From Candidatus Saccharimonadia bacterium (GTDB lineage: Bacteria; Patescibacteriota; Saccharimonadia; UBA4664): 64,000 nucleotides of DNA. The stretch covers positions 281,454 through 345,453 of the forward strand of contig DATKIP010000093.1 of the NCBI GenBank assembly GCA_035544015.1. The letters run 5' to 3'. The notes under the pieces were generated by a model that had not been told where the DNA came from, made no database searches, and saw nothing but the letters and a program-made list of their open reading frames with translations. Within the stretch, counting starts at the first letter, position 1. Every line of letters starts with the position of its first letter. The position numbers and the translations under genes were made by a program. This document shows positions 1 through 64,000 of the stretch, one piece after another.

Positions 1-56
1 CTCGGGCGGGTTTGCCGGCGGCGGGGGAGGCGGAGGTGGGGGCGGCGGCTGGTAGC

Positions 57-1292
57 CTACGCCCGCCGCGTCAAAATCTCCCGAATCCCCAGTTTGCGAG
101 CGTACTCAAGCGAACCAAAGCGGAAGATTCGAATCGCCAGCGCCATCAGCAGCGCCCCGGTCACGTACAAAATCACGAGGCCAACCGCCGTCTCGCCGGC
201 CGATAAATTGCCCACCGCATTACGCAGCATGAGCGTAATCGGCGCCGTGAGCGGGAAAAAGCTCATCACCTTCACCACCAATTGGTCGGGCGAAGTCACG
301 ATCGCCCCCAACGCGTAAAACGGCACAAATACCAGAATCATCGCCACCGCAAAAAACCCGCCGGCCTCTTTGGCCGTAGGCACGGCCGCCCCAATCGCTA
401 CCAGCAGCCCCGTAAACAGCAAGAATCCACCGAGAAAAATCGCCGCGCCCACCCCAATCGGCCAGGGCGCAAAACTCACCTGCGACAAATCCAGCACCGG
501 AATATTCAGCACCTCGCGAAACCCGAAATACCCCACGAGCACCGGTACCAAAATCGCCACAATTTGAATAATCCCCAGCCCCACCAGCGACAATATTTTG
601 CCCACAATAATCGTCCGGGCCGTCACCGAGGTCAAAATCATCTCAATGACCCGATTTTCTTTCTCCTCCGTGGTACTCGTGAGCATTTGGTTACCCAATA
701 GCACAATCACAGCGTAAAACAGCACCAGGAACAACCCCGGCGCCACCGCCCGACCAAACCCCTTGGTTTCTTGGCCGTCTTTGTAGGTCACCACACTCAC
801 GTCGGGCGGCGTTTGCAGCAAACTCACCGCCTCGCCACCGCCCAGCTTGGCCGTCACCCCAGCCTTCAACAAGGCCGATGCCGCAGCCGAATACTTAGCA
901 TTATTGATAATACCATCGTCCTTGGCGTACACCTCAACCGCATGCTGCGCCGGCCCCACCGGATAATATACAAATGCATCAACCTGCCCCCGCTTCACCA
1001 TCTCGATGCCACTGGCCTTACCGACCACGATTTTAGCTCCCGCCGCCCGTAACACCTCCGGACCCACCAGGCCCGACGCATCTTCGACCGCTATCGAAAA
1101 CTGGCTCTGCTGCACCTTTTGGTCGGCCTCGTTCGACACCTGGCTCGAAAAATACGACAGCGCAATCACCGCCGCCAGCAGCACCGGAATCGACAACGTT
1201 CGCACCCAAAAACTCCGCTTGCTCAACGTACGCGCAAATTCAAACCGAGCCACTGTATGCAATCTACCCAACCGGCACCTCCGTTGGCTCAC
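57..1292 (-). CDS. ABC-2 type transporter permease (polytopic membrane protein)
   Basis: 411-aa ORF with six or more hydrophobic helices in its C-terminal half. Its start overlaps the stop of the upstream ABC ATPase gene by 29 nt, indicating an operon. Family-level call only. Confidence 0.6.
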   Translation of the reverse strand: MSQRRCRLGRLHTVARFEFARTLSKRSFWVRTLSIPVLLAAVIALSYFSSQVSNEADQKVQQSQFSIAVEDASGLVGPEVLRAAGAKIVVGKASGIEMVKRGQVDAFVYYPVGPAQHAVEVYAKDDGIINNAKYSAAASALLKAGVTAKLGGGEAVSLLQTPPDVSVVTYKDGQETKGFGRAVAPGLFLVLFYAVIVLLGNQMLTSTTEEKENRVIEMILTSVTARTIIVGKILSLVGLGIIQIVAILVPVLVGYFGFREVLNIPVLDLSQVSFAPWPIGVGAAIFLGGFLLFTGLLVAIGAAVPTAKEAGGFFAVAMILVFVPFYALGAIVTSPDQLVVKVMSFFPLTAPITLMLRNAVGNLSAGETAVGLVILYVTGALLMALAIRIFRFGSLEYARKLGIREILTRRA

Positions 1293-2187
1293 TATAAATG
1301 TTCACAAAAATATCATCGAGCGACGATCGCCGCAGCTCAAACTTCGTAATCACCAGATCATGATGTCCCACCAGCTCCTCCAACACCTGCTGGGGCGTAC
1401 ACCCGTCCGCGGCCACCAGCTCAGCCGAACGCTTGCCCGCTAGCTTTGCCTCGTATCGCCGCCCCTTCAGCGGCAATTGACCGTTAAATTCCAAATCAAT
1501 CACCTCCTCACCGTACTCGCGGCGAATCTCGTCCACCGTCCCGTAGAGCCGACGCCGGCCGTCCTTGAGCAAAATCACCCGGTCGCACAACCGCTCCACT
1601 TCTTCCATCTGGTGCGTCACCAGAATCACCGTAGCACCGCGCCGACTGTGCTCCTCCACAATCTCCATCAGCAAACGCCGGTTCACCGGATCAAATCCCT
1701 TCGTGGGCTCATCCAGAATCATGAGTTCCGGGTCGTTCATAATCGTCACCCCCAGTTGGATTTTTTGCTGCTGCCCACCCGACAGCTTCTCGATCGCCAC
1801 GTGAGCTTTGTCGGCCAAGCCCACCCGCTCCAGGTACGTTAGCGACCACGCCCGCGCCGCCGGCCGGCTCATCCAGCGCAATTCACCAAAGTACAGCATG
1901 GTATCGAGCACCGATTCTTTCTTGTACAACCCACGCTCTTCGGGCAAATAGCCCAAAAACGCGCTCATGCTCGGATCATAATGCCGGCCTTTCACAAGCA
2001 ACTCGCCGGCCGTCGGCTCGAAAATCCCCAGCAGCGTCCGAATGGTTGTGGTCTTGCCCGAGCCATTCGAGCCCAAAAAAGCAAACGTTTCGCCGGCATT
2101 CACCTCAAACGACAGGTCATCAATCACAACGTTATCGCCAAACTGCATGCGAAAATTAGCAATTGAAACAATGGGGGAGGCGCTCAT
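1264..2187 (-). CDS. ABC transporter ATP-binding protein
   Basis: Walker A motif GSNGSGKTT and ABC signature LSGGQQQK, followed by a Walker B motif ending in DEPT, then an H-loop. 307 aa. Co-directional with the permease at 57..1292. Confidence 0.85.
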   Translation of the reverse strand: MSASPIVSIANFRMQFGDNVVIDDLSFEVNAGETFAFLGSNGSGKTTTIRTLLGIFEPTAGELLVKGRHYDPSMSAFLGYLPEERGLYKKESVLDTMLYFGELRWMSRPAARAWSLTYLERVGLADKAHVAIEKLSGGQQQKIQLGVTIMNDPELMILDEPTKGFDPVNRRLLMEIVEEHSRRGATVILVTHQMEEVERLCDRVILLKDGRRRLYGTVDEIRREYGEEVIDLEFNGQLPLKGRRYEAKLAGKRSAELVAADGCTPQQVLEELVGHHDLVITKFELRRSSLDDIFVNIYSEPTEVPVG

Positions 2188-2231
2188 AAATGTTAGTATA
2201 CCGCGGGAACAATCAGATATATACTAGGCGC

Positions 2232-3071
2232 ATGAGCAGCCTGCGCTTCCGCAAAATTTCTGTTCCCGGAGCCTCGGCGGCCTACGCCCCCACCACAATC
2301 GACCTCAAATTCTCCACCACCACGGCCGTCGAAAACCATCGCCTCCATCTCCTCGCCCACATCCCCTGGCACGACAAGTATCTCGCTCACGTACCCCAGG
2401 CCTACCGCAATTTTTTCAAATTTGTCCTGCCCTATCTCAGTACCCGCACAAGCGACGTCCATACCGCCATTTCGCTGGGCTTCGTAAACGAACTCATCAC
2501 CAACATCGACCCCGGCACCAACCCCTACCTGGCCCATCTCGCCGTCACATTACACGATTGCGGCTGGTGTCGCGTGGATGACGCCCAGATCGCCGACAGC
2601 CTCGATTACTCCGGGGTAATCTTCACCCCCGCCGCCGCCATGGCCAAACACCTCCACACCGTTCACGGCAGCCAACTCGCAGCCGAACTCCTGCGCCACT
2701 ACGACTTTGCCCAACCATTAAGCTCAAGCGAAATAGACCTCATCAGCAACATCGCGCTCTGGCATGAACGTCCGCTCGAATATCAAATCAACGGCCGCAC
2801 CCCCAGTGCGCTCCTCGTAGCCTGTGAAGCCGACCGATTATGGCCATTTACCCACGAAAACTTTTGGCTCGATGTCGTCCGCAAAGGGGTAGAGCCAGGT
2901 GCCTACATCCAAAACGTCGGCACCTCGGTCGAAGGCCTGTTCCTCACCCCGGTCGGCCAAACCATCGCCTGGCGGCTCATCAACGAGCGCATCACCGAAG
3001 TCGCCGAATACGAAACATTTATGGCGCGACAAACGCCAACGGCGCCGATCTTGCGCACCGCTACCGCCTAG
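2232..3071 (+). CDS. hypothetical protein, possible HD-domain phosphohydrolase
   Basis: Long ORF (track start 2190; internal Met at 2232 chosen). Spaced His / His-Asp residues (HTAISLGF ... LHDCGW ... LWHER) are reminiscent of the HD metal-dependent phosphohydrolase motif. Weak call. Confidence 0.35.
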   Translation: MSSLRFRKISVPGASAAYAPTTIDLKFSTTTAVENHRLHLLAHIPWHDKYLAHVPQAYRNFFKFVLPYLSTRTSDVHTAISLGFVNELITNIDPGTNPYLAHLAVTLHDCGWCRVDDAQIADSLDYSGVIFTPAAAMAKHLHTVHGSQLAAELLRHYDFAQPLSSSEIDLISNIALWHERPLEYQINGRTPSALLVACEADRLWPFTHENFWLDVVRKGVEPGAYIQNVGTSVEGLFLTPVGQTIAWRLINERITEVAEYETFMARQTPTAPILRTATA

Positions 3072-3076
3072 CCGCC

Positions 3077-3961
3077 ATGAGTCAAACCCCACCGCAATTT
3101 GTCCGCCAATCCACCGCGCCACTCTACCCGCAGGTGCTTTACAGCCGCCCCGTCACGCGTCGGGCCGGCGGCCGGCTGCTCGTGGTAGGCGGCCACGTCG
3201 GCGAATTCAGCCTCCCCACCGCCATGCACCAGTTTGCCACCGCCGCCGGCATCGGCGAGTGCACCGTCATCATGCCCGAGACGCTGGCGAAATTCTTGGG
3301 CGGCGCGCCTGGCACAGCCTTCGCCGCCGCCACACCATCCGGATCGCTCGGCGGTGAAGCCCTGGGCCGCATCCTCGAGCTCAGCGAAGAGGCCGATGCC
3401 GTGGCTATCGGCCCCAGCCTCTCAAATAATTCCGCCACCGCCATCCTCGCCGAACGCCTCGCCGCCGAGATCCAGCGCCCGCTCATCGCCTGCGACGACG
3501 GCCTAGTGGCGCTCCGGCAAACGCTCCCGGCCGTCACCGACAATCCCGAAGCACTGATCATTCTCACCATGGCCGAGCTCTTCAAGCTAGCCGGCGCGCT
3601 CGGCGTCGCCATCAACATCCGCCCCGGCGCCGGCCTCATAAACAAACTCGAAATCATCCAAAACGTCGCCGCTGCCAGCCGCGCAGCCTATGCCGTCTAC
3701 GGCACCGAAATCATCATTGCCGCCGGCGCCGAGCTCATCGTCACGCCCATCAACTACCGACTCTCGCTCACCCCGGCGCTCTTCTATGGCGCCCTCAGCA
3801 CTTTTTGGATCCAAAACCACGCCCAACCCGCCGCCGGACTCGCCACCGCCGCCTACCTCATCGCCCGCGCCGGCGACGACCTCGGACCTACCGACACCCC
3901 CACGGCTTCCGGACTAGCCATCGCGCTCACAAACGCCATCAAACAAGCCGAGAATTTCTAA
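3077..3961 (+). CDS. carbohydrate-kinase-like / YjeF C-terminal-like protein (NAD(P)HX dehydratase family, tentative)
   Basis: Ala/Gly-rich Rossmann-like protein of about 295 aa. The IGPSL motif and overall length resemble the YjeF_C / ADP-dependent NAD(P)H-hydrate dehydratase family, but the canonical GGxGD motif is not obvious. Start taken at ATG 3077, just after the stop of the upstream ORF. Confidence 0.4.
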   Translation: MSQTPPQFVRQSTAPLYPQVLYSRPVTRRAGGRLLVVGGHVGEFSLPTAMHQFATAAGIGECTVIMPETLAKFLGGAPGTAFAAATPSGSLGGEALGRILELSEEADAVAIGPSLSNNSATAILAERLAAEIQRPLIACDDGLVALRQTLPAVTDNPEALIILTMAELFKLAGALGVAINIRPGAGLINKLEIIQNVAAASRAAYAVYGTEIIIAAGAELIVTPINYRLSLTPALFYGALSTFWIQNHAQPAAGLATAAYLIARAGDDLGPTDTPTASGLAIALTNAIKQAENF

Positions 3962-4707
3962 GCCGTACCCGGTCGCTTATCCCAAGGTATAGCCTTCAGC
4001 ATCTCGCCATACAAATCCTCATCGAGCGGAATCCGCAAACTCTGAAGCTCCTCGGCCGTCGGATTACGATCCTGAAATTCCACCATATCCGCCCCCTCGA
4101 TCACCACGATCGGCGTTCGCTGCGCTCCTTCGCCCATCATCAGCACCGCCGCCGCCGCCAAACCGTCCACCATACTCGCATACGTATACTTCAGATCATA
4201 CGTCCCAAACACATCCGGCGTTCCCACATAATTATGCAACGGCGCAAACCCGCTGTGCGCCAGCCCCAAGCCCACCGTACCGCGGCGCATCGGCGTAATC
4301 CGGCTATCCGTCATCAACACCCCCACTTCGCGCCCGAATCGCCGGCGCAGATGCTCCCGGATCCGATTGGCACTGGCCTGCGGGTCGTCCGGCCACAAGA
4401 TATAATTCCCATCACCATTCGATTCATCAATCCCCGCCGAGGCTATCAAAATATCGCGATTCACCGTCACCATCACGCCGTAGGGATTATATTCCGGCGG
4501 CAGGTAATACTCCGATTCGCGCCGTACCAAGGCTTCTTTCGCCTCCGCGCCAAACTTCACCACCCGGCCCTCGCACAGCGACACCACCTTCGCCGTCACC
4601 GCCAAAATCGACCGCTCCGGCATGTCTGTCACATACCGGTCCACCAGCTCCAGGAGGTCAAGCTCCCCAGCCCGCACCGCGTCGGTTTGAATCGTCGTTA
4701 ACTTCAC
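3958..4707 (-). CDS. CofE-like gamma-glutamyl ligase family protein (F420-0:gamma-glutamyl ligase family)
   Basis: 249 aa. SAGIDESNG-type motif, KVVS...EGR segment, and length and layout typical of the CofE / FbiB N-domain family. GTG start at 4707 overlaps the TGA stop of the upstream gene, forming GTGA. Confidence 0.55.
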   Translation of the reverse strand: MKLTTIQTDAVRAGELDLLELVDRYVTDMPERSILAVTAKVVSLCEGRVVKFGAEAKEALVRRESEYYLPPEYNPYGVMVTVNRDILIASAGIDESNGDGNYILWPDDPQASANRIREHLRRRFGREVGVLMTDSRITPMRRGTVGLGLAHSGFAPLHNYVGTPDVFGTYDLKYTYASMVDGLAAAAVLMMGEGAQRTPIVVIEGADMVEFQDRNPTAEELQSLRIPLDEDLYGEMLKAIPWDKRPGTA

Positions 4708-5378
4708 GCCCGGCCTTTCACAAATCGATAATGCAAGTATACCTCGTCACCCTCAGCGCGATGATCCAGCAATTCGAGCTCGGGCACCTCATCGGGCGCA
4801 AATAACACCCCGTTAATCATAGTGGGCGTACCAAACGACGTCCCAAACAGCTTCGGCGCCACCGTCACGTACAGATCGTCCACGAGCCCCGCCGCCACCC
4901 ACGCGCCAAACAGCCGCGGTCCCGCCTCAAGCGCCCCAGCCCGCCAGCCCTCGGCCGCCATGCGATCGTGCAAAGCCGGCAAATCCACCTGCCCCGACCC
5001 CTGCCGCCACACCTCTACGCCCGCCGGCACCGAAGGCAGCTGCGCCTCCTCGGTCGTCGCCACGATCACCCGCAACACCGCGCCCTTGGGATCCACCTGC
5101 GCCAAGAGCGCCTCATCTGGATGCGCGCTCACCACCACATACACATACGGCCCCGCATGCTCATACCGCGCCAAAGCCGCCCCAAACTCCGGCGACCGCA
5201 AGCGGCCAAGGTGATCGTGGCTCATGGCCGTCAGCCGGCCGTGCACGAGCACATCGCACTGCGCCCGCAGGTCGAGCAGCTGAGCCAAATCCGCCGCCGA
5301 GCCGATCGGCCAATAGTCCGCACCCGGCCCCTGCACCTTGCCGTCAACGGTCATCACAAAATTGGCCGCGAGCTTCAC
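4704..5378 (-). CDS. RibD C-terminal domain / dihydrofolate-reductase-family protein
   Basis: The MTVDGKV start region and VAPKLFG / GLVDDL motifs are typical of the RibD_C (DHFR-like reductase) fold. Likely GTG start at 5378 overlaps the TGA stop of the yhhQ-like gene (GTGA). The ORF track extends to 5408. Confidence 0.55.
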   Translation of the reverse strand: MKLAANFVMTVDGKVQGPGADYWPIGSAADLAQLLDLRAQCDVLVHGRLTAMSHDHLGRLRSPEFGAALARYEHAGPYVYVVVSAHPDEALLAQVDPKGAVLRVIVATTEEAQLPSVPAGVEVWRQGSGQVDLPALHDRMAAEGWRAGALEAGPRLFGAWVAAGLVDDLYVTVAPKLFGTSFGTPTMINGVLFAPDEVPELELLDHRAEGDEVYLHYRFVKGRA

Positions 5379-6034
5379 GCAGTCTTGCTCTTGTCGCCGC
5401 GCAACCATGCCACACCGGCATACACCAGCGGCGTCTCAATCACCGACATCAAACATTTCAGCAGCCAGTAGGGGATACCAACTCCCAGCAAGAAGCTCAA
5501 ATTATCGCCCAGTCCCAAAGCCGGCACATAGAACGCCAAGGTCATAAAAATCGCGGTGTCAAAGAATTGCGACACTACATTGGAGATGTTATTGCGGAAC
5601 CACAAAGCTTTTTTGTGCATGCGCTCGCGCAATTTCGAGAACACCATCACATCAAGCAAACTCGCCAAGCCAAAGGCCACCAAACTCGCCGCCGCCATCC
5701 GAATCGACGTGCCAAATACCTTATCGTAGCTGGGCTCCATAGCCGCGAAACGCGTAGACGGGGGCAAATTTGTCACCGCCAGCGCATACACCATCAGGAG
5801 CGCAATCACGATCACTCCACACATTACCAAGCTGCGCGCCCGATCCCGGCCATACACCTCCACCATCACATCCACGGCCGAAAACATCAGCGGCACTACC
5901 AAAATAGCTACGCTGGCATTGAGGTGAAATCCGAAAATCGTCCCCAGCGGAACTATCTTAGCCCCCATCAGCTCGGAAACCACAATACACAGAATATACA
6001 GCGACACTACCAGATCAAGGCGATTAATCTTCAC
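5375..6034 (-). CDS. YhhQ/DUF165 (VUT) family transporter, queuosine-precursor-transporter-like
   Basis: 219-aa polytopic membrane protein with the conserved layout of YhhQ-family 7-deazapurine / vitamin uptake transporters (e.g. the FFDT and YVPALG segments). Confidence 0.55.
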   Translation of the reverse strand: MKINRLDLVVSLYILCIVVSELMGAKIVPLGTIFGFHLNASVAILVVPLMFSAVDVMVEVYGRDRARSLVMCGVIVIALLMVYALAVTNLPPSTRFAAMEPSYDKVFGTSIRMAAASLVAFGLASLLDVMVFSKLRERMHKKALWFRNNISNVVSQFFDTAIFMTLAFYVPALGLGDNLSFLLGVGIPYWLLKCLMSVIETPLVYAGVAWLRGDKSKTA

Positions 6035-6204
6035 GCGGTACTCCCGTTTACGGCTTAATTATCCGCCCAAAGCATACCCGCCCGCAGCCGTTTTAGCCAG
6101 CTTAAGACCCAAATCGCCAACCCAACCCTCGTTCTTACCTTGACAAAATACCCAATTAGCGGTAAAAATACTCCACGCGTTCCCACTACTGATCGGAGAC
6201 GAAC

Positions 6205-7137
6205 GTGAGTACCGTTTTGTCATCGCGCCTGCCGGGCGCGCAACGCCGGGCCGCCGCCAACTGCTTGGCGATGGACATCGCCCACGCAGCCGCCTTGCTG
6301 GAGCAGCTGGAAGCCGACGACGTCGGCGCCCACTACCAGCTCAGCGAAGTCGTGCCGGGATACTTGCGCGTGACCTGGGCTACGCTCCTGCAGGACCACG
6401 GCTACAACAAGGAATACCGCGCCGCCGTCGCGGCCTACCAGCACCGACGCAACTACGAGAAGACGGTCCCTGAGCTCACGGCCGTCATGTCCACCTGGGC
6501 CGATCCGAACGGCAGCCTGGCCGCGCGGTTCGAGGCCGGCATCGCGGCGCGCCGCATCTGGGAGGACGTCTACACCAAGACCCGGCTGCCCAACGAGTAC
6601 CTCGGTCGCCTCACCACCAAGTGCGGCTCCCGGCCCCCGTCGAAGCAGCTCCAGACAGTCCTCGACGCCTACGTGCAGCAGCTGACGACCGCCGCCCAGA
6701 CCACCGGCACCGCCGCCGACAACCTGGCGGCGGCGGCCTTCGCGAAGCTTCGCCAGCTCCGGGACCGCGTCGACACGCGCTACCCCGGATTGCAGCCGCC
6801 GAACCACTGCTTCCACCTCGGCCTCACCTGGCCGACAATCCCCGACTGGAAGGAGCTCGTCAGCCGCTTCGTCAACGCACCGACGACCTGGGACCTCAAC
6901 CTGCCACCCGAGGTGGTTCCCGCCGAGTTCGTCTACGACGCCGCCCAAGTGCTCCACTCCGGCTCCGGAGCCACCCGAACCGATGCCCAGGGCCTCCAGG
7001 CCTACCTCAACGCCAGCCCCGGGCTGCGGGCGCTCACTCCCGACCTGCTGCAAACCGCCGTCGCGTGGTTCGCCGCCAACGGCGAGCGGCTCCCGATCGA
7101 CCGCTGGCTGACGGCCAGCACTGAGTCCACCCCCTAA
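6205..7137 (+). CDS. hypothetical protein (atypically high-GC gene)
   Basis: GTG start preceded by GGAGA. The 310-aa protein has normal complexity, whereas the fully overlapping antisense ORF 6220..7212 is Gly/Arg low-complexity, so the + frame is preferred. No recognisable domain. Confidence 0.45.
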   Translation: MSTVLSSRLPGAQRRAAANCLAMDIAHAAALLEQLEADDVGAHYQLSEVVPGYLRVTWATLLQDHGYNKEYRAAVAAYQHRRNYEKTVPELTAVMSTWADPNGSLAARFEAGIAARRIWEDVYTKTRLPNEYLGRLTTKCGSRPPSKQLQTVLDAYVQQLTTAAQTTGTAADNLAAAAFAKLRQLRDRVDTRYPGLQPPNHCFHLGLTWPTIPDWKELVSRFVNAPTTWDLNLPPEVVPAEFVYDAAQVLHSGSGATRTDAQGLQAYLNASPGLRALTPDLLQTAVAWFAANGERLPIDRWLTASTESTP

Positions 7138-7193
7138 CCGCCGGCCACCGCGCCGGCCCAACCCGCACCATCTGCACGGCCAACAGCCGAGCA

Positions 7194-7226
7194 GAGGCCC
7201 CCGACGGATCATTCGTCGGGGGCCTC
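7194..7226. terminator. perfect 13-bp-stem palindromic hairpin (bidirectional terminator candidate)
   Basis: GAGGCCCCCGACG-gatcatt-CGTCGGGGGCCTC, sitting between the convergent genes 6205..7137 (+) and 7232..8473 (-). Confidence 0.6.
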
Positions 7227-7231
7227 GCTAT

Positions 7232-8473
7232 TTAATCGCCTGTCGTGCAGCTGCCCACGCCCACCGCCTCCGTCCTACCGCTTGCCATAGCCAAAAACGG
7301 CTCCACCACTTTGGTGGTCAACGCGTAGCCCACATCGTTCGAATACAGCGATCGCGCCAGCACCATACCTGCTACCGAACCGTCCGGCAGCACCACCGGC
7401 CCGCCCGAATTACCCGGCCGTATCGCCGCCTCGAGCGAGTACATCGGCCGCTCCACCCGACCCCGACCATAAATGTCGTACCCCGTAATCACCCCCCTAT
7501 CCAAAATACCCGCCGACTCCCCCGTAAACGGCCCGCCGTCTGGATACCCAAGCACCACCGCCTTGGCCCCTGCCGCCGACTCATCCGGCGCCAGCCGCAA
7601 CGGTTTACCCGCCACATGTTCCACCCGCAACAGCGCAATATCATTACCCGGATCAAACGCCACCACCGTCGCCGCATGAATCCCCGTGCGATCCACCGCA
7701 AACGGCCGCTTGATGCCCGCCACCACGTGCGCCGCCGTCAATACTTCATCCGGACCCGCCACAAAACCGCCGCCGCTCACCAAACCGCCGCAGCCCAGTC
7801 CCTCCACGCGCACCGTCGAGTCACCATCGAGCGCCACCACTTTGTCTACCAATGCCTGCTCAGCCGTATCCACCGATTTCGCCGGCGCCGGCTCCAAGCC
7901 CACAAACACCTGCGGGATGCCGTTCGGATCAATGAACGATTGCAGCCGCGTCACCCCCAACGGAGGCGGCGGCGCCACCCGCGTCAAAAACCGCAGCATC
8001 AGCGAATGCTGCAACCCCGTCGCAAACCATCCAAACGATGTCGTGAGCACCATGCCCGAAACCAACCACACCAAAATCAAGCTCGTGGCCCCGCTCAGCA
8101 CCGCCCCCATGATCGCACCTCCCCGGTGCAAGCCAGCCAGCCGTGGCGTTGCCCGCCGAAGGTCCAGCCCCAGGCGATCGCCCGCAAAACCCATAAACAA
8201 CCCCACACCCAGCACCACCCCAAACGCAATCGCCATGCGGCCCAGTCGATTAGCCGTCATAGTAACCGCAATCGGCACCAGCTGCATACCCAGAAACACC
8301 CCCAGGAAAAAGCCAATATCGGCCAACACCTGCCGCGTGAAACCCAGCCGGCGACCGTGAATCACATTCACGAGCACCAGCGCCACCACTAAAAGATCGA
8401 TGCCAAAGGCAACGATAATGCCGGATATACTCAAAAACGGCGCGAAAGCAACAAAATAAGTGCCAATCGACAT
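7232..8473 (-). CDS. CvpA-family membrane domain fused to trypsin-like serine protease (MarP-like)
   Basis: N-terminal four hydrophobic helices (CvpA-like). C-terminal chymotrypsin-fold motifs TAAHVV, DIALL and GNSGGP. The architecture matches the mycobacterial MarP (Rv3671c) family. Confidence 0.75.
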   Translation of the reverse strand: MSIGTYFVAFAPFLSISGIIVAFGIDLLVVALVLVNVIHGRRLGFTRQVLADIGFFLGVFLGMQLVPIAVTMTANRLGRMAIAFGVVLGVGLFMGFAGDRLGLDLRRATPRLAGLHRGGAIMGAVLSGATSLILVWLVSGMVLTTSFGWFATGLQHSLMLRFLTRVAPPPPLGVTRLQSFIDPNGIPQVFVGLEPAPAKSVDTAEQALVDKVVALDGDSTVRVEGLGCGGLVSGGGFVAGPDEVLTAAHVVAGIKRPFAVDRTGIHAATVVAFDPGNDIALLRVEHVAGKPLRLAPDESAAGAKAVVLGYPDGGPFTGESAGILDRGVITGYDIYGRGRVERPMYSLEAAIRPGNSGGPVVLPDGSVAGMVLARSLYSNDVGYALTTKVVEPFLAMASGRTEAVGVGSCTTGD

Positions 8474-8633
8474 TACTTATCATCATAGTAGTTATGCTTA
8501 TACTTTGCCATTCGTCAATATTCCAAAGTCTCCGCTCAATCAAGCCCAACTCTTCAGACAATCAACCCAATATCCGCCGCCATGACCAGCCTAATATAAT
8601 CAGGTCCGCTCCACGCGACCACGGGGGACGATC

Positions 8634-9053
8634 ATGCAGCTCATGCTCACCGCACCGGCCAACCCCGCCTGGAGGCACCGCAAAAGCTTCCGAGCCTGGT
8701 ACGCCCAGCTAGGGGCCCGGGAATCCAGCCCCCGCACAGAAACCGACCCCATCACCGCCCAAAAGATCGTTACGCTGGTAGATCTCACTTCTCCGCAGGC
8801 CCAGATACTGGACGAGCTCCTCGGCAATCATCCCGCCTGTCCAACGCCTCCCCACGCAGACGGGACCGAGCTCACCTCCAGCCGTCATCGCATTATCGTA
8901 GAGTGGTATTCCACCATCTGTCCCAGAAACCAGGCGGGACTCTTCGACCAGACCCTCCATCCGGACGCCCTCACCCCCCAAGGACTCGCATCTGCTCTCT
9001 GCCCCTGTATTGGATGGCGCATAGCCATCTCCAAAACCAGCGAACCGGCGTAA
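8634..9053 (+). CDS. hypothetical protein
   Basis: 139-aa ORF downstream of an AT-rich promoter-like region. Stem-loop immediately downstream (9068..9094). No domain recognised. Confidence 0.35.
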   Translation: MQLMLTAPANPAWRHRKSFRAWYAQLGARESSPRTETDPITAQKIVTLVDLTSPQAQILDELLGNHPACPTPPHADGTELTSSRHRIIVEWYSTICPRNQAGLFDQTLHPDALTPQGLASALCPCIGWRIAISKTSEPA

Positions 9054-9067
9054 CCCCCACCTACCCT

Positions 9068-9094
9068 GCTACCGGGGACCCCATCCCCGGTAGC
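9068..9094 (+). terminator. stem-loop terminator candidate
   Basis: GCTACCGGGGA-cccca-TCCCCGGTAGC, a perfect 11-bp stem, 15 nt after the stop of ORF 8634..9053. Confidence 0.5.
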
Positions 9095-9118
9095 ATTCCC
9101 AATTCACACCCACTTTCA

Positions 9119-9146
9119 TTGACCAAAAGGGGGAAAGTTGTATAAT
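9119..9146 (+). promoter_or_regulatory. sigma-70-like promoter (TTGACC -35, 16-nt spacer, TATAAT -10)
   Basis: TTGACC at 9119..9124 and TATAAT at 9141..9146, followed by a GGAGG ribosome-binding site and ATG at 9196. Confidence 0.5.
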
Positions 9147-9195
9147 AAGTAAGCTCCTGCATCCCGACCCCGTCCCGATCCTCCTGGAGGAACCG

Positions 9196-9723
9196 ATGAT
9201 ACCCCGCTCCGAAATGTTCCACAGCGGAGGCTACGCCTCCCTGCCGGCGGCTAATCCCGACGGACGACCATCGATCGTACCGGGGGCGATTTGGCCCGTC
9301 GTATGTCTGACCGAGGGCTGCGTCGCGCCTCTCACCATCGAGGGATTACGTCGGCCGCGAATGTACGGCGTCGTGTGGGCCGGACCGCCCCTCGCAGTGC
9401 AGCAGTTCTCAAGTGCGTGTGGCGCGAGCTACCTCTACAGTAGCGTCCAACGCCAAGGCCAAGTGGGCATCGGCGTGATGATATTCGCCGGAAGCATCGC
9501 CGTGGTCGAAAGCACCAAGGGAGTCGTCGGGACAGTGCATTTCACCCTCGGCGACACCGGCGAAGTCCGGCTAGCCCCAGGCCTCGTCCCGGCCATCGTG
9601 CAGTTCCCCTTGCACCCCAAGGAGCCGCCCTACGTGCTGGCGGCACAGATGTCCGAGTACGCGTATACCGTGCTCGTCCCCCACTACCTCCAGCTATCCC
9701 GCCCGGTCCCTGCCAGCGCATGA
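9196..9723 (+). CDS. hypothetical protein
   Basis: 175-aa ORF with a consensus promoter and RBS upstream. No recognisable domain. Confidence 0.4.
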   Translation: MIPRSEMFHSGGYASLPAANPDGRPSIVPGAIWPVVCLTEGCVAPLTIEGLRRPRMYGVVWAGPPLAVQQFSSACGASYLYSSVQRQGQVGIGVMIFAGSIAVVESTKGVVGTVHFTLGDTGEVRLAPGLVPAIVQFPLHPKEPPYVLAAQMSEYAYTVLVPHYLQLSRPVPASA

Positions 9724-9789
9724 GCCCACCGTTCCTGCTGCGAAGGGCTAGTCCAGTCGAGAGGAGCCACAATCGTCGGCCGAGCCAGC

Positions 9790-10539
9790 ATGCTATGTGC
9801 GCGCCCGATCAAGTCCGTTTACAGCCCAACGGTACCCCGCATAACCGTCGGATGGCAGGGCGTCATCAACGACCGAACTGTCGTAGCCGTCGACCCCCAA
9901 ACGGGGCAGGTCATCACCGCCAAAGAACCCGGCGGGCAATGGCTGCTCGAGTGCCGGTCCTGGGTAGACGATGGGGGAAAGATCCTGCTCCACGTTCCGG
10001 GATACGACAAGGCATACCCCTGGTCAAACCGCCTCATATCCCTCTACCTGCGCGAGGTCCTACGCGGTCGGAACATCGACCTCGTCCGTGTCACAGACAG
10101 CCCCAAGCCTATGGCCACCAATGCCAGGTTCTCGCTGCGTCCCGGCGTGGGTTACGACTCCAGCCCGTTCAGCTGGGTGACCACCGCCGCCCTCGACACC
10201 GCCGGCAGCCTCTACCCAAACCCCGGCGCCTACGACCCCCGGCGCCTACGCATGACCGGCGTCATCGAGTCACCCAAGGGCATCACCACCAGCTTCCCGG
10301 AAGACGCATGGGTCGGCCACAGACTGCGGTTCCCCAGCGGCGTCGAAATGATGGTTCGCAAGCGCACCGAGCGCTGCGGACTCCCCACCCGATCTCAAGC
10401 CCAGCACGGACTCACCGCCGACGTCGGCATGCTCGCCGCTCTCACCAAGCATCACGCCAAGGCCCTGGGCGTCTACTGCTCGCTGGTCGAGCCGGGCATG
10501 GGTGTCATCGAGGAAGGAGATGAGATCGAACTCATCTAG
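9790..10539 (+). CDS. MOSC domain-containing protein (tentative)
   Basis: The C-terminal region has a conserved Cys (ERCGLPT) and a G..EEGDEIELI terminus resembling the MOSC beta-barrel domain. The N-terminal part is uncharacterised. Confidence 0.45.
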   Translation: MLCARPIKSVYSPTVPRITVGWQGVINDRTVVAVDPQTGQVITAKEPGGQWLLECRSWVDDGGKILLHVPGYDKAYPWSNRLISLYLREVLRGRNIDLVRVTDSPKPMATNARFSLRPGVGYDSSPFSWVTTAALDTAGSLYPNPGAYDPRRLRMTGVIESPKGITTSFPEDAWVGHRLRFPSGVEMMVRKRTERCGLPTRSQAQHGLTADVGMLAALTKHHAKALGVYCSLVEPGMGVIEEGDEIELI

Positions 10540-10699
10540 TCAGCGCTCTCGTCTCACGAGACGCTTCACGCCCTGCGGCGTGGCGGAAACAAACCGCCCG
10601 TGGCGGGGCGTTTTCGCGTTTCGCGTTCACCTGTTAATATTTAAAGGTAGATCAAGTTAACGCCACTCCTCCCCAGCAGAGTAGAAGGACAACCATGCC

Positions 10700-11308
10700 A
10701 TGGCGGTTAAAGCGGTTAAAGTTGATGCCGATGAACTATGGCATGTAGCTTGGACATACATAAAGACCGTTGTAGACACCGTGCGACACCCCTTTTTGAT
10801 CCTCGACGAAAATCTCGTGGTAATCTCGGCCAATAAAACCTTTTACACCATGTTTGAGGTCACGCAGAACCAAACCGAGGGCAAAAAGGTCTACGACCTG
10901 GGCAACGGCGAATGGAGTGCCCCCAAACTGAGAATTCTTTTGGAGGACATCCTGCCCAAAAACACCTTCTTCGAGGACTTTAAGGTTGACCACGAATTCC
11001 CCAAAATAGGCCGCAAGGTCATGATGCTCAACGCCCGCAGAGTCTATACGACAGACGAAGAACGACCGATCATACTCCTCGCCATGGAAGACCTCACCCG
11101 GCAAAGACAGCTAGAAGAGCAGTTGAAGGCCTATACCAAAAGCCTTACCCGTGAAGTCGCCAAACGAACAGCCCAGCTAGAATTTCGCGTACGCGAACTA
11201 GAAAAATTAAACCGAACCATAACACGACGCGAGAAAGACATGCAGCTATTTAAAAAAGAGCTGGAAGAGCTTAAAGCCTCTCGGTTAAGCAATTCCGACC
11301 CAGCCTAA
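10700..11308 (+). CDS. PAS-domain protein with C-terminal coiled coil (no output domain)
   Basis: PAS-like N-terminal fold (VISANKTFYTMFEV..., GKKVYDLGNGEW) followed by a charged heptad-rich tail. Roughly 50% GC versus roughly 63% for the genome. Confidence 0.5.
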   Translation: MAVKAVKVDADELWHVAWTYIKTVVDTVRHPFLILDENLVVISANKTFYTMFEVTQNQTEGKKVYDLGNGEWSAPKLRILLEDILPKNTFFEDFKVDHEFPKIGRKVMMLNARRVYTTDEERPIILLAMEDLTRQRQLEEQLKAYTKSLTREVAKRTAQLEFRVRELEKLNRTITRREKDMQLFKKELEELKASRLSNSDPA

Positions 11309-11395
11309 GGATATTTGCCAGCGCAATCCCTTTGAAGGAATTGGCAAACCAGAACCATAGTCACAGACGCTAGAACTGCGATTCGATCGGCAACC

Positions 11396-11650
11396 CTACC
11401 TATAAACTTCCCGACGATTACCAATCTTAATAATCTCAACCACTAACTGTTGATCCATGACCGAGTATACAACCCGATAGTCGCCAATCCTGATCCGCCA
11501 TGCATCAACACCCGTCATCTTCTTTACGCCATGCGGTCTGGGATCGTGAGTTAGGGAATCAATCAGTTCCGAAACCTGCTTGCGAACAGAAATAGGTAAC
11601 TTACGTAGCTCCCTAGCGGCACTAGCCCGAAAGGTTACTGAATAGAGCAT
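11396..11650 (-). CDS. type II toxin RelE/ParE family
   Basis: 84 aa. C-terminal RIRIGDYRVVYSV...VVEIIKIGNRREVY matches the RelE/ParE consensus. Its start is 4 nt downstream of the antitoxin gene's stop. Confidence 0.75.
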   Translation of the reverse strand: MLYSVTFRASAARELRKLPISVRKQVSELIDSLTHDPRPHGVKKMTGVDAWRIRIGDYRVVYSVMDQQLVVEIIKIGNRREVYR

Positions 11651-11653
11651 CTA

Positions 11654-11884
11654 CTAAAGTAGTCCGTCTCGCATTAAATCTGCTTTAACTTTATCCCATG
11701 CAAGCAATGGCTCGGCCTTGCGTGCATTAATAGTTGCCACATCCTCTGCATCTTCCAGCAGCTCAGCGAGTTGATCATTGATCAGCTCTGAAATTGATTT
11801 ATTTTGTTCAACCGCCTCATGTTGCAGATATTTCTTGACATAGGGGTTTAAATAAACGGTTGTTCGCTCCGTGAGGGTAGCCAT
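11654..11884 (-). CDS. ribbon-helix-helix antitoxin (partner of RelE/ParE toxin)
   Basis: 76-aa acidic protein directly upstream of the toxin and co-directional with it. RHH-like N-terminus (TVYLNPYVKKYL ... SISELINDQL). Confidence 0.6.
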   Translation of the reverse strand: MATLTERTTVYLNPYVKKYLQHEAVEQNKSISELINDQLAELLEDAEDVATINARKAEPLLAWDKVKADLMRDGLL

Positions 11885-11965
11885 ATCGCTCTCCTTATTT
11901 AGCCTTATTCTAATGCAACAACGTCATAACGTCAAGACGTTGCAAATAACTCGTTTTCTATGCCA

Positions 11966-12388
11966 CTAGAACTCGCGGTTATCCTCTGAGATTTCAACCA
12001 AAATACCGTCTGGATCAGCCACAAAGAAATAACGAGGGCCAGTTCGGCCTTGAGTAACCTTGACATCAGAGGCGACCACAGCCTTAGCAGCCAAGTCCTC
12101 CCGCGCTGCCTCGATTGAATCTACCTTCAATCCAAAATGTTTTGTGCCAATGACGGGAAGATCCGTTGAGGTCGCATGTATGAAATCCGGAGCAGACAGG
12201 GGAGCAGCATAACAAAACAATTCTAAGATAAACTCACCATTACGAAGGTGCGTTATGCTCAAAGTCTTGTCCTCGGCCTCCCAAAGATGAACTTGCTCGA
12301 ACTCAAGTAATTTATAAAAATCTACAGATTTTTCTCTGTTTGTAACACTGATGGCAACGTGCGTGGATTGAATACATGTAAATATCAT
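11966..12388 (-). CDS. VOC family protein (glyoxalase/bleomycin-resistance/dioxygenase fold)
   Basis: 140 aa. HVAISV ... HFGLKVDSIEAA ... FFVADPDGILVEI, a paired beta-alpha-beta-beta-beta module pattern typical of VOC proteins. Low-GC gene. Confidence 0.6.
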   Translation of the reverse strand: MIFTCIQSTHVAISVTNREKSVDFYKLLEFEQVHLWEAEDKTLSITHLRNGEFILELFCYAAPLSAPDFIHATSTDLPVIGTKHFGLKVDSIEAAREDLAAKAVVASDVKVTQGRTGPRYFFVADPDGILVEISEDNREF

Positions 12389-12435
12389 ACCAAACGCAAT
12401 AACGACCCAACCGGGTCGTTATACGCAATGATTCT

Positions 12436-12521
12436 TGGTACCGCTGGTCGGACTCGAACCGACATGACCTTGCGATCGAGGGATTTTGAGTCCCTTGTGT
12501 CTACCATTCCACCACAGCGGC
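12436..12521 (-). tRNA. tRNA-Leu (anticodon CAA)
   Basis: The reverse complement reads GCCGCTG-TG-GTGGAATGGTAGACAC-AAGGGACTCAAAATCCCT-long variable arm-GTCGGTTCGAGTCCGAC-CAGCGGT-A-CCA. It has the T-loop GGTTCGAGTCC, a 7-bp acceptor stem, an anticodon loop CTCAAAA, a long extra arm (type II tRNA) and an encoded CCA. Confidence 0.8.
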
Positions 12522-12627
12522 TTATTGTAAAAAGAGATGTTTATGTTAAAATATTAGATCGAACAATGATCGCGCTTGGTAATAGCACGGCACTCACGAT
12601 ACCATAGAAGCTATAAAGCAGACAATT

Positions 12628-13707
12628 ATGGCCGACCCCTCCGACACCCTCAATATTGGCTCGCTGCGCCTGCGCAAGGAATACCCTATCGCGCAAACGC
12701 AGATTCAACGCGACCCCGAAAGCGCTAAGCACCCCGCTGCAGCCGCAGCCGCCCGCGCGCGCATCGCCGCGCTGCCCGAATTCGCCGCGCTGTCCGAACT
12801 GCACCCAGCAGTAGCCGGACCCATGCTCGCAACACCCGCGCCCACAGCCGACCTAGTCACGAGCAAATCCAAACTAGCCGACGAAGCCCGCACCAAGCCC
12901 CTCGTGCGCGGCCGGCGCTTGCCCTCGGCCGTCATTCCATTTCTCACGGCCGCCGGCGTGTTCTTGTTGGTGCTGTTACTCTTCAAAGCCCCGGTCATCA
13001 TCAACCAAATCAACTATTCGCTCTCAAACAAACCAGCCGCACCCGTCACGACCACCAATCCCGCCGCCGACATCATCCCCGCCGAAAATACCCTCACCAT
13101 AGCCAAAATCGGCGTTCACTCGCCCGTGATCTACGAGCCCAGCATCCAAGAAGCCGCCATCCAGCGAGCACTGCAAGACGGCGTGGTGCACTACGGCAAC
13201 ACCGCGCTACCCGGCGCCAACGGCAATGTTGCCATCTTTGGCCACTCATCAAACGACTGGTGGGAGCCGGGCGACCACAAATTCGAATTCGTGCTGCTCG
13301 ATAAACTCACCGTGGGCGATCAAGTAAGCCTCGATTATCAATCCAAGCGTTACATTTACGAGGTCACCGGCGCCCGGGTAGTAGAACCCACCGAGGTGAG
13401 CGTGCTCAACCCCACCGCCACCCCCACGCTCACGCTCATCACCTGCTCACCGCCCGGCACCTCACTGCGCCGGCTCGTAGTCACGGCCAAGCAAATCAAC
13501 CCCGACCCCACCAAAACCGCGGTGGCCGCCACCACCCCCGCCGCTCAGGCGACGCCGGCCACGCTCACCAGCTCATCGCCCGGCTTCCTCGACCAGCTCG
13601 TACAAGCCTGGAAGGGAATTTTCTCAGGACTGCCGTCGCTCTTTGGCGGCGGATCGTCACCCTCGCCGTCGCCCGCTCCCGCCGGTCAGATTCCCAACGT
13701 CAAGTAA
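12628..13707 (+). CDS. sortase family transpeptidase (class E-like), membrane anchored
   Basis: TLITC catalytic-cysteine motif (TLTLITCSPPG) and a conserved His (IFGHSS). N-terminal TM segment and Pro/Ala-rich linkers. Confidence 0.75.
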   Translation: MADPSDTLNIGSLRLRKEYPIAQTQIQRDPESAKHPAAAAAARARIAALPEFAALSELHPAVAGPMLATPAPTADLVTSKSKLADEARTKPLVRGRRLPSAVIPFLTAAGVFLLVLLLFKAPVIINQINYSLSNKPAAPVTTTNPAADIIPAENTLTIAKIGVHSPVIYEPSIQEAAIQRALQDGVVHYGNTALPGANGNVAIFGHSSNDWWEPGDHKFEFVLLDKLTVGDQVSLDYQSKRYIYEVTGARVVEPTEVSVLNPTATPTLTLITCSPPGTSLRRLVVTAKQINPDPTKTAVAATTPAAQATPATLTSSSPGFLDQLVQAWKGIFSGLPSLFGGGSSPSPSPAPAGQIPNVK

Positions 13708-13714
13708 GCCAGCG

Positions 13715-15127
13715 CTAGCGAATCTGCAACTGCAGCACCCTTACGCCGGTATCGGTCGGTCGAAACACAATCACGCCCCGAGTATCAGCATCACCATACG
13801 CCGGCAGCACCCCATACCCTCGACCCAAATCTACCTGATTCGTACCATCAAAATCGCTCCAATACAGCTCGCCGTCTCGATTTGACAGCAAATGCTCATC
13901 GTCAAACCACGTCACAGCGCTCAAGGTTCCGCGAGCCGCCGGGGCAGGGTATAGCACAAACGAATGCTCCAGCGTCGACCGCTCCAAGTCGTACACGCTC
14001 GAACCCGCCGCCGAATTCAGCGCCAAAAAACGGCCGTTTTTGGGCGAAAAACTCACACTCACAATCCCCTGAGCCACCACCTTGGCCACCGGAGTATCGC
14101 TAAATATCCCCGAGTACAAGGTCGCCACGCCGGTTTTGGCCGGCACCACGGCCAACTCGTCTTCATTGTTGTAACGAGAAAGCGCCACGCTATAGCTATC
14201 GCTTTCCACCAACGCCGATATCACTTGTTGGCGCTTGCCCCGGCTATCGAGGCTCCACAGCGACCGGCCGAGATCAGTTTGCTGCACATACAGCACCCGG
14301 TCGGGCTGCACCCAAAACTGACTAACCTTATCTGCCAGCACGCCCGATACCGCCGCAGCGTCCATATCGAGCCGCCGCAAACCATCCGGCGACACCCAAT
14401 ACATCTGCCGCCAGTTTGAGCCCGAAAAATGCAGCCCGTTAAAGTTAAATCCGTAGGTCTGAGTCAAATTAACCGGCTCACCACCGCCAGCCGCCGCCAA
14501 GCGGTGCGTCAACACGCCCCCCACCTCGCTCACGATCAACAAATGCGACGCATCATCCGACCACGCCACATCATGCAACACCTCCGCACCCACCGGCGCC
14601 ACGCCTTCGCTGGCCGCCACCGCCGGCTTAGCCGAATATAACTTCACGAGCTTCTTGTTACCCAGATCAAGCGTATAGACCGCGGCGTCCGTCCCCCCCA
14701 CCACGTAGGCCAGATGGCGATGATCCTTCGAAATCGTCTGAGCCGTAATTTGCGTCTTCGCATCGAGCTCGGTCACAACTGGCTTTTTAGGCACCATAAT
14801 GACGTAGTCAGCCAGCGCCACCCGCCCCGCCGTGACCATTAATTTCTTTTCCCAAGGCCAAAAACCATCTTTCTCGAGCCGGAAAATATGATCCCCGATA
14901 CTATACGCCGCCTGGTAGGGCGTACGCTTACCAAGTACACGACCATCAGCCGTCACCACAATACCGCCGGGCAGCGAATCGATAATAACGTGGCCTTTTT
15001 GAATTATGCGATGAGTCTTGAAGTCGTAAGTATAGTCATTACCATAAGCCACAAGACCTACGGTGAACCCGACAATCGCGAGCGCAACCAAAAGATAACC
15101 AAAGATAGATAAGATTCGACGTAGCAT
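13715..15127 (-). CDS. membrane-anchored beta-propeller (TolB/PD40-like) protein
   Basis: The ORF track extends to 16042 through the antisense of mreB. The real start is taken at ATG 15127 (MLRRILSIFGYLLVALAIVGF, a signal anchor). The body has repetitive beta-strand-rich segments with YSV / WSDD / WVSPDG motifs typical of WD40/PD40 blades. Confidence 0.5.
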   Translation of the reverse strand: MLRRILSIFGYLLVALAIVGFTVGLVAYGNDYTYDFKTHRIIQKGHVIIDSLPGGIVVTADGRVLGKRTPYQAAYSIGDHIFRLEKDGFWPWEKKLMVTAGRVALADYVIMVPKKPVVTELDAKTQITAQTISKDHRHLAYVVGGTDAAVYTLDLGNKKLVKLYSAKPAVAASEGVAPVGAEVLHDVAWSDDASHLLIVSEVGGVLTHRLAAAGGGEPVNLTQTYGFNFNGLHFSGSNWRQMYWVSPDGLRRLDMDAAAVSGVLADKVSQFWVQPDRVLYVQQTDLGRSLWSLDSRGKRQQVISALVESDSYSVALSRYNNEDELAVVPAKTGVATLYSGIFSDTPVAKVVAQGIVSVSFSPKNGRFLALNSAAGSSVYDLERSTLEHSFVLYPAPAARGTLSAVTWFDDEHLLSNRDGELYWSDFDGTNQVDLGRGYGVLPAYGDADTRGVIVFRPTDTGVRVLQLQIR

Positions 15128-15154
15128 GGACTTGGCCCATAGTATACTACACAC

Positions 15155-16159
15155 ATGTTCTCTAAGCGCATTGCAATCGATTTGGGCACCGCCAACATTC
15201 TGGTATACGTACCCAAGCGCGGCATTGTCATTAATGAACCGAGCGTGGTGGCCATCGACGACCACAATAAAATCGTGGCCATCGGCGCCGAAGCCAAAGA
15301 AATGCTCGGCCGCACGCCCGACAGCATCACAGCCTCGCGGCCCCTGCGCGACGGCGTGATCGCCGATTATCGCATCACCCAAGCCATGATCCGCCACTAC
15401 ATCGGCAAGGTCACCGGCGGGTTCCGTCTCTCGCGCCCGGATGTGATGGTGTGCGTACCCGCCGGCGCCACCTCCACCGAACGCCGCGCCGTCATCGACG
15501 CCACCCTGGCCGCCGGCGCCCGCGCCGCCTACATCATCCGCGAGCCTGTAGCCGCGGCCATCGGCGCCGGCATCCCCATCGCGAGCGCGGCCGGCAACAT
15601 GGTGGTCGACATCGGCGGCGGCACCACCGAAATCGCCATCCTGAGCCTCGGCGGCGTCGTAGCCCAGCACAGCATTCGCGTGGGCGGCAACCGCCTGGAC
15701 AACGCCATCGCCGAATACATTCGCCGCACCTACGGCCTCGCCATCGGCGACCGCACCGCCGAAATCATCAAAATGCAGCTCGGCACGGCGCTCAAACTCA
15801 CCCGCGACAAAACCATGGAAATCCGGGGCCGCGACATCATCCAGGGCCTGCCCAAAACCATCACCATCCGCGCCAACGAAATTTCCGGCGCGCTCCAAGA
15901 CGAGCTTGAGAAAATTATTCAGGCCATTCGGGTGGTACTCGAGCAAACCCCACCCGAACTTAGCTCCGACATCATTGACCGCGGCATGGTGCTCACCGGC
16001 GGGGGAGCGCTCCTGCAAAATCTCGACAAAATGCTCACCCAAGTTACCGGCGTGCCTTGCGTAGTGGGGGAGGAGCCTTTGCTCTGCGTGGCCCGCGGCA
16101 CCGGTATCGCACTCGACAATCTCGAGGAGTACAAACGCAGCTTGGTCGCGGTTAAATAA
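15155..16159 (+). CDS. mreB: rod shape-determining protein MreB
   Basis: Actin-fold motifs: IDLGTANILVYV, the phosphate-2 motif DIGGGTTEIA, and the C-terminal LTGGGALLQNLD...TGV. 334 aa. Confidence 0.9.
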   Translation: MFSKRIAIDLGTANILVYVPKRGIVINEPSVVAIDDHNKIVAIGAEAKEMLGRTPDSITASRPLRDGVIADYRITQAMIRHYIGKVTGGFRLSRPDVMVCVPAGATSTERRAVIDATLAAGARAAYIIREPVAAAIGAGIPIASAAGNMVVDIGGGTTEIAILSLGGVVAQHSIRVGGNRLDNAIAEYIRRTYGLAIGDRTAEIIKMQLGTALKLTRDKTMEIRGRDIIQGLPKTITIRANEISGALQDELEKIIQAIRVVLEQTPPELSSDIIDRGMVLTGGGALLQNLDKMLTQVTGVPCVVGEEPLLCVARGTGIALDNLEEYKRSLVAVK

Positions 16160-16195
16160 TTCAACACAGGTGACCGACCACGCCTCTCCGGCTGA

Positions 16196-16285
16196 TATAA
16201 CGGAATCCGAGGATTATCACCGACTCGATGCATTGCTAGCCTCAAATTTAGCCACACCAGCTATAATTCCTCGGATTCCGTTATA
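16196..16285. repeat. long imperfect inverted repeat (22/23-bp arms, 45-nt spacer)
   Basis: TATAACGGAATCCGAGGATTAT at 16196..16217 and ATAATTCCTCGGATTCCGTTATA at 16263..16285. The reverse complement matches with a single extra A. Located in the mreB / ligase-like intergenic region. Confidence 0.6.
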
Positions 16286-16341
16286 CCTTCTCAGCGGACA
16301 CATCCCACCCAACCTCGCCTGAAATTCTGTATAATCAAGCC

Positions 16342-17622
16342 ATGAAACTCAATCAACAGATTGAAAAATTCATCCAAACCGGTCTGCTCGTCATCGTCGC
16401 CGTGATGCCGTTTCACGCCTTTTTGAGCGTGTGGCTCGGCCACCTGTTTGGCCACCAGGCCGTCATTCAAGGCTGGAAAGAGGCGCTGCTGCTCATCCTG
16501 GCAGTCGCCGCCCTAGCGCTCCTCATCCGCGAACCCGCCCGCCTCCAGCGTCTGCGCCAGCCCTGGATCCTCGCCGCCCTCGCCTTCGGAGCCGTGGCCC
16601 TTATCGTCACCGCCCTCACTCGCCCCGTCGCCGAGCTAGCCGCCTTTGGCGCCAAAACCGATCTCGAATTCCTTCTCGCCGGCATCATTGCCGCCACTAT
16701 CGCCACCCGCACCCTGCTCGTGCGCCTGATCACGATCATTCTCATCGGCTGCGCCGTTGTCGCCGGCTATGACCTGCTGCAAATTTTCGTCCTGCCGGCC
16801 GATTTTCTCACCCATTTCGGCTACGGGCCAGGCACCATCGTGCCCTACCAGCACATCGCCATCGGCACCTCGGCGCTCCGCTTCCCTAGCACCCTCGGCG
16901 GCCCCAACCAACTCGGCACATACCTCATTATCCCGCTATGTCTGAGCCTCGCCCTGTTCACGCGTCAGCGCCGTTGGTGGCAGCTAGCGCTGTTTGCCGC
17001 TAGCCTCATCAGCCTCATCTGGACCTTCTCGCGCGGCGCCTGGATCGGTGCCGGCGTCGCCATAATCATCACCCTCATCGCCAGTCTCCCCGCTCGCCTG
17101 CGCCGCACCGCCACCTTCGCCGTCGCCATCGTGATTGCCGGCAGCCTCCTAGCGCTACCAATCATTCTCACCCGCGACGGCCAGCTCCAGTACTTGCTCC
17201 TCCACGCTAGCGTCGCCACCCATAGCCAAGCCAATCTCTCCGATTCGCAACACGCCGCCTCCCTGCAGGACGGCTACCAGGCCCTCATCGCGCGTCCGTT
17301 CGGCCACGGCCTCGGTACCGCCGGACCCGCCACCTTCCACATTGGCCCACCCCACATCATCGAGGATTACTACCTCCAAGTCGGGTACGAAACCGGCCTG
17401 GTCGGGCTCGGCGTCTTCACAGCCGCACTCGGCCTCCTCTTGATGGCATTGTGGCGCACCAGCGCAGCTCACGCGCTCGCCATTCCGCTGGCAGCCGCCA
17501 TAGGCGGCATTTGCCTCGTAGCCATCGTGCTGCCGGCCTGGGCCGACTCCACCACCGCCCTCATCGCTTGGATCGCCGCCGGCACTGCCGCCAGCGTCAC
17601 CCCCAAGGCGCGTCATGTCTAA
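16342..17622 (+). CDS. O-antigen ligase (Wzy_C) family membrane protein
   Basis: Polytopic 426-aa protein with the diagnostic TFSRGAWIG segment and a large periplasmic loop between late TM helices. The next gene overlaps its end by 8 nt. Confidence 0.7.
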   Translation: MKLNQQIEKFIQTGLLVIVAVMPFHAFLSVWLGHLFGHQAVIQGWKEALLLILAVAALALLIREPARLQRLRQPWILAALAFGAVALIVTALTRPVAELAAFGAKTDLEFLLAGIIAATIATRTLLVRLITIILIGCAVVAGYDLLQIFVLPADFLTHFGYGPGTIVPYQHIAIGTSALRFPSTLGGPNQLGTYLIIPLCLSLALFTRQRRWWQLALFAASLISLIWTFSRGAWIGAGVAIIITLIASLPARLRRTATFAVAIVIAGSLLALPIILTRDGQLQYLLLHASVATHSQANLSDSQHAASLQDGYQALIARPFGHGLGTAGPATFHIGPPHIIEDYYLQVGYETGLVGLGVFTAALGLLLMALWRTSAAHALAIPLAAAIGGICLVAIVLPAWADSTTALIAWIAAGTAASVTPKARHV

Positions 17623-18463
17623 ACAACGCACCTACGACCGCGTCACGCTCCTCGGAGTAGAAGTCGATGTAATAACCCTTGCCGAAGCCACAAACTACCT
17701 CATCGCCACCGCCGCCGATCCGCGTACGCCAGCCGGCTACGTCATCAAACCCTACGTGGAGTTCCTCGACCGCGCGTCCACCAACCCCAAACTCGCCGCG
17801 CTCCTCAACGATGCCGAACTCTCGGTAGCCGACGGCGTGGCCGTGGTGTGGGCAGCCCACTACCTGTACGCCGGCCCGCGCACATTAGCACGATTTTTGC
17901 TTACCCTAAGCCAAATCATCGCCGCACCCGCCGAACTCTGCTGGCCCCTGCCCGAACGCGCTGCCGGCACCAATTTTACCTGGCAACTTCTGCGCACAGC
18001 TGCCGAAAAACAGCTTCGCGTAGCCCTTATCGGCAAAGAAACCGCCGCCGATATCGGCGTAGTGGCCAGTACCATTACCGCGGCCCTACCCAGCATCACG
18101 ATCGTGAGCACTATTCCCGGCCGCGACCCCAATGCCCCCCGCGGCCACGTCACCCCGTCATGGACCGACGCCACCGCCCGACAGCTGCTCGAAACCAAAC
18201 CTGACCTCATCCTGGTAGGCATGGGGTTCCCGCTCCAAGAGCACGTCTGCGCCGATCTCGTCACCCGCCTCCCTCACGGCCTGCTCATCGGCGAAGGCGG
18301 CACCTTCGATTACGAGAGTTTTGGCGGTCCCAAGCGCAAAGCACCACCCGCCATTCAGCGCATCGGGCTAGAGTGGCTCTGGCGGCTAGCCCTCGAACCC
18401 ACCCGCCTGCGCCGCCAATTCGCCATTCCCCGGTTTATCGCCAAGGTCCGCCGGACGCACTAA
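17615..18463 (+). CDS. WecB/TagA/CpsF family glycosyltransferase (GT26)
   Basis: The LLGVEVD start and the C-terminal LEWLWRLALEPTRLRRQ motif are typical of WecG/TagA N-acetylmannosaminyltransferases. 282 aa. Confidence 0.8.
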   Translation: MSKQRTYDRVTLLGVEVDVITLAEATNYLIATAADPRTPAGYVIKPYVEFLDRASTNPKLAALLNDAELSVADGVAVVWAAHYLYAGPRTLARFLLTLSQIIAAPAELCWPLPERAAGTNFTWQLLRTAAEKQLRVALIGKETAADIGVVASTITAALPSITIVSTIPGRDPNAPRGHVTPSWTDATARQLLETKPDLILVGMGFPLQEHVCADLVTRLPHGLLIGEGGTFDYESFGGPKRKAPPAIQRIGLEWLWRLALEPTRLRRQFAIPRFIAKVRRTH

Positions 18464-18525
18464 AAACCTATTCCAAGCACAGGCATTGTGTTGTAACATA
18501 AGCACAATAAACAAGAGCGAAGCGC

Positions 18526-19568
18526 GCGTGAACTGCCCGGTATGCCAAACCGAAACCGCCACCGTTAAAATCGGGGGCCGGGATTACTGTGCGGTGTGTG
18601 GTACGGCAGCAATCCCCGGTGCACCATCCGCACCGCCGGCCAAGCGCGTGTCGCTCGACCTCTCACCCCGCAACCGCACCAATGCCGCCAGCCACCCAAC
18701 CGCCGGCCGTCACGCCCACCCCGCCAACGAACTGCACGCCCGCACCAAATCCGCACACCTGCTCGATCTGCGCGGCGCCGCACCGCATCCGGTTGAGCCG
18801 GCCGCAGTTGTGCATCCCGCCCATCACATCCCCGCCGAATCGCCCGGAGCCACCACCCGGGGCCGCCATCTAGCCCACTTCACCGACCGGTTTGAGAAAG
18901 CCCGCCAGGTCAATCGCAGTCCCCACATCCAAAAATTTGCCGGCGGCCGCATCGTCGAAGAACCCAATGCCCAACCCGAGCCGCCAAGCCAGGAGCTCCC
19001 GCCTCTAGCCGCCACCCACCACGAAGCCATGACGAGGCTCACCCCGACCCCGCCGGCCGAACCCCCCAAGACCCACACCGGCACCGGCGCGCCCTGGCGT
19101 CCGCACCTCGGCCTGAGCGCCGGCGGCAGCCGCACCCTCGCCACCGTCACCGCCGTGGCGCTGATGGGCGGCTACATTTGGCTACAAAACTACCCCAAAC
19201 TGGCCCTCCAAAACGCCAGCAACAAAGCCGGCGTGACAGCCTCACTACCCACATACCTCCCATCGAGCTACAGCCTAGCCGGCACCAATACCAGCCCCGG
19301 TCTCATCACCCTTAATTTTTCCAGCCCCAGCAGCACCGAGCCGCTCAAAATAGACCAACACCGCACCACCTGGGATTCCAGCTCGCTCCTCGACAACTTT
19401 GTCGCCAAAACTACCGACGATTATGCCACCGTGCAGGGCCAAGGCCTCACCATTTACCTGTTCAACAACAACCACGCCACCTGGGTCAACCGCGGCATCT
19501 GGTACAGCATCGAGGGCGCCAGCCGCCTCAGCCGCGAACAAATCCTCAAGATTGCATACTCACTTTAA
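18526..19568 (+). CDS. zinc-ribbon membrane protein, hypothetical
   Basis: CPVC...CAVC zinc ribbon at the N-terminus, a Pro-rich linker, one TM helix (LATVTAVALMGGYIWL) and a Ser/Thr-rich extracytoplasmic domain. A GTG start at 18526 is preferred over the track ATG at 18486, because an AT-rich promoter-like motif lies in between. Confidence 0.45.
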
Positions 19569-19589
19569 GGCAGGGTGTACAAACCAATG

Positions 19590-20075
19590 TCTGAAAAAGA
19601 ATCCATCGCACGAGCTGAAGTCCAGGCTTACGCCGAAGATCCCTTCCGCACAGCCGCTCTCGAAATGGCGGTTAACGCTAAACAAGCACGCGCGACTGCA
19701 GCCCAGTACGAAAAACAAGCCCCACAACCATTTGTAGCCGGATCAGGCGACCTCGTCGGGCTAGCCGAAGCGCAAGCCGCCCGAGCCGAAGCCGCCCGCG
19801 ACCGCCTAGGCGAATTTGCCGTAGAGGCTGGAAACAACGCCGATATCGCCTTCTCCTATAAAGTTGAGCCGACGGGCGCAAAAACTCCCGCAGCGGCCAT
19901 GCAAACGTACGAGCTTGAGCAAGCTGTTTCGCGTGAGGAGCGAGCCCTACGGCTCGCCCAAAAGGACTCAAAAATTCCTGGGCTAGGGTGGGCTCGCCGG
20001 CAATTAGCTAAAAAATCCCCCGCCAGAATTCAACAACTCAAGGAAGCTATCCACCGCAATCTTGGCGGCAACTAA
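19590..20075 (+). CDS. hypothetical protein (Ala/Glu-rich, likely helical)
   Basis: ORF with start at MSEKES. The track starts at 19575. No domain recognised. Confidence 0.4.
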   Translation, partial: SEKESIARAEVQAYAEDPFRTAALEMAVNAKQARATAAQYEKQAPQPFVAGSGDLVGLAEAQAARAEAARDRLGEFAVEAGNNADIAFSYKVEPTGAKTPAAAMQTYELEQAVSREERALRLAQKDSKIPGLGWARRQLAKKSPARIQQLKEAIHRNLGGN

Positions 20076-20228
20076 TAGCGCCGTCACCCGCATAAACAAC
20101 CGCCCGGTTTTACTGTCCCGAGGAATGTAGTCCCCGTTCTTACATTCCCCCGGACAGCAAATTCGCACTCACTCGCATCACACCCCAGCAAAATGTGCTA
20201 GGCTAACAACAACCAACAGGGGAGAGCT

Positions 20229-20567
20229 ATGCAAGACGACCGCGCCTGGGACCGCATCGTAGATGCCGTCGAAACCAAATTTGGCCTCATCGAGCACGGC
20301 CGCTCCAAGCGTCCGGTCGAAGACGCCCCCGATCTCACCGAGTACGTTTCGTTCGTAATATTCAACCGCGACGGCGAAAAGTTTAAGCTCGAACGCATCC
20401 AAGGCCCCGCCATCATCGACCGCAAAACCATGGGCGCCCGCCGCGCCGGCGCCACCACCCGCGTCGAAAACGTTTACGACTCGGGCGAAGTCAGCTTCCG
20501 CACCAATCTCTACCGCGAAGACGGCGCCGACTGGGAGGCTATCGATCCGAGCATGCTCGGGTTATAA
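20229..20567 (+). CDS. hypothetical protein
   Basis: 112-aa ORF with a GGGGAG RBS-like sequence upstream. Ends 9 nt before gltX. Confidence 0.4.
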   Translation: MQDDRAWDRIVDAVETKFGLIEHGRSKRPVEDAPDLTEYVSFVIFNRDGEKFKLERIQGPAIIDRKTMGARRAGATTRVENVYDSGEVSFRTNLYREDGADWEAIDPSMLGL

Positions 20568-20575
20568 TACGGTCC

Positions 20576-21985
20576 ATGTCAAGCAGCTCCACCGCCGTTC
20601 GCGTACGCTTCGCGCCCAGCCCCACCGGCTATCTCCACGTCGGCGGGATTCGCTCGGCCCTGTTTAACTATCTCTGGGCTCGCCACAACGGCGGCCAGTT
20701 TGTGCTGCGCATCGAAGACACCGACCGCGCCCGGCTCGTCGAAGGCTCCATGGATCAAATCAACGACAGCCTCCAGGCTCTCGGTATCGCACCCGACGAA
20801 GGGCCGCGCCAGGGCGGTCCGTTCGGCCCGTATCTGCAATCCGAGCGGCTCGACCTGTACCGCGCGCACGCCGAGCAGCTCGTCGCCTCAGGTGCCCTGT
20901 ACCCATGCTGGTGCCCACCCGAACGCCTCACCGCCCTACGCGAGGAGACTCAAAAAGCCGGCGTCGCCTTCAAATACGATCGCCATTGCCTCATCGCCGA
21001 AAACCAACGCAGCATGGACGAACCGCATGTGCTCCGTTTCAAAATCCCCGAAACCCCCGACACCATCGGCTGGGACGACGCCGTCCGCGGCCGCAACCAA
21101 TTCAAAATCACCGAGCTCGACGACTTCGTGGCCCTCAAATCCGACGGCTACCCCACCTACCACCTCGCCAACGTCATCGACGACCACCTCATGCACATCA
21201 CTCACGTGCTCCGCGCCGACGAATGGCTTCCCAGCACCCCCAAACACCTGTTGCTCTTCGAGGCCTTCGGCTGGCAGCCGCCCGTTTACGCCCACTTGCC
21301 CCCCGTGCAAGGCCCGGACGGCAAAAAGAAGCTCAGTAAACGCGACGGCGCCCAGTCGGTAGGGGAGTACATCGCCGAGGGCTACCTGCCCGAGGCCCTC
21401 ATGAGCTTTCTAGCCTCACTCGGCTGGAATGACGGCACCACGCAGGAAGTATTCACCCCCACCGAGCTCATCGCCAAATTCACCCTCGAGCGCGTCCAGA
21501 AAAGCCCCGCCATGTTTGACCGCGAGCGCCTCACCTGGATCAACGGGCTTATGATCCGGCAGATGCCCCTAGAACAGCTCCTGGAGCGCTCAGAGGCCTT
21601 TTGGCCGCCCGAAGCAGCAAATACCTCGCCCGCCTACCGCCAGCAGGTTCTGGGGCTCGTTCAGGAGCGGCTCAAATACCTGGCCGAATTACCCAGCCTC
21701 ACCGACTTTTTCTTTGCCGATCCCAGCGCCGATGCCCTCGCCGCCGACGCTAAGCTAGCACATCAAGCCCACCAGGCCCTAGCCGATTCCAATTTCACCG
21801 AGGCCGACCTTGAACACCGCCTGCGCGCCCTCGCCGAACAGCTCGCCCTCAAACCCGGCACCCTCTTTACCGCTATCCGCCTCGCCACCACGGGCAAAAA
21901 AGCCGCCCCGGGGCTGTTTGAGACGCTGCACGTCCTCGGCAAGGACATTTCGCTCCAACGCCTAGAAGCTGCCTCCAACAGATAG
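20576..21985 (+). CDS. gltX: glutamate--tRNA ligase
   Basis: Class I aaRS. HIGH motif variant (PSPTGYLHVGG), KMSKS variant (KLSKR), anticodon-binding C-terminal domain. 469 aa. Confidence 0.9.
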   Translation: MSSSSTAVRVRFAPSPTGYLHVGGIRSALFNYLWARHNGGQFVLRIEDTDRARLVEGSMDQINDSLQALGIAPDEGPRQGGPFGPYLQSERLDLYRAHAEQLVASGALYPCWCPPERLTALREETQKAGVAFKYDRHCLIAENQRSMDEPHVLRFKIPETPDTIGWDDAVRGRNQFKITELDDFVALKSDGYPTYHLANVIDDHLMHITHVLRADEWLPSTPKHLLLFEAFGWQPPVYAHLPPVQGPDGKKKLSKRDGAQSVGEYIAEGYLPEALMSFLASLGWNDGTTQEVFTPTELIAKFTLERVQKSPAMFDRERLTWINGLMIRQMPLEQLLERSEAFWPPEAANTSPAYRQQVLGLVQERLKYLAELPSLTDFFFADPSADALAADAKLAHQAHQALADSNFTEADLEHRLRALAEQLALKPGTLFTAIRLATTGKKAAPGLFETLHVLGKDISLQRLEAASNR

Positions 21986-22083
21986 AAGCTGCACATTTAG
22001 GCCTCTCCGGAGCCAACAGGTTTGACAAGCTCGGTCTCCCTGGCCTATAGTTCAAACACTTAAGCGAGTGAGGTCAAAAACCC

Positions 22084-22287
22084 ATGAGTGTTTCTTTCTA
22101 CGACGTTAAAACCCGCCAGTCCGTGGATGTAGCCGACGGCGACGTCTCCAAGACCAAGTACGAGCGCACCACCAAAGACGGCAAGACTCAGGTCCGCTAC
22201 GCCCTCCGCGGCAACTACCAGGGCCGCAACCTGACCAAGTTCGTCAGCCAGGCTACCTGGGACGCCTTCGACGGCCCCGTCGTCTAG
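22084..22287 (+). CDS. small hypothetical protein
   Basis: 67-aa ORF followed directly by a strong intrinsic terminator. Basic and hydrophilic. Confidence 0.4.
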   Translation: MSVSFYDVKTRQSVDVADGDVSKTKYERTTKDGKTQVRYALRGNYQGRNLTKFVSQATWDAFDGPVV

Positions 22288-22311
22288 ACCACCAGCCAAT
22301 CTTGTCCGAAA

Positions 22312-22340
22312 CGAAACGGAGACCCCTCGGGTCTCCGTTT
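22312..22340 (+). terminator. rho-independent terminator
   Basis: AAACGGAGACCC-ctcg-GGGTCTCCGTTT, a perfect 12-bp stem flanked by A and T runs. Confidence 0.75.
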
Positions 22341-22371
22341 AGCATAAGCGGCATGATGATATACTGGAGGT

Positions 22372-23520
22372 ATGAATGAACTCGACCCCCAGACCCCCAA
22401 CCCCACCCCAGAATCCATCATCGTTGCAAATCCCCACGCCAAGCCCAAACCCCCCAGCCGTTGGCTCAAACGCCACCGCAAAGCGGCCATAATCATCGCC
22501 GTGGCCGTAGTAGTAGTCGCGGGCGCCGGCGCGCTGGGCTGGAACCTCACGCACCCCAAAAAGCCCGTTGCCCACGCTACGCCTACGCCCAAACCCAGCC
22601 CCACTCCCGTCCCAACGCCTGTCACCAAACTGTCTCCACTCACCGGCGTGGCGGTGGATCCCGCCCTCGCCAACCGTCCGATCACCGGCGTGGTCATCGA
22701 AAACCAAACCGACGCCCGACCTCAATCCGGTCTGAGCCAAGCCGGCGTCGTGTACGAAGCCAACGCCGAGGGTGGCATCACGCGCTTCATCGCTTTCTTT
22801 CTCGACCAGCGCCCACCCAGCCTCGGTCCCGTCCGCAGCCTGCGCACCTATTTCGTCGACTGGGCACTCGAGTTCAACTCACCCGTCGCCCACGCCGGCG
22901 GCAACGCCGACGCCCTCGATCTCGTCAGCCCGCTGGGCATGAAAGACCTCAACGCCCTCAGCTTCGCCGCCAGCGGCTTCTACCGCACCACCGACCGCTT
23001 CGCACCCCACAACCTCTACACCAGCAGCGACAAGCTCGATCAGCTCCTGGCCACCCACAAATTCAACGGCCCCGCCACGTTCACCCCCAGCCCGCGCAAA
23101 CCCGACACCCCCGTTGCCACCCCTCCTCACCCCAACATTCACATCGACTACTCCTACGCCGGCTATCAAGTCGATTACAAATACGACCCCACCACCAACG
23201 ACTACGCCCGTTCGCTCGCCGGGGCCCCGCATGTTGATCGCAATACGGGCAAGCAAATCCACGTCAAAAACATCGTCATCGAAATGATGCCCACGAGCAA
23301 CGGCACCACCCGCATCGGCGAACAAACCGTCATCATGGGCACCGTGGGCAAAGGCCAGGGCTGGGTGTTGCGCGACGGCGACGCCATCCCCGTCACCTGG
23401 TCCAAAGATTCGCACAGCGCCCGCACCAAGCTCCTCGACGCTAGCGGCAACGACGTCCCGCTCGACGCCGGCAACACCTGGTACTCGATCGTGCCAGTCG
23501 GTAAAACCGTTTCGTTCTAA
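22372..23520 (+). CDS. DUF3048 domain-containing protein (membrane-anchored, Pro/Thr-rich linker)
   Basis: N-terminal TM helix, a PTPKPSPTPVPTP linker, then a conserved core (GVVYEANAEGGITRF ... HAGGN ... YR) as in DUF3048 / YerB-like proteins. Confidence 0.55.
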   Translation: MNELDPQTPNPTPESIIVANPHAKPKPPSRWLKRHRKAAIIIAVAVVVVAGAGALGWNLTHPKKPVAHATPTPKPSPTPVPTPVTKLSPLTGVAVDPALANRPITGVVIENQTDARPQSGLSQAGVVYEANAEGGITRFIAFFLDQRPPSLGPVRSLRTYFVDWALEFNSPVAHAGGNADALDLVSPLGMKDLNALSFAASGFYRTTDRFAPHNLYTSSDKLDQLLATHKFNGPATFTPSPRKPDTPVATPPHPNIHIDYSYAGYQVDYKYDPTTNDYARSLAGAPHVDRNTGKQIHVKNIVIEMMPTSNGTTRIGEQTVIMGTVGKGQGWVLRDGDAIPVTWSKDSHSARTKLLDASGNDVPLDAGNTWYSIVPVGKTVSF

Positions 23521-23550
23521 GATTCAGGTCCGACGCACCCCCACTAAGAA

Positions 23551-24450
23551 CTAACGCGGCCGATCCTCCATAAAACCCCGATTCGGGAAATACTTTCCGG
23601 TTATATCCACAAAACCCGCCATATATTTGGCGTTAACCGATCTACTAACCCTGCGCGCACTTCCAGGAACGTCCGCTTCCAAATAAAAATCAGCCGGGGG
23701 CTCGTACTCCATAGTCCTCACCGCACCCGCGGGCCCTTTGCGCTCAATCTCGTGGGCATCCGGGCCCAGGGGCATTGCCACCACAAACTTCCCACTAGCC
23801 TGAGGACCATAATACCCATCCACTACCGTGTGGCGTATGTCCGGCGGCCCCATCGTATGATCCATGGTCAAAAACCGATGGGCGATGGGACTATGTCGCA
23901 AATCTATACCCCTTTGTTCTTTTAGATACTCAACCGCCTCTTGCGCCGTCAGCGGCCCCGACTGATTCACTCCGATCGCATAATCAGCCCCGCCCAACAA
24001 AACCTCTTGGTCGGCGGGCAATCTACCCTCCAAGAGCGCCGGCGCGGTCTCCCGCAGCTTCGCCTCAATGCCAGCCTGCAATCTCTGCCGCTCAACCGTA
24101 TCTTTTATCATCTCGCGGCGCTTTGCGCGCAATTGATCCTGCTGCTCTTTCCGAAGATTGCCCCACATTGCATTGAATTCTGCTTCATCCGCCAGCTCAA
24201 TCTGTCCCCCCGAAGCAAAAAAGCGCTCAAGCATAGCCCAATGCTTTGCCTGCGCCCGATCAGCCGCTAGCAGCTCGGCCTCTTGTTGTGCCACCGAACC
24301 CTGAGCCGACAAAGGCTCTTGACTGGGCTCATCATCTAGGAATGCGGCCTGATCAGCCATATCGGCCAACGCCTGGCGCCACTTAACTCCCTCCTTCGTA
24401 TATCGAACGTCGCCGATGGGCATAGGTTGACCGGTCTCATATTCGTTCAT
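23551..24450 (-). CDS. hypothetical protein
   Basis: Start chosen at MNEYETGQ (ATG 24450). The track extends to 24522. Charged coiled-coil-like N-terminal half. Somewhat lower GC than neighbours. Confidence 0.4.
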   Translation of the reverse strand: MNEYETGQPMPIGDVRYTKEGVKWRQALADMADQAAFLDDEPSQEPLSAQGSVAQQEAELLAADRAQAKHWAMLERFFASGGQIELADEAEFNAMWGNLRKEQQDQLRAKRREMIKDTVERQRLQAGIEAKLRETAPALLEGRLPADQEVLLGGADYAIGVNQSGPLTAQEAVEYLKEQRGIDLRHSPIAHRFLTMDHTMGPPDIRHTVVDGYYGPQASGKFVVAMPLGPDAHEIERKGPAGAVRTMEYEPPADFYLEADVPGSARRVSRSVNAKYMAGFVDITGKYFPNRGFMEDRPR

Positions 24451-24506
24451 AACCTTGATCTCCACGACGCTTATGCTAAAGTAAGCATAGTTCATAACAA
24501 AATCGA

Positions 24507-25136
24507 ATGAAAGCCAAAACAAAACGGCGCGTCCTGCACGTGCTCACCAAGAAAAAACTCGTTAAACGCAAGACTTCAAAGCACGTCTTGAGGTCGTTTT
24601 TGGTATTGCTGGCTACCGTTTCCATGGGCTCGCTGGCCTACGGCATCACACTCAACAAGCCCATAGTCGGCGTGTCCGTGCACACCTCTGCTGCCGGCGG
24701 CGTCCAAATTCAAGCCCCTGTCATCGCCGGCCCGCCCACGCCGCAGCCCGTAGGCGGCCCCGCCGCCATGACCGGCCGCGGTTCGTGGTACGCACTCGGC
24801 CTCCCCGCCCCGGACAGCCTCACCTGCGCCTCTCGCACCTTCCCGCGCGGCACGTATTTGCTCGTCAAAGACCTCTACAACAACAATACCGTCGTCTGTC
24901 GCGTCAACGATTACGGCCCCGAAGCCTGGACCGGCCGCATCATCGACCTCTCGCGCGGCTCTTTCAGCGCCGTCGACAACCTCGGTCGCGGCACCATCCC
25001 CGTAGAGCTACGAGTAGCCAGCGGACCTACCGGCGGCCTGTCACCCACCGAAAACGACCTCGTAGCAGTGGTCGGCTACTCACTCTGCCACAAATCCCAC
25101 GCCGGCCAATTCTGCGAACAGCACCGCCAAGACTAA
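24507..25136 (+). CDS. RlpA-like double-psi beta-barrel protein (septal ring lytic transglycosylase RlpA family)
   Basis: Basic N-terminus with a TM helix, then GRGSWYALG ... CASRTFPRGTYLLV ... VCRVNDYGPE ... IIDLSRGSFSAV, which matches the RlpA/expansin-like DPBB fold. Confidence 0.6.
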   Translation: MKAKTKRRVLHVLTKKKLVKRKTSKHVLRSFLVLLATVSMGSLAYGITLNKPIVGVSVHTSAAGGVQIQAPVIAGPPTPQPVGGPAAMTGRGSWYALGLPAPDSLTCASRTFPRGTYLLVKDLYNNNTVVCRVNDYGPEAWTGRIIDLSRGSFSAVDNLGRGTIPVELRVASGPTGGLSPTENDLVAVVGYSLCHKSHAGQFCEQHRQD

Positions 25137-25152
25137 AACCCAGCCGCAAAAA

Positions 25153-25617
25153 CTACTTTACGCCCACCAGCTCAACCTCAAACGTCAGCGTAGAATTCGG
25201 CGGAATCCCTTCCTTGGCTTGCGCCCCATAGCCCAAGTCCGGCGGAATCACGAGCTTGCGCTTACCACCCACCTTCATCCCGGGAATACCCTCTTGCCAC
25301 CCCTTAATCACCCCACCGCTCAGCGAAAATTCCAGGCCGTTCGGATCGTGGCGCTCACTGGCATCGAACACCGTCCCGTCGGCCAGCATGCCGGTATACT
25401 TAGCCGTCACCGTGCTATCGGCCTTAGCCTCTGCCCCTGTGCCAATCACTTCATCGGTCACCACGAGTCCCGCCCCAGGCGATGCCGCCACGCTCGAGGC
25501 AGGCGACGAAGCCGGCGCGACCGCCCCGCCCTGCAACACAAATACCGCCCCCACGATCAACGCAATAACCGCCAGCGAAGCAATCACAATCAGTACACGT
25601 GTACCCACAAAATCCAC
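25153..25617 (-). CDS. FKBP-type peptidyl-prolyl cis-trans isomerase
   Basis: C-terminal YTGMLADGTVFD ... GVIKGWQEG ... GGKRKLVIPPDLGYG ... TLTFEVELV is the canonical FKBP domain. N-terminal signal anchor. Confidence 0.8.
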   Translation of the reverse strand: MDFVGTRVLIVIASLAVIALIVGAVFVLQGGAVAPASSPASSVAASPGAGLVVTDEVIGTGAEAKADSTVTAKYTGMLADGTVFDASERHDPNGLEFSLSGGVIKGWQEGIPGMKVGGKRKLVIPPDLGYGAQAKEGIPPNSTLTFEVELVGVK

Positions 25618-25688
25618 CTTTGCTTACATTTCGAATCCAATTGTAACACGCGCTAGCAAAGACCCTGGGGAAGCATTAGAATTATTGC

Positions 25689-27230
25689 GTGGGATCTGAA
25701 CGCTTCAAACGCCGCACACTGGCGCTTTTCTTTATCGTTTCGCTGGTACCGGCACTCATCGTGGGAGCCGTCTGGTACGTCTACACGCAGAGCGCCACGC
25801 TCAATTTCCTCTTTCTCGACTTCAACACCTTCGTGCTACCGGTTATCATGGTCGGCGTGATCCCGGCAGTGATCCTCAGCTTCATTTTCGCCGAACTCCT
25901 CGCCCGGCCCATTCGCCGCATTCACCATGCCACCACCAAGCTCGCCGCCGGCGAATTTGCCCGCCAATTCGATGACGCCGGCAACGGCGAATTCGCCGAA
26001 ATCGGCCATGCCCTCGACAAAGTCGCCACCAAACTCCAAGATACCTTATCCGAAGCCGCCAGCGAGACCGCCGTCATCGAATCCGAACGCGGCAAATTGC
26101 GCAGCGTGCTCAACTCCATGACCGACGGCGTCTTCGCGCTTGATCGCAGCGGCCGCATCATCTTGTTTAACAAAGCCGCCTGCGAACTCACCGGGCGCAC
26201 CATCCGTGAAGTCGCCGGACAGCTCGCCGAAAAGGTGATGCCGTTCCGCCAAAACGGCGAGCTCGTCATGACCCGCTGGCTCGCGTCGGGCAGTGGCGCC
26301 GAGCACAAAGTAGGGGAGTGGAAAAGCCTTGAGCTCTACCGCGCCGACGGCCACAGCCTCTACGTCGACGTGCAGGCGGTGGTGATCAAAGACGACCCCA
26401 ACGGCATCGCCGCCCTCGTCACCTTCCATGACCTCACCAAATCTCACCAGCTCGAAGAGATGAAGATCGATTTTGTGGCTCTAGCGGCACACGAACTACG
26501 CACGCCACTCACCGAAATCAAAGGCTATCTCGACATCCTTCGCACCGAAGCCAAGGGCCTCACCAAAACCCAGCAAGCCTTTCTAGCTCAAGCCATTATC
26601 AGCGCCGGCCAGCTCGGCAGCCTCATGCACAACCTGCTGAATGTTTCACGCATCGAACACGGCGAGCTCAGCTATCAGCCCGAACTTATCGACTTCCGTA
26701 CGTTCATACTAAACACCGAGCCCGCACTGCAAGAGCGCGCCCTCCAGCAACACCGCCGTCTCACCCTCACCGTACCCAAGCAACCCCTGCTCGTAATGGG
26801 GGACGCCTCCGCCCTGCGCGAGGTCATCGACAACCTCGTGTCCAACGCCATCGAGCACACCACATCGGCCTCCGGCACCATCGACATCGAGGTCACGCCG
26901 CGCCGCACCAGCATCGAAACCACCGTCACCGACAACGGCACCGGTATTCCCGCGCGCGCCCTGCCCCGGCTATTCACCAAATTTTATCGCGTTGACGAAC
27001 TCAAGGCACCCACCCACGGCACTGGGTTGGGCCTCTACATCTGTCGATCTATCGTGGAGGCCCATGGCGGCAGCATCGTCGTGGAATCGAAAGAAGGAGA
27101 GGGGAGTACATTTACCTTTATCCTGCCCCGCCAAGCAGTTGCCACGCGCACCCAATCTAGCCATAATGATAATGAAACCACAATCACCCGAGGAGCCCAT
27201 GGCTGGATCAAAAACCATCCTGTTCGTTGA
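25689..27230 (+). CDS. sensor histidine kinase (TM, HAMP, PAS, HisKA, HATPase_c)
   Basis: Two N-terminal TM helices, a HAMP-like linker, a PAS-like segment, an H-box (ALAAHELRTPL), N/G1/G2 ATPase motifs (DNGTGIP, GTGLGL). Confidence 0.85.
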   Translation: MGSERFKRRTLALFFIVSLVPALIVGAVWYVYTQSATLNFLFLDFNTFVLPVIMVGVIPAVILSFIFAELLARPIRRIHHATTKLAAGEFARQFDDAGNGEFAEIGHALDKVATKLQDTLSEAASETAVIESERGKLRSVLNSMTDGVFALDRSGRIILFNKAACELTGRTIREVAGQLAEKVMPFRQNGELVMTRWLASGSGAEHKVGEWKSLELYRADGHSLYVDVQAVVIKDDPNGIAALVTFHDLTKSHQLEEMKIDFVALAAHELRTPLTEIKGYLDILRTEAKGLTKTQQAFLAQAIISAGQLGSLMHNLLNVSRIEHGELSYQPELIDFRTFILNTEPALQERALQQHRRLTLTVPKQPLLVMGDASALREVIDNLVSNAIEHTTSASGTIDIEVTPRRTSIETTVTDNGTGIPARALPRLFTKFYRVDELKAPTHGTGLGLYICRSIVEAHGGSIVVESKEGEGSTFTFILPRQAVATRTQSSHNDNETTITRGAHGWIKNHPVR

Positions 27231-27576
27231 AGATGACAAACCGATCGCCGAGATGTACTCCCGAGTCTTGGAGCGTGAAGGCTTCCAGATAGAATTTGCC
27301 TACAACGGCACCGAAGGCCTCCAAAAAGCCCGGACCAAACATTACGATCTCATTTTGCTCGACATCATGATGCCCGAAAAAACCGGCATCGAAGTACTCA
27401 ATGCCCTGCGCGGCGAAGACGGCAAAGGCAGCGCCCAAACCAAAATCGTCATCCTCACCAATCTCGCCCAAGACAAAACCAGCCAAGAAGCCCTCAAGGC
27501 CCAGGCCGACGGCTACATCATCAAAGCCGACATCGTACCAAGCCAGCTTGCCGGTCTCATCTCCAAGCTACTCTAA
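27198..27576 (+). CDS. single-domain response regulator (receiver only)
   Basis: An AGGAG RBS 3 nt upstream of ATG 27198, which overlaps the kinase stop by 33 nt. The ILFVEDD, LILLDIMMP and KIVILT phospho-acceptor motifs are present. There is no output domain (126 aa). Confidence 0.8.
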
Positions 27577-27589
27577 GCCTAGCAGCAGC

Positions 27590-28696
27590 CTAAGCGTGCC
27601 GCCGTCCCCGGGCCTGCAAACTCGACATCACCGCCAGGCCGATGAAAATCGCCCCGGTCAAACCCGTAATTACCTCCGGCACGTCGTATCGCAAGCTAGC
27701 CGCCATCAGTACCGCTAGCGCCCCCAAAGCATAGTGCGCTCCGTGCTCCAGATAAATAAACTCACCTAGCGTATCGTGGCGCACCAGCCACACCGTCAGC
27801 TCCCGCACAAAGAACGCCCCCACCCCGAGGCCAATCGCGATCGTCAGCACATTACTCGTAATCGCAAACGCCCCGATCACGCCGTCAAACGAGAACGATG
27901 CGTCGAGCACCTCCAGATACAAAAACAAAAACAACGCCGCCCGGCCGGCCAGCCCCACCGTCGCTTTGGCCGCATGCGCCGAAGAACCATCTGGCCGCAC
28001 CCCCCCAAACTGCTCAAACAACTCGCTAAACCCTCGCACAGCCAGGTACGTCGCCAACCCCGTCACCCCGGCCATCATCACCCGCTGCGACTCTGCCGCA
28101 CCCCACGTATGACTCACCACAATCAGCGCCAGCAGCGCCAATAAACTCGATAGCGTCTTCAGCCGGCCACCACTGGCGAGCGGCGCCTCAATCACGGCCA
28201 GCCAATGCACCCGCTTGGCTTCATCGAGCAAAAAATCCAGAAAAATCATGAGCAAAAAAATTCCACCAAAGGCCGCGATAGCCGGATGCGCATCCGCCAA
28301 CCGCACCGCGTACTCCGAAGGGTGATTCAAGATCAAATCGATCACGGCCCCAAACCCCAAACCAGCCGTCACCGCCACGATCACCACCGGAAACACCAGC
28401 CGCATACCCACCACCGCGATCACCATACCCACAGTCATAAACATCCGCTGCCAAAACGCGTTAAGCCGCCGCAATACCGTGGCGTTAATCACGGCATTGT
28501 CAAACGACAGCGAAATCTCCAGTACCGCCAGCACCGCCACGAGCACCGCCTCGCCCGGTCCGCCTACCATTGCCGCTAGCACCACGCCGGCCAGCAATAC
28601 AAGCAGCGGATACTTCACAGCCGACAGCAATGATCCGAAAACATTCATACCCCCCATCATACCTGATACCGCACACACAGCCCACCATTTCGCCAA
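27590..28696 (-). CDS. DUF475 domain-containing integral membrane protein
   Basis: Duplicated hydrophobic modules with SLSFDNA and SFSFDGV signatures (DUF475 / TerC-like). 368 aa. The start may be an internal Met. Confidence 0.5.
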   Translation of the reverse strand: MAKWWAVCAVSGMMGGMNVFGSLLSAVKYPLLVLLAGVVLAAMVGGPGEAVLVAVLAVLEISLSFDNAVINATVLRRLNAFWQRMFMTVGMVIAVVGMRLVFPVVIVAVTAGLGFGAVIDLILNHPSEYAVRLADAHPAIAAFGGIFLLMIFLDFLLDEAKRVHWLAVIEAPLASGGRLKTLSSLLALLALIVVSHTWGAAESQRVMMAGVTGLATYLAVRGFSELFEQFGGVRPDGSSAHAAKATVGLAGRAALFLFLYLEVLDASFSFDGVIGAFAITSNVLTIAIGLGVGAFFVRELTVWLVRHDTLGEFIYLEHGAHYALGALAVLMAASLRYDVPEVITGLTGAIFIGLAVMSSLQARGRRHA

Positions 28697-28840
28697 AAAC
28701 AGATTTTTATTAACAAATAATGAAAAAAGTCTCGTAAAAAGTAAAGTGCCGTGATAGCATCAAATTGAATCTCGGAATAACACCGGCCCCAAGGCGTTAC
28801 TTCTCGAGGTCTTTTATTGTGACCGTAACCAAATTCAAAG

Positions 28841-29302
28841 ATGGAAACCCCCGATAGCAGTCGCCAATCCGGTCTCTTCCACCCGCTTCGTCACGCCACA
28901 TTGCGCTTCGCAATCCTGGCCCTGGCCGCCGCGGGCATTGCCGCCTACGCCGCCTTCAGCCACAGCCGCACCCTCACCCTTGCCACCGCCCAACAGCCCG
29001 AAGCTTACACCGAGCTGTATTTCACCCACCCCGACAAGCTCGCCAAAACCGCCCCGGCCAGCCAATCTCGCATCATCGAATTTACCGTACACAATCTCGA
29101 AGGCCGCACCACCGCCTATCCCTACGCGATCTACCGCGATGACCAACAAATCGCCACCGGCACCATCACGCTAAACAACTTTGCAACCTCGCCGGTCAAT
29201 CAATCCCTCGTCATCGCAGGCACAAAGACGCGCACTATGATCACCGTCAAGCTTCTCAACACTGGCCAGTCGATTCACTTCTGGACCGAGCAACCATCGT
29301 GA
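28841..29302 (+). CDS. small membrane-anchored hypothetical protein (first gene of glycosyltransferase operon)
   Basis: 153 aa with one TM helix (LRFAILALAAAGIAAYAAF) followed by a beta-rich domain. Its stop overlaps the start of the next gene (ATGA-type coupling). Confidence 0.4.
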   Translation: METPDSSRQSGLFHPLRHATLRFAILALAAAGIAAYAAFSHSRTLTLATAQQPEAYTELYFTHPDKLAKTAPASQSRIIEFTVHNLEGRTTAYPYAIYRDDQQIATGTITLNNFATSPVNQSLVIAGTKTRTMITVKLLNTGQSIHFWTEQPS

Positions 29303-31137
29303 AACAGCCGCTCAAGAAAGTTACCGTTCTCATACCCTGCTACAACGAAGCCGAAAGCATCACCGGCGTCGTCACCGGCTTCCCCGTCCAGCAGATGAAG
29401 GCCCACGGCTACGCCCTCAAAGTCGTCGTCATCAACAACAACAGCTCCGACCAAACCGCCGCCGTCGCCCGAGCCGCCGGCGCCCAAGTGATCCATGAAA
29501 CCCGCCAAGGCAAGGGACATGCCATCCGCACCGGCTTCCACCGCGTCACCAAAGACACCGACTACGTCGTGATGCTCGACGGCGACTTCACCTACAACCC
29601 CGCCGAAATCATCCGGCTACTCGAACCCATCAACTCCGGCTTCTGCAACGTTGTCATCGGCTCGCGACTCGGCGGCCGCATCACGAGCGGCTCCATGACA
29701 ACCTTCAACCGCCTTGGCAACTGGATCTTTTCGCACCTCGTGCGCTACCTCTATCGCGTCAACGTCACTGATGTGCTCACCGGCTATTTCGCCTGGGACC
29801 GCCATGCCATCGAGCGGCTCCGTCCTCACCTCACATCCCAAGGTTTTGCCATCGAGATGGAAATGATCACCAAAATGGCCAAACTCGGCGAGGAAATCTA
29901 CTCGGTACCCATCAGCTACCACTCGCGGTCGGGCAGCTCTAGCCTGCGGCCCATCCGCGACGGCGCGCGCATTCTGGCCATGTATCTGCGCAACTTCTTC
30001 TGGCGGCCGGCCTCCACTGTCGAACGCGTCGCCTTCGTCTCCGACACTATCTATCCCTACAATATGGGTGGCAAAGAAACCCGCCTGGCCGAAATCACCA
30101 AACGCCTCGTCAAACCCGGCCGCGAAGTCCACATCTACACCATGAAGTGGTGGGACGGTCCCAAAACCATCATCGAAGACGGCATCCACCTCCACGCCAT
30201 CAGCCGGCTCCATCCCCTGTACCGCCACAGCCGGCGCTCGTTTCGTGAGGCGCTCATGTTTGGGTTCGCCACCTTCAAGTTGCTGTTCCAAAAATTTGAC
30301 ACTCTCGACGTCGACTCCATGCCGTTCTTTCCGCTATATAGCGCCAGAATCGTCTGCTGGCTGCGCGGCAAAAAACTCTACGCCACCTGGCATGAAGTCA
30401 CCGACCGGACCGCCTGGACGACCTATATCGGCACAATCCCTGGCACCATTGCCTGGGCCGTCGAGCGCCTCGCCACCGCGCTACCCGACCTCATCATCTC
30501 CAACTCCCAGCACACCACCCGACGCCTGCGCCAAAACGGCACCCGACCCCAAATCATCACCATCCCGCTCGGCGTCGACCTCGAAGCCATTTACTCCATC
30601 CAGCCGTCAGTGAGCACGAGCGACGTTATTTTCGTGGGGCGCCTCCTCCCGCACAAAAACGTCGACCTACTCGTCCACGCCATGGCCAAGGTCCAAAAAA
30701 CCAACCCCGAAATCCTCTGCCGCATCATCGGCAACGGGCCCGAAAGCCCCCGGCTCGAAGCCCTCATCCACAAACTCGGCCTCGCCGAAAACGTCCGCAT
30801 CAGCCCTTTTGTGCCCCTGCACTCAGAGCTTTACGGCCTCATGAAGGCCTCCAAAGTCTTCGTGCTACCCTCGATCCGCGAAGGCTTCAGCCTCGTAGTA
30901 GTCGAGGCCAACGCCAACGGCATCCCCGTCGTCACCACCAACCACCCCGACAACGCCGGCCGCGAGCTCATCATCGAAGGCGTCAACGGCTACCTCACTG
31001 ACCTCTCACCCGACAGCATCGCCCAAAAAATCCTGCTTGCGCTCGACCAGCAAACCACCCTGCACCCCACGCAAAACATCGAACAATACGACTGGAACAC
31101 CGTAGCCAAAAGCATCGAGAAGGTGTTTGCGCACTAA
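29299..31137 (+). CDS. bifunctional glycosyltransferase: N-terminal GT2 (polyprenol-phosphate sugar synthase/DPM1-like) fused to C-terminal GT4
   Basis: N-terminal VLIPCYNEAESI ... DGD ... signature of GT2. The C-terminal half has the GT4 motifs (FVGRLLPHKNVDLL ... EGFSLVVVEANANGIPVV). 612 aa. Confidence 0.75.
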   Translation: MKQPLKKVTVLIPCYNEAESITGVVTGFPVQQMKAHGYALKVVVINNNSSDQTAAVARAAGAQVIHETRQGKGHAIRTGFHRVTKDTDYVVMLDGDFTYNPAEIIRLLEPINSGFCNVVIGSRLGGRITSGSMTTFNRLGNWIFSHLVRYLYRVNVTDVLTGYFAWDRHAIERLRPHLTSQGFAIEMEMITKMAKLGEEIYSVPISYHSRSGSSSLRPIRDGARILAMYLRNFFWRPASTVERVAFVSDTIYPYNMGGKETRLAEITKRLVKPGREVHIYTMKWWDGPKTIIEDGIHLHAISRLHPLYRHSRRSFREALMFGFATFKLLFQKFDTLDVDSMPFFPLYSARIVCWLRGKKLYATWHEVTDRTAWTTYIGTIPGTIAWAVERLATALPDLIISNSQHTTRRLRQNGTRPQIITIPLGVDLEAIYSIQPSVSTSDVIFVGRLLPHKNVDLLVHAMAKVQKTNPEILCRIIGNGPESPRLEALIHKLGLAENVRISPFVPLHSELYGLMKASKVFVLPSIREGFSLVVVEANANGIPVVTTNHPDNAGRELIIEGVNGYLTDLSPDSIAQKILLALDQQTTLHPTQNIEQYDWNTVAKSIEKVFAH

Positions 31138-33428
31138 TGAAAATTCTTGTCGTCACACCCTACTTTGCGCCCGCCCTCGGCGGACTCGAAAATTACGCCC
31201 TCAACCTCGCCAAGGAGCTTCATGAGGCCGGACACGACATCGTCGTCGTCACCGCAAACCACCGGGGCAACCACCGCGTCCACGAAACCATCAACGGATT
31301 GCGCATTATCCGCCTACCCATCACCGCCAAACTCAGCAACACGCCAATCGGCCTGGGATGGTATTTTCAGCTGCGTACCATCATTCACACCGAGCAACCA
31401 GACCTCGTCAATGCCCACACGCCCGTACCGTTCATCGCCGACATGGCGGTGCGTGCCGCCGGACAAATCCCCACCATTCTCACGTACCACAATGATCTCG
31501 CCAAATCGAGCCTCCTCGGCCTGGTATTCACCAAGCTCTACTACGCACTGCTAGGCCGGCGTACGCTCCGCCTGGCCACCCGCATCATCACCACCTCCCA
31601 ATACTATGCCGACCTCTCGCCCTACCTCGCCGCCCATCGCGGCAAAATCGCTGTCGTGCCCCCGGGCGTCGATATCGCCGCCTATCACTCCGGCATCGAC
31701 AAAACCTGGCTGCACCAGCGTCACGCCGGCCAAAAGATTGTGCTCTTCGTGGCCTCGCTCAAAAAATCCCACGCGCACAAAGGCCTGAATATACTGCTCC
31801 AATCATTCGCCCGGGCCTTGTCTCACGAAGCCAACCTCCATCTAGTCGTGGTAGGGGAGGGCGACGGCACAGCCGGGTATCAACAGCAAGCCAATAGCCT
31901 CGGCCTCAGCTCTCGCGTCACCTTCGCTGGCCGCGTCAGCGACGAAGCCCTGCCGCGCTATTTCGCCGGCGCCGATGTGGCCGTATTGCCATCCGTCAAT
32001 GCCTCCGAGGGCTTCGGCATGGTACTCCTCGAGGCCCAAGCCTGCGGCACGCCCGTGATTGGCTCCCGCATCGGCGGAATCCCGGCTGTCGTCGAGCACG
32101 GCCGCACCGGCGAGCTCGTGGCCGCATCGTCCGTTCCCGAGCTCACCAGCTCGCTCCTGCGCATCCTGGGCGACGACGCCTACGCCGCACGCCTCGGCCG
32201 ACGCGGCGCCGAAACCGTTGCCGCCAACTTTAGCTGGCAGCACCAAGCCCAACGATTCGAAGCCATCGCCATCGCCGTACTCGACCAGCATCCCCAAACC
32301 ATCGTTCAGGTCGTCTCCTACTACCCGCCCCATACCGGCGGGATGGAAAACGCTGCCCGCGAAATCTCGCACCAGCTCGCAGCCCTGGGACACCACGTCG
32401 AAATATTCACCTCAAACATCGCTGCCCCCGCCGGACGCACCCAAGAATCAGGCTGCACCGTCCATCGGCTACCCAGCCTCGAAATCGCTCACACCCCCAT
32501 CATCTGGAGCCTCTTTTGGCAGCTCATGACCGTAAAACACCCCAGCATCATCCACGTCCACGTCGCTCAAGCCTACACGCCCGAAATCGCCTACCTCGTC
32601 AGCCGCCTCCGCCGCATCCCGCTCGTGCTCCACTTTCACCAAGACGTCGGCGCCTCCGGTCTCGCCGGCAAAATCTTGCCCATCTACAAAAAGTTCAGCC
32701 TCGGACCCTTACTCCGAAGAGCCGAGCTCGTCATCGCCATTTCTCCCACCTATCGCCAGTTTCTCGTTGATGCTTATCGCCTCCATCGCCTCGCCATCGT
32801 ATCCAACGGCGTCGGCCCCGAATTCTTCACCCCCAAAACCGGCTTCAAACCCGATTCCAAACGCCCCCTCCGGCTCCTCTACGTGGGCCGGCTCTCGTGG
32901 GAAAAAAACGTGGGCCTGCTCATCGAAGCCACCAAAAACCTGGGGCGCCCCGTCGAGCTCCAGATCGTCGGCAATGGTCCGCTCGAGCAAAACCTAGCCC
33001 AAATCATTGCCGCCAGCCCCCACCCTCACGCCCACATCACCATGGCCGGCTACAAAACCAAAGCCGAACTACCCGCCTATTACCGTCAAGCCCAGATGGT
33101 TCTCATAGCCTCAGACTATGAAATTCAGCCGCTCGTGGCACTCGAGGCCATGGCAAGCGGCACTCCCGTCATCGGCTCGCGCATTCCCGGGCTCATCGAT
33201 ACGCTCGGCGACGACGGACTCATCGTAGACAAAACCGCCACCGCCTTCCGCGACGGTATTCTGCAGCTCGCGGATAACCCAACGCTCTGGCAAACCCTCA
33301 GCCGACGCGGCCAAGCCAAAGCCAAGCGCCTCAGCTGGGACCAAGCCGCCACCCAGCTCGATACCCTCTATGCCGCCCTCTCCGCTCACCATCCCGCCCC
33401 CGCCGCCAAAACCGAGACCGCCCAATGA
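31137..33428 (+). CDS. tandem double GT4 glycosyltransferase (two complete GT-B modules)
   Basis: Module 1: MKILVVTPYFAPALGG ... EGFGMVLLEAQACGTPVIGS. Module 2: VQVVSYYPPHTGGMEN ... QPLVALEAMASGTPVIGS. 763 aa. The start overlaps the previous gene's stop by 1 nt. Confidence 0.75.
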   Translation: MKILVVTPYFAPALGGLENYALNLAKELHEAGHDIVVVTANHRGNHRVHETINGLRIIRLPITAKLSNTPIGLGWYFQLRTIIHTEQPDLVNAHTPVPFIADMAVRAAGQIPTILTYHNDLAKSSLLGLVFTKLYYALLGRRTLRLATRIITTSQYYADLSPYLAAHRGKIAVVPPGVDIAAYHSGIDKTWLHQRHAGQKIVLFVASLKKSHAHKGLNILLQSFARALSHEANLHLVVVGEGDGTAGYQQQANSLGLSSRVTFAGRVSDEALPRYFAGADVAVLPSVNASEGFGMVLLEAQACGTPVIGSRIGGIPAVVEHGRTGELVAASSVPELTSSLLRILGDDAYAARLGRRGAETVAANFSWQHQAQRFEAIAIAVLDQHPQTIVQVVSYYPPHTGGMENAAREISHQLAALGHHVEIFTSNIAAPAGRTQESGCTVHRLPSLEIAHTPIIWSLFWQLMTVKHPSIIHVHVAQAYTPEIAYLVSRLRRIPLVLHFHQDVGASGLAGKILPIYKKFSLGPLLRRAELVIAISPTYRQFLVDAYRLHRLAIVSNGVGPEFFTPKTGFKPDSKRPLRLLYVGRLSWEKNVGLLIEATKNLGRPVELQIVGNGPLEQNLAQIIAASPHPHAHITMAGYKTKAELPAYYRQAQMVLIASDYEIQPLVALEAMASGTPVIGSRIPGLIDTLGDDGLIVDKTATAFRDGILQLADNPTLWQTLSRRGQAKAKRLSWDQAATQLDTLYAALSAHHPAPAAKTETAQ

Positions 33429-35791
33429 AGCTGCGCTCCATTCGCACCATCTGGCTCCTTCCGCTACTCATCACCCTCGCCGTCGTCCTCAATATTCTCG
33501 TGTTCACCATCCCATACTTCGACCCCATCAAGGCCGTGCTTGGGTTTGCCTGGTTATTTTTGGCTCCCGGTTGGTTCATTGCCCAAATCATCCGCCTCAA
33601 AACCCCCAGCCACGGTGAATACGTTGGCTTCATTGTCGGCTTTAGCACCCTCGCCACCATGCTCACGACGCTCCTCATCAACACCACCCTCATGCTACTT
33701 GGCAACCCGCACCCCCTCGATGCCCCCAACCTGATGATCGGAACCGATATCGCCTGGAGCGCCCTGCTCGCGGGCGCCCTCTGGCGCCATCGCGCAGGCC
33801 TGCCATCACAACGAATCTCCCTACCCCAAGCCATACCAAACCCACCCTGGCTCCTCACACTGGGCGCACTAATCCCCGTAGCCCTCGCCATCCTGGGCGC
33901 CAACAGCCTCAACAACCACGGCACCAATCTCTTCACCGTCGGCCTGCTCCTCTACCTGGCCGCCTACCTCGGATACCTCGTCACCCGTCGCAGCCAATTC
34001 AGCGAAAACGCCCTCGTGCTCGCGCTCTATGGCACCGCGCTCGCTCTCCTTTTCATGACCAGCCTGCGCGGCTGGACCACCACCGGGCACGACGTCCAGG
34101 CCGAATATCATGTGTTTCTCCTCACACTCAACCATCTCAGCTGGAACATGGCCAACTTGCGCGACGCCTACAACGCCTGTTTGAGCATCACCGTACTACC
34201 TACTATTGTTCACCAAATAACCGGTATCAACGAGGGATATGTCTACAAAATCGTCTTCCAGATGATCTTTGCCCTCGTACCCGGCATGGTGTACCTCATA
34301 GCCCGAAACTACGCCTCGCGTCTTGTAAGCCTGTTGGCGGCAATTTACTTCATGGCCTTTCCCACCTTCTTTGGCGATATGCCGATGCTCAACCGCCAAG
34401 AAATCGCCTTCGTATTCCTGGGGCTTATCTTTCTCACCATCTTCAATGCCGATTGGCGCCTCGGCCAAAAACGCTGGCTCATTGCGACACTCAGCCTCGG
34501 CGTAGTGCTGTCACATTACTCCACCACCTATACCATGATCGCCATGTTTGCAATCTTCCTCGCACTCAGCACCAGCCTCAAATTCATCACCAACCACCTT
34601 GATTCCTCTCGTCAGCGCCTACACCTATTTCTCGCCCGCTGGCGCAAACCCAAGCCCTCTCCAATCAGCCTGTGGGTAATCGCCATGCTTCTCGCAAGCA
34701 GTTATATCTGGAGCATCCAGCTCACGGGCACCGGCGGCAACCTCGCCCGCGTCGCCCTCGGTACCGTCCAAAGCATTCGCACCGGCATAGCGGGGGAGAA
34801 CCGCTCCAGCGATACCAGCTACAGCCTACTCGCCAAAACCCACGCCACCACCCAACAGCGCCTCGACGGCTACCTCCAGCAATCCGTACCCCAGGACCGA
34901 GCCAAAGCCGATCCCGCCACCCTCTATCCGACCCAAACTTACGCACCATACCCCGTAAAAGCCGCCACCGACGAAAATCTCGCCCTCACACCGATCGGCC
35001 AGCGCCTATCAGCTGCCGGCATCAATGTTCCCGCTCTCAACGCCCTCATCCGCCAAAGCTCGGCCGCCCTCCTGCAACTCGTCCTGATCGTCGGCATCTT
35101 GCTCCTATTTATAGGCTACCGATTCGCCGGCCATATCACCCGGCGGCACTACACCGAATACCAGCTCTTTGCGCTTTCCACCATCTGCATTCTTGCCATG
35201 ATCGTTCTCCTCCCGGTCATCTCAGCCGAATACGGCCTCCTGCGCGCCTTCCAGCAAATGTTGCTGGTGTCTGGCAGCGCCATTGCGCTAGCCACCATCG
35301 CCCTCGTTCCCGCACGCTACCGCCGAGCTCGACAGATCATCCCGTCCGCGCTAGCCATCGCGTTTCTGCTCTCGTCCACCGGGGTTTTCACCACCCTGCT
35401 CGGAGGCTACCCCGGCCAACTACACCTTGCCAACAGCGGCAAATATTACGACCTCTACTACCCCCATGCCAGCGAAGAACGCGCCGCCGATTGGCTTGAA
35501 AGCACCAACACCATCTTCTATCACCGGGGCAATGGCGGCTCCGGCATCTACGCCGACCAGCCCACCTATGCCAAAATCCAAAGCTTCACCTCGCTGAGCC
35601 TCAAAGGCGGATTGTATCCCGGCCTCATCAAACGTAACGCCTACGTATTCCTGGGATACACCAATGTTACGAAGCAGCAGGCCCTGCTATCGGTCGACGG
35701 CGACGTCATCACTTACCAATACCCGCTCCAGTTCCTGGACGATCAAAAAGACTTGCTATACTCCAGCCAAACCACCCGGATATATCGATGA
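33425..35791 (+). CDS. large polytopic membrane protein, GT-C-fold-like glycosyltransferase candidate
   Basis: 788 aa, 13 or more predicted TM helices, followed by a C-terminal soluble domain of roughly 150 aa. Embedded between glycosyltransferase genes with 4-nt overlaps on both sides. No WWDYG motif was seen. Confidence 0.5.
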   Translation: MKLRSIRTIWLLPLLITLAVVLNILVFTIPYFDPIKAVLGFAWLFLAPGWFIAQIIRLKTPSHGEYVGFIVGFSTLATMLTTLLINTTLMLLGNPHPLDAPNLMIGTDIAWSALLAGALWRHRAGLPSQRISLPQAIPNPPWLLTLGALIPVALAILGANSLNNHGTNLFTVGLLLYLAAYLGYLVTRRSQFSENALVLALYGTALALLFMTSLRGWTTTGHDVQAEYHVFLLTLNHLSWNMANLRDAYNACLSITVLPTIVHQITGINEGYVYKIVFQMIFALVPGMVYLIARNYASRLVSLLAAIYFMAFPTFFGDMPMLNRQEIAFVFLGLIFLTIFNADWRLGQKRWLIATLSLGVVLSHYSTTYTMIAMFAIFLALSTSLKFITNHLDSSRQRLHLFLARWRKPKPSPISLWVIAMLLASSYIWSIQLTGTGGNLARVALGTVQSIRTGIAGENRSSDTSYSLLAKTHATTQQRLDGYLQQSVPQDRAKADPATLYPTQTYAPYPVKAATDENLALTPIGQRLSAAGINVPALNALIRQSSAALLQLVLIVGILLLFIGYRFAGHITRRHYTEYQLFALSTICILAMIVLLPVISAEYGLLRAFQQMLLVSGSAIALATIALVPARYRRARQIIPSALAIAFLLSSTGVFTTLLGGYPGQLHLANSGKYYDLYYPHASEERAADWLESTNTIFYHRGNGGSGIYADQPTYAKIQSFTSLSLKGGLYPGLIKRNAYVFLGYTNVTKQQALLSVDGDVITYQYPLQFLDDQKDLLYSSQTTRIYR

Positions 35792-36975
35792 AAATACTTA
35801 TGGTCATCAGTCAAGGCTACGTCGGAGGCGGAGCTGAAAATAGCTTAATGCTCACACGCTCTGAGCTTCTGGCGCGAGGGCATCAAGTCAAAATTCTGTC
35901 CGCCGATGACCCCAAGCATGATTTATTTTCCGACTACACGTTTCGCACCATCCCTCTCCACTCGCCGCTCAAAGCCCTCCATCACCTCTTCTACGTGCGG
36001 TCATACCGAGCACTCAAGGCCGCTATCCGTGACTTCCAGCCCGATGTCATTCACTTCCACACCCTCGGTTCATGCAGCCCCTCGATACTCTTTGCCGCCG
36101 GCCGCGTCCCCGCCGTCATGACCATCCACGGACCCGAGGAGTTCACCCTGAGCTTGCTCCCATGGTTCCTCGGCGCCAGCGATTTCAAAAATCAGGATTT
36201 TGACACCGCTCATCTCACCTTCACCGGATTCCTCAAATACCAGTACTTTAGGTTTGTACAACGACCCATCTACCGGCTCGGGCTCAAGCGCTTGCGCCAC
36301 GTTATGGCTCCGAGCCGCTATATGCGTCGCACCACCCACACCGACTTCCCTGGCGTACCGATGACCGTCGTACCAAATGGTATCAAGCTACCATCCGCCC
36401 ACGCCCTGCCCCCCAGCCCAACCCTCCTGTTCGTAGGCCGCATCGAACCGCTCAAAGGAATCAACTACCTACTCCAAGCGTTTGCGCAGGCAACACCCGT
36501 CCTTCCCCTGCTCAAACTCCGTATCGTCGGCACCGGCCCCCAACTGCCAGCCCTCCGGCAAGCGGCCATCGATTTGGGCATCGCCCACCAAACCGAATTT
36601 TGCGGCTGGATCCAGCCCAGTCACATTCGCAATGAGTACCTCAGGTCCTCGGCGCTCGTCATACCCTCAATTTGCCCCGAGGCCTTCGGGCTGGTGGCAG
36701 TCGAGGCTATGGCTACCGGCCGACCCGTCATCGCCACCGACCTAGGCTCACTCCCAGAACTTGTCACGCACGCTCACACCGGACTCGTCGTGCCCCCAGC
36801 CGACGCGAACCGCCTGGCAGCGGCCATCGTACAGCTCTTTCAAACCCCAGGCCTCCTACCCAAACTAGCCGCCGAAGCCGCCCAGTCTGCTCAGCGGTTT
36901 TCAATTACTCGCCACATCGACCAGCTCGAAACCATCTATCGCGATGCCACCGAACCATCCGCAACGCCGCTTTGA
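35788..36975 (+). CDS. GT4 family glycosyltransferase
   Basis: MKILMVISQGYVGGGAEN ... FVGRIEPLKG ... EAFGLVAVEAMATGRPVIATDLGSLPELV. Confidence 0.8.
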   Translation: MKILMVISQGYVGGGAENSLMLTRSELLARGHQVKILSADDPKHDLFSDYTFRTIPLHSPLKALHHLFYVRSYRALKAAIRDFQPDVIHFHTLGSCSPSILFAAGRVPAVMTIHGPEEFTLSLLPWFLGASDFKNQDFDTAHLTFTGFLKYQYFRFVQRPIYRLGLKRLRHVMAPSRYMRRTTHTDFPGVPMTVVPNGIKLPSAHALPPSPTLLFVGRIEPLKGINYLLQAFAQATPVLPLLKLRIVGTGPQLPALRQAAIDLGIAHQTEFCGWIQPSHIRNEYLRSSALVIPSICPEAFGLVAVEAMATGRPVIATDLGSLPELVTHAHTGLVVPPADANRLAAAIVQLFQTPGLLPKLAAEAAQSAQRFSITRHIDQLETIYRDATEPSATPL

Positions 36976-37135
36976 CCATAGGCGTTATATACCATACCAT
37001 TGGCTTAGTGTCAGATAGGAATGTGCCATAAAGCCGCTCAAAAAACTCGACCATCTCCTTCAAAAACCCCTCAAGCGTCCATGGTTCACCTCAGGAACGC
37101 TGGTAGCTTTAGCCATCTTCACCTTTAGCTCGACG

Positions 37136-38329
37136 TTGATTTACCTCACCGATTTCTATCAACCCCACCACACTCCCAGCCAGCCGCACAACGCCGCTGA
37201 CATCGCCGGAGCCGCCTCTACCGTTCGACCAAGCCCCTCCACCGCCCCAGCGGCCAAACAGTCCATCGCTGAGCCCAAGGCCATGTCCGGCCCCGCGCCT
37301 ACCCCAGGGCCACTCAAGGGCTACGGCATCGCCGTGGGCAACACCCTACCCGGACTACCCGCCGATGAGCTTGCCCGGCGACTCGATGACTTCAAGGCCC
37401 TTGGCATCGCTTGGATTCGCCTCGATTTCGACTGGAACGACCTCCAGCCCAGCAACGCGGCGAGTTTTTCGTGGTCGCAGCACGACAAAGTCGTCGCAGC
37501 CGCCAATGCCCGCGGCCTGCGTCTCTTGCCAATTCTCACCTACACCGCACCCTGGGCCCGCCTTCCCGCCTGTGGCTCAAATCCTCGCTGCGCCCCCGCC
37601 GATCCCGCCCAATACGCCAATTTTGCCCGCGAAACCGCCCGGCACTACGCCCCCCTCGGCATTCATCACTGGGAAATTTGGAACGAAGAAAATAGCCAGG
37701 GCGCCTGGGAACCAGCCGCCAATGCCGCCGATTACGTTCAATTCCTCAAGGCCGCCTACACCAGCATCAAACAAATCGACGCCTCTGCCACCGTCATATC
37801 TGGCGGGCTCGCCTCCAGCAGCAACGCCGACGGCATTCCGCAGCTCGATTACCTCCGGGCTATGTATGCCGCTGGGGCCAAACCATATTTCGACGCCATC
37901 GGCTACCACCCCTATTCCTACCCCGTACCCGCCTCGTACAACATCACCTGGAACGCCTGGTCTCAAATGGGCTTCACGGCCATTAGCCTGCGCTCAATCA
38001 TGGCCGCAAGTGGCGACGACGCCAAGCAAATCTGGGTCACGGAATACGGCGCACCCACCGGCGGTCCCAGCACCGAAGCTAGCTCCCAGGATTACCATCT
38101 CAACGACTCACCCGACCATGTCACCGAAGAATTCCAAGCCCAAATCGCCGCGGACGTTATTCGCAGCGCCCACAACGCTCCCTGGATCGGCCCACTGTTT
38201 TGGTACGGCTACCGAGATGAGGGCACATCGACAGACTCAAACGAAAACTTCTTCGGCCTCATTCGGGCCGACGGCTCACCGAAACCCGCCTACGAAGCCC
38301 TCAAGCAGGCCATAGCCGGCAATCAGTAA
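37136..38329 (+). CDS. TIM-barrel glycoside hydrolase (GH5/GH39-like), likely secreted
   Basis: A WEIWNEEN acid/base region and a VTEYGAPTGG nucleophile region. The track ORF begins at TTG 37136, but the in-frame upstream sequence encodes a hydrophobic anchor with no canonical start. See findings. Confidence 0.55.
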   Translation: MIYLTDFYQPHHTPSQPHNAADIAGAASTVRPSPSTAPAAKQSIAEPKAMSGPAPTPGPLKGYGIAVGNTLPGLPADELARRLDDFKALGIAWIRLDFDWNDLQPSNAASFSWSQHDKVVAAANARGLRLLPILTYTAPWARLPACGSNPRCAPADPAQYANFARETARHYAPLGIHHWEIWNEENSQGAWEPAANAADYVQFLKAAYTSIKQIDASATVISGGLASSSNADGIPQLDYLRAMYAAGAKPYFDAIGYHPYSYPVPASYNITWNAWSQMGFTAISLRSIMAASGDDAKQIWVTEYGAPTGGPSTEASSQDYHLNDSPDHVTEEFQAQIAADVIRSAHNAPWIGPLFWYGYRDEGTSTDSNENFFGLIRADGSPKPAYEALKQAIAGNQ

Positions 38330-39684
38330 ACCTGGATTTCGGCCAGTCCAATATTAGCCGTCCCATTCGCCACACCCGTCACATTAAACTGCACGCTTGT
38401 TACCACCCGCGGCGAAAAAGTTACCGTGGTCGCTGTCCCATCATTATTCAGTGTACCCACCGCCACTTTCGACCCGTCACTAAAAACCAAAGTTCCCGCG
38501 GTTACTTGATCGGCAGCATTTGGGCGGTCAAACAGCACCATCCGGCCAACCGTACGCGCCGACGACCACGTCAGCTTGATCCAGCTACCGCCCGAGCCAC
38601 CAACAGTGGCCCATTCCTTGGTGTAATCGCCAGGATAACCATCAATCACGCCGTCAATCGCCCGAATAGCCAACTGGCCACTCGATCGATCCTCCGAAGA
38701 CGCCGTCACCTGAGCCAACCCCGCCAGGTTGCCACCGATAGGGGAGGGGACCGAGTTTGAAGCCGTACCCCCGCCAGATTCCGTTCCCACTGCATATTGG
38801 CGAGCCAGCCAACCCTCAAACTCACCGTTGCGACACGCCAGCAAACTGTTGCAGACGTCGTGATCATAGTTCGCATACGCATAAAAGGCTTCAGATTTTT
38901 TCGTCAGATCACCACGCGCCACATTCGCCGGATTAGCCGAATCCAAGTAACCTTCGTAGCCCGTCAAGGTATGTGGCTGCGAGTACTGCTGATGAGCCGC
39001 CCGCGCAAAATACGCCGACGCGTGGTGGTCGGCATGATCGCCGTCCCCAAAGGCGCCGCTATAATCTTGAATATGAATCCGATCCGGCGCAAAGCTCGCC
39101 ATCATCGCCGCCAGCGCCCCTACCAAGGTATCTTTGCTATAACTTGCGCTCCCATCAACCGCGCTGATCGACGAAATCGATCCCAGCCATAACTTTTGCA
39201 AACTCTCAAAATTATGCGTATTAAAGCCCGCTCCATCCATCCCACCGTCAGGCAGCCGCAAAAACACCAGAGACACCGTAGGCTTGCCGACCAGCGTATA
39301 GGCCCGTACATGCATCCCGAGCACGCCCGCATCCGAAATATTCCATGTTCCGAGGCCCGTTCTGCCAGCCATTTTGGCGTAAGCCGCCTTCATCCCATTT
39401 TCCCGACCCTGCCAATACGACGCCGGCGCACCCGAATCACCCGCCGTCATAAATATCGTCCGCACACACCGACCCGAGGTGATGTCGTGCAATAAATCCG
39501 GACTCATAAACAACAAATCGTCGTCTTCATGCGCCACAATATTCAAAGTCGAGCCCTGGGTACAACCAGCCGCACCCACCAAATCATCCGTCGATACGTT
39601 CAAAATCACACTCGAGGCCACTGCCACCACGAGCACGCTCATACCCACTACCGAAATTTTGCGCCACCCACTACCGAACATCAT
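38323..39684 (-). CDS. PIG-L/LmbE family N-acetylglucosaminyl deacetylase fused to discoidin-like carbohydrate-binding domain
   Basis: Signal peptide, VAHEDDDLLFMSPD (PIG-L AHPDDE-type motif), a His-rich metal site (HADHH), and a C-terminal beta-sandwich ending LAEIQVY (F5/8 type C-like). Confidence 0.6.
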   Translation of the reverse strand: MMFGSGWRKISVVGMSVLVVAVASSVILNVSTDDLVGAAGCTQGSTLNIVAHEDDDLLFMSPDLLHDITSGRCVRTIFMTAGDSGAPASYWQGRENGMKAAYAKMAGRTGLGTWNISDAGVLGMHVRAYTLVGKPTVSLVFLRLPDGGMDGAGFNTHNFESLQKLWLGSISSISAVDGSASYSKDTLVGALAAMMASFAPDRIHIQDYSGAFGDGDHADHHASAYFARAAHQQYSQPHTLTGYEGYLDSANPANVARGDLTKKSEAFYAYANYDHDVCNSLLACRNGEFEGWLARQYAVGTESGGGTASNSVPSPIGGNLAGLAQVTASSEDRSSGQLAIRAIDGVIDGYPGDYTKEWATVGGSGGSWIKLTWSSARTVGRMVLFDRPNAADQVTAGTLVFSDGSKVAVGTLNNDGTATTVTFSPRVVTSVQFNVTGVANGTANIGLAEIQVY

Positions 39685-39738
39685 GTCTTGGCTCCTTGTA
39701 GCAATAATTAATCATCTCACGTTCCCCCAAAAATACCA

Positions 39739-41025
39739 TTACCGCTTGCGATTACCCCGCCTCAGCCGTGGCCCCCAAGCCGCCATGGCCATGCCGCACC
39801 CACCCGCCACGATATGCCCCACCAGCCAAGCCCAGGCCGCCCACACCAGCCCACGCCCCGTCCAGGCCAACGCCAACCCAATAATGACCGTCGCAAACAC
39901 CACGTTCATCGCAATAATGCTATAAATCTGCTTGCGCACCCGCAACAACACCACCGCCACGGTATAAACAGCCAACGCTGGCGCTGCCAGCGCCAAAACC
40001 GCCAGCGTGGTGCTCGCTTCCAAACTGTAAGTTTTACCAAACACCAAGAGCAACCACGGCGAACACAGCGCCAGTAAGGCCGATGCCGGCACCATAATCA
40101 GCGCCAATATCGTCACGGCCCGGCGCACCAACACCGCCAGCTCTTCCTCCGAATGCGAACCCTCCGCAAACAACGACTGCGCCACCGAATAGGCCGTAGT
40201 GTATAGCAAGTTCGCCACCATAAACGCCAGGTAAAAGTACCCCGCCTCGGCCGCCCCCAGCCGGTTTACCACTACCAGCGGCAGGGCCATCGTCGGCGCA
40301 ATATTCAGGCAATTTGCCACATAATTCGCCGATGCAAAGCTAAAAACCCGCCCCACCACCGCCCGATGAATCCGCCACTCCGGCCGATACGAAAACCGCC
40401 TCACCATATAGTACACACTCAGCCCCAGCGCCAAAACCGCCGCCACCCCCGAAGCGAAGAAAATTCCGTAGGCGCCCAGCCCAATCACCGCCACCGGCAG
40501 CATCAACTTGGCCAAGCTCATAATGCTGTTGATCAGCAAATTATACTGACTTGCCCGATACGCTATAAACACGCTGTCGGTCAGCAAATTTATGGCTGCC
40601 ATCGCCGCCAGCACCACAAAACCCAGCGCAAACCAGGCATTCGTACGCACAAAATCAAGCCGAGGCGCGAGCCACGGCAACAGCCCCACGTACGCCGCCG
40701 AAATTACCACCGCCGTCCCCGCCACCAGCAACAAACCCGTATTAAGCTCCTCGTTGCGCTCAATGCTCTTGGGCAAAAACCGTATAAAGGCGCTGTTCAC
40801 GCCCAACAAACTAAAATACGAAATGAGCGTCATGCCCGATATCAAGGCCGTCCCGTAGCCGATCTGGTCGGGAGTAAACAGCCGCGCACACAACCACCAA
40901 AAACCAAAGCCCAACACCGACATCACAGCCGTGCTCAACATCAAAAAAAATGAGTTGCGAAACAGGCTGTCTGAACGAAGATGATGAACAATCCGAGATG
41001 GAGAAACAAGCGATATCATAAGCAA
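39739..41025 (-). CDS. Wzx-type oligosaccharide flippase (polysaccharide biosynthesis protein, MOP superfamily)
   Basis: 428 aa, about 12 TM helices. N-terminal FRNSFFLMLSTAVMSVLGFGFW is typical of PST-family flippases. Confidence 0.7.
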   Translation of the reverse strand: MLMISLVSPSRIVHHLRSDSLFRNSFFLMLSTAVMSVLGFGFWWLCARLFTPDQIGYGTALISGMTLISYFSLLGVNSAFIRFLPKSIERNEELNTGLLLVAGTAVVISAAYVGLLPWLAPRLDFVRTNAWFALGFVVLAAMAAINLLTDSVFIAYRASQYNLLINSIMSLAKLMLPVAVIGLGAYGIFFASGVAAVLALGLSVYYMVRRFSYRPEWRIHRAVVGRVFSFASANYVANCLNIAPTMALPLVVVNRLGAAEAGYFYLAFMVANLLYTTAYSVAQSLFAEGSHSEEELAVLVRRAVTILALIMVPASALLALCSPWLLLVFGKTYSLEASTTLAVLALAAPALAVYTVAVVLLRVRKQIYSIIAMNVVFATVIIGLALAWTGRGLVWAAWAWLVGHIVAGGCGMAMAAWGPRLRRGNRKR

Positions 41026-41112
41026 GAAAAATGGCGGCTTGCGCCACCAGCCTCAAAAATATAGCACAAGCACCCCAGAGTGTCTACCGAAAGCCCTAAT
41101 CCAACTCCCGCC

Positions 41113-42633
41113 CTACGCCGCCGCCAACTCCCGCACCTGCCCGGCCGAGAGGGGAGTCACTGCCCGCCGATTGCGCGGGTTCTCCAGAAATTGCCGGATA
41201 ATCTTGTACCGATCCAGATCAAACCGCCGCACCTCCGGCTCCGACTCCACCGTGCCGTCCTCCAGCTCCCGCAGTCGCACCACCAAGCACCAGCCGTCCA
41301 CCACAAAGCCCACCGAGCCCTCCAGAGCGTCATGACGCTCCCGAATGAGTACCGGGCCGGCATACGGCCACGTCGCAATCTTCTGACGCTCAAACGCATA
41401 CGCAAACCGCTCGTTGTACTCAGCCGCCGGCATCACGCCCTCGCAGGCCCCATCACACTTGCCTAGTTGGCGCAAAAAACACGCCCGGGACGTCCGCTCC
41501 AGCCCCAGCATTTTCGGGCACAACCGGTACCGCTCCACGAGGGCCTGGAGTGAACGCCGAGCCCGACCCTGCGTCGCGTACACCGCCAACAGCCGCTCCG
41601 CCGCCTCGGGCGTAATGTCGCGCGCATCCGCCAGCTCCACGCTCGCGTACCCTTCGGGCGTCACCACCCCGAGCACCAGGGTCATCAGCTCGCGCTGTCG
41701 CAGCATCCGATTGTACTGCGGCCGCAAATCCTTGATCATATCCGATTCCAGAAGCAGCGCACTCAGTTCGCCGTGCGTCGGCACCGCGCGCAGCCGCCGC
41801 ACCGTTTGCGCCAGCTTCATCTCCATCCCGCGGCCATAATCCGAGGCGAAATGATTCATCACCCGCCGCCGCACCGTCACGCTTTTGCCTACGTACAGCG
41901 GCGCCCCCTCCCCATCCTCGAAAACGTACACCCCCGGCCCCTCGGGCAACGCCGCCACCTGAGCCGCATCAAGCTGGCTCGGCACCGACGGCGTACCCAG
42001 CTGCGCCTTCACCGCCGCCTCCACCGTATCCAGATCAAATTCCGCCAAACACAATCGCCAAAATTGCCACAAACAATGCGCATCGTCGTACGCCCGGTGC
42101 CGCACCGGCGCGCGCAAACCATGCCGCTCAATCAACGCCGCCAGCTTGTGGCTCTTAAACTGCGGGAACAATCGCCGGCTCAGCCGCACCGTACACAGCA
42201 ACGGCGGCCGAAACACCGCTCCCAGCCGCTCAAATTCCATTTTCAAAAATGCATAATCAAACCGCACATTGTGCGCCACAAACACCGCACCATCCAGGAT
42301 CTCCGCCAACTCATCCGCAATCTGCCCAAACCGCGGCGACTCCGCCACATCCGCGTCGGTGATCCCCGTGAGCCCCGTGATAAAACTCGGCACCGCCGCG
42401 TCCGGATGCAGCAGCGTTTGGTACGTCGCCACCACCCGACCGCCCTCCACCCGCATCACCGCCACCTCCAGCACTCGGCTGTTGAAATGGCTGCCGCCAG
42501 TGGTCTCAATATCGACAAACGCTAATGGCTGATGGAGTATGCTGCTCACGTTCTCATGATACAACAGCGAACGAATGCCGAACAGCGCATCCGATAACTG
42601 CAATAAGTCAACCAAATATTGCTTATCAAGCAA
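41113..42633 (-). CDS. DnaQ-like 3'-5' exonuclease fused to GIY-YIG (Cho/UvrC-N-like) nuclease domain
   Basis: Exo I motif FVDIETTG, Exo II FVAHNVRFD, Exo III HRAYDDA, then GIY-YIG GVYVF...LYVGKS...R...N. 506 aa. Confidence 0.7.
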   Translation of the reverse strand: MLDKQYLVDLLQLSDALFGIRSLLYHENVSSILHQPLAFVDIETTGGSHFNSRVLEVAVMRVEGGRVVATYQTLLHPDAAVPSFITGLTGITDADVAESPRFGQIADELAEILDGAVFVAHNVRFDYAFLKMEFERLGAVFRPPLLCTVRLSRRLFPQFKSHKLAALIERHGLRAPVRHRAYDDAHCLWQFWRLCLAEFDLDTVEAAVKAQLGTPSVPSQLDAAQVAALPEGPGVYVFEDGEGAPLYVGKSVTVRRRVMNHFASDYGRGMEMKLAQTVRRLRAVPTHGELSALLLESDMIKDLRPQYNRMLRQRELMTLVLGVVTPEGYASVELADARDITPEAAERLLAVYATQGRARRSLQALVERYRLCPKMLGLERTSRACFLRQLGKCDGACEGVMPAAEYNERFAYAFERQKIATWPYAGPVLIRERHDALEGSVGFVVDGWCLVVRLRELEDGTVESEPEVRRFDLDRYKIIRQFLENPRNRRAVTPLSAGQVRELAAA

Positions 42634-42685
42634 TATGATACCGGTCGAGCTGTAATAATTATGCTAGATTCACTACAATAAAATT

Positions 42686-42907
42686 ATGCCAACAGAATCT
42701 CACATCGAAGAAACGCCCAAGGACGACGGGACCGTAAGCGAGAAGCTCGTAGTCGAATTTAGCAATGGATCGCTCCAGCAACTCCGCGAGCTGGGCGCCT
42801 TCCTGAAGATTCAAAGTGAAGACCCTTATGAAGTAATCAAGTATGCCATCGGTATTCTAGAGAACGTAAGAGAGTCAAACGAAAAGAAACATATTTCCGA
42901 AGGCTAA
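42686..42907 (+). CDS. small acidic hypothetical protein (low-GC cassette gene 1)
   Basis: 73-aa ORF, about 45% GC. Ends 2 nt before the next ORF. Confidence 0.4.
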   Translation: MPTESHIEETPKDDGTVSEKLVVEFSNGSLQQLRELGAFLKIQSEDPYEVIKYAIGILENVRESNEKKHISEG

Positions 42908-42909
42908 AC

Positions 42910-43206
42910 ATGAGCAATACTAACCGGCAAGTTTCAGAAAAGGTTCCTGCCATTTCCCTTGACGGAACCATTGGCGACCAGATTTATGAAGCCCTACAGC
43001 ATGATCGATACAAAGCAAAAATCAACGCAATGATTCTGACTTACACCGGCACGGTAGAATTTGAAGAACTAATAATGAAGTATGCGGGGAAAGAATATGA
43101 CAATCGAATTCTCAAGAGCGGACGGTTTTGGTTCTCGACCATTGCGGTTACGGTCGTAACATCGCTCATATCCGCAGTAATCGCAGTCCTCATCGCAAAG
43201 CATTAG
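42910..43206 (+). CDS. small tail-anchored membrane protein (low-GC cassette gene 2)
   Basis: 98-aa ORF with a C-terminal TM helix (FWFSTIAVTVVTSLISAVIAVLIAKH). Low GC. Confidence 0.4.
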   Translation: MSNTNRQVSEKVPAISLDGTIGDQIYEALQHDRYKAKINAMILTYTGTVEFEELIMKYAGKEYDNRILKSGRFWFSTIAVTVVTSLISAVIAVLIAKH

Positions 43207-43213
43207 TTTTCCG

Positions 43214-43972
43214 TCACGCCGCGGGCAAATCCGCAAACACACCGCACATCAACTCATACACCTCATCGCGCAACGACTCCGGGGTGTGTTTGTCGGTCGC
43301 CAGCACCACCACGCCCTCGCCCGGATCACCCGGATGCCGCAATGCCCCGTGCTCACGCGTACGATCGCGCTCATCGCGTTCCACGATCTCTTCGAGCGTA
43401 TGCTCGCGCGACCGCTGCGCCGCCACCTCGGGTGCCACCACCAGCAGCAGCTTCAGCGGCGCATCCGGCACCACGGTGTGGCCGATGTCGCGACCGTCAA
43501 TCAACACAAAACCATCAAATTCGTTAATTTGCCGCCGCACCAATTCCGTCTCCCACTCGCGCACCGGCAGGTGCAATCCCGCGATCGAGGCCCCCGTGCC
43601 CACCCCCGGGCCCTTGAGCTGCTCGTCCACCTCGGCCGGCACGCCGTCGATCCACACCACACCACCATGCAGCTCAATTTGCCGCTGTCGCGCCAGCTTC
43701 AAAAACTCGTCGGCCGACATCTCGCGCACCAGCGCCAGCGCCGCATGGTTGATCTGCTCCGGCGTCATGTCGGCCCGACCCACCACCATATCGGCCGCCG
43801 CCTCCAGAGCCGCATACGCCACGGCCCGGTAAATCGACCCCGTCGACACATGCACCACCGGCACGCCCTTCGAACGCAGCAAAATCGCCAGCTCCTCGAT
43901 GAGCCGGCCCTTGCCGGTGGCCGTTCCGCCATCTACGGCTACTACTTTGCGGTTGCTTAATTCAATATCCAT
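43214..43972 (-). CDS. cmk: cytidylate kinase
   Basis: P-loop VAVDGGTATGKG, DGRDIGHTVVPDAPLKLLL and ERDERDRTRE align with Cmk. Start taken at ATG 43972 (the track extends to 44011). Confidence 0.75.
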   Translation of the reverse strand: MDIELSNRKVVAVDGGTATGKGRLIEELAILLRSKGVPVVHVSTGSIYRAVAYAALEAAADMVVGRADMTPEQINHAALALVREMSADEFLKLARQRQIELHGGVVWIDGVPAEVDEQLKGPGVGTGASIAGLHLPVREWETELVRRQINEFDGFVLIDGRDIGHTVVPDAPLKLLLVVAPEVAAQRSREHTLEEIVERDERDRTREHGALRHPGDPGEGVVVLATDKHTPESLRDEVYELMCGVFADLPAA

Positions 43973-44022
43973 GTCGCGCCTATTCTGACACACCCTCACC
44001 TTTATCGTCAAAACCTGGCATA

Positions 44023-44847
44023 ATGAAACCCGTTATGAAAATCGGCATCTTCGACTCGGGCCTCGGCGGCCTCATCATCACCCACAGCCTCACCCAAGCG
44101 CTCCCCGAGTACGATTACCTCTACCTCGGCGACACCGCTCGCGTACCCTATGGCAACCGTTCCGCCCAAACCATCTACGAATTTACCCGCCAGTCCGTCG
44201 AATACCTGTTTGCCCAAGACTGCGGGCTGATTATTATTGCCTGCAACACTGCCTCGGCCGAGGCCCTACGCCGCATCCAGCGCGACTACCTGCCGACCCA
44301 CTACCCTCAGCGGCGCGTGCTTGGGGTGCTCATCCCAGCTGCCGAAGCCGCCGTTGCCGCCAGCGCCGGTGGGCACATTGGCGTTATCGCCACCACCGGC
44401 ACCATCACCTCCCGCGCCTTCGACCGCGAACTCCGCAAACTGCGCCCCACACTCAAAATCACTCGGCAAGCCGCACCGCTCCTCGTGCCGCTCATCGAAG
44501 ACGGCGGTGCCCAGTGGGCCGAACAAGTGCTGGCGCAATATCTGGAACCATTGCGGGGCGTCGACACCCTCATTTTAGGCTGCACCCATTATCCCTATCT
44601 CAAGACTCAATTCCGCGAGCAAATGGGGGAGCACGTCACGGTCATCTCCCAAGACGAATTCATCCCCCAAAAACTCACCGAGTATCTGGGGCGCCACCGC
44701 GAGCTAGCCCACCAGCTTTCGCGCGGCGGCACCCATACATTTCAAGTTACCGACCTCACCCCGCAAGCCCACCAGCTCGGCAAGGAGCTCTACGGCGAAG
44801 CCATTTATCTCGACCTCGTAACGCTCCCCGCCGCCGACAAGCCCTAG
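44023..44847 (+). CDS. murI: glutamate racemase
   Basis: IGIFDSGLGGL, YLGDTARVPYG, IIACNTASA and GCTHYP catalytic Cys motifs. Confidence 0.9.
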   Translation: MKPVMKIGIFDSGLGGLIITHSLTQALPEYDYLYLGDTARVPYGNRSAQTIYEFTRQSVEYLFAQDCGLIIIACNTASAEALRRIQRDYLPTHYPQRRVLGVLIPAAEAAVAASAGGHIGVIATTGTITSRAFDRELRKLRPTLKITRQAAPLLVPLIEDGGAQWAEQVLAQYLEPLRGVDTLILGCTHYPYLKTQFREQMGEHVTVISQDEFIPQKLTEYLGRHRELAHQLSRGGTHTFQVTDLTPQAHQLGKELYGEAIYLDLVTLPAADKP

Positions 44848-45485
44848 TAGCAGGTACTAGGCCACGGGCTGCAACCGCGCCGGTCATACAGCATCTGCGC
44901 CCGCATATCCTGCTCGGCCGGGCTGGCGTCCGACGGCAGCCCTGAGCCTCCCACGCCCTGCCATGTGCCCAAGCTAAACTGATACGCACCATAATACCCG
45001 TTGCCAGTGTTAGTAGCGTAATTACCACCCGACTCACGCGCCCGTACCCGCGCCAGTATCCCGTCGGCACCAGCCGCATAATTGGCCGGCGCCACGCTGC
45101 GACGGGCCACGGGCGCTGCCACCGCCGCCGACGCCGGCGGTGGCAGCGCCACGCCTTCCGGCAGGGGCCGGTCGGGCACCGGGCCAGTCGGCACAATCAA
45201 CTTCTGACCTTCATAAATCAAATCAGGGTCCTGCACATCGGGGTTGGCATTCCACAACGGTCGCCAGGTCTCCAGCTGCTCACTCGTCGCGATGATCGAC
45301 AAGCTGTCACCCGCCGCCACCGTATGGGTTTTGGGTGCCGGCGGCGCTTCCACTGGCTTAGCCACCGCCGCCAAAACCACTTTGGGGCTCGGCGTCGGAG
45401 TGGCCGGCTTGCTCGGCAGCCATCCAAACGACAACGCCGCGCCAAAATTCAAAATCGTTATCGTCGCCAAAAAAGTCTGAACCAT
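44844..45485 (-). CDS. LysM domain + Rpf-like transglycosylase domain protein
   Basis: Signal anchor. LysM (HTVAAGDSLSIIA ... YEGQKLIVP). C-terminal ARESGGNYATNTGNGYYGAYQFS ... GCSPWP matches the Rpf/Transglycosylas (PF06737-like) domain. Confidence 0.7.
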   Translation of the reverse strand: MVQTFLATITILNFGAALSFGWLPSKPATPTPSPKVVLAAVAKPVEAPPAPKTHTVAAGDSLSIIATSEQLETWRPLWNANPDVQDPDLIYEGQKLIVPTGPVPDRPLPEGVALPPPASAAVAAPVARRSVAPANYAAGADGILARVRARESGGNYATNTGNGYYGAYQFSLGTWQGVGGSGLPSDASPAEQDMRAQMLYDRRGCSPWPSTCY

Positions 45486-45875
45486 GTCTTCTTTCCCTCA
45501 TTAAACACGTGGGGAAAGGCTCCTGCATATCTGCACACAGCAACCCACCGCACACAACTTCTTCACACAAAGCGGAACCCTACAGCAATTAAAAAACTCT
45601 GCAATAATGCAAAGTCATAAAAATTCACGCAACGCTACGCCGTAAGCTTTGTGATTAAGCACAAGAACAAGGTTAATACGCTTATGCTTAAAATGCTTCT
45701 GTAAAGACCTCAAAAATGGCATAAAAGCCTAGCTTTATCACAAAAAACCTGCCCTTCTTACTTTCAGTGGGTCAAAATCAAACACTACCATTACGTGGGT
45801 AGAAAGCCATCGCCGCCACGCTTTCGCCGCCAAGCCCTTGTCAGAACAAAAACAGTTTGCTAATCTGGTGGAGGC

Positions 45876-46973
45876 GTGAATAATCCGAAGACTACAAACC
45901 AGGTTACCAACACAAGCGGTCGTCCCGATGGGGGCGATTTTTTTGTAACCAAGCCAGGTCGGCTGGTTTTGGAGGGCGGTCAAAGCTTCGCCGGCCAGGT
46001 CCCCGACTGGCACCACGACGGCCTCTCCGGCGAAACCGTCTTCAACACTGGCATGACCGGCTATGTCGAAACCCTCACCGACCCGTCATATTCCGGCCAA
46101 ATTCTAGCATTTACTTATCCGTTACTGGGCAATTACGGCGTACCCGACGCCGGCACCTGGGAAAGCCAAAAAATCCATCTGCGCGGGGTGGTCGTGAGCG
46201 AGCTCACACAGGCCTGGAGCCATGTAGGCAGCCTTAAGTCGCTCGGCGCCTGGCTGCGCGAACAAAACATCCCGTTCATCACCGGCGTCGACACCCGCGC
46301 GCTCACCAAATACCTCCGCACCCGCGGCACCATGACCGGCCTCATCACCACCGCCGACCGGCCGCGACTAGCCGGACGAGCGCCCGCCAAAGTTTCAATT
46401 GAAGCCCCCCGCATCTACAACCCCGGTAAGTCTAAAACCGTCATCGCTGTGGACTGCGGCATGAAAGAAAACATCATCCGCCACTTGGTAGGGCTGGGCC
46501 TCACGGTAAAGCGCGTGCCGCACAACTACGACTACACCGCCGACGCCTACGACGGCGTTTTCATCTCCAACGGCCCCGGCGATCCCACCGATTACCAGGA
46601 AGCCACCGCCATACTCCGGCGGGCACTAGCCGGCACCAAGCCTGTCTTCGGCATCTGCCTCGGCGCGCAGCTCATGGCGCTGGCGGCCGGTGGCTCCACC
46701 TACAAACTCCGCTTCGGCCACCGCGGCCACAACCAACCGGCCGTCACCCCCGAGGGGCGCGGCTACATCACGAGCCAAAACCACGGCTACGCGGTCGCCG
46801 AGGATTCGCTGCCGGCAGATTGGCGCGTCACCTTCCGCAATCTCAACGATAATTCGGTCGAGGGCATCGCCCACCGCCACAAACCCTTCTTCGCCGTCCA
46901 ATTCCACCCCGAAGCCGCCCCCGGACCCACCGACACAGCCTGGCTGTTTGACGAATTTAGGAAGATGCTATGA
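45876..46973 (+). CDS. carA: carbamoyl-phosphate synthase small (glutaminase) subunit
   Basis: GTG start preceded by GGAGG. N-domain VFNTGMTGYVETLTDPSY. Triad motifs GICLGAQL and FAVQFHPEA. Confidence 0.9.
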   Translation: MNNPKTTNQVTNTSGRPDGGDFFVTKPGRLVLEGGQSFAGQVPDWHHDGLSGETVFNTGMTGYVETLTDPSYSGQILAFTYPLLGNYGVPDAGTWESQKIHLRGVVVSELTQAWSHVGSLKSLGAWLREQNIPFITGVDTRALTKYLRTRGTMTGLITTADRPRLAGRAPAKVSIEAPRIYNPGKSKTVIAVDCGMKENIIRHLVGLGLTVKRVPHNYDYTADAYDGVFISNGPGDPTDYQEATAILRRALAGTKPVFGICLGAQLMALAAGGSTYKLRFGHRGHNQPAVTPEGRGYITSQNHGYAVAEDSLPADWRVTFRNLNDNSVEGIAHRHKPFFAVQFHPEAAPGPTDTAWLFDEFRKML

Positions 46974-49900
46974 CACTCAAATTGCCCAAAAAAGTCCTCA
47001 TTCTCGGCTCTGGCGGGCTCAAAATCGGCCAAGCCGGGGAGTTCGACTATTCCGGCTCCCAGGCCATTATGGCCTTCAAAGAAGAAGGCATCAAAACCGT
47101 TCTCATCAACCCCAACATCGCCACGGTCCAAACCGATGGCGACATGGCCGACACCGTTTATTTCCAACCTCTCACCGCCGAGATCGTCACGCGCATCATC
47201 GAAGCCGAGCGCCCCGAAGCCATCGCGCTGAGCTTCGGCGGTCAAACCGCGCTCAACCTCGGCCTGGCGCTCCACCACAGCGGCGTGCTCGCCCGTCACA
47301 ACGTGCGCATCCTCGGCACCCCCATCACCGCCGTGGAAATCACCGAAGACCGCGAGAAATTCAAGCAAGCGCTGGCCGAAATCGACGTCCACACCGCTCG
47401 CAGCACCAGTGTCTACACCGTGGATGAGGCGCTGGCCGCTGCGGCCGAAATCGGCTACCCCGTGATGATGCGCGCCGGTTTTAGCCTCGGCGGCCTCGGC
47501 TCCGGCCGCGTCGCCAGCGCCGCTGAGCTCGCCTCCCGCGCCACTGAAGTCTTCCAAGCCACCAGCCAAATCCTCATCGAGGAATTCCTCGGCGGCTGGA
47601 AAGAGATTGAATACGAAGTCGTGCGCGACGCCACCGGCAACGTCATCACCGTTTGCAACATGGAAAACTTCGACCCCATGGGCATTCACACCGGCGAATC
47701 CATCGTGGTGGCGCCCAGCCAAACCCTCACCAACGCTGAATACCACGGCCTACGCGAAGTCGCCATCAAAACCATCCAACACCTCGGCATAGTGGGGGAG
47801 TGCAACATCCAATACGCCCTCGATCCCGCCACCAGCGACTACCGCGTCATCGAAGTGAACGCCCGGCTGAGCCGCTCCAGCGCCCTGGCCTCCAAGGCCA
47901 CCGGCTACCCGCTCGCGTTCGTAGCCGCCAAACTCATGCTCGGCCACACCTTGCCCGAATTAAAAAATGCCGCCACCGGCTCCACCAGCGCCTTCTTCGA
48001 ACCCGCCCTCGATTACCTGGCTGTCAAAATGCCCCGCTGGGACCTCACCAAACTCGGCTCCTCCGACCGCAGCATCGGCTCCGAAATGAAAAGCGTGGGC
48101 GAAGTCATGGCGCTGGGCCGATCGTTTACCGAAGCCCTCCAAAAAGCCGTGCGCATGACCAACACCGGCGCCTCCGGCCTGAGCGACCATCCGTACGATT
48201 TTGCCCATCCCGAAGCCGAAATCGGCCAAGCCACCGACCACCGGCTCTACGCCCTCTACGACTACCTCAAACAATCCGGCACCGTCGCCGACGCCCACAA
48301 ACGCACCGGCATCGATCCCTGGTTCCTCAGTCAACTCGTGCGCATCGCCGATATCGAGCACCAGCTCACGAGCTCCAGACTCACCCCCGAGCTCATGCGC
48401 CGCGCCAAGCAAAACGGCTTCGCCGACATTACCATCGCCGGTCTCACCAGCACCACCGAAGACACCATTCGCGCCCGCCGGCTCGCCTCCGGCATCAAGC
48501 CCGTCATCAAGCAAATCGACACCCTTGCCGGCGAGTTCGATGCCACCACCAATTACCTCTACACCACCTACCACGGCGATCAAAACGACGTCGATCCCAT
48601 CGGCGCCCGCCCCGCCATCGTGCTCGGCTCGGGCCCGTACTGCATCGGCTCCTCCGTCGAATTCGACTGGTGCGCCGTGGGCGTCGCCGCCACGCTCCGC
48701 CGCAGTGGCCGCCGCACCATCATCGTCAACTCCAACCCCGAAACCGTCTCCACCGACTTCAACCGCTCGGACCGCCTCTACTTCGAGGAACTCACGCTCG
48801 AACGCCTGCGCGACATCGCCGACTTCGAAGCCCCCGCCAACTTCGTGATCTCCGTCGGCGGCCAAATCGCCAATAACCTCGCCGTACCGCTGGCGGACGC
48901 CGGCTACACCATCCTCGGCACCCCCGCCGCCTCCATCGACCAGGCCGAAAACCGCCGCCATTTCTCGAGCATGCTCGGACGCCTCGGCATCGACCAACCC
49001 GAATGGGACGAAGTCACCACCCTGGCCAAGGCCCAAGCCTTTGCCCGCAAGGTCGGTTACCCCGTGCTCATCCGGCCCTCGTACGTGCTCTCGGGCGGCG
49101 CCATGAGCGTGGTTACCACCCCCGAAGAGCTCGCCGGCTACCTCGCCCGCGCCACCAAGCTCTCGCCCGACCACCCCGTGGTCATCTCGCGCTTCATCGA
49201 AGGCGCCAAAGAACTCGAAATCGACGGCGTAGCCGACCACGGCACCATCGTCATCTCCGCCATCTCCGAGCACATCGAAAACGCCGGCGTTCACTCCGGC
49301 GACGCCACCGTAGTACTGCCGCCCCAGCGGCTCTACCTCGAAACCATCCGCCGCGCCAAAAAAATCACCGCGCGCATCATCAGCGAGCTCGACGTCACCG
49401 GCCCCTTCAACATCCAATTTATCGCCAAGGACAATGACCTCAAAGTCATCGAAACCAATGTTCGCGCCAGCCGCAGCTTCCCGTTCGTCAGCAAGGTCAC
49501 CGGCCACAATTTCATCACGATTGCCACCCAAGTCATGTTGGGCACATACAAACCCGAGCACTACGAAACCCTCGAGCTCGATTACGTCGGCGTCAAAAGC
49601 CCTCAATTTTCCTACAACCGTCTCAAAGGCGCCGATCCCGTGGCCGGCGTCGAAATGGCCTCCACCGGCGAAGTCGCCAGCATCGGCCGCAACCTGCTGG
49701 AAGCCTTCTACGCTTCGTGGCTCTCCACCGACCAACCGCTCATCGGCAAACACATCTACATCAGCGTACCCGACGATCAAAAACCCAAAATCGTCGAAGC
49801 TGCTGCCGGCGTCGTCGCAGCCGGGTGGACGATTTTTTCCACCCTCGGTACCCACGACTATCTCGCCGCCCACGGCATCGCCTCCACGCCGCTCTACAAA

Positions 49901-50152
49901 CTCCGCGAGCGCAAAGCCCCCACCGCCCAAACCGCCATCGCCGCCCACGACCTCAACCTCATGGTCAACGTACCCTCGAGCACCAATGACGACACCGACG
50001 CCGCCGAAATCCGCCGGCTAGCCATCGACAATCACATCCCGCTCGTCACCAACGCCGAAATTGGCGTGGTGCTCCTACGCGCACTCGGCGAAATCAAGCT
50101 CAGCGAAATACCGATCACATCGTGGCAGGAGTATGTGCAACCCGAGGCGTAA
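46970..50152 (+). CDS. carB: carbamoyl-phosphate synthase large subunit
   Basis: 1060 aa with two ATP-grasp halves (ILGSGGLKIGQAGEFDYSGSQA and GSGPYCIGSSVEFDWC). Overlaps the carA stop by 4 nt. Confidence 0.95.
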   Translation: MTLKLPKKVLILGSGGLKIGQAGEFDYSGSQAIMAFKEEGIKTVLINPNIATVQTDGDMADTVYFQPLTAEIVTRIIEAERPEAIALSFGGQTALNLGLALHHSGVLARHNVRILGTPITAVEITEDREKFKQALAEIDVHTARSTSVYTVDEALAAAAEIGYPVMMRAGFSLGGLGSGRVASAAELASRATEVFQATSQILIEEFLGGWKEIEYEVVRDATGNVITVCNMENFDPMGIHTGESIVVAPSQTLTNAEYHGLREVAIKTIQHLGIVGECNIQYALDPATSDYRVIEVNARLSRSSALASKATGYPLAFVAAKLMLGHTLPELKNAATGSTSAFFEPALDYLAVKMPRWDLTKLGSSDRSIGSEMKSVGEVMALGRSFTEALQKAVRMTNTGASGLSDHPYDFAHPEAEIGQATDHRLYALYDYLKQSGTVADAHKRTGIDPWFLSQLVRIADIEHQLTSSRLTPELMRRAKQNGFADITIAGLTSTTEDTIRARRLASGIKPVIKQIDTLAGEFDATTNYLYTTYHGDQNDVDPIGARPAIVLGSGPYCIGSSVEFDWCAVGVAATLRRSGRRTIIVNSNPETVSTDFNRSDRLYFEELTLERLRDIADFEAPANFVISVGGQIANNLAVPLADAGYTILGTPAASIDQAENRRHFSSMLGRLGIDQPEWDEVTTLAKAQAFARKVGYPVLIRPSYVLSGGAMSVVTTPEELAGYLARATKLSPDHPVVISRFIEGAKELEIDGVADHGTIVISAISEHIENAGVHSGDATVVLPPQRLYLETIRRAKKITARIISELDVTGPFNIQFIAKDNDLKVIETNVRASRSFPFVSKVTGHNFITIATQVMLGTYKPEHYETLELDYVGVKSPQFSYNRLKGADPVAGVEMASTGEVASIGRNLLEAFYASWLSTDQPLIGKHIYISVPDDQKPKIVEAAAGVVAAGWTIFSTLGTHDYLAAHGIASTPLYKLRERKAPTAQTAIAAHDLNLMVNVPSSTNDDTDAAEIRRLAIDNHIPLVTNAEIGVVLLRALGEIKLSEIPITSWQEYVQPEA

Positions 50153-50336
50153 CCGGGACGAACACGCTCGAACTAATCTTTCCGATTCACCCCATCATGC
50201 GACTATTCCACTTTCTGGAACAGTCGCACAATATTAAAATATTTTGGCTTTATAAAAGCATAATCCAACTATGCCTGAGCTACTATTCCGAAAATGGAAT
50301 AGTGCACACACCCGCACCCAAAATGCCCACCACGTC

Positions 50337-50717
50337 CTACTCCTCCAATGCTCGAATCTGCCCATGATCCAGCCCAAAATAGTGCGCCACCTCGTGCCAC
50401 ACCGTCTGTCGCACATCCCGCCGCAATCCCTCCACATCATGCGCCATCGCCAGATGCGGCCCGCGAAACACCGTAATCACATCCGGCAGCACGCCACTAT
50501 AGCCGTCGCCGCGACGGGGGAGGGGAATGCCTTCATACAAGCCCAAAAGCGTCATCCCGCGCCGATGCAGCCGCAGATTCACCCCCAGCTGCTCGCGCGT
50601 CGGCTCGTCGGCCACCATAAACGCCACATTGTTCAAATGCTTCGCAAACCGCTCCGGAATCGCCGTCACCGCCTCTTGTACCAAGGCGTAAAACGCCTCG
50701 TCGCTCACGCCTATCAT
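50337..50717 (-). CDS. zincin-like metallopeptidase family protein (DUF1025-like)
   Basis: 126 aa with an HEVAHYFGLDH (HExxH...H) motif. ATGA overlap with the stop of the metal ABC permease gene. Confidence 0.6.
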   Translation of the reverse strand: MIGVSDEAFYALVQEAVTAIPERFAKHLNNVAFMVADEPTREQLGVNLRLHRRGMTLLGLYEGIPLPRRGDGYSGVLPDVITVFRGPHLAMAHDVEGLRRDVRQTVWHEVAHYFGLDHGQIRALEE

Positions 50718-51511
50718 CGGCGCCCGAGCACGCGGCTCAACACATAAATCACAAAGCTAATGCTCGTCACAAACACGCTCGGCTTCACCGTGCCCACCGC
50801 CAAACTCGCCAACACTCCGCCGGCCGCCGCCGTCACCGCAAACGCCACCGACAATGCCGTCACCACCGCCGGCCGCGCACTCAGCCGACTCGCCGCGGCC
50901 GCCGGTGCAATCGCCAGGCTCAGCACCAGCAGCGTACCCACCACCTGCGCCGCCGCCGTTACCGTGATCGCCAGCACAAACAAAAAACCCAATCCGAGCG
51001 CCGCCACCGGCACCCCCCGCGCCGCCGCCACCTCCGGATCCACCGACGCAAACAACAACGGCCGGTACAACCAGCTCATCGCGAGCATTACCCCCACACT
51101 AATCGCCACCAGTGTCGCCAGTTGCACCCCGCTCACCCCAAAAATATCGCCAAACAAAATATTGGTAGCTTGGGTGGCAAAACCATGATAAAAGCTCAAA
51201 AATAGCACCCCCAAGCCCAAACCAAACGCCAGCACCACCCCAATCGCCGAATCGCGCTCGCGCTCACGCACCCCCAGCGTACCGATCACCCCCGCCACCA
51301 CCAGCGATCCCGCCAGCGCCCCGGCCAAGGGGCTCACGCCCAGCAGCAACCCCGCCGCCGCACCCGTAAACGCCAGCTCGCTCGTGCCATGCACCGCAAA
51401 CGCCATCCCGCGCGTGATCACAAACGGGCCAATCAAGCCGCAAATCACCGCCACGAGCGACGCCGCCAGCAAGGCATGCTGGGCAAATGGCTGCATCAAG
51501 TAATCAATCAT
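50714..51511 (-). CDS. metal (Zn/Mn) ABC transporter permease (ZnuB/MntB-like)
   Basis: 265 aa, 8 to 9 TM helices, Gly/Ala-rich. Operon with the ATPase and substrate-binding protein. Confidence 0.8.
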   Translation of the reverse strand: MIDYLMQPFAQHALLAASLVAVICGLIGPFVITRGMAFAVHGTSELAFTGAAAGLLLGVSPLAGALAGSLVVAGVIGTLGVRERERDSAIGVVLAFGLGLGVLFLSFYHGFATQATNILFGDIFGVSGVQLATLVAISVGVMLAMSWLYRPLLFASVDPEVAAARGVPVAALGLGFLFVLAITVTAAAQVVGTLLVLSLAIAPAAAASRLSARPAVVTALSVAFAVTAAAGGVLASLAVGTVKPSVFVTSISFVIYVLSRVLGRR

Positions 51512-52334
51512 GATGCCCTCCCGTCTCGCTGCCCGCCACCACCACCAAGCGACCCCGCACGTTCACCACATCCACTGGCGCGCCATAAAGCTCCGTCAGC
51601 CGCTCGGTCGTCAGCACCTCCTTAGGCGTCCCGATGGCCCAGCGGCCGTTCACCAAATACAACACCCGGTCCACCGACGCCAAAATCGGGTTGATCTCGT
51701 GCGTCACAAACAGCACCGCCGTATTCGCCTCGCGCCGCCGTCGATCAATCAGCGCCGTCACTGCCTGCTGATGCGACAGGTCCAGCGACAACAGCGGCTC
51801 GTCGCACAGCAGCACCTGCGGATCGCCAACGAGCGCCTGCGCAATCCGCAATCGCTGCTGCTCGCCACCAGAAAGCCGCCCCATCGGCCCATCCGCAAAA
51901 TGCTCAGCGCCCACCTCGGCTAGAGCCCGGTTCACCAGCTCATCCTCGCGCGCACTCCGCCTCCAGCCAAACCGGCCGCCATCGAGCCCAAACCGCACAA
52001 TGTCACGCCCCCGTACCGGCAAATCCGCGTCAAAACTGCGTTGCTGCGGCACATACCCGCACAACCCCCGGCTCCGTACCGGCATCTCGCCGGCCACCTC
52101 TACGCGTCCCTTCGTGAGCGGCACCAGACCCAGCAACACCTTGAGCAAGCTAGTCTTGCCCGTGCCGTTAGGACCCAGCACCGCCACAAATTCACCCGGC
52201 TCCACTTGCAAGTCGAGCCCCCCCCACAACCGCCGTCCGCCCAGAGTAAGCGTTGCGCCAGATAGCCGAATTGCCGAGGAATTAGAAGGATTAGTTGCCA
52301 CTGAGTCCAGTATACAATGCCTTTGCCTGATCAA
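51504..52334 (-). CDS. metal ABC transporter ATP-binding protein (ZnuC-like)
   Basis: Walker A GPNGTGKTS, signature LSGGEQQR, Walker B LLCDEP. The true start may be downstream of the track start, since it overlaps the SBP gene by 44 nt. Confidence 0.8.
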   Translation of the reverse strand: MIRQRHCILDSVATNPSNSSAIRLSGATLTLGGRRLWGGLDLQVEPGEFVAVLGPNGTGKTSLLKVLLGLVPLTKGRVEVAGEMPVRSRGLCGYVPQQRSFDADLPVRGRDIVRFGLDGGRFGWRRSAREDELVNRALAEVGAEHFADGPMGRLSGGEQQRLRIAQALVGDPQVLLCDEPLLSLDLSHQQAVTALIDRRRREANTAVLFVTHEINPILASVDRVLYLVNGRWAIGTPKEVLTTERLTELYGAPVDVVNVRGRLVVVAGSETGGHHD

Positions 52335-53196
52335 GTTGCCAGGTCTGAAAATCCTTGCCCGCCGGCAATGTTTCGGTCACGCCAATCACCGACACCCCAT
52401 TCTTTTGAGCCAAAGCCTTCACCCGTTCGGTTACCGGGCTCGTAGCTTGCGAGTTGTAAAGCAGCACCTTAATGGCATGGCCGGTAATGAGCGACTCCAT
52501 CCCCGCCGTGTCAGCCGGGCTCGGATCATTGCCTTCTTCAATCGCCTGCGAAAACCCAGCCGGCGTTTTAACGCTCAGACCGGCACTGAGCAGCAAATAC
52601 GCCGGAACCGGCTCAGTATAGGCCACCCCAACCCCCGCATAATCCGCCTTAATCCGACCAACCTCATCGTGCAGCGACCGCAGACTAATCATAAACGCCG
52701 CCAGATTCGTCTCATAGACACTCCGATGTGCATCGTCTCGCCCCGCCAATGCCTGCTCAATCGCCTGCGCTACCACCTCAACTTTCGCGGTGTCGTACCA
52801 CAAATGCGGATTAGCTCCCTCCGCCGTATTGGTCACCGCGGCCGCCTTCACCACCACTCGGTGGTCGTTGCGCGAGCCCGCCACCAGTTTATCCATGAAG
52901 TCGTCGTACCCCACGCCATTGACGATCACCACATCGGCCGAGCCCACCACCGCCGCATTCTGCGCACTCGATTCGTACAAATGTGGATCAGCCTGCGGGT
53001 CAGAAATAATCGAAGTTACAACCACCTGCGAACCACCAATTTGCCGCGCAATATCACCCCAAAAATTTTCCGCCGCCACCACCTTGAGTTTCCCCGAACC
53101 CGTCACCCCACTACGATCACGCACCGCCAGCGCCGCCAAAAGCACGCCGCCCACTACTACCGCTACCAAAATTACATAGACAGATTTTTTATTCAT
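52291..53196 (-). CDS. metal ABC transporter substrate-binding protein (ZnuA/TroA family)
   Basis: Signal peptide / lipobox-like N-terminus. Cluster-9 SBP layout with His/Asp/Glu metal ligands (HLYESS, DPHLW). Confidence 0.75.
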   Translation of the reverse strand: MNKKSVYVILVAVVVGGVLLAALAVRDRSGVTGSGKLKVVAAENFWGDIARQIGGSQVVVTSIISDPQADPHLYESSAQNAAVVGSADVVIVNGVGYDDFMDKLVAGSRNDHRVVVKAAAVTNTAEGANPHLWYDTAKVEVVAQAIEQALAGRDDAHRSVYETNLAAFMISLRSLHDEVGRIKADYAGVGVAYTEPVPAYLLLSAGLSVKTPAGFSQAIEEGNDPSPADTAGMESLITGHAIKVLLYNSQATSPVTERVKALAQKNGVSVIGVTETLPAGKDFQTWQLDQAKALYTGLSGN

Positions 53197-53235
53197 GCGC
53201 TCAGCATAGCGAAAACCGGTATCTGTTGCAAAATA

Positions 53236-53249
53236 ATTGCATATGCAAT
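53236..53249. promoter_or_regulatory. perfect 14-bp palindrome ATTGCATATGCAAT, candidate Fur-family (Zur) operator
   Basis: The only AT-rich perfect palindrome in the 65-bp divergent intergenic region between the metal-uptake operon and the Fur-family regulator gene. Confidence 0.5.
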
Positions 53250-53261
53250 AACATCTAGGCT

Positions 53262-53723
53262 ATGAACCAACAACCAGCCCCCGACGCCGCCTTCCTGGCC
53301 CACCTCAAAAGCGCCGGCGAGCGCGTCACCACCCCCCGGCTCACCATCTTTCGCCTGCTCGCGCGGCACAGCCCGCTGCCCATGCGCAAGCTCGCCGACC
53401 GCGCCGCCGGCGACGGCGTCGACAGCGTAACCGTCTATCGCACCATTGCGCTCTTTACGCGGCTGGGCTTCGTACGCGAAATCGGCATGGGCAGGCACCG
53501 CCTGCTAGAACTCAGCGACGACTTCGGCGAACACCACCATCACTTTTGGTGCAGCCAGTGCGGCGCCGTCACCGATTTCGACAATCCCGAACTCGAACAA
53601 GCCATTCATGCCGCTTCCCAAGCCCTCGGGCTTACCGTGCAAGCTCACCAGCTCGAAATTACCGGCCTCTGCGCCGCCTGCAGCCGACTAGCTCAATCCT
53701 CGCGAAACGCCCACAACTTATAG
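53262..53723 (+). CDS. Fur family transcriptional regulator (Zur-like)
   Basis: Winged-helix N-terminus, HHHFWCSQCG and CAAC metal-binding motifs. Divergent from the metal ABC importer. Confidence 0.8.
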   Translation: MNQQPAPDAAFLAHLKSAGERVTTPRLTIFRLLARHSPLPMRKLADRAAGDGVDSVTVYRTIALFTRLGFVREIGMGRHRLLELSDDFGEHHHHFWCSQCGAVTDFDNPELEQAIHAASQALGLTVQAHQLEITGLCAACSRLAQSSRNAHNL

Positions 53724-54208
53724 AGCGTAAAATTCCAGATCGCGCTGCCCACCACGCCCATACCAAACGCTACCGTCTTGATCACAAATTCCCGCGTGAG
53801 CACACCGGGCACTAAGCCCACCAGCCCGAGCGCCCGAGCAGCGTCAAACCAAAAACTGCTAAATGTCAGCCCCGCCGCCGTTGCCGAAAACACAAACACC
53901 AGGCCCGGCTGAATCGCCCAAATCGACACCAGCGTCGCGGTCAAAAAGCGCACCCCCGACTTACCGATCCCCGCTTTACTGCGAAACACCCACCGCCGGT
54001 TCCAATAAAAACTATTAATCATCGCCACGCTGCCGGAGAAAAACTTCACCATAAACACCCGGTCGAGCGGCACATTGAGTAATTTCGTCACCGCCAGGTA
54101 GAGGGTGTAGTCGATGAGCGTATTCGAAATACCCACCAACCCAAATTTGGCGCTTTGTTTGACGAGGTTGGGCCCAGACTTGACAACCGGCTTCTTGGTA
54201 CCTGACAT
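53693..54208 (-). CDS. GtrA family protein (polyprenol-phosphate-sugar flippase-like small membrane protein)
   Basis: 171 aa, four TM helices. N-terminal FGLVGISNTLIDYTLYLAVTKLL is typical of GtrA. The 3' end overlaps the Fur-family gene convergently by 31 nt. Confidence 0.65.
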   Translation of the reverse strand: MSGTKKPVVKSGPNLVKQSAKFGLVGISNTLIDYTLYLAVTKLLNVPLDRVFMVKFFSGSVAMINSFYWNRRWVFRSKAGIGKSGVRFLTATLVSIWAIQPGLVFVFSATAAGLTFSSFWFDAARALGLVGLVPGVLTREFVIKTVAFGMGVVGSAIWNFTLYKLWAFRED

Positions 54209-54328
54209 AACCCAAGCATAACCACTTTAAACCGAAAAATCCACCAAAAATGGAGTTAGCGACCTCGCCCGCGTATAATAACCTCCGCGGGAGAACCCCC
54301 GCTCTCAAACCCACCAAGGACGGACCGA

Positions 54329-55048
54329 ATGGATCCAGCTCCAACCGCCCTCAAGCCCATCGAAGACTTGCCCCGCATCCTCGGCTTCGAGGAAGACGAA
54401 ACCCTGCGGCACGTCCGCGAACAAACCGTAGCCGCCATCAGGACCGGACGGACGGCCACTATCCACGAAGCCTGGAGGAGGTATTTCGAAGCTTCGGACC
54501 CTCGGGTGGAGGCCCCAGACGCCCATGAGACCAACCGCGCCCGCACCGGTCGCATCATCGCTCAGGCACTCATGTACCGCGAAGCCGGCGAACCCGTCGA
54601 ATACCTGATCCAGCTCATGTACGCCGACTACGCGGCCAGCAGCAGAGGCTGGGACGATGTCCAGCCCGAGCTCGACGCCGCACTCGAAGACCGGACAGCC
54701 GAATACCACCAGGCACGTGGAAAGTTCCATGCAGCCTTCGCGGGAGCCACCGACGATCCCGCCGTCTGGTACGAATCCGCCATCAGACCCTACACCGAAG
54801 CCGAGCACGCATCCGACCCCAGTGATCCCCGCGTCCAAGGCCTCTTGAGTCTCCGCCTGGCAGAGTGCTATCTAGCCTTGCTCGAGCTCGGCCAGGACAG
54901 CGCCGAGACCCTCCAGCACGGCATCTTCAGTTCCCTCCAAACCGCGGCCCAATACCTGGGCCCAGAACCCGAGGTTGCCAAAGTAACCAGCCTCATGGAT
55001 GAACTCAGCCCGCAACCATGGTGGCAATCCCTCGTGGCGGGCTCGTAG
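54329..55048 (+). CDS. hypothetical protein
   Basis: 239-aa acidic helical ORF upstream of the NHEJ locus. Terminator hairpin downstream. Confidence 0.4.
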   Translation: MDPAPTALKPIEDLPRILGFEEDETLRHVREQTVAAIRTGRTATIHEAWRRYFEASDPRVEAPDAHETNRARTGRIIAQALMYREAGEPVEYLIQLMYADYAASSRGWDDVQPELDAALEDRTAEYHQARGKFHAAFAGATDDPAVWYESAIRPYTEAEHASDPSDPRVQGLLSLRLAECYLALLELGQDSAETLQHGIFSSLQTAAQYLGPEPEVAKVTSLMDELSPQPWWQSLVAGS

Positions 55049-55062
55049 GCCCACCACTTAAG

Positions 55063-55113
55063 GCCCCGGCAGGAGAGCCCCCGGACTCTCGTGCCGGGGC
55101 TCACTGCTTTTTG
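55063..55113 (+). terminator. rho-independent terminator
   Basis: GCCCCGGCA...TGCCGGGGC stem (9 bp) followed by TCACTGCTTTTTG. Confidence 0.7.
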
Positions 55114-55187
55114 ATGCCTTGTGCGATATCCCTAATGCATCGCCGCCCCATTTTCGCTAAGCTGTATCCAACAACAAGGACCAAGCC

Positions 55188-55958
55188 ATGCGCGCCATCT
55201 GGACCGGCTCTATCTCATTTGGACTCATCAATATTCCCGTCAAATTATACTCGGCCGCCGAGTCCCGCGACGGCATCGACCTACGCATGCTCCACAAACA
55301 AGATGAAGCCCCCATCCGCTACGCCAAATTCTGCACCAAAGAAAATATCGAGGTTCCGTACGAAGACATCGTCAAAGCCTACGAATATGATGATGGCCGG
55401 TTTGTAGTGCTCAGCGATGAGGATTTCAGCGCCGCCGAGGGTGAAAAAACCGCCACCGTCGATATCGAAGAATTCACCAGCGAAGCTCAAATCGACGTCC
55501 GCTATCTCGAGCGCCCCTACTACCTCGAGCCCTCCAAGGGCGGCGAAAAAGCCTACGCCCTCCTGCGCGAATCGCTCGCCCAAGCCGGCAAAATCGCCGT
55601 GGCCCGCTTCGTGCTTCGCCAACGCGAACATCTAGCCGCCATCAAACCAGTCGGGAAGATGCTGGTGCTTAATCAAATGCGTTTCCCCACCGACCTGCGT
55701 ACCCCCGGCGGCCTCAAGCTGCCGCCAAAGGACCTCGCGGGACCCGCCGAGCTCAAAATGGCCGGCACGCTCATCGACCAGCTCACCAAGCCCTTCATCG
55801 CCGAAGACTTCCACGACACCTACACCGAAGAGCTCGAGGAGCGCATCGAAGCCAAGGTCAAACACCAACCTGCTCCCAAGATTAAAGCTGCCGACACCGC
55901 ACCCGTCAAAGACCTCATGGCCGCACTCAAAGCCAGCCTCGAAGAGGCCAAAAAATAA
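55188..55958 (+). CDS. ku: non-homologous end joining protein Ku
   Basis: MRAIWTGSISFGLINIPVKLYSA N-terminus and a beta-barrel core of bacterial Ku. 256 aa with a Lys-rich tail. Confidence 0.9.
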   Translation: MRAIWTGSISFGLINIPVKLYSAAESRDGIDLRMLHKQDEAPIRYAKFCTKENIEVPYEDIVKAYEYDDGRFVVLSDEDFSAAEGEKTATVDIEEFTSEAQIDVRYLERPYYLEPSKGGEKAYALLRESLAQAGKIAVARFVLRQREHLAAIKPVGKMLVLNQMRFPTDLRTPGGLKLPPKDLAGPAELKMAGTLIDQLTKPFIAEDFHDTYTEELEERIEAKVKHQPAPKIKAADTAPVKDLMAALKASLEEAKK

Positions 55959-56030
55959 GATTTACTTTCGGTTTTAGTTCGGTATAATACCTTGGCACAA
56001 CCGTTATACTGATAATCAAGGATACTCACC

Positions 56031-56456
56031 ATGCCCACAGTAGATTTCACCCTCCAAGACATTCGAACCTCTCTGTTACCAGAGATTCAAACTATTATCG
56101 ATGAATCAATCGACACACGATTCAAGCAGTTTGAACAATCATACGAATCCGACATAGCCGCCATCCAGCAAGATTTCCTTGCCATCTATACTAGGTTCGA
56201 TGGAATCGACGCCAGGTTCGACGGTGTGGATGCCAGACTCGATGGTATAGACGCCAGATTTGACGGCGTGGACGCCAGACTCGACGGAATGGACTCCCGA
56301 CTCGACGGAATAGATGCGCGATTCGACCATCTCGAAACCGACCTCAAGGACGTCAAAAAAGACGTCCGCTATATCAAGCACCATATGACCGACCTCGACA
56401 AGCTCGCCGGTCAGCACTCGCGCGACATCATGAAGCTCCGCGCCCGCGCCGCCTAA
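56031..56456 (+). CDS. small coiled-coil protein with seven tandem heptad repeats (A-R-F/L-D-G-I/V-D)
   Basis: 141-aa ORF between ku and ligD on the same strand, with a 72-nt gap before and 17 nt after. The centre is RFDGIDA RFDGVDA RLDGIDA RFDGVDA RLDGMDS RLDGIDA RFDHLET. Confidence 0.5.
   Translation: MPTVDFTLQDIRTSLLPEIQTIIDESIDTRFKQFEQSYESDIAAIQQDFLAIYTRFDGIDARFDGVDARLDGIDARFDGVDARLDGMDSRLDGIDARFDHLETDLKDVKKDVRYIKHHMTDLDKLAGQHSRDIMKLRARAA
56196..56335 (+). repeat. in-frame tandem 21-nt repeat array (about 7 units) inside CDS 56031..56456
   Basis: Units such as GCCAGGTTCGACGGTGTGGAT, GCCAGACTCGATGGTATAGAC and GCCAGATTTGACGGCGTGGAC differ mainly at synonymous positions. Confidence 0.7.
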
Positions 56457-56473
56457 GCCAGGAGCCACCCGGC

Positions 56474-58939
56474 ATGCCCCTCAAGGATTACCACGCCAAG
56501 CGCAAATTCGACCAAACCCCCGAGCCCACCGGGGGATCAGGGGAGGGACCGCTACGATTTGTAGTCCAAAAACACCACGCCACCGCCCTGCATTACGATT
56601 TTCGGCTCGAAATGGGCGGCGTGCTCAAATCTTGGGCCGTCCCCAAAGGACCATCACTCAACCCCCAAGACAAGCGCCTCGCCATGATGACCGAAGACCA
56701 TCCCTACGACTACCGCACCTTCGAGGGCGTCATTCCCGAGGGCAACTACGGCGCCGGTCCCGTCATCGTCTGGGACGAGGGCACCTATGAGCCGCTCTTT
56801 GCCACCGGCGACCGCGACGCCGACGACAAACTTGCCCGAGCCGGCGTCCACAAAGAGCACCTCACCTTCATCCTGCACGGCCAAAAACTAAACGGCGAAT
56901 TCGCGCTCATCAAAATGCACGGCAACGCCGATGAAAACGCCTGGCTAATCGTCAAGGCCCACAAAGACAAATTTGTCTCCGCCAGCGACATCACGGCCCA
57001 AAACCGCTCAGTCGTCACAAACCGCACTATCGAAGAGACCGCCGCCGGCAAACCCATCACCAAACTCCACCTTGGCGAACTAACCACGGCGCCCAAAGCG
57101 CCCCTGCCAAACACCTTCGAGCCCATGCTCGCCACCCTCGCCGAGCATCCATTCGACGACCCCGCTTGGATCTACGAGATCAAATGGGACGGCTACCGCA
57201 TTATGGCCGAGCTGGGAGCCGGCGGCGTCACGCTGCACACGCGCGGCGGCCAGGATTATACCCAGCGCTTCAAAATCATCGCCGACGAATTGCACCACCT
57301 ACGCGTCCCGGCGCTCATCGACGGTGAAATCACTGTGGTCGACCCAGACGGCCGCTCCAGCTTCCAGGCGCTCCAAAATTACCTGCGCACGGGCCAGGGC
57401 CGGCTCCTTTATTACGCCTTTGACCTGCTCCACCTCGCCGGACACGACCTCACAAATTTACCTTTGGCAAGCCGCAAAGCCCTGCTGCGCCGAATACTGC
57501 CCCCGGGCCCGCATCTGCGCTACAGCGACCATATTGCCGAGCAAGGCACGGCGATGCTGGCGCACATCAAAGAGCAGGGGATGGAAGGCATAATCGCCAA
57601 ACGCGCCGACAGCCTCTACCGCTTCGGCCACCGCAGCCGCGATTGGCTCAAGCTCAAAACCAAACACCGCCAAGAAGCCGTCATCGTGGGCTATACCGCC
57701 CCGCGCGCTGGCCGCCACCATTTTGGCGCGCTGGTGCTCGGCATCTACGACCACCAGCGGCTCGTCTACGCCGGCCACACCGGCTCGGGCTTCACCGACG
57801 CATCGCTGCAGAGCCTCCACGAACAGCTCCAGCCGCTCGTCACCACCCAGTGCCCCATCGACCCGGCGCCCCAAACCAACGAACCCGCCACCTGGGTGCG
57901 CCCCAAACTCGTTGCCGAAGTTGAATTTACTGAATGGACCGAAGACGGCTCCATGCGCCACCCCATTTTTGGAGGCCTGCGCGAAGACAAGCCCGCCGCC
58001 GAGGTGCACAGAGAACAAGCCATCAACGAGGAACCCACCGTGACCAACGAAACCACACTCAAGCTCAACGGACACACCGTCCCCATCACCCATCGCGACA
58101 AACTGTATTGGCCCGAGGACGGCATCACCAAAGGTCAGCTCATTGAATACTACCGCGCGATCGCCCCCACCATATTGCCCTACCTCACAGACCGCCCCGA
58201 GTCGCTCAACCGCTTCCCGCACGGCATCCACGGCGACAGCTTTTACCAAAAAGACCTCGAAGACCACCCCGCCTGGGCCAAAACCACCCTGATTCATTCC
58301 GAATCCGCCAACAAAGATATCAATTATTTACTGTGCCAAAATGAGGCCACGCTCATCTACATGGCCAACCTCGGCTGCATCGACCTCAACCCCTGGAATT
58401 CGCGTTTGAAGCACCTCGACAACCCCGACTGGTGCGTCATCGACCTCGACCCCGAGGACATCGGCTTCGAAGCCGTCATCGAAACCGCTAGAGCCGTAAA
58501 ATCTGTGCTTGATAAAGCCAAAATTCCCTGCTATCCCAAAACTTCCGGCGCCACCGGCATTCACATCTACATTCCCATGGGCGCAAAGTACCCCTATGAA
58601 CAGGTCAAAGATTTCGCGCACATCATCGCACGGCTCGTAAACGCACAAGTACCCAAACTCACCAGCGTCGAGCGCAACCCAGCCAAACGCCAGCACAAAG
58701 TCTACCTCGATTACCTCCAAAACCGCCACGGCCAAACGCTGGCCGCTCCCTACTCGGTTCGGCCCCGACCCGGCGCACCCGTCTCTACACCCCTGCGCTG
58801 GGACGAGGTTAAGCCCGGCCTCCAGCCCACCGACCACACCATCCACACCACCACCAAGCGCCTCGAAGCCGTTGGCGACCTGTGGGCACCAGTGCTGGGC
58901 CCCGGCATTGATCTCGCCGCAGCCTTGGGGAGACTCTAA
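56474..58939 (+). CDS. ligD: multidomain ATP-dependent DNA ligase LigD (phosphoesterase, ligase, polymerase/primase)
   Basis: The N-terminal 3'-phosphoesterase module (HYDFRLE ... KSWAVPKGPS), a ligase domain with the adenylation motif YEIKWDGYR, and a C-terminal LigD-Pol/primase domain (DLDP). 821 aa. Confidence 0.9.
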   Translation: MPLKDYHAKRKFDQTPEPTGGSGEGPLRFVVQKHHATALHYDFRLEMGGVLKSWAVPKGPSLNPQDKRLAMMTEDHPYDYRTFEGVIPEGNYGAGPVIVWDEGTYEPLFATGDRDADDKLARAGVHKEHLTFILHGQKLNGEFALIKMHGNADENAWLIVKAHKDKFVSASDITAQNRSVVTNRTIEETAAGKPITKLHLGELTTAPKAPLPNTFEPMLATLAEHPFDDPAWIYEIKWDGYRIMAELGAGGVTLHTRGGQDYTQRFKIIADELHHLRVPALIDGEITVVDPDGRSSFQALQNYLRTGQGRLLYYAFDLLHLAGHDLTNLPLASRKALLRRILPPGPHLRYSDHIAEQGTAMLAHIKEQGMEGIIAKRADSLYRFGHRSRDWLKLKTKHRQEAVIVGYTAPRAGRHHFGALVLGIYDHQRLVYAGHTGSGFTDASLQSLHEQLQPLVTTQCPIDPAPQTNEPATWVRPKLVAEVEFTEWTEDGSMRHPIFGGLREDKPAAEVHREQAINEEPTVTNETTLKLNGHTVPITHRDKLYWPEDGITKGQLIEYYRAIAPTILPYLTDRPESLNRFPHGIHGDSFYQKDLEDHPAWAKTTLIHSESANKDINYLLCQNEATLIYMANLGCIDLNPWNSRLKHLDNPDWCVIDLDPEDIGFEAVIETARAVKSVLDKAKIPCYPKTSGATGIHIYIPMGAKYPYEQVKDFAHIIARLVNAQVPKLTSVERNPAKRQHKVYLDYLQNRHGQTLAAPYSVRPRPGAPVSTPLRWDEVKPGLQPTDHTIHTTTKRLEAVGDLWAPVLGPGIDLAAALGRL

Positions 58940-58948
58940 CCACACCCC

Positions 58949-59215
58949 ATGGAAGCATACCGCACCCAAATCGACGCCCTCGACCGCCAGATTATCGCCC
59001 TGCTTGGCCAACGCTTCGCTGTCACAAAGCAGGTGGGGGAGTACAAACAAATCCATCACCTGCCCATACTCGATGCCGACCGCGAAACAGCCCTCCAGGA
59101 GCGCCTGCGAACCCTCGCCATAGACGCCCACCTCGACCCGGAATTATGCCTTGTCCTCTACGAAATCATCCTCAGGCACTCCCGAACCCAACAAGCCTTG
59201 CCAAAACATATCTAA
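58949..59215 (+). CDS. chorismate mutase (AroQ class, small)
   Basis: 88 aa. IDALDRQIIALLGQRFAVTKQVGEYK ... matches the AroQ helix-1 pattern (R...D..I..LL.eR). Confidence 0.7.
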   Translation: MEAYRTQIDALDRQIIALLGQRFAVTKQVGEYKQIHHLPILDADRETALQERLRTLAIDAHLDPELCLVLYEIILRHSRTQQALPKHI

Positions 59216-59343
59216 GTCACTCGCCGGCGGACTCATGCTGGTACTCAGCTCGGCCAAGCCGAACCCAAAGACGAGCCGGCACTATAGCAGCAAAACGCCC
59301 GGCTTAACAAAAGCACGGGCGTTTTGAACGAAAGATACGGGAG

Positions 59344-59973
59344 CTAGAAGTAGGTCAGGTTAGCATCTACCGTCGTGTCGTCAAGCCGGAAGTTAAGACC
59401 ACTGGCGTGATTCTTCACTTGAGCCCTCACAAAGTAGGTACACACAGCCTCCCGAGTGTTGGGCGAGCAGCGCAAGTAAGCCGTACGCGTGAAAGCGTTG
59501 CTTTCCCAGGCGTTCGGATCCACCTGGCTGTTGGACCACGCAAACGAGTCAGGCTCGGGCGCGCTTGGCTGGCCCTCGGCCCCATTAATCAGCACCCGAC
59601 CCTCGCACCACTGATTGTTCGCCGCCGCCGAGTTGGTACACGTCACCTCGCCGTCCACCTTCACTACCGCCAACGCCGACTTACCGCGCGGCACCGTTAC
59701 CGTAAACGAACCACACTGCAAATTCACCCAATCCGTCGTGGTGTAAGCAGTCGGCGTGTTATTCGTATACGCCCGGCGCTGAACCGCCGCATTCGTAGCC
59801 GAGAAGAACCGACAGTCCGGATTGGCCGCCGCCACCGCCGCTGCGTCCAACTTCTTAAACCCATCTTGCGCACTCTGCGCCTGCGTTTCCGCCAGCACCG
59901 GCCCGCCTCCGAGCACCAACAGGCCGGCCAGGCCAACACCCGCCACCAGCTTCCTTTTAAGCGTGAATTTCAT
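59344..59973 (-). CDS. secreted hypothetical protein (Cys-containing, Thr/Asn-rich)
   Basis: Start taken at MKFTLKRKLVAGVGLAGLLVL (signal peptide). Six Cys in the mature part. No domain recognised. Confidence 0.45.
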   Translation of the reverse strand: MKFTLKRKLVAGVGLAGLLVLGGGPVLAETQAQSAQDGFKKLDAAAVAAANPDCRFFSATNAAVQRRAYTNNTPTAYTTTDWVNLQCGSFTVTVPRGKSALAVVKVDGEVTCTNSAAANNQWCEGRVLINGAEGQPSAPEPDSFAWSNSQVDPNAWESNAFTRTAYLRCSPNTREAVCTYFVRAQVKNHASGLNFRLDDTTVDANLTYF

Positions 59974-60190
59974 AAACACTCCTTTTAATTGTGTCATCCC
60001 CTAAAACATCGTGAGCTCAACGACTCGACCATAATGGGCTTGCCCGAGGGATTCAGCCACTCACAGAAACGAAAACTTTCTCATCCAAAAATCAATAATT
60101 ATTAGAGATAAGCACAAGAATTAAGAGCACCACAACCCCCGCTATACATGGAAAATATTAAAAAATCCCTAACTCGGCTACATTTGCCGC

Positions 60191-61138
60191 TTATTCAGAA
60201 TCCCCACCACTCGCACGCCGAATCAAATCAAGCCCACGCTTAAAATCGTCACCCGTATCCTCGTAAGAAAGGTCTCTCAAATTCCGATAAAGCCCTGGTG
60301 AAACCCTCTCGATGCGATAAGCCACCTCACGCAACCCATCGACGTTATTGCGGGCCCGATACAAGGCGGGGATTATCTCGGGGTCTTTGGCGTTGAGCAA
60401 TTCAAACCCATATCCCGCCAGAGCGCTCGAACCATAAGCAATGGCCCCATTAGGCGCTTTGGCAATGTACTTACCTGGAATTTGGCCTAAATCCGTATCC
60501 ATGAAACCATCAATGCCGGAAAAACCATGGGGGAGACCCAGCTCATTTTGGATATAATCCATCTCCACAACGGCGCCAAAAGCCTCCTCGATAAAACCGC
60601 CTTGGCCGGCCACATTATGCCCCTGACGAAGCGGTTGGAATAATTCAGTACCATCTTCTGTTTTGAGCAGGGCCATGTCGTAGTATTTCCCACTACTATG
60701 CGACTTCTCATGAACCAGAGTCGCTTCAGAAAACCCCGGCCCATTGGCGGCCTCCATCGCAGGATCGCGAACAACAAAGGTCAACCCTACCTCGTGCAAA
60801 TATCCCCCAATAAAACTATCTTTTTCTGCCACATTATTAGAAATACCGTTAGCCGCTAAGACTCGCCGAAACTCCGGAACGTCTTCGGGCGTCAACAGAA
60901 TATGAGGCCTAACTGCCAGGCCCTTCTTCGCAAAATACGAAGCGACCCGAGCGACGTCGATGCCTTCTTCGCGCGAAGGCGTCGCCTCCATAAGACGCTG
61001 TCGAGCCTCAGCCCAGTAAGCTAAAAAGGCTTCATCATCTGATTCCTCCGCGTTCGCACGAACCAGATCGCCGCTCTTTCCGGCCTTAAAACGCATCAGA
61101 TTAGGCTCTTGATCGGGATGAAAGGGGAGTTCCGCCAT
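60191..61138 (-). CDS. hypothetical protein (lower-GC gene)
   Basis: 315-aa ORF at about 52% GC. Contains HEVGLTF ... HEKSHS, a possible metal site. No confident family. Confidence 0.4.
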   Translation of the reverse strand: MAELPFHPDQEPNLMRFKAGKSGDLVRANAEESDDEAFLAYWAEARQRLMEATPSREEGIDVARVASYFAKKGLAVRPHILLTPEDVPEFRRVLAANGISNNVAEKDSFIGGYLHEVGLTFVVRDPAMEAANGPGFSEATLVHEKSHSSGKYYDMALLKTEDGTELFQPLRQGHNVAGQGGFIEEAFGAVVEMDYIQNELGLPHGFSGIDGFMDTDLGQIPGKYIAKAPNGAIAYGSSALAGYGFELLNAKDPEIIPALYRARNNVDGLREVAYRIERVSPGLYRNLRDLSYEDTGDDFKRGLDLIRRASGGDSE

Positions 61139-61233
61139 ACCAATTAAATTACAGCAAACGGCTCTTAGCGAAAAGGGCCTCAGGCTCGGGTCGAGGGACT
61201 TCCTTTTAAAACCGCGTCTCCTATACTAATTCC

Positions 61234-62112
61234 ATGAACCGCGCCTACCCAAACTCCATTCTCAAACTCATCTGGCGCCTACTCCTACCCGTACGCGCTT
61301 GTTTCTGGGTCCGAAACTGGATCCGCTGGGCCCGCACCAAATTTCCCGACCCGCCCAAAGACATGGAGGTAGCCGCGCGTCTCCAAACATTCATCATCGT
61401 GACGCTCTTCTTCATCGCCTACGCCTTCTACCGCTCAAACCAGATCACCAGCTTCACCGACCTGGCCAATAACTTTCTCCTCAGCCTCAGTGCCGCCTCG
61501 GTAGGCAACACCGCCGTCTTTGTACTGGGGGTTTTCGTGATTTACGCCTACCTCATGGGCGTCCCGGCCCGCCAACTCTGGGCCCCCGTCGCCTGCATCG
61601 CGCTGCCGCTCGGCATTTTGCTCAGCTTGTTCACCTTTCAATACACTCGCTGGGACATGGCGCCAATCACGAGTCTCAGTGGTAACGACGCGATATTGTC
61701 GCTCATCACCGGCTGTATGCTCCTTTTTGCCACCGGCGGCTTCGTCTACACGCTCCATCGAGCCGTTAAAGCCCGCTTCAACGCCTACCTCATGCACCCC
61801 GCGCTCACACCGCTCATCGAGCTAGCCCTCACTGCCAAAGCCCTCGCCATCGTCCTCGAAGGCCAAGCCACCTTCCCGTCGCTGCCTTTCGTTTCCGGCC
61901 GTCTGCTCATCGTCGCCCTACCAGCCACCATGGTAGTTTATTACCTATACAAAGCCCTCATCGGCGAACGAACCTACTTGCGTCAACATCAAGCCGATCC
62001 GTCCGCCCGCATCCACGCCTACCGCTTTGCCCTGGCCATCATTCTCCTCATTGTCGTGCTCGTCTTCTTCCCCTCCGGCCTGGCCAACTCCGACTTTTTC
62101 CGGCCCCATTAA
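61234..62112 (+). CDS. hypothetical polytopic membrane protein
   Basis: 292 aa with about 7 hydrophobic helices. Confidence 0.45.
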   Translation: MNRAYPNSILKLIWRLLLPVRACFWVRNWIRWARTKFPDPPKDMEVAARLQTFIIVTLFFIAYAFYRSNQITSFTDLANNFLLSLSAASVGNTAVFVLGVFVIYAYLMGVPARQLWAPVACIALPLGILLSLFTFQYTRWDMAPITSLSGNDAILSLITGCMLLFATGGFVYTLHRAVKARFNAYLMHPALTPLIELALTAKALAIVLEGQATFPSLPFVSGRLLIVALPATMVVYYLYKALIGERTYLRQHQADPSARIHAYRFALAIILLIVVLVFFPSGLANSDFFRPH

Positions 62113-62219
62113 TCCAAGAACGCATACAACCCGTCCCTTGAAACACAAGCCTCAGATAAGTAAACTGCCATACATGCTTACCGTCCGGTAAGCTACGTAG
62201 ACGAGCCAAAGGGGCTAAG

Positions 62220-62711
62220 GTGGGAACAGGTACGGCCCAGCGGCCAAGAGTGGGCGCCGTTCGCGGTACTCTAACTCTCCTCGCGCTAGCACTTGGAGTC
62301 GGAGCAATGGTTCTTGGCATACATCCGACTGGCGATCGCAACCCGAAAATAAGACTATCGACCACAACGCCACGCACTATCGAGATGCGGGCGCGCTGGT
62401 CGCCGGATGACCTACCCGAGGACAGGGTAGGTGAGCTGACAATTTCGTGGCGGCTGGGCGAAGGACATGATTCGGGCCCACTCCAGCCATCGGATGTGAA
62501 GACCGTGCATGACGCTGGCCGCGAATACCGCTCCTGGTCACACAAGCGCCAACTAGGAGTACCGAACATCGCTTACAACGGGGAGTTCGCCAGCATTGAA
62601 GCCGAGGCCAAGAACAACCAGGTACATCTAAGGGTCTCGATCGTTATTTCTCTGCCTGAGTTCGGATCTGGAAACGAAGGTGACGGACACGCTTACTGCC
62701 AATATCCCTAA
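62220..62711 (+). CDS. hypothetical exported protein
   Basis: Signal anchor LTLLALALGVGAMVL. 163 aa. A terminator hairpin follows. An antisense ORF also exists, so this call is uncertain. Confidence 0.35.
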   Translation: MGTGTAQRPRVGAVRGTLTLLALALGVGAMVLGIHPTGDRNPKIRLSTTTPRTIEMRARWSPDDLPEDRVGELTISWRLGEGHDSGPLQPSDVKTVHDAGREYRSWSHKRQLGVPNIAYNGEFASIEAEAKNNQVHLRVSIVISLPEFGSGNEGDGHAYCQYP

Positions 62712-62730
62712 GACCCAGCCGGCTCAACTA

Positions 62731-62767
62731 CTGCTCCGCGTACCGGCCCGTTCGGCGCGCGGAGCAG
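62731..62767 (+). terminator. stem-loop terminator candidate
   Basis: CTGCTCCGCG-17 nt-CGCGGAGCAG, a perfect 10-bp inverted repeat 20 nt after the stop of 62220..62711. Confidence 0.55.
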
Positions 62768-62875
62768 ATTGCCGCTTCAGTGAGCTAACCTAACCGAGCC
62801 GATTATTGATGAACCTATGAAATTATAGTAAAGTATTAAATCGGTTGCACGCCCCCACTCACTAGGTGGTACACC

Positions 62876-63598
62876 ATGTACATCGGGAGCGACGGTCCTC
62901 GTCGCCTGCTCAACATCACGCCGACCCAGCCGCTGTCAGGCGAGCCGGCCCTCGACCTGCTCACCCACTACCTCGTCCATGTCCTAGGCACTGCCACCGC
63001 CGGTCTCGTGATTGCCGAAGCAGGCTACCACGAGTTCAAGCCGGGCGCCACCGCCGCTGAGCAAACCTGCGCTTGCGGAGTCACCGCACCTGAGTTCGAA
63101 TACTATGTGCAGGATCCGGGGCTGTACGGCCACATCTTGCCCTCCCTAACGCTCCACTATCTGGTCTGGCATCGAGCAGAAGTCCCGGGGCACCACCTCA
63201 GACTCCTTCGGCAAGCCGCCACCGACAGCTTCATGAGCAGCATCGGCCAGCGACCGCCGGCGCTCGCCGTCCAGCGCGACGAGGCTATCACGATCGTTCG
63301 CAAGACGCAGGAGTACCTGCACCTCCAAGGAAACCCGGCCAAGCTGACCGCCGCGCTTGCCACCGCGCTGACCGAAGTGGGCTACCAGCAAGTGGGATGG
63401 CGCCACACGTGCCCACTACAAGACGCCACCACGGCGATCGTCGCCGCCTACGCGAAGCTCCACCCCGATATCGACACGGACTGTGTCGACAGCACCGCCC
63501 TGGCGCATATAGGCGAGTGGGCCGCTCAGCCCAATCGGTCGCTCGCCGAAGTCAAGCGCATCCTCAAGGGCGCCATCCAGCATCTCAGCAATCCCTGA
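62876..63598 (+). CDS. hypothetical protein
   Basis: 240-aa ORF. AT-rich promoter-like region upstream. An inverted repeat GCCCTGCCA..TGGCAGGGC lies downstream (63614..63660). Confidence 0.4.
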   Translation: MYIGSDGPRRLLNITPTQPLSGEPALDLLTHYLVHVLGTATAGLVIAEAGYHEFKPGATAAEQTCACGVTAPEFEYYVQDPGLYGHILPSLTLHYLVWHRAEVPGHHLRLLRQAATDSFMSSIGQRPPALAVQRDEAITIVRKTQEYLHLQGNPAKLTAALATALTEVGYQQVGWRHTCPLQDATTAIVAAYAKLHPDIDTDCVDSTALAHIGEWAAQPNRSLAEVKRILKGAIQHLSNP

Positions 63599-63726
63599 GT
63601 ACCCGCAACCTCATGCCCTGCCAGGGCTGGAGCGATTAACGCCCCGTCATCTTGGCAGGGCGTTACTCGTTAATGAACAAAGCCGTTAACATTGGTTCAA
63701 TACAGTAGATAGATAGGAGCAAACCA

Positions 63727-64000
63727 TGCCCACCTATGATATAGAAAAGATCAAATACGCCACCGATCCGCCAACATTTCAGCGAGCCGTGGAGCTTTAT
63801 GAGCAATCCAAAATAGTTGATTTCACCGCCCTCGCCGACGGTTTTCGCGCCACCGTTCTTGGCACGCAGCCCTATCGCGTGGTCGTTTCGGCGAAACACT
63901 TCGATCACGGCAGCTGCGAATGCTACCTCGGCCGCAAAGATACATTATGCAAGCATCTTGTGGCAGTTGCTATCATGGCCGCAAAAAATGGACAACCGCT
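63727..64000 (+). CDS. SWIM zinc-finger domain protein (5' partial, continues beyond window)
   Basis: The GGAG RBS, then HGSCECYLGRKDTLCKHLVAV, is a CxC...CxH SWIM zinc-finger signature. Truncated at the window end. Confidence 0.5.

Follow-up and report, generated by a model that had tools for sequence, protein, structure and literature searches.

A widely conserved bacterial gene module around a DUF2206 GT-C-fold protein that may assemble a surface glycan on a polyprenyl monophosphate

How a surface sugar chain might be built without the usual starter and polymerase is the question raised by a cluster of eight genes in a Saccharimonadia bacterium, which covers ~12 kb (28841–41025) of the 64-kb stretch of DNA analyzed here (the window). 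Pfam and profile searches detected no phosphoglycosyltransferase (PGT), Wzy or polysaccharide co-polymerase (PCP), either in the cluster or in the rest of the window, in agreement with the initial annotation, which had reported the latter two as missing from the cluster. For comparison we used 80 related loci/genomes, of which the 56 with full flanks served for frequency counts. The cluster contains:

28841..29302, + strand: bitopic CARDB-like protein, 153 aa, DUF1616-type (weak DUF1616 match, AF2 model, Foldseek)
29299..30033, + strand: GT2 domain of a 612-aa fusion, resembling DPM1/AglJ/ArnC-type polyprenyl-phosphate glycosyltransferases (Pfam, NCBIfam, PDB)
30034..31137, + strand: GT4 domain of the same fusion, predicted retaining and nucleotide-sugar dependent (Pfam, PDB relatives, EX7E)
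31137..33428, + strand: double GT4, 763 aa, two complete units (Pfam, two EX7E)
33425..35791, + strand: DUF2206 protein, 788 aa, predicted GT-C_A-fold membrane glycosyltransferase (Pfam, AF2, Foldseek)
35788..36975, + strand: GT4, 395 aa (Pfam, EX7E)
37028..38329, + strand: PslG-like GH39 endoglycosidase, anchor in frame from ~37028, canonical start TTG 37136 (family profile)
38323..39684, - strand: PIG-L (LmbE-type) de-N-acetylase with DUF7402/discoidin-like part, 453 aa, secreted/anchored (Pfam, motifs)
39739..41025, - strand: MOP-superfamily (Wzx-type) lipid-linked glycan flippase, 428 aa (Pfam Polysacc_synt_3)

Gene content and domain composition

Five + strand genes overlapping by 1–4 nt had been described, and the open reading frames are indeed present with the junctions GTGA (29299), TAATG (31137), ATGA (33425) and ATGA (35788), corresponding to overlaps of 4, 1, 4 and 4 nt. 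Pfam likewise confirmed the GT2-GT4 fusion, the double GT4 and the further GT4 as well as, on the - strand, the PIG-L deacetylase-discoidin fusion and the Wzx flippase.

Within the 612-aa protein, Pfam places GT2 (Glycos_transf_2) at residues 9–170 and GT4 (Glyco_transf_4 and Glycos_transf_1) at residues 256–587. The best NCBIfam match of the GT2 domain is AglJ (TIGR04182) with 194 bits, under the cutoff of 325 and against 96 bits for the next family; Dol-P hexose transferase, PpgS and ArnC follow. PDB matches comprise DPMS (5mlz, E 1.5e-11) and ArnC (5e-9), whereas glycan-elongating GT2s are matched far more poorly (~1e-3); the match to PglI, an Und-PP-glycan beta-glucosyltransferase, is weak. 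These profile and PDB matches uphold the earlier DPM1/GtrB-like assignment and place the domain in the DPM1/GtrB/ArnC type. The DXD motif is intact (D93-G-D95) and aligns to the DAD of P. furiosus DPMS, to which the acceptor-side GSR and D..tGyFA motifs also align. Unlike GtrB, ArnC and DPMS, the GT2 domain has no TM helices.

The cluster encodes four GT4 domains, one in the 612-aa protein, two in the 763-aa protein and one as the 395-aa protein. PDB relatives of the first are GtfA, MshA, BshA and PimA, and its EX7E motif reads EGFSLVVVE. In the 763-aa protein each GT4 family is matched over two stretches (Pfam) and both EX7E motifs are present; its L001 orthologue has 974 aa with an extra N-terminal CE4 deacetylase domain. 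The EX7E motif of the 395-aa GT4 is EAFGLVAVE. In 55 of 56 full-flank loci a homologue of this protein is found at most 10 kb from the DUF2206 gene, a count in which GT4 paralogues cross-match, and such a homologue directly follows that gene in L006, L012, L016 and L018, among others.

In Pfam, the 788-aa protein passes the gathering score of DUF2206 (44.8 bits against 35.6) and matches PMT_2 weakly, below threshold (20 bits); no STT3/AglB family match was returned. The protein spans the membrane with ~17 TM helices and ends in an alpha/beta domain (~660–788) on the extracytoplasmic side, and its AF2 model reaches a pLDDT of 90 and a pTM of 0.92. When this model was compared to the PDB using Foldseek, the best 19 matches were all GT-C_A enzymes, headed by DPY19, AftA, STT3, PglB, ArnT, ALG12 and AftD, at modest TM-scores of 0.36–0.44 and with mono- and oligosaccharide-using enzymes mixed. 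As modelled, the DUF2206 protein is of the GT-C fold, as had been proposed. No transporter match was significant. With the DXD motif kept and no transporter matched, neither of the two observations that the initial annotation had named as speaking against it was made in the 788-aa protein or the GT2 domain. Its invariant motifs are R215/G221-H222-D223/E227, D318-M319/R324-Q325 and H364-Y365/T367/Y369. The DUF2206 family comprises 4836 clusters at 50% identity. The literature searched contained no mention of DUF2206 and no experimental study of any family member.

The downstream hydrolase, previously described as a secreted TIM-barrel enzyme, can be specified as PslG-like GH39, since the family profile matches PslG (5bx9, E 6.4e-39) and also GH39 xylosidases. 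Of the predicted catalytic residues, the acid/base N183-E184 is invariant, and T302-E303, with the nucleophile E303, is nearly so (at least 90% of sequences). Orthologues are membrane-anchored and have a TM helix at the N-terminus as well as a low-complexity linker. Here, the in-frame helix WFTSGTLVALAIFTFSSTLIYL lies upstream of TTG 37136, and no ATG, GTG or TTG precedes it in frame in this window. The GH39 gene is syntenic in 46/56 full-flank loci.

The 453-aa protein matches PIG-L (50.5 bits), DUF7402 (179 bits) and F5_F8_type_C in Pfam, and its sequence contains the zinc motifs AHEDDD and HADH and an N-terminal signal anchor. A PIG-L protein is confined to loci that lack the CE4 deacetylase, namely this window, L016, L034 and L039. 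The flippase (Polysacc_synt_3, 56 bits), whose gene is preceded by a promoter-like site (41086–41058, - strand), has MOP orthologues of 35–56% identity in 54 of the 56 full-flank loci.

The 153-aa protein had been regarded as a small membrane anchor. A TM helix is present, but the protein is more than that: its conserved part is predicted, from the AF2 model and Foldseek, to be an extracytoplasmic CARDB-like beta-sandwich beyond the N-terminal helix. The model shows a helix (14–49) and a 7-strand sandwich (pLDDT 80–93), with the CARDB domain of PF1109 as top Foldseek match (E 5e-5). The DUF1616 match is weak (19.6 bits, Pfam), whereas the L001 orthologue clears the threshold (37.7 vs 31.6 bits). 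T57, L59, N85, E87 and Y93 are invariant in the family alignment, and the gene is syntenic in 26/56 full-flank loci.

Conservation and domain fusions

We found the module again in 80 genomes, which belong to Patescibacteria, Actinomycetota, Ktedonobacteria and Acidobacteria; it is common in Actinomycetota and their Saccharibacteria epibionts, and culturable carriers include Pseudonocardia asaccharolytica DSM 44247 and Actinoplanes regularis DSM 43151. The gene arrangement is far beyond chance: synteny of the module extends to 80 loci in four phyla, and in none of these have the flanking TerC and RNase T genes been kept alongside it. The 'unusual gene architecture' noted initially is hence a widespread one. 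No PGT, Wzy, PCP or GtrA is among the families conserved across the 80 loci, in line with a self-contained module, which we also take to be vertically conserved. A Wzy_C gene (16342–17622) adjoining a TagA/WecG gene (17615–18463) in the window is not conserved with it. A pyruvyl transferase accompanies the module in 19 loci.

The GT2-GT4 fusion was found in 8 loci besides this window. Further fusions are CE4-GT4-GT4 and GT4-, GT4x2- and GT4x3-DUF2206, with the DUF2206 fusions reaching up to 1980 aa. As the GT4 domains always lie N-terminal to the GT-C part, an N-in topology is indicated, so that the invariant acidic motifs would face outward.

A candidate assembly route and its alternatives

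We tentatively favor, with a probability of about 0.4, a self-contained archaeal-style route in which a most likely polymeric surface glycan is assembled on a polyprenyl monophosphate without PGT or Wzy. Undecaprenyl phosphate would receive its first sugar from the AglJ/DPM1-like GT2 at the cytoplasmic side of the membrane, and the fused GT4 and the three other GT4 domains would add alpha-linked sugars, including a HexNAc, to give a lipid-linked oligosaccharide of ~five sugars, with the enzymes working together in a complex at the membrane that would be tethered to the GT-C protein. The MOP flippase would carry this intermediate to the outer face, where the DUF2206 protein may use it as donor and either polymerize the units or transfer them en bloc to an acceptor. 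In the DUF2206 protein, catalysis and metal binding probably rest with D223/E227 and D318, which lie in outer loops. The anchored GH39 may then trim or release the chain, and the secreted PIG-L/DUF7402 protein would de-N-acetylate it, a step that a cytoplasmic CE4 would perform in most relatives. The CARDB-like protein could be an outer-face accessory subunit.

AglJ as top curated family of the GT2 domain speaks for this route, as do the GT-C fold of the modelled DUF2206 protein, the lack of PGT, Wzy, PCP and GtrA in the module and the Rosetta-stone fusions (GT2-GT4, CE4-GT4-GT4, GT4-DUF2206), and a single flippase and a single GT-C enzyme suffice for it. That the product is a polymer is suggested by the conserved GH39 with its catalytic residues paired with a deacetylase. 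Deacetylase and hydrolase are a typical exopolysaccharide pairing, and pyruvyl transferases are typical of repeat-unit decoration. DUF1616, DUF2206 and AglJ co-occur, which adds an archaeal flavor, and one archaeal EPS depends on a DPM1-like Dol-P glycosyltransferase (PMC9943897). Against the monophosphate route stand the AglJ score under its cutoff and the lack of TM helices in the GT2 domain, the lack of a GT2 near the GT-C gene in 14 of 56 full-flank loci, and structural matches of the modelled GT-C protein that are modest and may fit either kind of donor. Also, priming could come from a housekeeping WecA/TagO encoded elsewhere in the genome, and a TagA/WecG gene is present in the window. 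Finally, we know of no GT-C_A enzyme that polymerizes lipid-linked repeat units.

To our knowledge, where a characterized GT-C_A enzyme is encoded next to a DPM1-like GT2, its donor is nearly always a polyprenyl-phosphate monosaccharide, and this precedent favors a priori the main rival, a lipomannan- or GPI-like pathway to which we nevertheless give a somewhat lower probability. The GT2 would make the monosaccharide donor for the DUF2206 enzyme, while the GT4s, starting from a membrane lipid (diacylglycerol, PG or PI), assemble the glycolipid acceptor and the deacetylase turns GlcNAc to GlcN; the glycolipid would reach the outer face, the donor would be flipped by MOP or GtrA, and the GT-C enzyme would extend, possibly processively. 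Lipomannan (PimA/PimB, Ppm1, PimE/MptA/MptB) and GPI (PIG-A/PIG-L, DPM1, PIG-M) are precedents. An acceptor made directly on a membrane lipid renders a PGT unnecessary, so the missing PGT is explained here too. The DPM1/ArnC/PpgS-like GT2 with its DXD, the monosaccharide-donor enzymes among the structural neighbors (DPY19, AftA, ArnT, ALG12, AftD), a de-N-acetylase (CE4 or PIG-L) alongside GT4s that resemble PimA, PimB, MshA, GlcNAc-PG synthase and monoglucosyl-DAG synthase, GT4-GT-C fusions suited to join acceptor-maker and extender, and the frequency of the cluster in Actinomycetota, makers of such lipoglycans, and in their epibionts all agree with it. However, two translocations are required with one conserved flippase and a never syntenic GtrA, the GT2-GT4 fusion or adjacency would couple separate pathway branches, an extracytoplasmic deacetylase with a glycan-binding-type domain is odd for one core GlcNAc, and Pfam gives the DUF2206 protein no membership of the PIM/LM GT-C families.

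Considerably less probable is a canonical Und-PP route, in which Und-PP-GlcNAc from the housekeeping WecA/TagO is the primer and the unit is finished by the GT4s together with the GT2, here an ordinary beta-glycosyltransferase; once Wzx has flipped the unit, DUF2206 would replace Wzy or act PglB-like. Many O-antigen clusters are without their own primer, the TagA/WecG gene implies that Und-PP-GlcNAc is made in the organism, STT3 and PglB are structural neighbors of DUF2206, PglI is weakly matched by the GT2, and MOP/Wzx flippases classically flip Und-PP-oligosaccharides (PMC11127046). Yet the GT2 is far nearer to Pol-P glycosyltransferases than to elongating GT2s, a PGT co-occurs in 0/80 loci of four phyla, and Pfam finds no STT3 family match, PCP or LCP ligase in the cluster. 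We assign the lowest probability, a slight one, to three-component decoration, in which an Und-P-sugar made by the GT2 and flipped by GtrA would serve the GT-C enzyme to attach single sugars to a protein or wall glycopolymer made elsewhere. This logic is well established (PMC11127046), and a GtrB/DPM1-type GT2, a GT-C protein and the stand-alone gtrA of the initial annotation (53693–54208; GtrA_DPMS_TM, 48 bits) are all in the window. The latter, however, lies 12.7 kb off, has no homologue closer than 10 kb to the DUF2206 gene across the 80 related loci and, with the MOP flippase so widely retained, does not belong to the system. The co-conserved GT4 domains, MOP flippase and GH39 would be without a role in simple decoration, and the Wzy_C/WecG neighbors are not conserved with the module. 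With GT4s fused to the GT-C elsewhere, no backbone primer or polymerase and a conserved endoglycosidase, wall-glycopolymer decoration fits poorly, and nothing specific points to protein O-glycosylation, the other function initially considered.

Relation to known systems

The monophosphate route recalls N-glycosylation in Haloferax volcanii (AglJ/G/I/E, flippase, AglB; AglD-AglR-AglS), in which DPM1-like AglJ adds the first oligosaccharide sugar to Dol-P, cytoplasmic glycosyltransferases elongate on the same monophosphate carrier, MOP-type AglR/Agl15 translocates and a GT-C enzyme transfers outside (PMC3871713). AglJ is the best curated match of our GT2, albeit under the equivalog cutoff. Unlike in Agl, the hosts are bacteria, elongation falls to GT4s, the GT-C protein is DUF2206 and the GH39 and deacetylases point to a polymer instead of a protein-linked glycan. 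DUF1616 and DUF2206 are Pfam families defined on archaeal proteins.

Three-component systems (GtrA/GtrB/Gtr*; ArnC/ArnD/ArnE-F/ArnT; GacI/GacK/GacL) also encode a polyprenyl-phosphate GT2, a flippase and a GT-C enzyme together; GacK illustrates that a MOP protein can act as flippase, and ArnD, CE4-type and acting on a lipid-linked sugar, parallels the CE4 in relatives of the module. They differ from the module, which lacks a GtrA/SMR-type flippase and an evident separate backbone pathway, has its GT2 fused to GT4, and integrates four GT4 domains and GH39, with GT4-GT-C fusions elsewhere. Wzx/Wzy systems, especially Pseudomonas Psl, share several GT4s and a GT2, a Wzx-type MOP flippase, a membrane-anchored PslG-type GH39 and optional pyruvylation and deacetylation, whereas the module has no initiating PslA/WbaP/WecA, Wzy, PCP or OPX and a GT-C_A protein in the polymerase's place. 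Actinobacterial PIM/lipomannan/LAM and eukaryotic GPI pathways likewise combine cytoplasmic GT4s (PimA, PimB, PIG-A), PIG-L, a DPM1/Ppm1-type GT2 and an extracytoplasmic GT-C enzyme, and the former overlap taxonomically in Actinomycetota. Here, however, the GT4 similarity to PimA/PimB is generic, the GT-C protein shares with PimE/Mpt and PIG-M the fold class alone, and the module is one compact operon with a MOP flippase and GH39.

Taken together, we read the cluster as a complete, widely conserved and so far unstudied pathway for a surface sugar chain. It would represent a variation on known glycan-assembly logic, centred on an uncharacterised DUF2206 glycosyltransferase and working without the usual starter and polymerase.

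Organization of the cluster

Every open reading frame that the initial annotation had placed between positions 28841 and 41025 was recovered at its coordinates, and Pfam searches identified the eight gene products as follows.

Genes of the cluster (window coordinates, strand, Pfam-based identification)
28841-29302, plus strand: 153-aa protein, weak DUF1616 match
29299-31137, plus strand: GT2 domain (residues 9-170) fused to a GT4 domain (residues 256-587)
31137-33428, plus strand: two complete GT4 units
33425-35791, plus strand: 788-aa DUF2206 (PF09971) protein, 44.8 bits against a gathering score of 35.6; PMT_2 below threshold
35788-36975, plus strand: GT4
37136-38329, plus strand: hydrolase, weak Glyco_hydro_cc match
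38323-39684, minus strand: PIG-L domain with a DUF7402/discoidin domain
39739-41025, minus strand: Polysacc_synt_3 (MOP) protein, 56 bits

The first five genes overlap by 4, 1, 4 and 4 nt at their junctions (GTGA, TAATG, ATGA and ATGA). Reading the sequence shows an EX7E motif in each of the four GT4 domains. The flanking genes, TerC/DUF475 on one side and one for an RNase T-GIY-YIG protein on the other, are unrelated to the cluster. The reported lack of a Wzy polymerase and a co-polymerase was substantiated by family searches, which gave no match to Wzy_C or Wzz inside the cluster and detected no phosphoglycosyltransferase (PGT), Wzy or co-polymerase in the entire 64-kb window. The cluster thus shares its MOP flippase (Wzx) with the Wzx/Wzy pathway but has neither the initiating PGT nor the Wzy polymerase nor the PCP regulator of the latter.

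Two more distant genes that had been brought into the picture, gtrA (53693-54208) and a Wzy_C gene (16342-17622), were confirmed as well. The Wzy_C gene, which encodes an O-antigen-ligase-like protein, adjoins a WecG/TagA gene (17615-18463) and belongs to a second envelope module (12628-18463) that is unlinked to the cluster and also contains a sortase gene (12628-13707) and the gene of a 775-aa PEGA-domain protein (13715-16042, minus strand); a DUF4367 protein is encoded next.

The DUF2206 protein adopts a GT-C fold

An NCBI entry identical to the 788-aa protein stems from a Candidatus Saccharimonadia MAG and is named 'DUF2206 domain-containing protein'. We obtained an AlphaFold2 model from an alignment of 57 sequences, which reached a mean pLDDT of 90 and a pTM of 0.92 and comprises about 17 transmembrane (TM) helices followed by a C-terminal alpha/beta domain. 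In a Foldseek comparison of this model with the PDB, ranks 1-19 were all occupied by GT-C_A structures (E-values of 5e-5 to 5e-2, TM-scores of 0.3-0.45), comprising DPY19, AftA, yeast and human STT3, PglB, ArnT, ALG12 and AftD. The likeness to STT3 is at the level of the fold only, as neither Pfam nor NCBIfam returned an STT3 match and the sequence itself matched nothing in the PDB even at E ≤ 10. The earlier designation of the protein as GT-C-like is borne out by these results, since Foldseek gave no significant match to a non-glycosyltransferase family. A transporter identity was rejected, with MFS, POT and CLC matches at Foldseek probabilities below 0.15 and TM-scores near 0.1.

Three groups of residues are invariant in the 57-sequence alignment: R215, G221-H222-D223 and E227; D318-M319 and R324-Q325; and H364-Y365, T367 and Y369. 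In the model, helix 194-213 precedes G221-H222-D223 and E227, and helix 299-316 precedes D318. Where DUF2206 proteins of other genomes carry fused GT4s, these always sit at the N-terminus, so this terminus should be cytoplasmic, and counting the predicted helices from there would make each of the three motifs extracytoplasmic, like the catalytic loops of GT-C enzymes. By analogy to GT-C_A enzymes, the DUF2206 protein is a putative user of a polyprenyl-phosphate-linked sugar donor. The helix just before the first conserved motif is itself preceded by six further TM helices, formed by residues 1-190 (window 33425-33995); within these six helices, N86 and G158 are invariant and L162-N163-N164 is present in at least 90% of the sequences.

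The family is large, with 4836 clusters at 50% identity matching at E ≤ 1e-3, 2708 of them at E ≤ 1e-30. Literature searches for DUF2206, PF09971 and DUF1616 yielded nothing functional, and no paper in the library searched mentions DUF2206.

The GT2 domain resembles polyprenyl-phosphate glycosyltransferases

The GT2 domain had been likened to DPM1/GtrB. An alignment that could have revealed loss of the DXD motif instead showed it to be intact: D93-G-D95 aligns to the D-A-D of the Pyrococcus furiosus dolichol-phosphate-mannose synthase (DPMS), and the GSR and D..tG(f/y)FA motifs align too. The likeness was thus upheld. Among PDB entries the domain matched DPMS (E 1.5e-11) and ArnC (5e-9), with glycan-elongating GT2s only at about 1e-3. 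The top NCBIfam match is AglJ (TIGR04182; 194 bits, E 3e-57), in which positions 1-213 of the 293 in the profile are covered. A haloarchaeal Dol-P hexose transferase ranks next with 96 bits, then PpgS and ArnC. With 194 bits against a cutoff of 325, the domain classifies by its sequence as AglJ-like and not as an AglJ equivalog. Unlike GtrB, ArnC and DPMS, it lacks TM helices; past residue 217 there is just one amphipathic stretch before the GT4.

The cluster is a conserved module

A scan of one genome per species identified 204 loci encoding relatives of the DUF2206 protein, 80 of which were retrieved for comparison. These include Patescibacteria (Saccharimonadia, Paceibacteria), Ktedonobacteraceae and Acidobacteria as well as many Actinomycetota (Pseudonocardia, Actinoplanes, Streptomyces, Kitasatospora, Mycobacterium, Acidimicrobiia and Thermoleophilia). 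Synteny was assessed by tblastn and all-against-all clustering and counted over the 56 loci that include 7 kb or more of sequence to either side. GT4s are encoded in 55-56 of these 56 loci, the MOP flippase in 54, the GH39-type hydrolase in 46, the GT2 in 42, a CE4 polysaccharide deacetylase in 39, a CARDB-like protein in 26 and a pyruvyl transferase in 16; the window as a whole contains neither a CE4 nor a pyruvyl-transferase gene. TerC, RNase T, Wzy_C, WecG and GtrA were found in none of the 56, and the families that accompany the module in the related loci include no PGT, Wzy, PCP or LCP and no second type of flippase. What had been described as a 'supercluster' of unusual architecture is therefore not idiosyncratic; it is a conserved module, and we regard it as a discrete, self-contained glycan pathway.

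The gtrA gene, previously counted as part of the system, drops out: it lies 12.7 kb away, none of the 80 related loci has it, and the flippase that is conserved is of the MOP type. As candidates for the missing ligase or primer partner, the Wzy_C and WecG genes located 11 kb upstream were rejected because they are never syntenic.

Fusions recur among the relatives. The GT2-GT4 fusion is found in eight related loci besides the window, and DUF2206 proteins of other genomes carry one, two or three fused GT4s, reaching up to 1980 aa. CE4 is fused to a double GT4 in one locus (L001) and stands alone elsewhere. In some high-GC actinobacterial loci, a GT4 seemed to be fused to the C-terminus of the GT-C or MOP protein ('GT-C-GT4', 'MOP-GT4'); these cases were discarded as artefacts of over-long open reading frames in another frame, with R/P/A-rich nonsense 5′ of the GT4. 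An accessory family of about 410 aa without a Pfam match occurs in L001 (13676-14920) and seven further related loci (e.g. L002, L013, L017, L027). It has 10 members in these eight clusters, often as two copies, and its SFFSGGVDSFYT motif resembles a PP-loop ATP pyrophosphatase; the family may comprise sugar-amidating or sugar-modifying enzymes.

Composition and further genes of the window

The window shows an extreme strand asymmetry. Across it the GC content is 0.593, the GC skew -0.24 (-0.13 to -0.32 across all 2-kb bins) and the AT skew +0.14; in the 80 related loci the absolute skew has a median of 0.02 and a maximum of 0.17. Expressed for the plus strand, the GC skew at third codon positions falls at about -0.5 to -0.6 in most of the genes sampled from both strands, with one at -0.12. 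Since the sign is the same for genes on both strands, this is a replication or mutational bias and not a coding-strand effect. Judged by eye from the translations, H, Q, T and P seem abundant in plus-strand proteins, as do G and V in the minus-strand PIG-L protein.

Three further stretches (3958-5408, 45876-50152 and 55188-58939) encode an F420-0:gamma-glutamyl ligase-like protein, a RibD_C protein, both subunits of carbamoyl-phosphate synthase and an end-joining pair of Ku and full-length LigD (phosphoesterase-ligase-primase). Saccharibacteria genomes are typically reduced, and by comparison the metabolism and repair of this genome seem unusually rich.

Hydrolase, deacetylase and CARDB-like protein

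The hydrolase family profile matches Pseudomonas PslG (E 6.4e-39), with GH39 xylosidases next. Its acid/base pair N183-E184 is invariant, and T302-E303, with E303 as the nucleophile, is kept in at least 90% of the sequences. The clan GH-A catalytic pair and the profile match together assign the hydrolase to PslG-like GH39. In orthologues, a TM anchor at the N-terminus is accompanied by a linker rich in S, T and P. In the window, the corresponding anchor, WFTSGTLVALAIFTFSSTLIYL, is encoded in frame 5′ of the TTG at 37136, and no ATG, GTG or TTG precedes it. Between 37020 and 37140, an ATA at 37028 lies behind an AGGA, and an ATG is present in another frame near A-rich homopolymer runs. Either translation starts at the non-canonical ATA at 37028, or a homopolymer or assembly indel has split the reading frame from the out-of-frame ATG.

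The PIG-L protein (453 aa; 50.5 bits against a Pfam threshold of 28.2) harbors the zinc motifs AHEDDD and HADH, a signal anchor and a discoidin-like DUF7402 domain, and is most likely an extracellular de-N-acetylase. Its gene was found only in the window and in three related loci (L016, L034 and L039), all of which are without CE4. This suggests a non-orthologous displacement of CE4 by PIG-L/DUF7402, with the deacetylation step moving from the cytoplasm to the outside.

A word-indexed homologue search with the 153-aa protein gave three matches only, and its structure prediction used a 3-sequence alignment. The model shows a TM helix followed by a seven-stranded beta-sandwich (pLDDT 80-93). The nearest structures by Foldseek are the CARDB domain in PF1109, an archaeal protein, and the domain of GH3 enzymes that resembles Fn3. 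Since its conserved residues all lie in the outer domain, the protein must be more than a device that holds the GT2 at the cytoplasmic face, contrary to its description as a small membrane anchor.

A proposed assembly pathway and its alternatives

We favor a pathway on a polyprenyl monophosphate carrier, to which we assign a probability of roughly 40%. The AglJ-like GT2 would prime undecaprenyl monophosphate, the GT4s would elongate the glycan on it, the MOP flippase would flip the lipid-linked intermediate, and the DUF2206 protein would polymerise it or transfer it en bloc. This scheme uses only functions that are actually conserved, and it fits the GT2-GT4 fusion, which would join consecutive enzymes, as well as the archaeal signature common to AglJ, DUF1616 and DUF2206. 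It has a precedent in the AglJ route of Haloferax: AglJ, AglG, AglI and AglE all work on a single Dol-P carrier, and the resulting Dol-P-tetrasaccharide is flipped by Agl15, a MOP-type protein (PMC3871713). An archaeal exopolysaccharide likewise requires the DPM1-like AepG (PMC9943897); less directly, a glucan of Lactobacillus johnsonii requires a bactoprenol glycosyltransferase and a flippase (PMC7117936).

The same conserved functions can be read according to a lipomannan or GPI logic, in which the acceptor would be a glycolipid made by the GT4s and the GT-C enzyme would take its sugar from a Pol-P-monosaccharide donor produced by the GT2. We consider this reading possible but on the unlikely side. 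Like the favored pathway, it accounts for the missing PGT. Nearly every known GT-C_A enzyme that has a DPM1-like GT2 as its partner operates in this way, and the reading matches the actinobacterial distribution of the module; it would, however, require two translocation steps, whereas only a single flippase is conserved. A conventional start, in which WecA/TagO primes on Und-PP and DUF2206 stands in for Wzy, appears improbable to us. The genes of such primers often lie outside the clusters they serve (pathway definitions: PMC11127046). The conserved neighbour families, like the window, contain no initiating PGT, and the rest of the genome may encode one. We have least confidence in the three-component decoration logic of the initial annotation, by which GtrA would serve the addition of single sugars to a separately made glycan. 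Its synthase and transferase stand, as the GT2 is of the polyprenyl-phosphate type with its DXD and the DUF2206 protein has a GT-C fold, but a dedicated small flippase (GtrA/SMR) is not encoded with the system. Relying on a gene outside the module and offering no role for the co-conserved, GT-C-tethered GT4s or the PslG-like hydrolase, this model is the most doubtful of those weighed here.

The hydrolase provides an argument that bears on all of these models. GT4s are retaining enzymes that form axial alpha-D bonds, and clan GH-A enzymes such as GH39 cut equatorial bonds (CAZy mechanisms). By this reasoning, the GH39 target is most likely a bond made by the GT-C enzyme or the GT2, unless L-sugars are involved, and the GT-C enzyme would then make a repeated bond, i.e. 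a polymer.

Extending the favored pathway, we tentatively propose, at odds well short of even, an archaeal-style, PGT-independent assembly in at least four phyla (Patescibacteria, Actinomycetota, Chloroflexota-Ktedonobacteria and Acidobacteriota), in which an AglJ-like GT2 would prime undecaprenyl monophosphate, GT4s would extend the glycan and DUF2206 would be the missing polymerase or oligosaccharyltransferase.

Significance

All components belong to known superfamilies, and the logic of cytoplasmic assembly, flipping and GT-C transfer is also known. New is the combination: an uncharacterised GT-C family in the polymerase or transferase position of a conserved module without PGT or Wzy, in candidate-phyla-radiation (CPR) bacteria and Actinomycetota. 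DUF2206, a large family without a literature, is central to this compact module of Saccharibacteria, other Patescibacteria and many Actinomycetota. If its GT-C enzyme polymerises or transfers a polyprenyl-monophosphate-linked oligosaccharide, bacteria would have a novel mechanism of glycan assembly and GT-C enzymes a novel activity, and the Wzx/Wzy, ABC-transporter, synthase and sucrase routes to polysaccharides or glycoconjugates would be joined by a further general one. Even under the lipoglycan reading, an extracytoplasmic transferase and its full candidate pathway have been identified and are accessible in culturable Pseudonocardia, Actinoplanes and Streptomyces. Saccharibacteria are ultra-small epibionts, and the surface glycans of CPR bacteria probably mediate attachment to their hosts; the favored pathway, if true, would offer a handle on these glycans.

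Follow-up and report, generated by a model that had tools for sequence, protein, structure and literature searches.

We wanted to investigate how two small, low-GC genes came to lie between cmk and a DnaQ-type exonuclease/GIY-YIG gene in a metagenome-assembled genome of Candidatus Saccharimonadia, a tiny episymbiotic bacterium, and what these genes may do. The window is the whole stretch of 64,000 nucleotides that we analyzed. The cassette consists of ORF1 (42686-42907, plus strand, 73 amino acids) and, after a gap of 2 nt, ORF2 (42910-43206, plus strand, 98 amino acids); both products are annotated as hypothetical proteins at NCBI (HVQ44902.1 and HVQ44903.1, respectively). The pair is divergent from the exonuclease gene. 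Its downstream neighbor, cmk, is convergent, and only 7 nt (TTTTCCG, 43207-43213) separate the ORF2 stop at 43206 from the cmk stop codon at 43214. The C-terminus of cmk is undamaged and can be aligned with its counterparts in relatives. All of this anatomy had been described correctly in the first-pass annotation, and its value of about 45% GC for the cassette agrees with the 44-45% that we measured. The chromosome, in contrast, had been put at about 63% GC, and we found about 59-60% within the window (mean 59.3%). The flanking genes have 62-66% GC, and the cassette is the lowest-GC 574-bp segment in the 64 kb (z = -3.1; 0.5% of segments are equally low). At third codon positions the GC content (GC3) is 0.48-0.53 in the cassette versus 0.71-0.77 in the neighboring genes. 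No second copy of the cassette was found within the window, and there was neither a tRNA near it nor a match to Rfam.

The region upstream of ORF1 can be divided into a native and an inserted part. The exonuclease most likely starts at the GTG at 42549, as in relatives, and not at the TTG of the longest reading frame (42633); therefore the divergent intergenic region is 136 bp long. Its first part (42550-42585, minus strand) aligns with the spacers of two relatives, L014 and L015, and carries the -10 box of the exonuclease gene, TATCAT (minus strand, 42561-42556), 6 nt before the probable start. Homology runs up to CCGAACAG (42578-42585) and then ends. The following 100 nt (42586-42685, plus strand) are missing from the 33-bp spacer of L014, and only the last 50 nt or so are common to the closest cassette copy, in L013. 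This part contains a perfect 9-3-9 palindrome, ATATTGCTT-ATC-AAGCAATAT (42616-42636), located at -70 to -50 from the ORF1 ATG. We estimate that chance alone would produce about 0.01 palindromes of this kind per 136 bp. The palindrome, a candidate binding site for a protein or boundary of the element, shows no conservation in L013. A scan across loci revealed strong upstream palindromes only in the window, L006 and L022, each with a different sequence, and no operator conserved across the loci was found. The single non-coding feature conserved at all loci is a TAnnnT box, represented in the window by TACAAT (42674-42679, plus strand; invariant alignment columns T190, T195/A196 and T200). It lies 6 nt before the ORF1 ATG, and this distance implies a leaderless mRNA. 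A consensus scan found neither a full sigma-70 promoter nor an intrinsic terminator at the cassette. Terminal inverted repeats flanking it were likewise not found; there is one weak pair inside the ORFs.

In the closest relative (L014; exonuclease 77% identical), the spacer between cmk and the exonuclease gene is 33 bp long and holds no cassette. In a second relative, a CYTH gene occupies this site. The adjacency of cmk and the exonuclease gene is thus conserved in relatives and the cassette is not, which is what the proposed comparison of close relatives yielded. The 829-kb contig of L014 holds no member of either protein family, though the proteins of L014 are in the database that we searched. 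Conservation at the same position would have spoken for a resident gene pair; every other carrier that we found has the cassette at a different locus.

We compared the two genes with those of the closest copy, in L013, and observed pN of 0.03 and 0.06 and pS of 0.73 and 0.86 for the two ORFs. Such low pN and high pS indicate that the ORFs did not arise by chance: both are real genes on which purifying selection acts strongly. Of the two, ORF1 is the faster-evolving (pN 0.22-0.29 versus 0.14-0.23 for ORF2). Antitoxins commonly evolve faster than their own toxins. Even the closest cassette copies are saturated at synonymous sites, so none of the transfers is recent.

The pair is intact in 14 of the 15 independent genomic contexts, each time at a different locus; the fifteenth (L021) has no ORF1, and its ORF2 is truncated to the last 50 residues. 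The two genes are -14 to +15 nt apart in all intact pairs. An ORF1 homologue stands directly upstream of every intact ORF2 inspected, even at 25-30% identity (alignments A5 and A6), in what is a small sample of 14 pairs. The family is rare: ORF2 has only 48 cluster representatives among 1.84 billion, and a scan of metagenomes with alignment A2 gave only three loci. No orthologues are shared between the window and the fetched flanks of the cassette-bearing loci. Many contexts are neighborhoods of housekeeping, envelope or lipid genes and not defence islands.

The GC content of the cassette is below that of its host in 14 of 14 contexts, by about 10 GC points (17 GC3 points), and at the same time it follows the host (r = 0.85-0.88). 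The GC3 deficit amounts to 0.10-0.28 in every host. Rocha & Danchin (2002) reportedly described such an AT-biased composition for plasmids, phages and insertion sequences (IS), and GC below the host yet tracking it is the pattern of long-resident selfish elements. A bona fide ParE/RHH toxin-antitoxin pair in the same window (11399-11884) has equally low GC. The cassette had been called foreign in the first-pass annotation. As an accessory mobile insertion it is so, since the site is empty in L014 and the other copies are located elsewhere; a single recent import does not agree with GC values that track the hosts.

These data also bear on the view that the genes are an ancient, vertically inherited, lineage-specific housekeeping pair, which changed position through decay of synteny and owes its low GC to amino-acid composition and expression constraints. 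The correlation with host GC (r = 0.85), the saturated synonymous sites and the tight embedding of the pair among core genes would be expected of such a pair. Against this, amino-acid composition cannot produce the GC3 deficit seen in every host, and the conserved neighbors of the window copy do without the cassette in relatives. A housekeeping pair is also hard to reconcile with the lack of a homologue on the large contig of the nearest relative, with 48 family representatives overall and with the existence of a truncated copy, and it leaves the IS association described below unexplained. The current presence/absence data point toward many gains or transfers, and we consider vertical inheritance very unlikely. 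We conclude that the two genes form a rare module which moves horizontally and belongs to an undescribed family, present in Saccharimonadia and other Patescibacteria-type metagenomic genomes, and that the copy in the window is stranded without a transposase in the spacer between cmk and the exonuclease gene.

A possible vehicle was found at other loci. An IS1595-family DDE transposase gene (Pfam domains Zn_ribbon_IS1595 and DDE_Tnp_IS1595 in L009 and L012) follows ORF2 directly; it is convergent and lies 0-28 nt past the ORF2 stop in L009/L010/L011 and L012. At the same place L006 has a decayed remnant, a C-terminal fragment of 51 amino acids that shares 76% identity with the transposase of L012 (E = 1e-19). 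In the window we found neither a transposase nor a remnant, the best tblastn match having E = 0.05 and lying 11 kb away. The pair could belong to an IS1595-family transposon as a passenger or accessory module and either serve the transposon (regulation, immunity, stabilization) or simply ride along; the window copy would then be what was left after loss of the transposase. IS1595-family members with passenger genes are known in ISfinder (ISPna2+, ISNwi1+), and in L009 an inverted repeat matching at 13 of 14 nt, GGCTGTCTACACCT / AGGTGTAGACAGCT, brackets the cassette together with the transposase (chance expectation about 0.003-0.01 by our own estimate). In L012, however, the best candidate IS ends (5527-5540 / 6469-6482, 11 of 14 nt) leave the cassette outside. 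The candidate ends thus include the pair at one locus and exclude it at the other, and no target duplication was identified. The IS is present in only 3 of 15 contexts, and the window lacks a terminal inverted repeat as well as any trace of the transposase. The phylogenies conflict: the L006 transposase is nearest to that of L012, and the L006 cassette is nearest to that of L009. Repeated insertion of the IS beside the cassette thus fits at least as well. Taken together, a passenger origin seems unlikely; moreover, it names a vehicle and not a biochemical function, and it is compatible with the toxin-antitoxin type of reading discussed below.

The product of ORF1 is an acidic soluble protein (pI 4.68, net charge -7). 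Its AF2 model (pLDDT 82) has strands at residues 4-11 and 17-24 and helices at 27-39 and 47-71, i.e. a predicted fold of a beta-hairpin and two helices. The part kept in distant homologues is the strand 17-24 with both helices, and the conserved core is strand-helix-helix (KLVVEFSNGSLQQL...VIKYAIGILE). The topology of the modelled core is that of the RHH (CopG/Arc/MetJ) superfamily. RHH models of Pfam gave no match at E <= 1 to any of 15 ORF1-family members. Comparison by hhalign with CopG, Arc, Mnt, ParD and FitA, for which approximate query sequences were used, aligned ORF1 in the expected register with a probability of 0.2%, and the statistics did not support membership in the superfamily. 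The acidity of ORF1 extends over its whole length and speaks against binding to DNA. A fold search with the ORF1 model against PDB and BFVD retrieved nothing at E <= 0.001.

ORF2 encodes a tail-anchored membrane protein. Its single hydrophobic segment is C-terminal (residues about 74-97, codons 43129-43200 on the plus strand, KD19 = 2.67) and is followed only by Lys-His. Small or polar residues are conserved within the transmembrane (TM) helix, namely T84 (in 31 of 46 sequences), S/A/T85, G/T/S88 and A/T/G92. The rest of the protein is a helical cytoplasmic domain of roughly 70 residues, highly conserved, with the motif YAGKEYDNR-LKSGRFW. Across 21 close homologues 34 columns are invariant; the invariant residues include H31, D32, Y34, K35, Y58, E62, D64 and R66. 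The peak of conservation is in the soluble domain and not in the TM helix, unlike in simple pore-forming toxins. The structure model of ORF2 was poor (pLDDT 56), and a fold search with this model against PDB gave zero matches.

No recognized family had been assigned to either protein, and exhaustive database searches did not change this. Searches of Pfam, NCBIfam, PHROGs and PADLOC with both proteins returned nothing above threshold. When 46 ORF2-family and 15 ORF1-family members were scanned singly, we obtained scattered noise in single members (GerD, DUF2951, KwaA, TOTE Mu-Gam); matches to the defence models of PADLOC-DB 2.0 were likewise scattered and confined to single members, with E > 5e-4. 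The suggested homology and structure checks were also negative, both as profile and as fold searches. The best hits of the PDB profile search, GerD (E = 0.054) and interferon-gamma (E = 0.27), were rejected as helical noise. No relatives were detected by tblastn with both proteins against INPHARED phages and PLSDB plasmids, nor in scans of IMG/VR with both alignments.

The phage databases (PHROGs, INPHARED, IMG/VR, BFVD) were all negative, as were the defence models, and none of the 15 contexts contains a phage gene. The earlier suggestion of a holin-like module is not supported. Remains of a degraded prophage with a holin-like, phage lysis or superinfection-exclusion function would agree with ORF2 being a small membrane protein, with one weak PHROG match of unknown function (E = 0.018) and with a LysM-CHAP hydrolase gene that adjoins the pair in L001. 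That hydrolase gene is divergent and represents one context among 15, the PHROG match is not consistent across the family, and holins are not known to combine one C-terminal anchor with a large, conserved domain in the cytoplasm. We regard a phage origin as most improbable.

The toxin-antitoxin or abortive-infection reading agrees with the architecture and evolutionary behavior of the pair. Two adjacent, co-directional small genes are arranged with minimal spacing and with the small acidic protein first, and among the 14 pairs an intact ORF2 is never without ORF1 in a patchy, mobile distribution. Homology does not add to this, as neither protein resembles a known toxin, antitoxin or defence protein in Pfam, NCBIfam, PADLOC or PHROGs. 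Our tentative interpretation, which we place somewhat short of an even chance, is that the pair is an addiction or defence module of the protein-protein (type II or IV-like) toxin-antitoxin type, in which the acidic partner neutralizes the tail-anchored effector. Pairing, mobility and patchiness, the IS1595 link, composition, selection and the conserved small/polar TM positions speak for such a module. The many plain housekeeping neighborhoods and the conservation of the soluble domain of ORF2 speak against it, and so do the negative homology searches, the missing RHH signal and the acidity of ORF1, the poor structure model of ORF2 and the lack of an operator conserved across the loci.

If the toxin-antitoxin interpretation is right, the module might work as follows. 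On the evidence of the sequence, one promoter serves both genes and the transcript is probably a leaderless mRNA; the 2-nt spacing suggests that their translation is coupled. ORF2 is predicted to insert post-translationally into the cytoplasmic membrane by its C-terminal helix, with the helical domain staying in the cytoplasm, and the basic juxtamembrane stretch agrees with this orientation. Unrestrained ORF2 could then use the polar stripe in its TM helix to oligomerize, or engage a membrane-proximal target, and growth would be arrested. ORF1 would bind the cytoplasmic domain and hold ORF2 inactive; more speculatively, it might also repress the promoter. ORF2 would be released whenever the cassette is lost or no longer expressed, and this would account for the persistence, in very small genomes and under strong purifying selection, of a cassette that is rare, selfish and AT-biased.

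We compared the pair with known two-gene systems. Type II operons with RHH antitoxins (ParDE, RelBE, CcdAB and the ParE/RHH pair of the window) are likewise bicistronic with a small acidic protein first and near-zero spacing; they are also strictly paired, patchy, variably located and AT-biased, and their first protein has a strand-helix-helix core. Unlike in these operons, ORF2 is tail-anchored and unrelated to known toxin folds, ORF1 has no RHH signal and there is no conserved operator. SpoIISA/SpoIISB of Bacillus subtilis has a membrane-anchored effector with a cytoplasmic domain, as here, and a small acidic neutralizer, as proposed here. SpoIISA differs in size (about 248 amino acids), in its three N-terminal TM helices and GAF-like domain, and in that the toxin gene comes first. 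ORF2 matched the Pfam model SpoIISA_toxin (PF14171) with E = 0.029 and 14.5 bits, below the cut-off of 27, and only 2 of 46 family members matched it at all. This assignment was rejected, as the sub-threshold match aligns the TM helix of ORF2 to the soluble part of SpoIISA. In the E. coli systems CptA/CptB (YgfX/SdhE, type IV) and GhoT/GhoS (type V), an upstream small soluble protein and a small inner-membrane toxin are encoded in one operon, and this gene order and architecture are like those of the cassette. CptA, however, has two TM helices and GhoT is a peptide of 57 amino acids, their antitoxins are a FAD-assembly factor homologue and an RNase, respectively, and there is no sequence relationship to the cassette. 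With IS1595 passenger transposons the pair shares the position beside a transposase in three lineages; the window has neither transposase nor IS ends.

The tail-anchored proteins ElaB/YqjD/YgaM (DUF883) of Enterobacteria lead to a different explanation. Like ORF2, they have roughly 100 residues, a helical cytoplasmic N-domain, an interface aromatic, a single C-terminal TM helix and a basic end. They are chromosomal members of stress regulons, not mobile and without an obligatory partner gene. The pair may accordingly be a non-toxic accessory membrane module, with ORF2 as a tail-anchored stress, envelope or host-interaction factor and ORF1 as its dedicated chaperone, pre-targeting factor or regulator, spread horizontally since it is useful in some niches. 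This is consistent with the size and architecture of ORF2, with the many contexts among housekeeping, envelope or lipid genes and with the lack of defence or toxin homology, and the invariant columns of the cytoplasmic domain point to specific binding or enzymatic activity and away from unspecific damage to membranes. On the other hand, ORF2 matched neither DUF883 (at E <= 1, nor among the 25 families listed at E <= 0.1 for the 46 members) nor another tail-anchored family. The family is extremely rare, patchy and absent from the nearest relative, and a niche function does not require selfish-type composition, IS association or strict pairing. We consider a non-toxic role possible, if rather doubtful.

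Returning to the toxin-antitoxin type of module, a more specific version of it is that the pair forms a new class of mobile addiction or defence module, observed to date in Saccharimonadia and unclassified Patescibacteria-type metagenomic genomes only, in which ORF1 holds in check a tail-anchored effector with a conserved three-helix domain in the cytoplasm and which is carried or targeted by IS1595-family transposases. We offer this as a conjecture that is more doubtful than the general interpretation.

Saccharibacteria and other members of the CPR have reduced genomes of 0.5-1 Mb with few recognizable mobile elements or defence systems. If the pair is non-toxic, it would be one more lineage-restricted pair of hypothetical proteins and of lower interest. 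The locus illustrates how a small cassette can enter a 30-bp spacer that separates core genes in such genomes, and the recurrent IS1595 link gives a handle on the vehicle. In summary, a relocating, decay-resistant cassette without detectable relatives would add a new family to the accessory gene pool of the CPR, and the pair could be a new kind of membrane-acting toxin-antitoxin pair.

The cassette consists of two small + strand genes placed between a DnaQ-type exonuclease/GIY-YIG gene (RNase_T, E = 1e-30; GIY-YIG, E = 2e-4), which is divergent from them, and the convergent gene of cytidylate kinase, cmk (43214-44011; PF02224, E = 4e-25). ORF1 (42686-42907) encodes an acidic protein of 73 aa (pI 4.68, charge -7). 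ORF2 (42910-43206) encodes a protein of 98 aa that ends in a single, very hydrophobic segment (residues ~74-97). The ORFs are separated by 2 nt, and ORF2 ends 7 nt from the cmk stop codon. The first-pass annotation had given this layout exactly, including positions, strand, both gaps and orientation of the flanking genes. Since the basic stretch NRILKSGR precedes the hydrophobic segment, ORF2 is predicted to be tail-anchored, with its N-terminus inside the cell.

We observed that both ORFs are real genes under purifying selection. The proteins were 95% and 90% identical to those of the closest cassette copy, L013, with 0.03 and 0.06 non-synonymous differences per site and synonymous differences of 0.73 and 0.86, which are saturated. 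Five further comparisons gave the same picture. Small antisense ORFs of the region had neither comparable selection support nor homologues. Identical sequences were found in NCBI as hypothetical proteins encoded on a 525-kb contig of a Candidatus Saccharimonadia MAG (HVQ44902.1, VMT30_08165 for ORF1; HVQ44903.1, VMT30_08170 for ORF2).

We analyzed how widely the pair is distributed. Close homologues of ORF2 (n = 21, 57-90% identity) and ORF1 (n = 8) came only from Saccharimonadales/Saccharimonadia, the "Patescibacteria group" and unnamed metagenomic contigs. When 1.84 billion cluster representatives were searched exhaustively with a profile, only 48 ORF2-family proteins were obtained at E <= 1e-3, and 43 of them had 86-109 aa and a common architecture, in which a variable N-terminus is followed by a conserved helical region, then an aromatic residue, in most cases W, and finally a transmembrane (TM) helix. 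Within the helical region Y58 is invariant and F51, A59 and D64 are nearly so; the family-wide consensus reads F-M-x-K-V-x-x-Y-A-G-x-E-I-D-x-R-x-F-x-S-x-K-x-W. We inspected 15 independent genomic contexts. An intact ORF2 homologue had an ORF1 homologue directly upstream (-14 to +15 nt) in 14 of them, and this pairing was kept in members just 25-34% identical to ORF2 of the window, whose upstream proteins align with the ORF1 core KLVV-F-S-N-G-x-L-x-Q-L ... V-V-K-x-x-I-x-x-L-E. The remaining context is a truncated, decaying copy beside a MarR-type regulator gene (L021, 4010-4162); ORF1 is absent, and of the ORF2 homologue just the final 50 codons are left.

No flanking gene was common to any two of the 15 contexts. 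The pair was found, for example, between or beside LysM-CHAP and YceG, CarS and CDP-alcohol phosphatidyltransferase, RNase HII and DnaE, FemAB and UvrD, DUF5671 and LeuRS, a HinP1I-type restriction-modification system, and cytochrome oxidase genes. The sole defence-type neighbourhood among these contexts was that of a distant pair member directly downstream of a restriction-modification cluster (DNA methylase, HinP1I-type endonuclease and Vsr; L027, 1512-3665).

Close relatives, in which the first-pass annotation had proposed to check for the cassette, were sought by scanning for the exonuclease protein with one genome per species, and two were obtained. In L014 (exonuclease 77% identical) the cmk-exonuclease spacer is 33 bp long and contains nothing else. 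In L015, whose exonuclease is 74% identical, this spacer is occupied by a gene for a 194-aa CYTH-domain protein (3346-3930; PF01928, E = 6e-11), which is oriented as the cassette and has a TATAAT box 7 nt ahead of its ATG. Insertions seem to recur in this spacer. Because none of the retrieved ORF1- or ORF2-family clusters had a representative or member from the 828,923-bp contig of L014, this nearest relative seems to be free of the cassette altogether, save perhaps for a very divergent copy; its exonuclease and cmk proteins are both present in the protein collection, with the contig recorded. Junction alignment with the relatives left the exonuclease-proximal 36 nt (42550-42585) as the native spacer remnant of the window and ~620 bp (~42586 to 43206-43213) as extra DNA, beside which the cmk C-terminus is intact. 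The cassette had been described as squeezed in between housekeeping genes, and both the insertion into a 33-bp core-gene spacer and the different flanks in all 15 contexts bear this out. The module is a rare two-gene unit that relocates and is strictly paired; it is AT-biased and under purifying selection. That it is instead a vertically inherited housekeeping pair is disfavoured by this evidence, and we consider it very improbable.

In the native remnant, a TATCAT box precedes a GTG by 6 nt. Because this GTG matches the start codons of the exonuclease genes in the relatives, the gene probably starts at 42549 and not at the TTG at 42633 of the longest ORF. At the DNA level the cassette loci are homologous from a TAnnnT box, 6-7 nt ahead of the ORF1 ATG, to the ORF2 stop codon; between the window and L013 the homology reaches ~50 nt further upstream. 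The same distance from box to start was observed at the exonuclease gene and the CYTH gene. The -10-like boxes TACAAT, TATCAT, TATGAT and TATAAT (window 42674-42688 and 42547-42561; L014 3966-3982; L015 3930-3946 and 4001-4016) end 6-7 nt before the starts of ORF1, the exonuclease genes and the CYTH gene, and this recurrence suggests that leaderless mRNAs are usual in this lineage. A perfect 9-3-9 palindrome, ATATTGCTT-ATC-AAGCAATAT (42616-42636), lies in insert-specific DNA midway between the divergent promoters of ORF1 and the exonuclease gene. It was not found in L013; two other loci, L006 and L022, have unrelated palindromes over their promoters (arms 9-10 nt, loops 12 nt).

The cassette is the lowest-GC 574-bp stretch of the 64 kb (0.43-0.44 vs mean 0.593, z = -3.1), with third-codon-position GC (GC3) of 0.48-0.53 vs 0.71-0.77 in neighbouring genes. 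Its GC was below that of its surroundings in 14 of 14 contexts (mean difference -0.097) and correlated with host GC (r = 0.85). The GC3 deficit ranged from -0.10 to -0.28 (mean -0.17; r = 0.88 with host). Amino-acid composition does not explain the deficit, as it would not depress GC3. The first-pass annotation had called the cassette low in GC and foreign: it is indeed AT-rich relative to its host, but a single recent import does not fit, because such an import would not track host GC. Rocha and Danchin are said to have described in 2002 that plasmids, phages and insertion sequences are always AT-richer than their host, yet follow it; the composition of the cassette would correspond to this pattern. 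The second-lowest-GC stretch of the window (0.43; 11396-12388, - strand) adjoins tRNA-Leu(caa) (12436-12521) and is probably a small integrated island. It encodes an 84-aa ParE-family toxin (PF05016, E = 5e-11), a 76-aa ribbon-helix-helix (RHH)-like antitoxin upstream, for which RHH matches were sub-threshold only, and a glyoxalase-family gene. It provides an internal control: the composition of the cassette is shared by a module of this genome that is recognised as selfish. Further low-GC stretches (0.46) are 59951-60524 and 45415-45988, the latter being the long intergenic region upstream of carA.

Both proteins fall outside all described families. There was no match above threshold in Pfam, NCBIfam, PHROGs or PADLOC for the two ORFs or for family members scanned singly, and PDB profile searches gave nothing credible for either, so that the earlier failure to recognise a family was upheld. 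The sole named match of ORF2, SpoIISA_toxin, was rejected (14.5 bits vs a cut-off of 27; the ORF2 TM helix was aligned to the SpoIISA soluble domain). The proposed search of phage and defence databases was negative throughout, and neither protein had relatives in phage, plasmid or viral-contig collections. The suggested holin-like role, or a phage remnant, is disfavoured by these results and is in our view extremely unlikely.

The AlphaFold2 model of ORF1, which is confident (pLDDT 82), has a beta-hairpin at the N-terminus and two helices after it, and the part kept in distant homologues is strand-helix-helix, the same order as in RHH proteins. Foldseek gave no significant match, with RHH-like plant TCP domains among the top ones (TM 0.37-0.43, E > 0.5), and hhalign against five classic RHH proteins gave the expected register at a probability of 0.2%. 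Since ORF1 is acidic throughout, outward-facing strand positions included, its modelled likeness to RHH proteins would be one of topology only, and we consider it more likely to bind protein than DNA. The ORF2 model was poor (pLDDT 56; three short helices and the TM helix) and had no PDB fold match. Small or polar residues kept family-wide at positions 84, 85, 88 and 92 of the TM helix are compatible with helix-helix packing or oligomerisation.

The behaviour of the module, we infer, is that of a selfish cassette of the addiction or defence type. The best-fitting mechanism, which we propose tentatively, is a protein-protein toxin-antitoxin pair, in which acidic ORF1 would hold tail-anchored ORF2 inactive. 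It fits the gene order, the gene coupling, the faster evolution of ORF1 than of ORF2 and the finding of no intact ORF2 without ORF1. However, it has no homology support, and ORF2 is unusually well conserved in its soluble domain. In the main rival reading, which is possible though doubtful, ORF2 would be an accessory membrane factor without toxicity and ORF1 its dedicated partner.

A passenger role in an IS1595 transposon would be about the vehicle and is compatible with both of these readings. Convergent IS1595-family transposase genes (Pfam Zn_ribbon_IS1595 and DDE_Tnp_IS1595) were found in L009 (5292-6233) and L012 (5553-6470), 42% identical to each other, with the DDE transposase 0 nt from the ORF2 stop in L009, L010 and L011 and 28 nt in L012. 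In L006, 44-50 nt past the end of ORF2, only a C-terminal remnant of 51 residues is left of the transposase (5344-5502; 76% identity to that of L012, E = 1e-19). Because the arrangement ORF1> ORF2> <Tnp is common to three lineages and the transposase is decaying in one, such decay is a plausible route to transposase-less copies like that of the window. In L009 a 13/14-nt inverted repeat (4527-4540 / 6174-6187) encloses pair and transposase. The best candidate IS ends of L012 (5527-5540 / 6469-6482, 11/14) leave the pair outside, and the similarities are discordant, the L006 transposase being closest to that of L012 and the L006 cassette to that of L009; repeated IS1595 insertion beside the cassette is for these reasons an equally good reading. 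The window has no transposase, transposase remnant or inverted repeat flanking the cassette, and we regard the passenger idea as unlikely. Just beyond the transposase start lies a tRNA gene at both loci (L009 6330-6404, Arg-gcg; L012 6602-6678, Ser-gct), of which a ~13-nt piece is repeated between tRNA and transposase and may be a trace of an integration site.

In summary, a small mobile two-gene cassette resembling toxin-antitoxin modules is a familiar kind of object, and for these protein families and the tail-anchored effector we found no description in anything searchable. These results present a solid, well-delimited orphan module of an under-studied phylum, with a putative toxin-antitoxin-like role.

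Follow-up and report, generated by a model that had tools for sequence, protein, structure and literature searches.

Organisation of the locus

The window examined in the present study, by which we mean the whole 64,000-nt stretch of DNA from a Candidatus Saccharimonadia bacterium, contains three co-directional genes on the forward strand, namely ku, a small gene here termed X, and ligD. The ku gene (55188..55958, +) encodes a DNA-end-binding protein of 256 aa, which matches the Ku beta-barrel domain of Pfam (PF02735; E-value 2e-49; 168.5 bits, cut-off 25) and shares 100% identity with P0121, which carries the NCBI name 'Ku protein'. A tentative ku promoter was assigned by consensus resemblance to a -10-like box, TAAGCT (55158..55163, +), and the aligned ku upstream regions of six loci have the motif GCTA[AT][AG][AC]T in common ~25 nt before the ATG. 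Gene X (56031..56456, +), which was evaluated using orthologues, dN/dS and AlphaFold2, encodes 141 aa and is also called in the public assembly of the source organism (locus L047). A Shine-Dalgarno-like AAGGA (56018..56022, +) can be read from the sequence 8 nt 5' of its ATG, as can an AGGAG (56461..56465, +) for ligD within the gap between X and ligD.

The ligD gene (56474..58939, +) encodes 821 aa and scored above cut-offs against four Pfam models, which place a phosphoesterase domain (LigD_N; nt 56567-56914, residues 32-147, 2.3e-43), ATP-dependent ligase and OB domains (nt 57122-57991, residues 217-506; DNA_ligase_A_M 4.4e-28, DNA_ligase_A_C 1.6e-30) and a primase-polymerase domain (LigD_Prim-Pol; nt 58127-58885, residues 552-804, 1.3e-90) in a single polypeptide. 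The initial annotation of this DNA had described three co-directional genes with gaps of 72 nt after ku and 17 nt before ligD, and a phosphoesterase-ligase-polymerase order in LigD; the coordinates confirm the former and the Pfam matches the latter. This domain order is ordinary, and is also that described for Agrobacterium LigD (PMC1920237). No terminator-like site was found between ku and X, nor between X and ligD. The locus documents that Saccharimonadia, a group of the candidate phyla radiation with reduced genomes, carry NHEJ loci that are complete, and full-text literature searches turned up no paper discussing such loci in this group.

A conserved promoter-like block (55961..56012, +) precedes X, based on a sigma-70-like match and on conservation. 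It begins with TTTACT-N16-TATAAT (55961-55988, +), which is sigma-70-like at 10 of 12 positions and is the best such match in 54900-59400, after which come a T-rich spacer, TTCGG-N6-TTCGG, and another conserved box, CGTTATACT (56001-56009, +). The block is kept in all X-bearing lineages despite saturated synonymous sites, and among 60 loci its motif occurs only at the position upstream of X. Beyond generic -10-like boxes, no regulatory motif was common to the ku and X upstream regions. An inverted repeat, GGTATAA/TTATACT, was considered as an RNA hairpin and discarded, as its arms do not co-vary in orthologues and are better described as two -10-like boxes.

The X protein and its family

Residues 54-102 of X (56190..56336, +) form a tandem array of heptads approximating A-R-[FL]-D-G-[IVM]-D, reading in order TRFDGID, ARFDGVD, ARLDGID, ARFDGVD, ARLDGMD, SRLDGID and ARFDHLE. 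Where at least three tandem ARxDGxD-type heptads were looked for, X has seven. The array reported in the initial annotation is thus clearly present, but its seven heptads are not all perfect; three match A-R-[FL]-D-G-[IV]-D exactly, three are conservative variants (A replaced by T or S, or I/V by M) and the last is degenerate. Tandem Repeats Finder detected both a 21-nt period (6.3 copies, 74% matches) and a 42-nt period (2.7 copies, 81% matches, at 56196-56327). Differences between units are concentrated at third codon positions (56, compared to 31 at first and 0 at second positions) with a pN/pS of 0.17 among the internal units, which argues against the array being a chance or non-coding repeat.

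With F or L at a, I, V or M at d, R at g and D at e, the heptad register of X keeps its a and d positions hydrophobic without a break from residues ~31 to 136. Two AlphaFold2 runs, both modelling a single chain, with the L053 orthologue left out of the input alignment, returned one continuous helix spanning residues 8-140 (pLDDT 92.9 and 90.9). X is predicted to be an all-helical coiled-coil protein. Cores with F or L at a and I or V at d resemble those of designed GCN4 tetramers and trimers (Harbury rules). PDB sequence searches and a Foldseek search with the X model identified generic coiled coils or nothing, and a fold search gives little here because a single helix is uninformative. The weak PDB sequence matches were mostly to trimers. 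The protein is acidic (pI 4.7, net charge about -10), and no DNA-binding domain was found in it.

A first search with X produced 983 matches at E<=1e-3, all of them repeat-driven, and true orthologues were missed because the repeats pushed them down the match list. Searching with the non-repeat N-terminus instead recovered orthologues of 73-121 aa, and a profile of this region found four proteins only, each a ligD-linked orthologue. A HMMER search of 1.84 billion representatives added ~20 further end-to-end members with both of the conserved ends described below, including 10 distant members that are all singletons on short metagenome contigs without taxonomy.

Alignments (A4 and A8) delineate a conserved N-terminal region, MPTVDFTLxDI ... 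SIDxRFxxFExxYxxDxxAIQxDFL (residues 1-53; 56031..56189, +); X also has a conserved C-cap, LxxQHSxDIMxLRA (residues 125-138; 56403..56444, +). GC3 of the N-terminal region is 0.47, versus 0.70-0.75 in ku and ligD. In 23 family members M1 and L8 are invariant and F6 nearly so, as are, at the other end, S130, I133, L136 and A138 (invariant) and H129 (nearly invariant). The start of the window protein, MPTVDFTLQDI, fits the family N-cap M-[PA]-x-V-D-F-[TS]-L-x-[DE]-[IVL]. The C-cap H-S-x-[DE]-I-x-x-L-x-A sits 3-5 residues from the C-terminus (QHSRDIMKLRARAA in the window protein) and can be extended to the longer consensus [RK]-[LIV]-[VL]-x-x-H-S-x-[DE]-I-M-x-L-[RK]-A. The stalk between the caps is variable, with 0-7 heptads over the family and 0-5 in the orthologues; a 73-aa allele has none, and four of the seven in the window protein were found in no orthologue. 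Orthologue comparisons gave a pS of 0.62-0.88, which is saturated, versus a pN of 0.25-0.34, and dN/dS ratios of about 0.1-0.3. On these comparisons X is a true protein-coding gene under purifying selection, belonging to a family that the alignments define by its N- and C-terminal caps, with the heptad array as its least conserved part.

X founds an undescribed family of small proteins (65-141 aa) with conserved caps and a variable coiled-coil stalk. The family had no match in Pfam, NCBIfam, PADLOC, PDB, or phage or plasmid families. Pfam matches of X to the coiled-coil families DUF1664, DUF7310, DUF2730 and XhlA remained below gathering thresholds, the best scores being those of DUF1664 (25.0 bits, cut-off 34.6) and DUF7310 (24.7, cut-off 40). 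Widespread small (A/S/T)-R-(F/L)-D-G-(I/V/M)-D heptad-repeat proteins, to which these four Pfam families extend in part with scores below threshold, have the heptad consensus and a similar size in common with X, but the likeness is confined to the repeats; alignment showed that the ends are not shared and there is no homology outside the repeats. These proteins lack the X caps, occur in unrelated contexts, and in some cases carry transmembrane segments. Neither ku nor ligD was present at any of 43 loci encoding heptad-only relatives, and a metagenome contig scan with X, which serves as a negative control, identified 36 loci, all with repeat-only relatives and none with ku or ligD.

Linkage to ligD and distribution in Saccharimonadia

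In five Saccharimonadia lineages, whose Ku proteins are 73-84% identical, an X orthologue ends 1-25 nt before ligD starts. The gaps are 17 nt in the window and L047, 18 nt in L055, 1 nt in L056 and L057, 25 nt in L058, L059 and L060, and 23 nt in L053 and L054. In the window and all nine other orthologue-bearing loci retrieved, X is directly upstream of and co-directional with ligD, the contexts having been checked by tblastn; these contexts represent one Saccharimonadia clade. The synteny that the initial annotation had set as a test thus recurs in four further lineages (L055, L056/L057, L058-L060 and L053/L054), and two outcomes that it had named as refuting were not observed, since the X reading frame is conserved and no phage or mobile-element match was found. 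In L053 and L054, three opposite-strand genes lie between ku and X and X still adjoins ligD, ku being displaced by 2.5 kb where X and ligD stay together. Outside ku to ligD, the flanks of the X-bearing loci in the window, L053 and L056 have no substantial homology to each other, which indicates that the X-ligD linkage has outlived shuffling of the neighbourhood. Because X tracks ligD and has its own promoter-like block, the better description is of a unit made up of X and ligD that sits behind ku.

The possibility that a promiscuous repeat protein had inserted in this lineage alone was considered, and was overturned by the orthologue in L053. That reading was based on ku abutting ligD in three GTDB relatives and on matches that were all repeat-driven.

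Two members of the clade, L048 (Ku 83% identical) and L002 (Ku 78% identical), lack X, as do the outgroups L001 and L003; where X is missing, ligD starts 0-10 nt after ku. Given these absences, X is an optional accessory rather than a core component, and NHEJ evidently does without it. The interpretation given in the initial annotation is partly supported. LigD and Ku residues specific to X-bearing loci did not exceed in number those obtained from arbitrary control splits, and we therefore see no signal of co-evolution between X, LigD and Ku.

Possible roles of X

Bacterial NHEJ is conventionally presented as a system of two proteins. In canonical two-component NHEJ (Mycobacterium, Pseudomonas, Agrobacterium), Ku and a phosphoesterase-ligase-polymerase LigD are encoded adjacently and co-directionally as they are here, an arrangement classed as 'operonic NHEJ' (PMC7719229). 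In contrast to those systems, the present locus has an extra conserved gene with its own promoter-like block between ku and ligD, of which no description was found in the literature searched. Whether additional factors act in bacterial NHEJ or synapsis is regarded as open in a 2026 structural paper (PMC12784962).

Our tentative reading, which we place a little short of an even chance, is that X oligomerises and serves as an accessory or adaptor of NHEJ, linked to LigD and made with it. In a Candidatus Saccharimonadia clade, X and ligD would form one expression unit driven from the promoter-like block before X, with transcription read-through from ku also possible. In the source genome, X would self-associate into a parallel, acidic coiled-coil rod ~20 nm long, bind LigD and possibly Ku via its conserved end motifs, and either keep two or more copies of LigD together at a DNA break or adjust how they reach the ends. 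We infer self-association, partner binding and an effect on end joining, the role in end joining being drawn from gene linkage. A stronger version, in which the bacterial NHEJ machine has in X its first dedicated third component, seems doubtful; X would then be a homo-oligomeric adaptor produced along with LigD, docking LigD and/or Ku by its conserved ends, holding several ligases or two DNA ends together, and a head-less functional analogue of XRCC4/XLF with an independent origin in Saccharimonadia.

Several findings would also fit a generic small coiled-coil protein, e.g. one related to stress or the envelope, drawn from the ARxDGxD pool, that has no end-joining role, came to lie between the two genes in the ancestor of the clade and was kept as it supplies or shares the ligD promoter. 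X occurs patchily, being missing twice within the clade without any visible change in Ku or LigD that would compensate for it, its only Pfam matches are to generic coiled coils below threshold, and heptad-only relatives occur in many unrelated places, one of them lying 114 and 8 nt from its neighbours in a xanthine-dehydrogenase-type operon. However, X has stayed beside ligD in five lineages although the flanks were shuffled and ku was displaced, its family-specific caps are under purifying selection, and no cap-bearing member was seen in a context other than ligD among those retrieved. We consider such a passenger unlikely, if still worth keeping in mind. That X belongs to a mobile element or phage, or is a spurious reading frame generated by the 21-nt tandem repeat, is largely refuted and appears highly improbable, since its orthologues conserve their ends outside the repeats and their dN/dS is well below 1. 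In viral contigs, of which 2.9 million were scanned twice, no relative of X came up, tblastn against phage genomes gave only ~30% identity over coiled-coil segments, a plasmid search had no match, and no terminal inverted or direct repeats were found bounding X. Points in favour of such an origin are the repeat-driven first searches, the relatives in which ku abuts ligD, a low GC content (0.43) in the N-terminal third of X, and matches of X to PHROG families 5553 and 12015, for neither of which a function is known (E about 1e-10).

X may instead be a regulator rather than a scaffold. As an acidic inhibitor or a rod resembling a DNA mimic, it could keep LigD or Ku in check until there is damage; alternatively, the X ORF and its upstream block could act mainly in cis and provide ligD, independently of ku, with a regulated promoter and with translational coupling. 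All orthologues are acidic (pI 4.6-5.3), two -10-like boxes and the TTCGG direct repeats upstream of X suggest regulated transcription, gaps to ligD down to 1 nt permit translational coupling, and ligD simply follows ku where X is missing. A purely cis-acting role, however, would not maintain the protein sequence of the caps at the observed dN/dS, X lacks a recognisable DNA-binding domain, and the acidic heptads that would form the mimic surface are dispensable, as shown by the 73-aa allele. We regard regulation as rather improbable.

Returning to the accessory or adaptor reading, X is a cloneable and testable candidate for a third NHEJ factor that has remained beside ligD through extensive genome shuffling, and its presence in some related genomes but not others allows a natural comparison. 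Should X bind LigD or Ku, bacterial NHEJ would have evolved accessory scaffolds just as eukaryotic NHEJ did, and this would explain the tuning of end joining in some lineages; if it does not, X would still be a clean case of a conserved small gene hidden by repeat-dominated searches. The homo-oligomerising eukaryotic NHEJ scaffolds XRCC4, XLF and PAXX likewise have a coiled-coil stalk tied to the NHEJ ligase, the tie for X being genetic linkage only, but they combine an N-terminal beta-sandwich head with the stalk, whereas X is modelled as one helix (residues 8-140) without a head. None of the XRCC4, XLF and PAXX families of Pfam matched X, and the likeness is best taken as analogy, not homology.

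UvrD1 is linked to Ku in NHEJ. This protein and a mycobacterial Sir2-like protein, the latter a proposed NHEJ helper (PMC3102665), have been put forward as accessory factors of the two-protein pathway, as X is here. Both are enzymes encoded outside the ku-ligD locus, whereas X would be a non-enzymatic helical rod encoded within it.

The ku-X-ligD locus and its counterparts in relatives

The ORF map places ku (55188-55958, + strand, 256 aa), the 141-aa gene X (56031-56456, +) and ligD (56474-58939, +, 821 aa) in succession, in keeping with the co-directional arrangement and tight spacing described in the initial annotation (72 nt between ku and X, and 17 nt between X and ligD). Ku was assigned by Pfam (E 2e-49) and is 100% identical to the NCBI entry "Ku protein [Candidatus Saccharimonadia bacterium]". 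The Pfam domains of LigD, comprising LigD_N (residues 32-147), ligase plus OB (217-506) and Prim-Pol (552-804), bear out the phosphoesterase-ligase-polymerase order previously assigned to it, which is also that described for Agrobacterium LigD (PMC1920237). A public contig (L047; Logan SRR8863102) is the same as the window over 10.8 kb, with the same 141-aa gene called at 5844-6269. Exact-sequence look-up returned X as "not on record", yet the same collection calls a 141-aa gene beside Ku, and a word-indexed protein search missed both X and one of its orthologues (in L053); failure to appear in such indexes does not show that a gene is missing.

The region upstream of the locus (52000-54210) encodes a zinc-uptake cluster of ZnuA, an ABC ATPase and an ABC-3 permease, together with a Fur-family regulator in divergent orientation and a GtrA-like membrane protein, and is followed by a 239-aa gene (54329-55048), the immediate upstream neighbour of ku, for which no family match was found. 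Strand asymmetry is unusually strong and uniform across the whole window (1-64000), with a GC skew of -0.17 to -0.30 and an AT skew of +0.03 to +0.21 in each 4-kb bin, independent of gene orientation and lacking a switch point.

Only three Ku relatives are present in the GTDB species set, all of them Saccharimonadia or Saccharibacteria MAGs, and in these X is absent and ku abuts ligD. Searching with the whole of X gave 983 matches, all via the heptads, with unrelated ends and contexts and in some cases transmembrane segments; neither ku nor ligD was found at any of 43 loci of such heptad-only relatives. The early impression from these results that X was a one-off insertion was overturned by orthologues at ligD, first recognised in loci L053/L054 (Ku 76% identical). 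Here ku and ligD lie 2.5 kb apart, and a 121-aa gene located 23 nt upstream of ligD resembles X outside the repeats (VDFTLEDIR..., SIDARFKVFE..., AAIQEDFLAVYARFDGVD, HHSRDIMELRA). A profile of the non-repeat N-terminus retrieved four further proteins of 73-107 aa, all of whose genes sit either in the ku-ligD interval or immediately ahead of ligD: the spacings ku to X and X to ligD are 72 and 18 nt in L055, 84 and 1 nt in L056, and 102 and 25 nt in L058/L059 and L060, with X again 1 nt before ligD in L057. The recurrence of an X homologue before ligD in relatives, which the initial annotation had left to comparative genomics, is therefore established in L053/L054, L055, L056/L057 and L058-L060, with flanking-gene identities checked by tblastn. 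Counting the near-identical L058-L060 once, the linkage of X to ligD extends over five lineages with Ku 73-84% identical. Synonymous sites are saturated between the X orthologues (pS 0.62-0.88), and no substantial homology was found beyond ku..ligD in the flanks of the window, L053 and L056. In L053, ku is separated from ligD and X is still on ligD.

The closest relative of the window, L048 (Ku 83%), still has an upstream gene in common with it, which makes the two loci orthologous; L048 has no X, and its ku is 2 nt from ligD. Ku and LigD trees place the X-containing loci in one clade with L048 and L002, which lack X, and the X-lacking L001 and L003 as outgroups. X is therefore accessory. One gain and two losses would be the simplest history suggested by these trees, although X may have spread by recombination instead, the trees being star-like. 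Insertions seem to recur at the ku-ligD junction in this clade. Three opposite-strand genes lie between ku and X-ligD in L053 (5773-7705) and also in L054, one for a DoxX-like protein of 187 aa and two for hypothetical proteins of 123 and 184 aa, each with VPA[DN]W at its C-terminus. Among loci lacking X, the related MAG L001 (4254-5872) has a tandem pair of ku genes with 76% identity between the copies, followed directly by ligD, and metagenome contig L050 (1309-3205) has ligD called as two ORFs (81 and 571 aa), which is a frameshift or assembly error.

Conserved ends and variable heptad stalk of X

X had been described as containing seven perfect heptads. The array itself stands (TRFDGID, ARFDGVD, ARLDGID, ARFDGVD, ARLDGMD, SRLDGID and ARFDHLE, in order), but in the translation three units match exactly, three carry conservative changes and one is degenerate. 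At the DNA level the core repeats every 21 nt (6.3 copies), and a 42-nt period is also present with 81% identity. Comparing the units gives 56 differences at third codon positions, 31 at first and none at second, with a pN/pS of 0.17 and a pS of 0.77, indicating that the array is old and under selection at the protein level, and ruling out a recent product of DNA slippage. The length of this stalk changes quickly. It ranges from no heptads in a 73-aa allele to seven in the window, four of which occur in no orthologue, and the 73-aa allele (L058, 646-867) has lost heptads that the near-identical locus L060 (506-763) keeps in an 85-aa allele (Ku 100% over 128 aa; X dS 0.20).

Conservation is concentrated at the two ends, in about the first 50 residues and in the C-terminal cap LxxQHSxDIMxLRA. 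Searching 1.84 billion representatives in full with HMMER added ~20 end-to-end members (65-129 aa), which keep both caps and differ widely in their stalks; the ten looked up were all singletons on short metagenome contigs. Among 23 family members, residues S130, I133, L136 and A138 do not vary, and F6 and H129 hardly do. Orthologues have a dN/dS of ~0.1-0.3 and are all acidic (pI 4.6-5.3; net charge of X in the window ~-10). The structural model proposed in the initial annotation was obtained with AlphaFold2 in two runs, one supplied with repeat relatives and the other with true family members (pLDDT 92.9 and 90.9); both gave a single helix over residues 8-140. The heptad register is continuous from residue ~31 to 136 (a = F/L, d = I/V/M, g = R, e = D), with conserved His129 on a core d position, and is the pattern expected of a parallel coiled coil with putative g-e' salt bridges. 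At a rise of 1.5 Å per residue, the predicted 133-residue helix would form a rod about 20 nm long.

X exceeded the threshold in none of Pfam, NCBIfam or PADLOC, with sub-threshold Pfam scores to generic coiled-coil families only, and PDB sequence and fold searches likewise returned only generic coiled coils. PHROG matches (E ~1e-10) were to families of unknown function. A clear phage or mobile-element match, named at the outset as grounds for rejecting X, was sought in two viral-contig scans and by phage and plasmid tblastn, with nothing convincing found.

Two heptad-repeat proteins were noted elsewhere. P0010 (138 aa), X-like in its repeats only, is encoded upstream of a PcrA/UvrD-type helicase at a distance of 118 nt (L005-L008, ~5001-7869), a pair that is co-directional in at least 24 contigs; it is another small coiled-coil gene beside a DNA-repair enzyme, perhaps by chance. 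P0007 (209 aa; L010, 5001-5630) is encoded within a xanthine-dehydrogenase-type operon, where it separates the molybdopterin and FAD subunits; the gaps on its two sides, 114 and 8 nt, give a geometry much like that of X.

Putative transcription signals

The strongest sigma-70-like match in 54900-59400, TTTACT-N16-TATAAT (55961-55988), starts 3 nt past the ku stop. Ahead of X, every lineage that has the gene keeps a block TTTCGGTTTTTGTTCGGTAT[AT]AT ... CGTTATACT, including L053 with its different upstream neighbour, and across 60 loci the motif occurs at this position only. A scan found no terminator-like site in the ku-X or the X-ligD gap. X and ligD thus appear to be a unit served by a promoter of its own. 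Such a unit could also receive read-through from ku, which has its own -10-like box, and X-ligD gaps down to 1 nt would allow translational coupling. Between the 239-aa gene and ku, a GC-rich hairpin, CCCCGGCA ... TGCCGGGG, with a T-run after it (55064-55112) looks like a terminator that would shield ku from upstream transcription; the scan missed it because of its ~20-nt loop. The sole other near-match to the X block in the window (12384-12406, - strand, two mismatches) adjoins a tRNA (12439-12521, -) and is probably no more than a further promoter whose spacer is T-rich.

Possible function of X

Bacterial NHEJ is consistently termed a two-component system, with Sir2 as an unlinked helper (PMC7719229; PMC3102665), and the existence of further bacterial factors is stated as open (PMC12784962). 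In full-text literature searches, no account of a third gene within a ku-ligD operon turned up. That X is a spurious ORF or mobile in origin is essentially excluded by its orthologues with conserved caps and by the lack of a convincing viral, phage or plasmid match. X is very probably the founding member of a coiled-coil protein family, defined by its caps and not described before, that is coupled genetically to ligD in a Saccharimonadia clade.

From its linkage, conserved caps and rod shape, the function we favour is that X could self-associate as an adaptor or scaffold produced together with LigD, its conserved ends binding LigD and/or Ku. We hold a direct role in NHEJ of any kind with slightly less than even confidence; that X would be an end-bridging factor specifically is unlikely. 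Against any such role, close relatives do without X, no co-evolution signal was found in LigD or Ku, and the sampled contexts come from one clade only. X might instead be a passenger gene, kept along with the ligD promoter, a reading that we consider rather unlikely, or a regulator of LigD, acting as an inhibitor or as a cis-acting cassette, which appears improbable.
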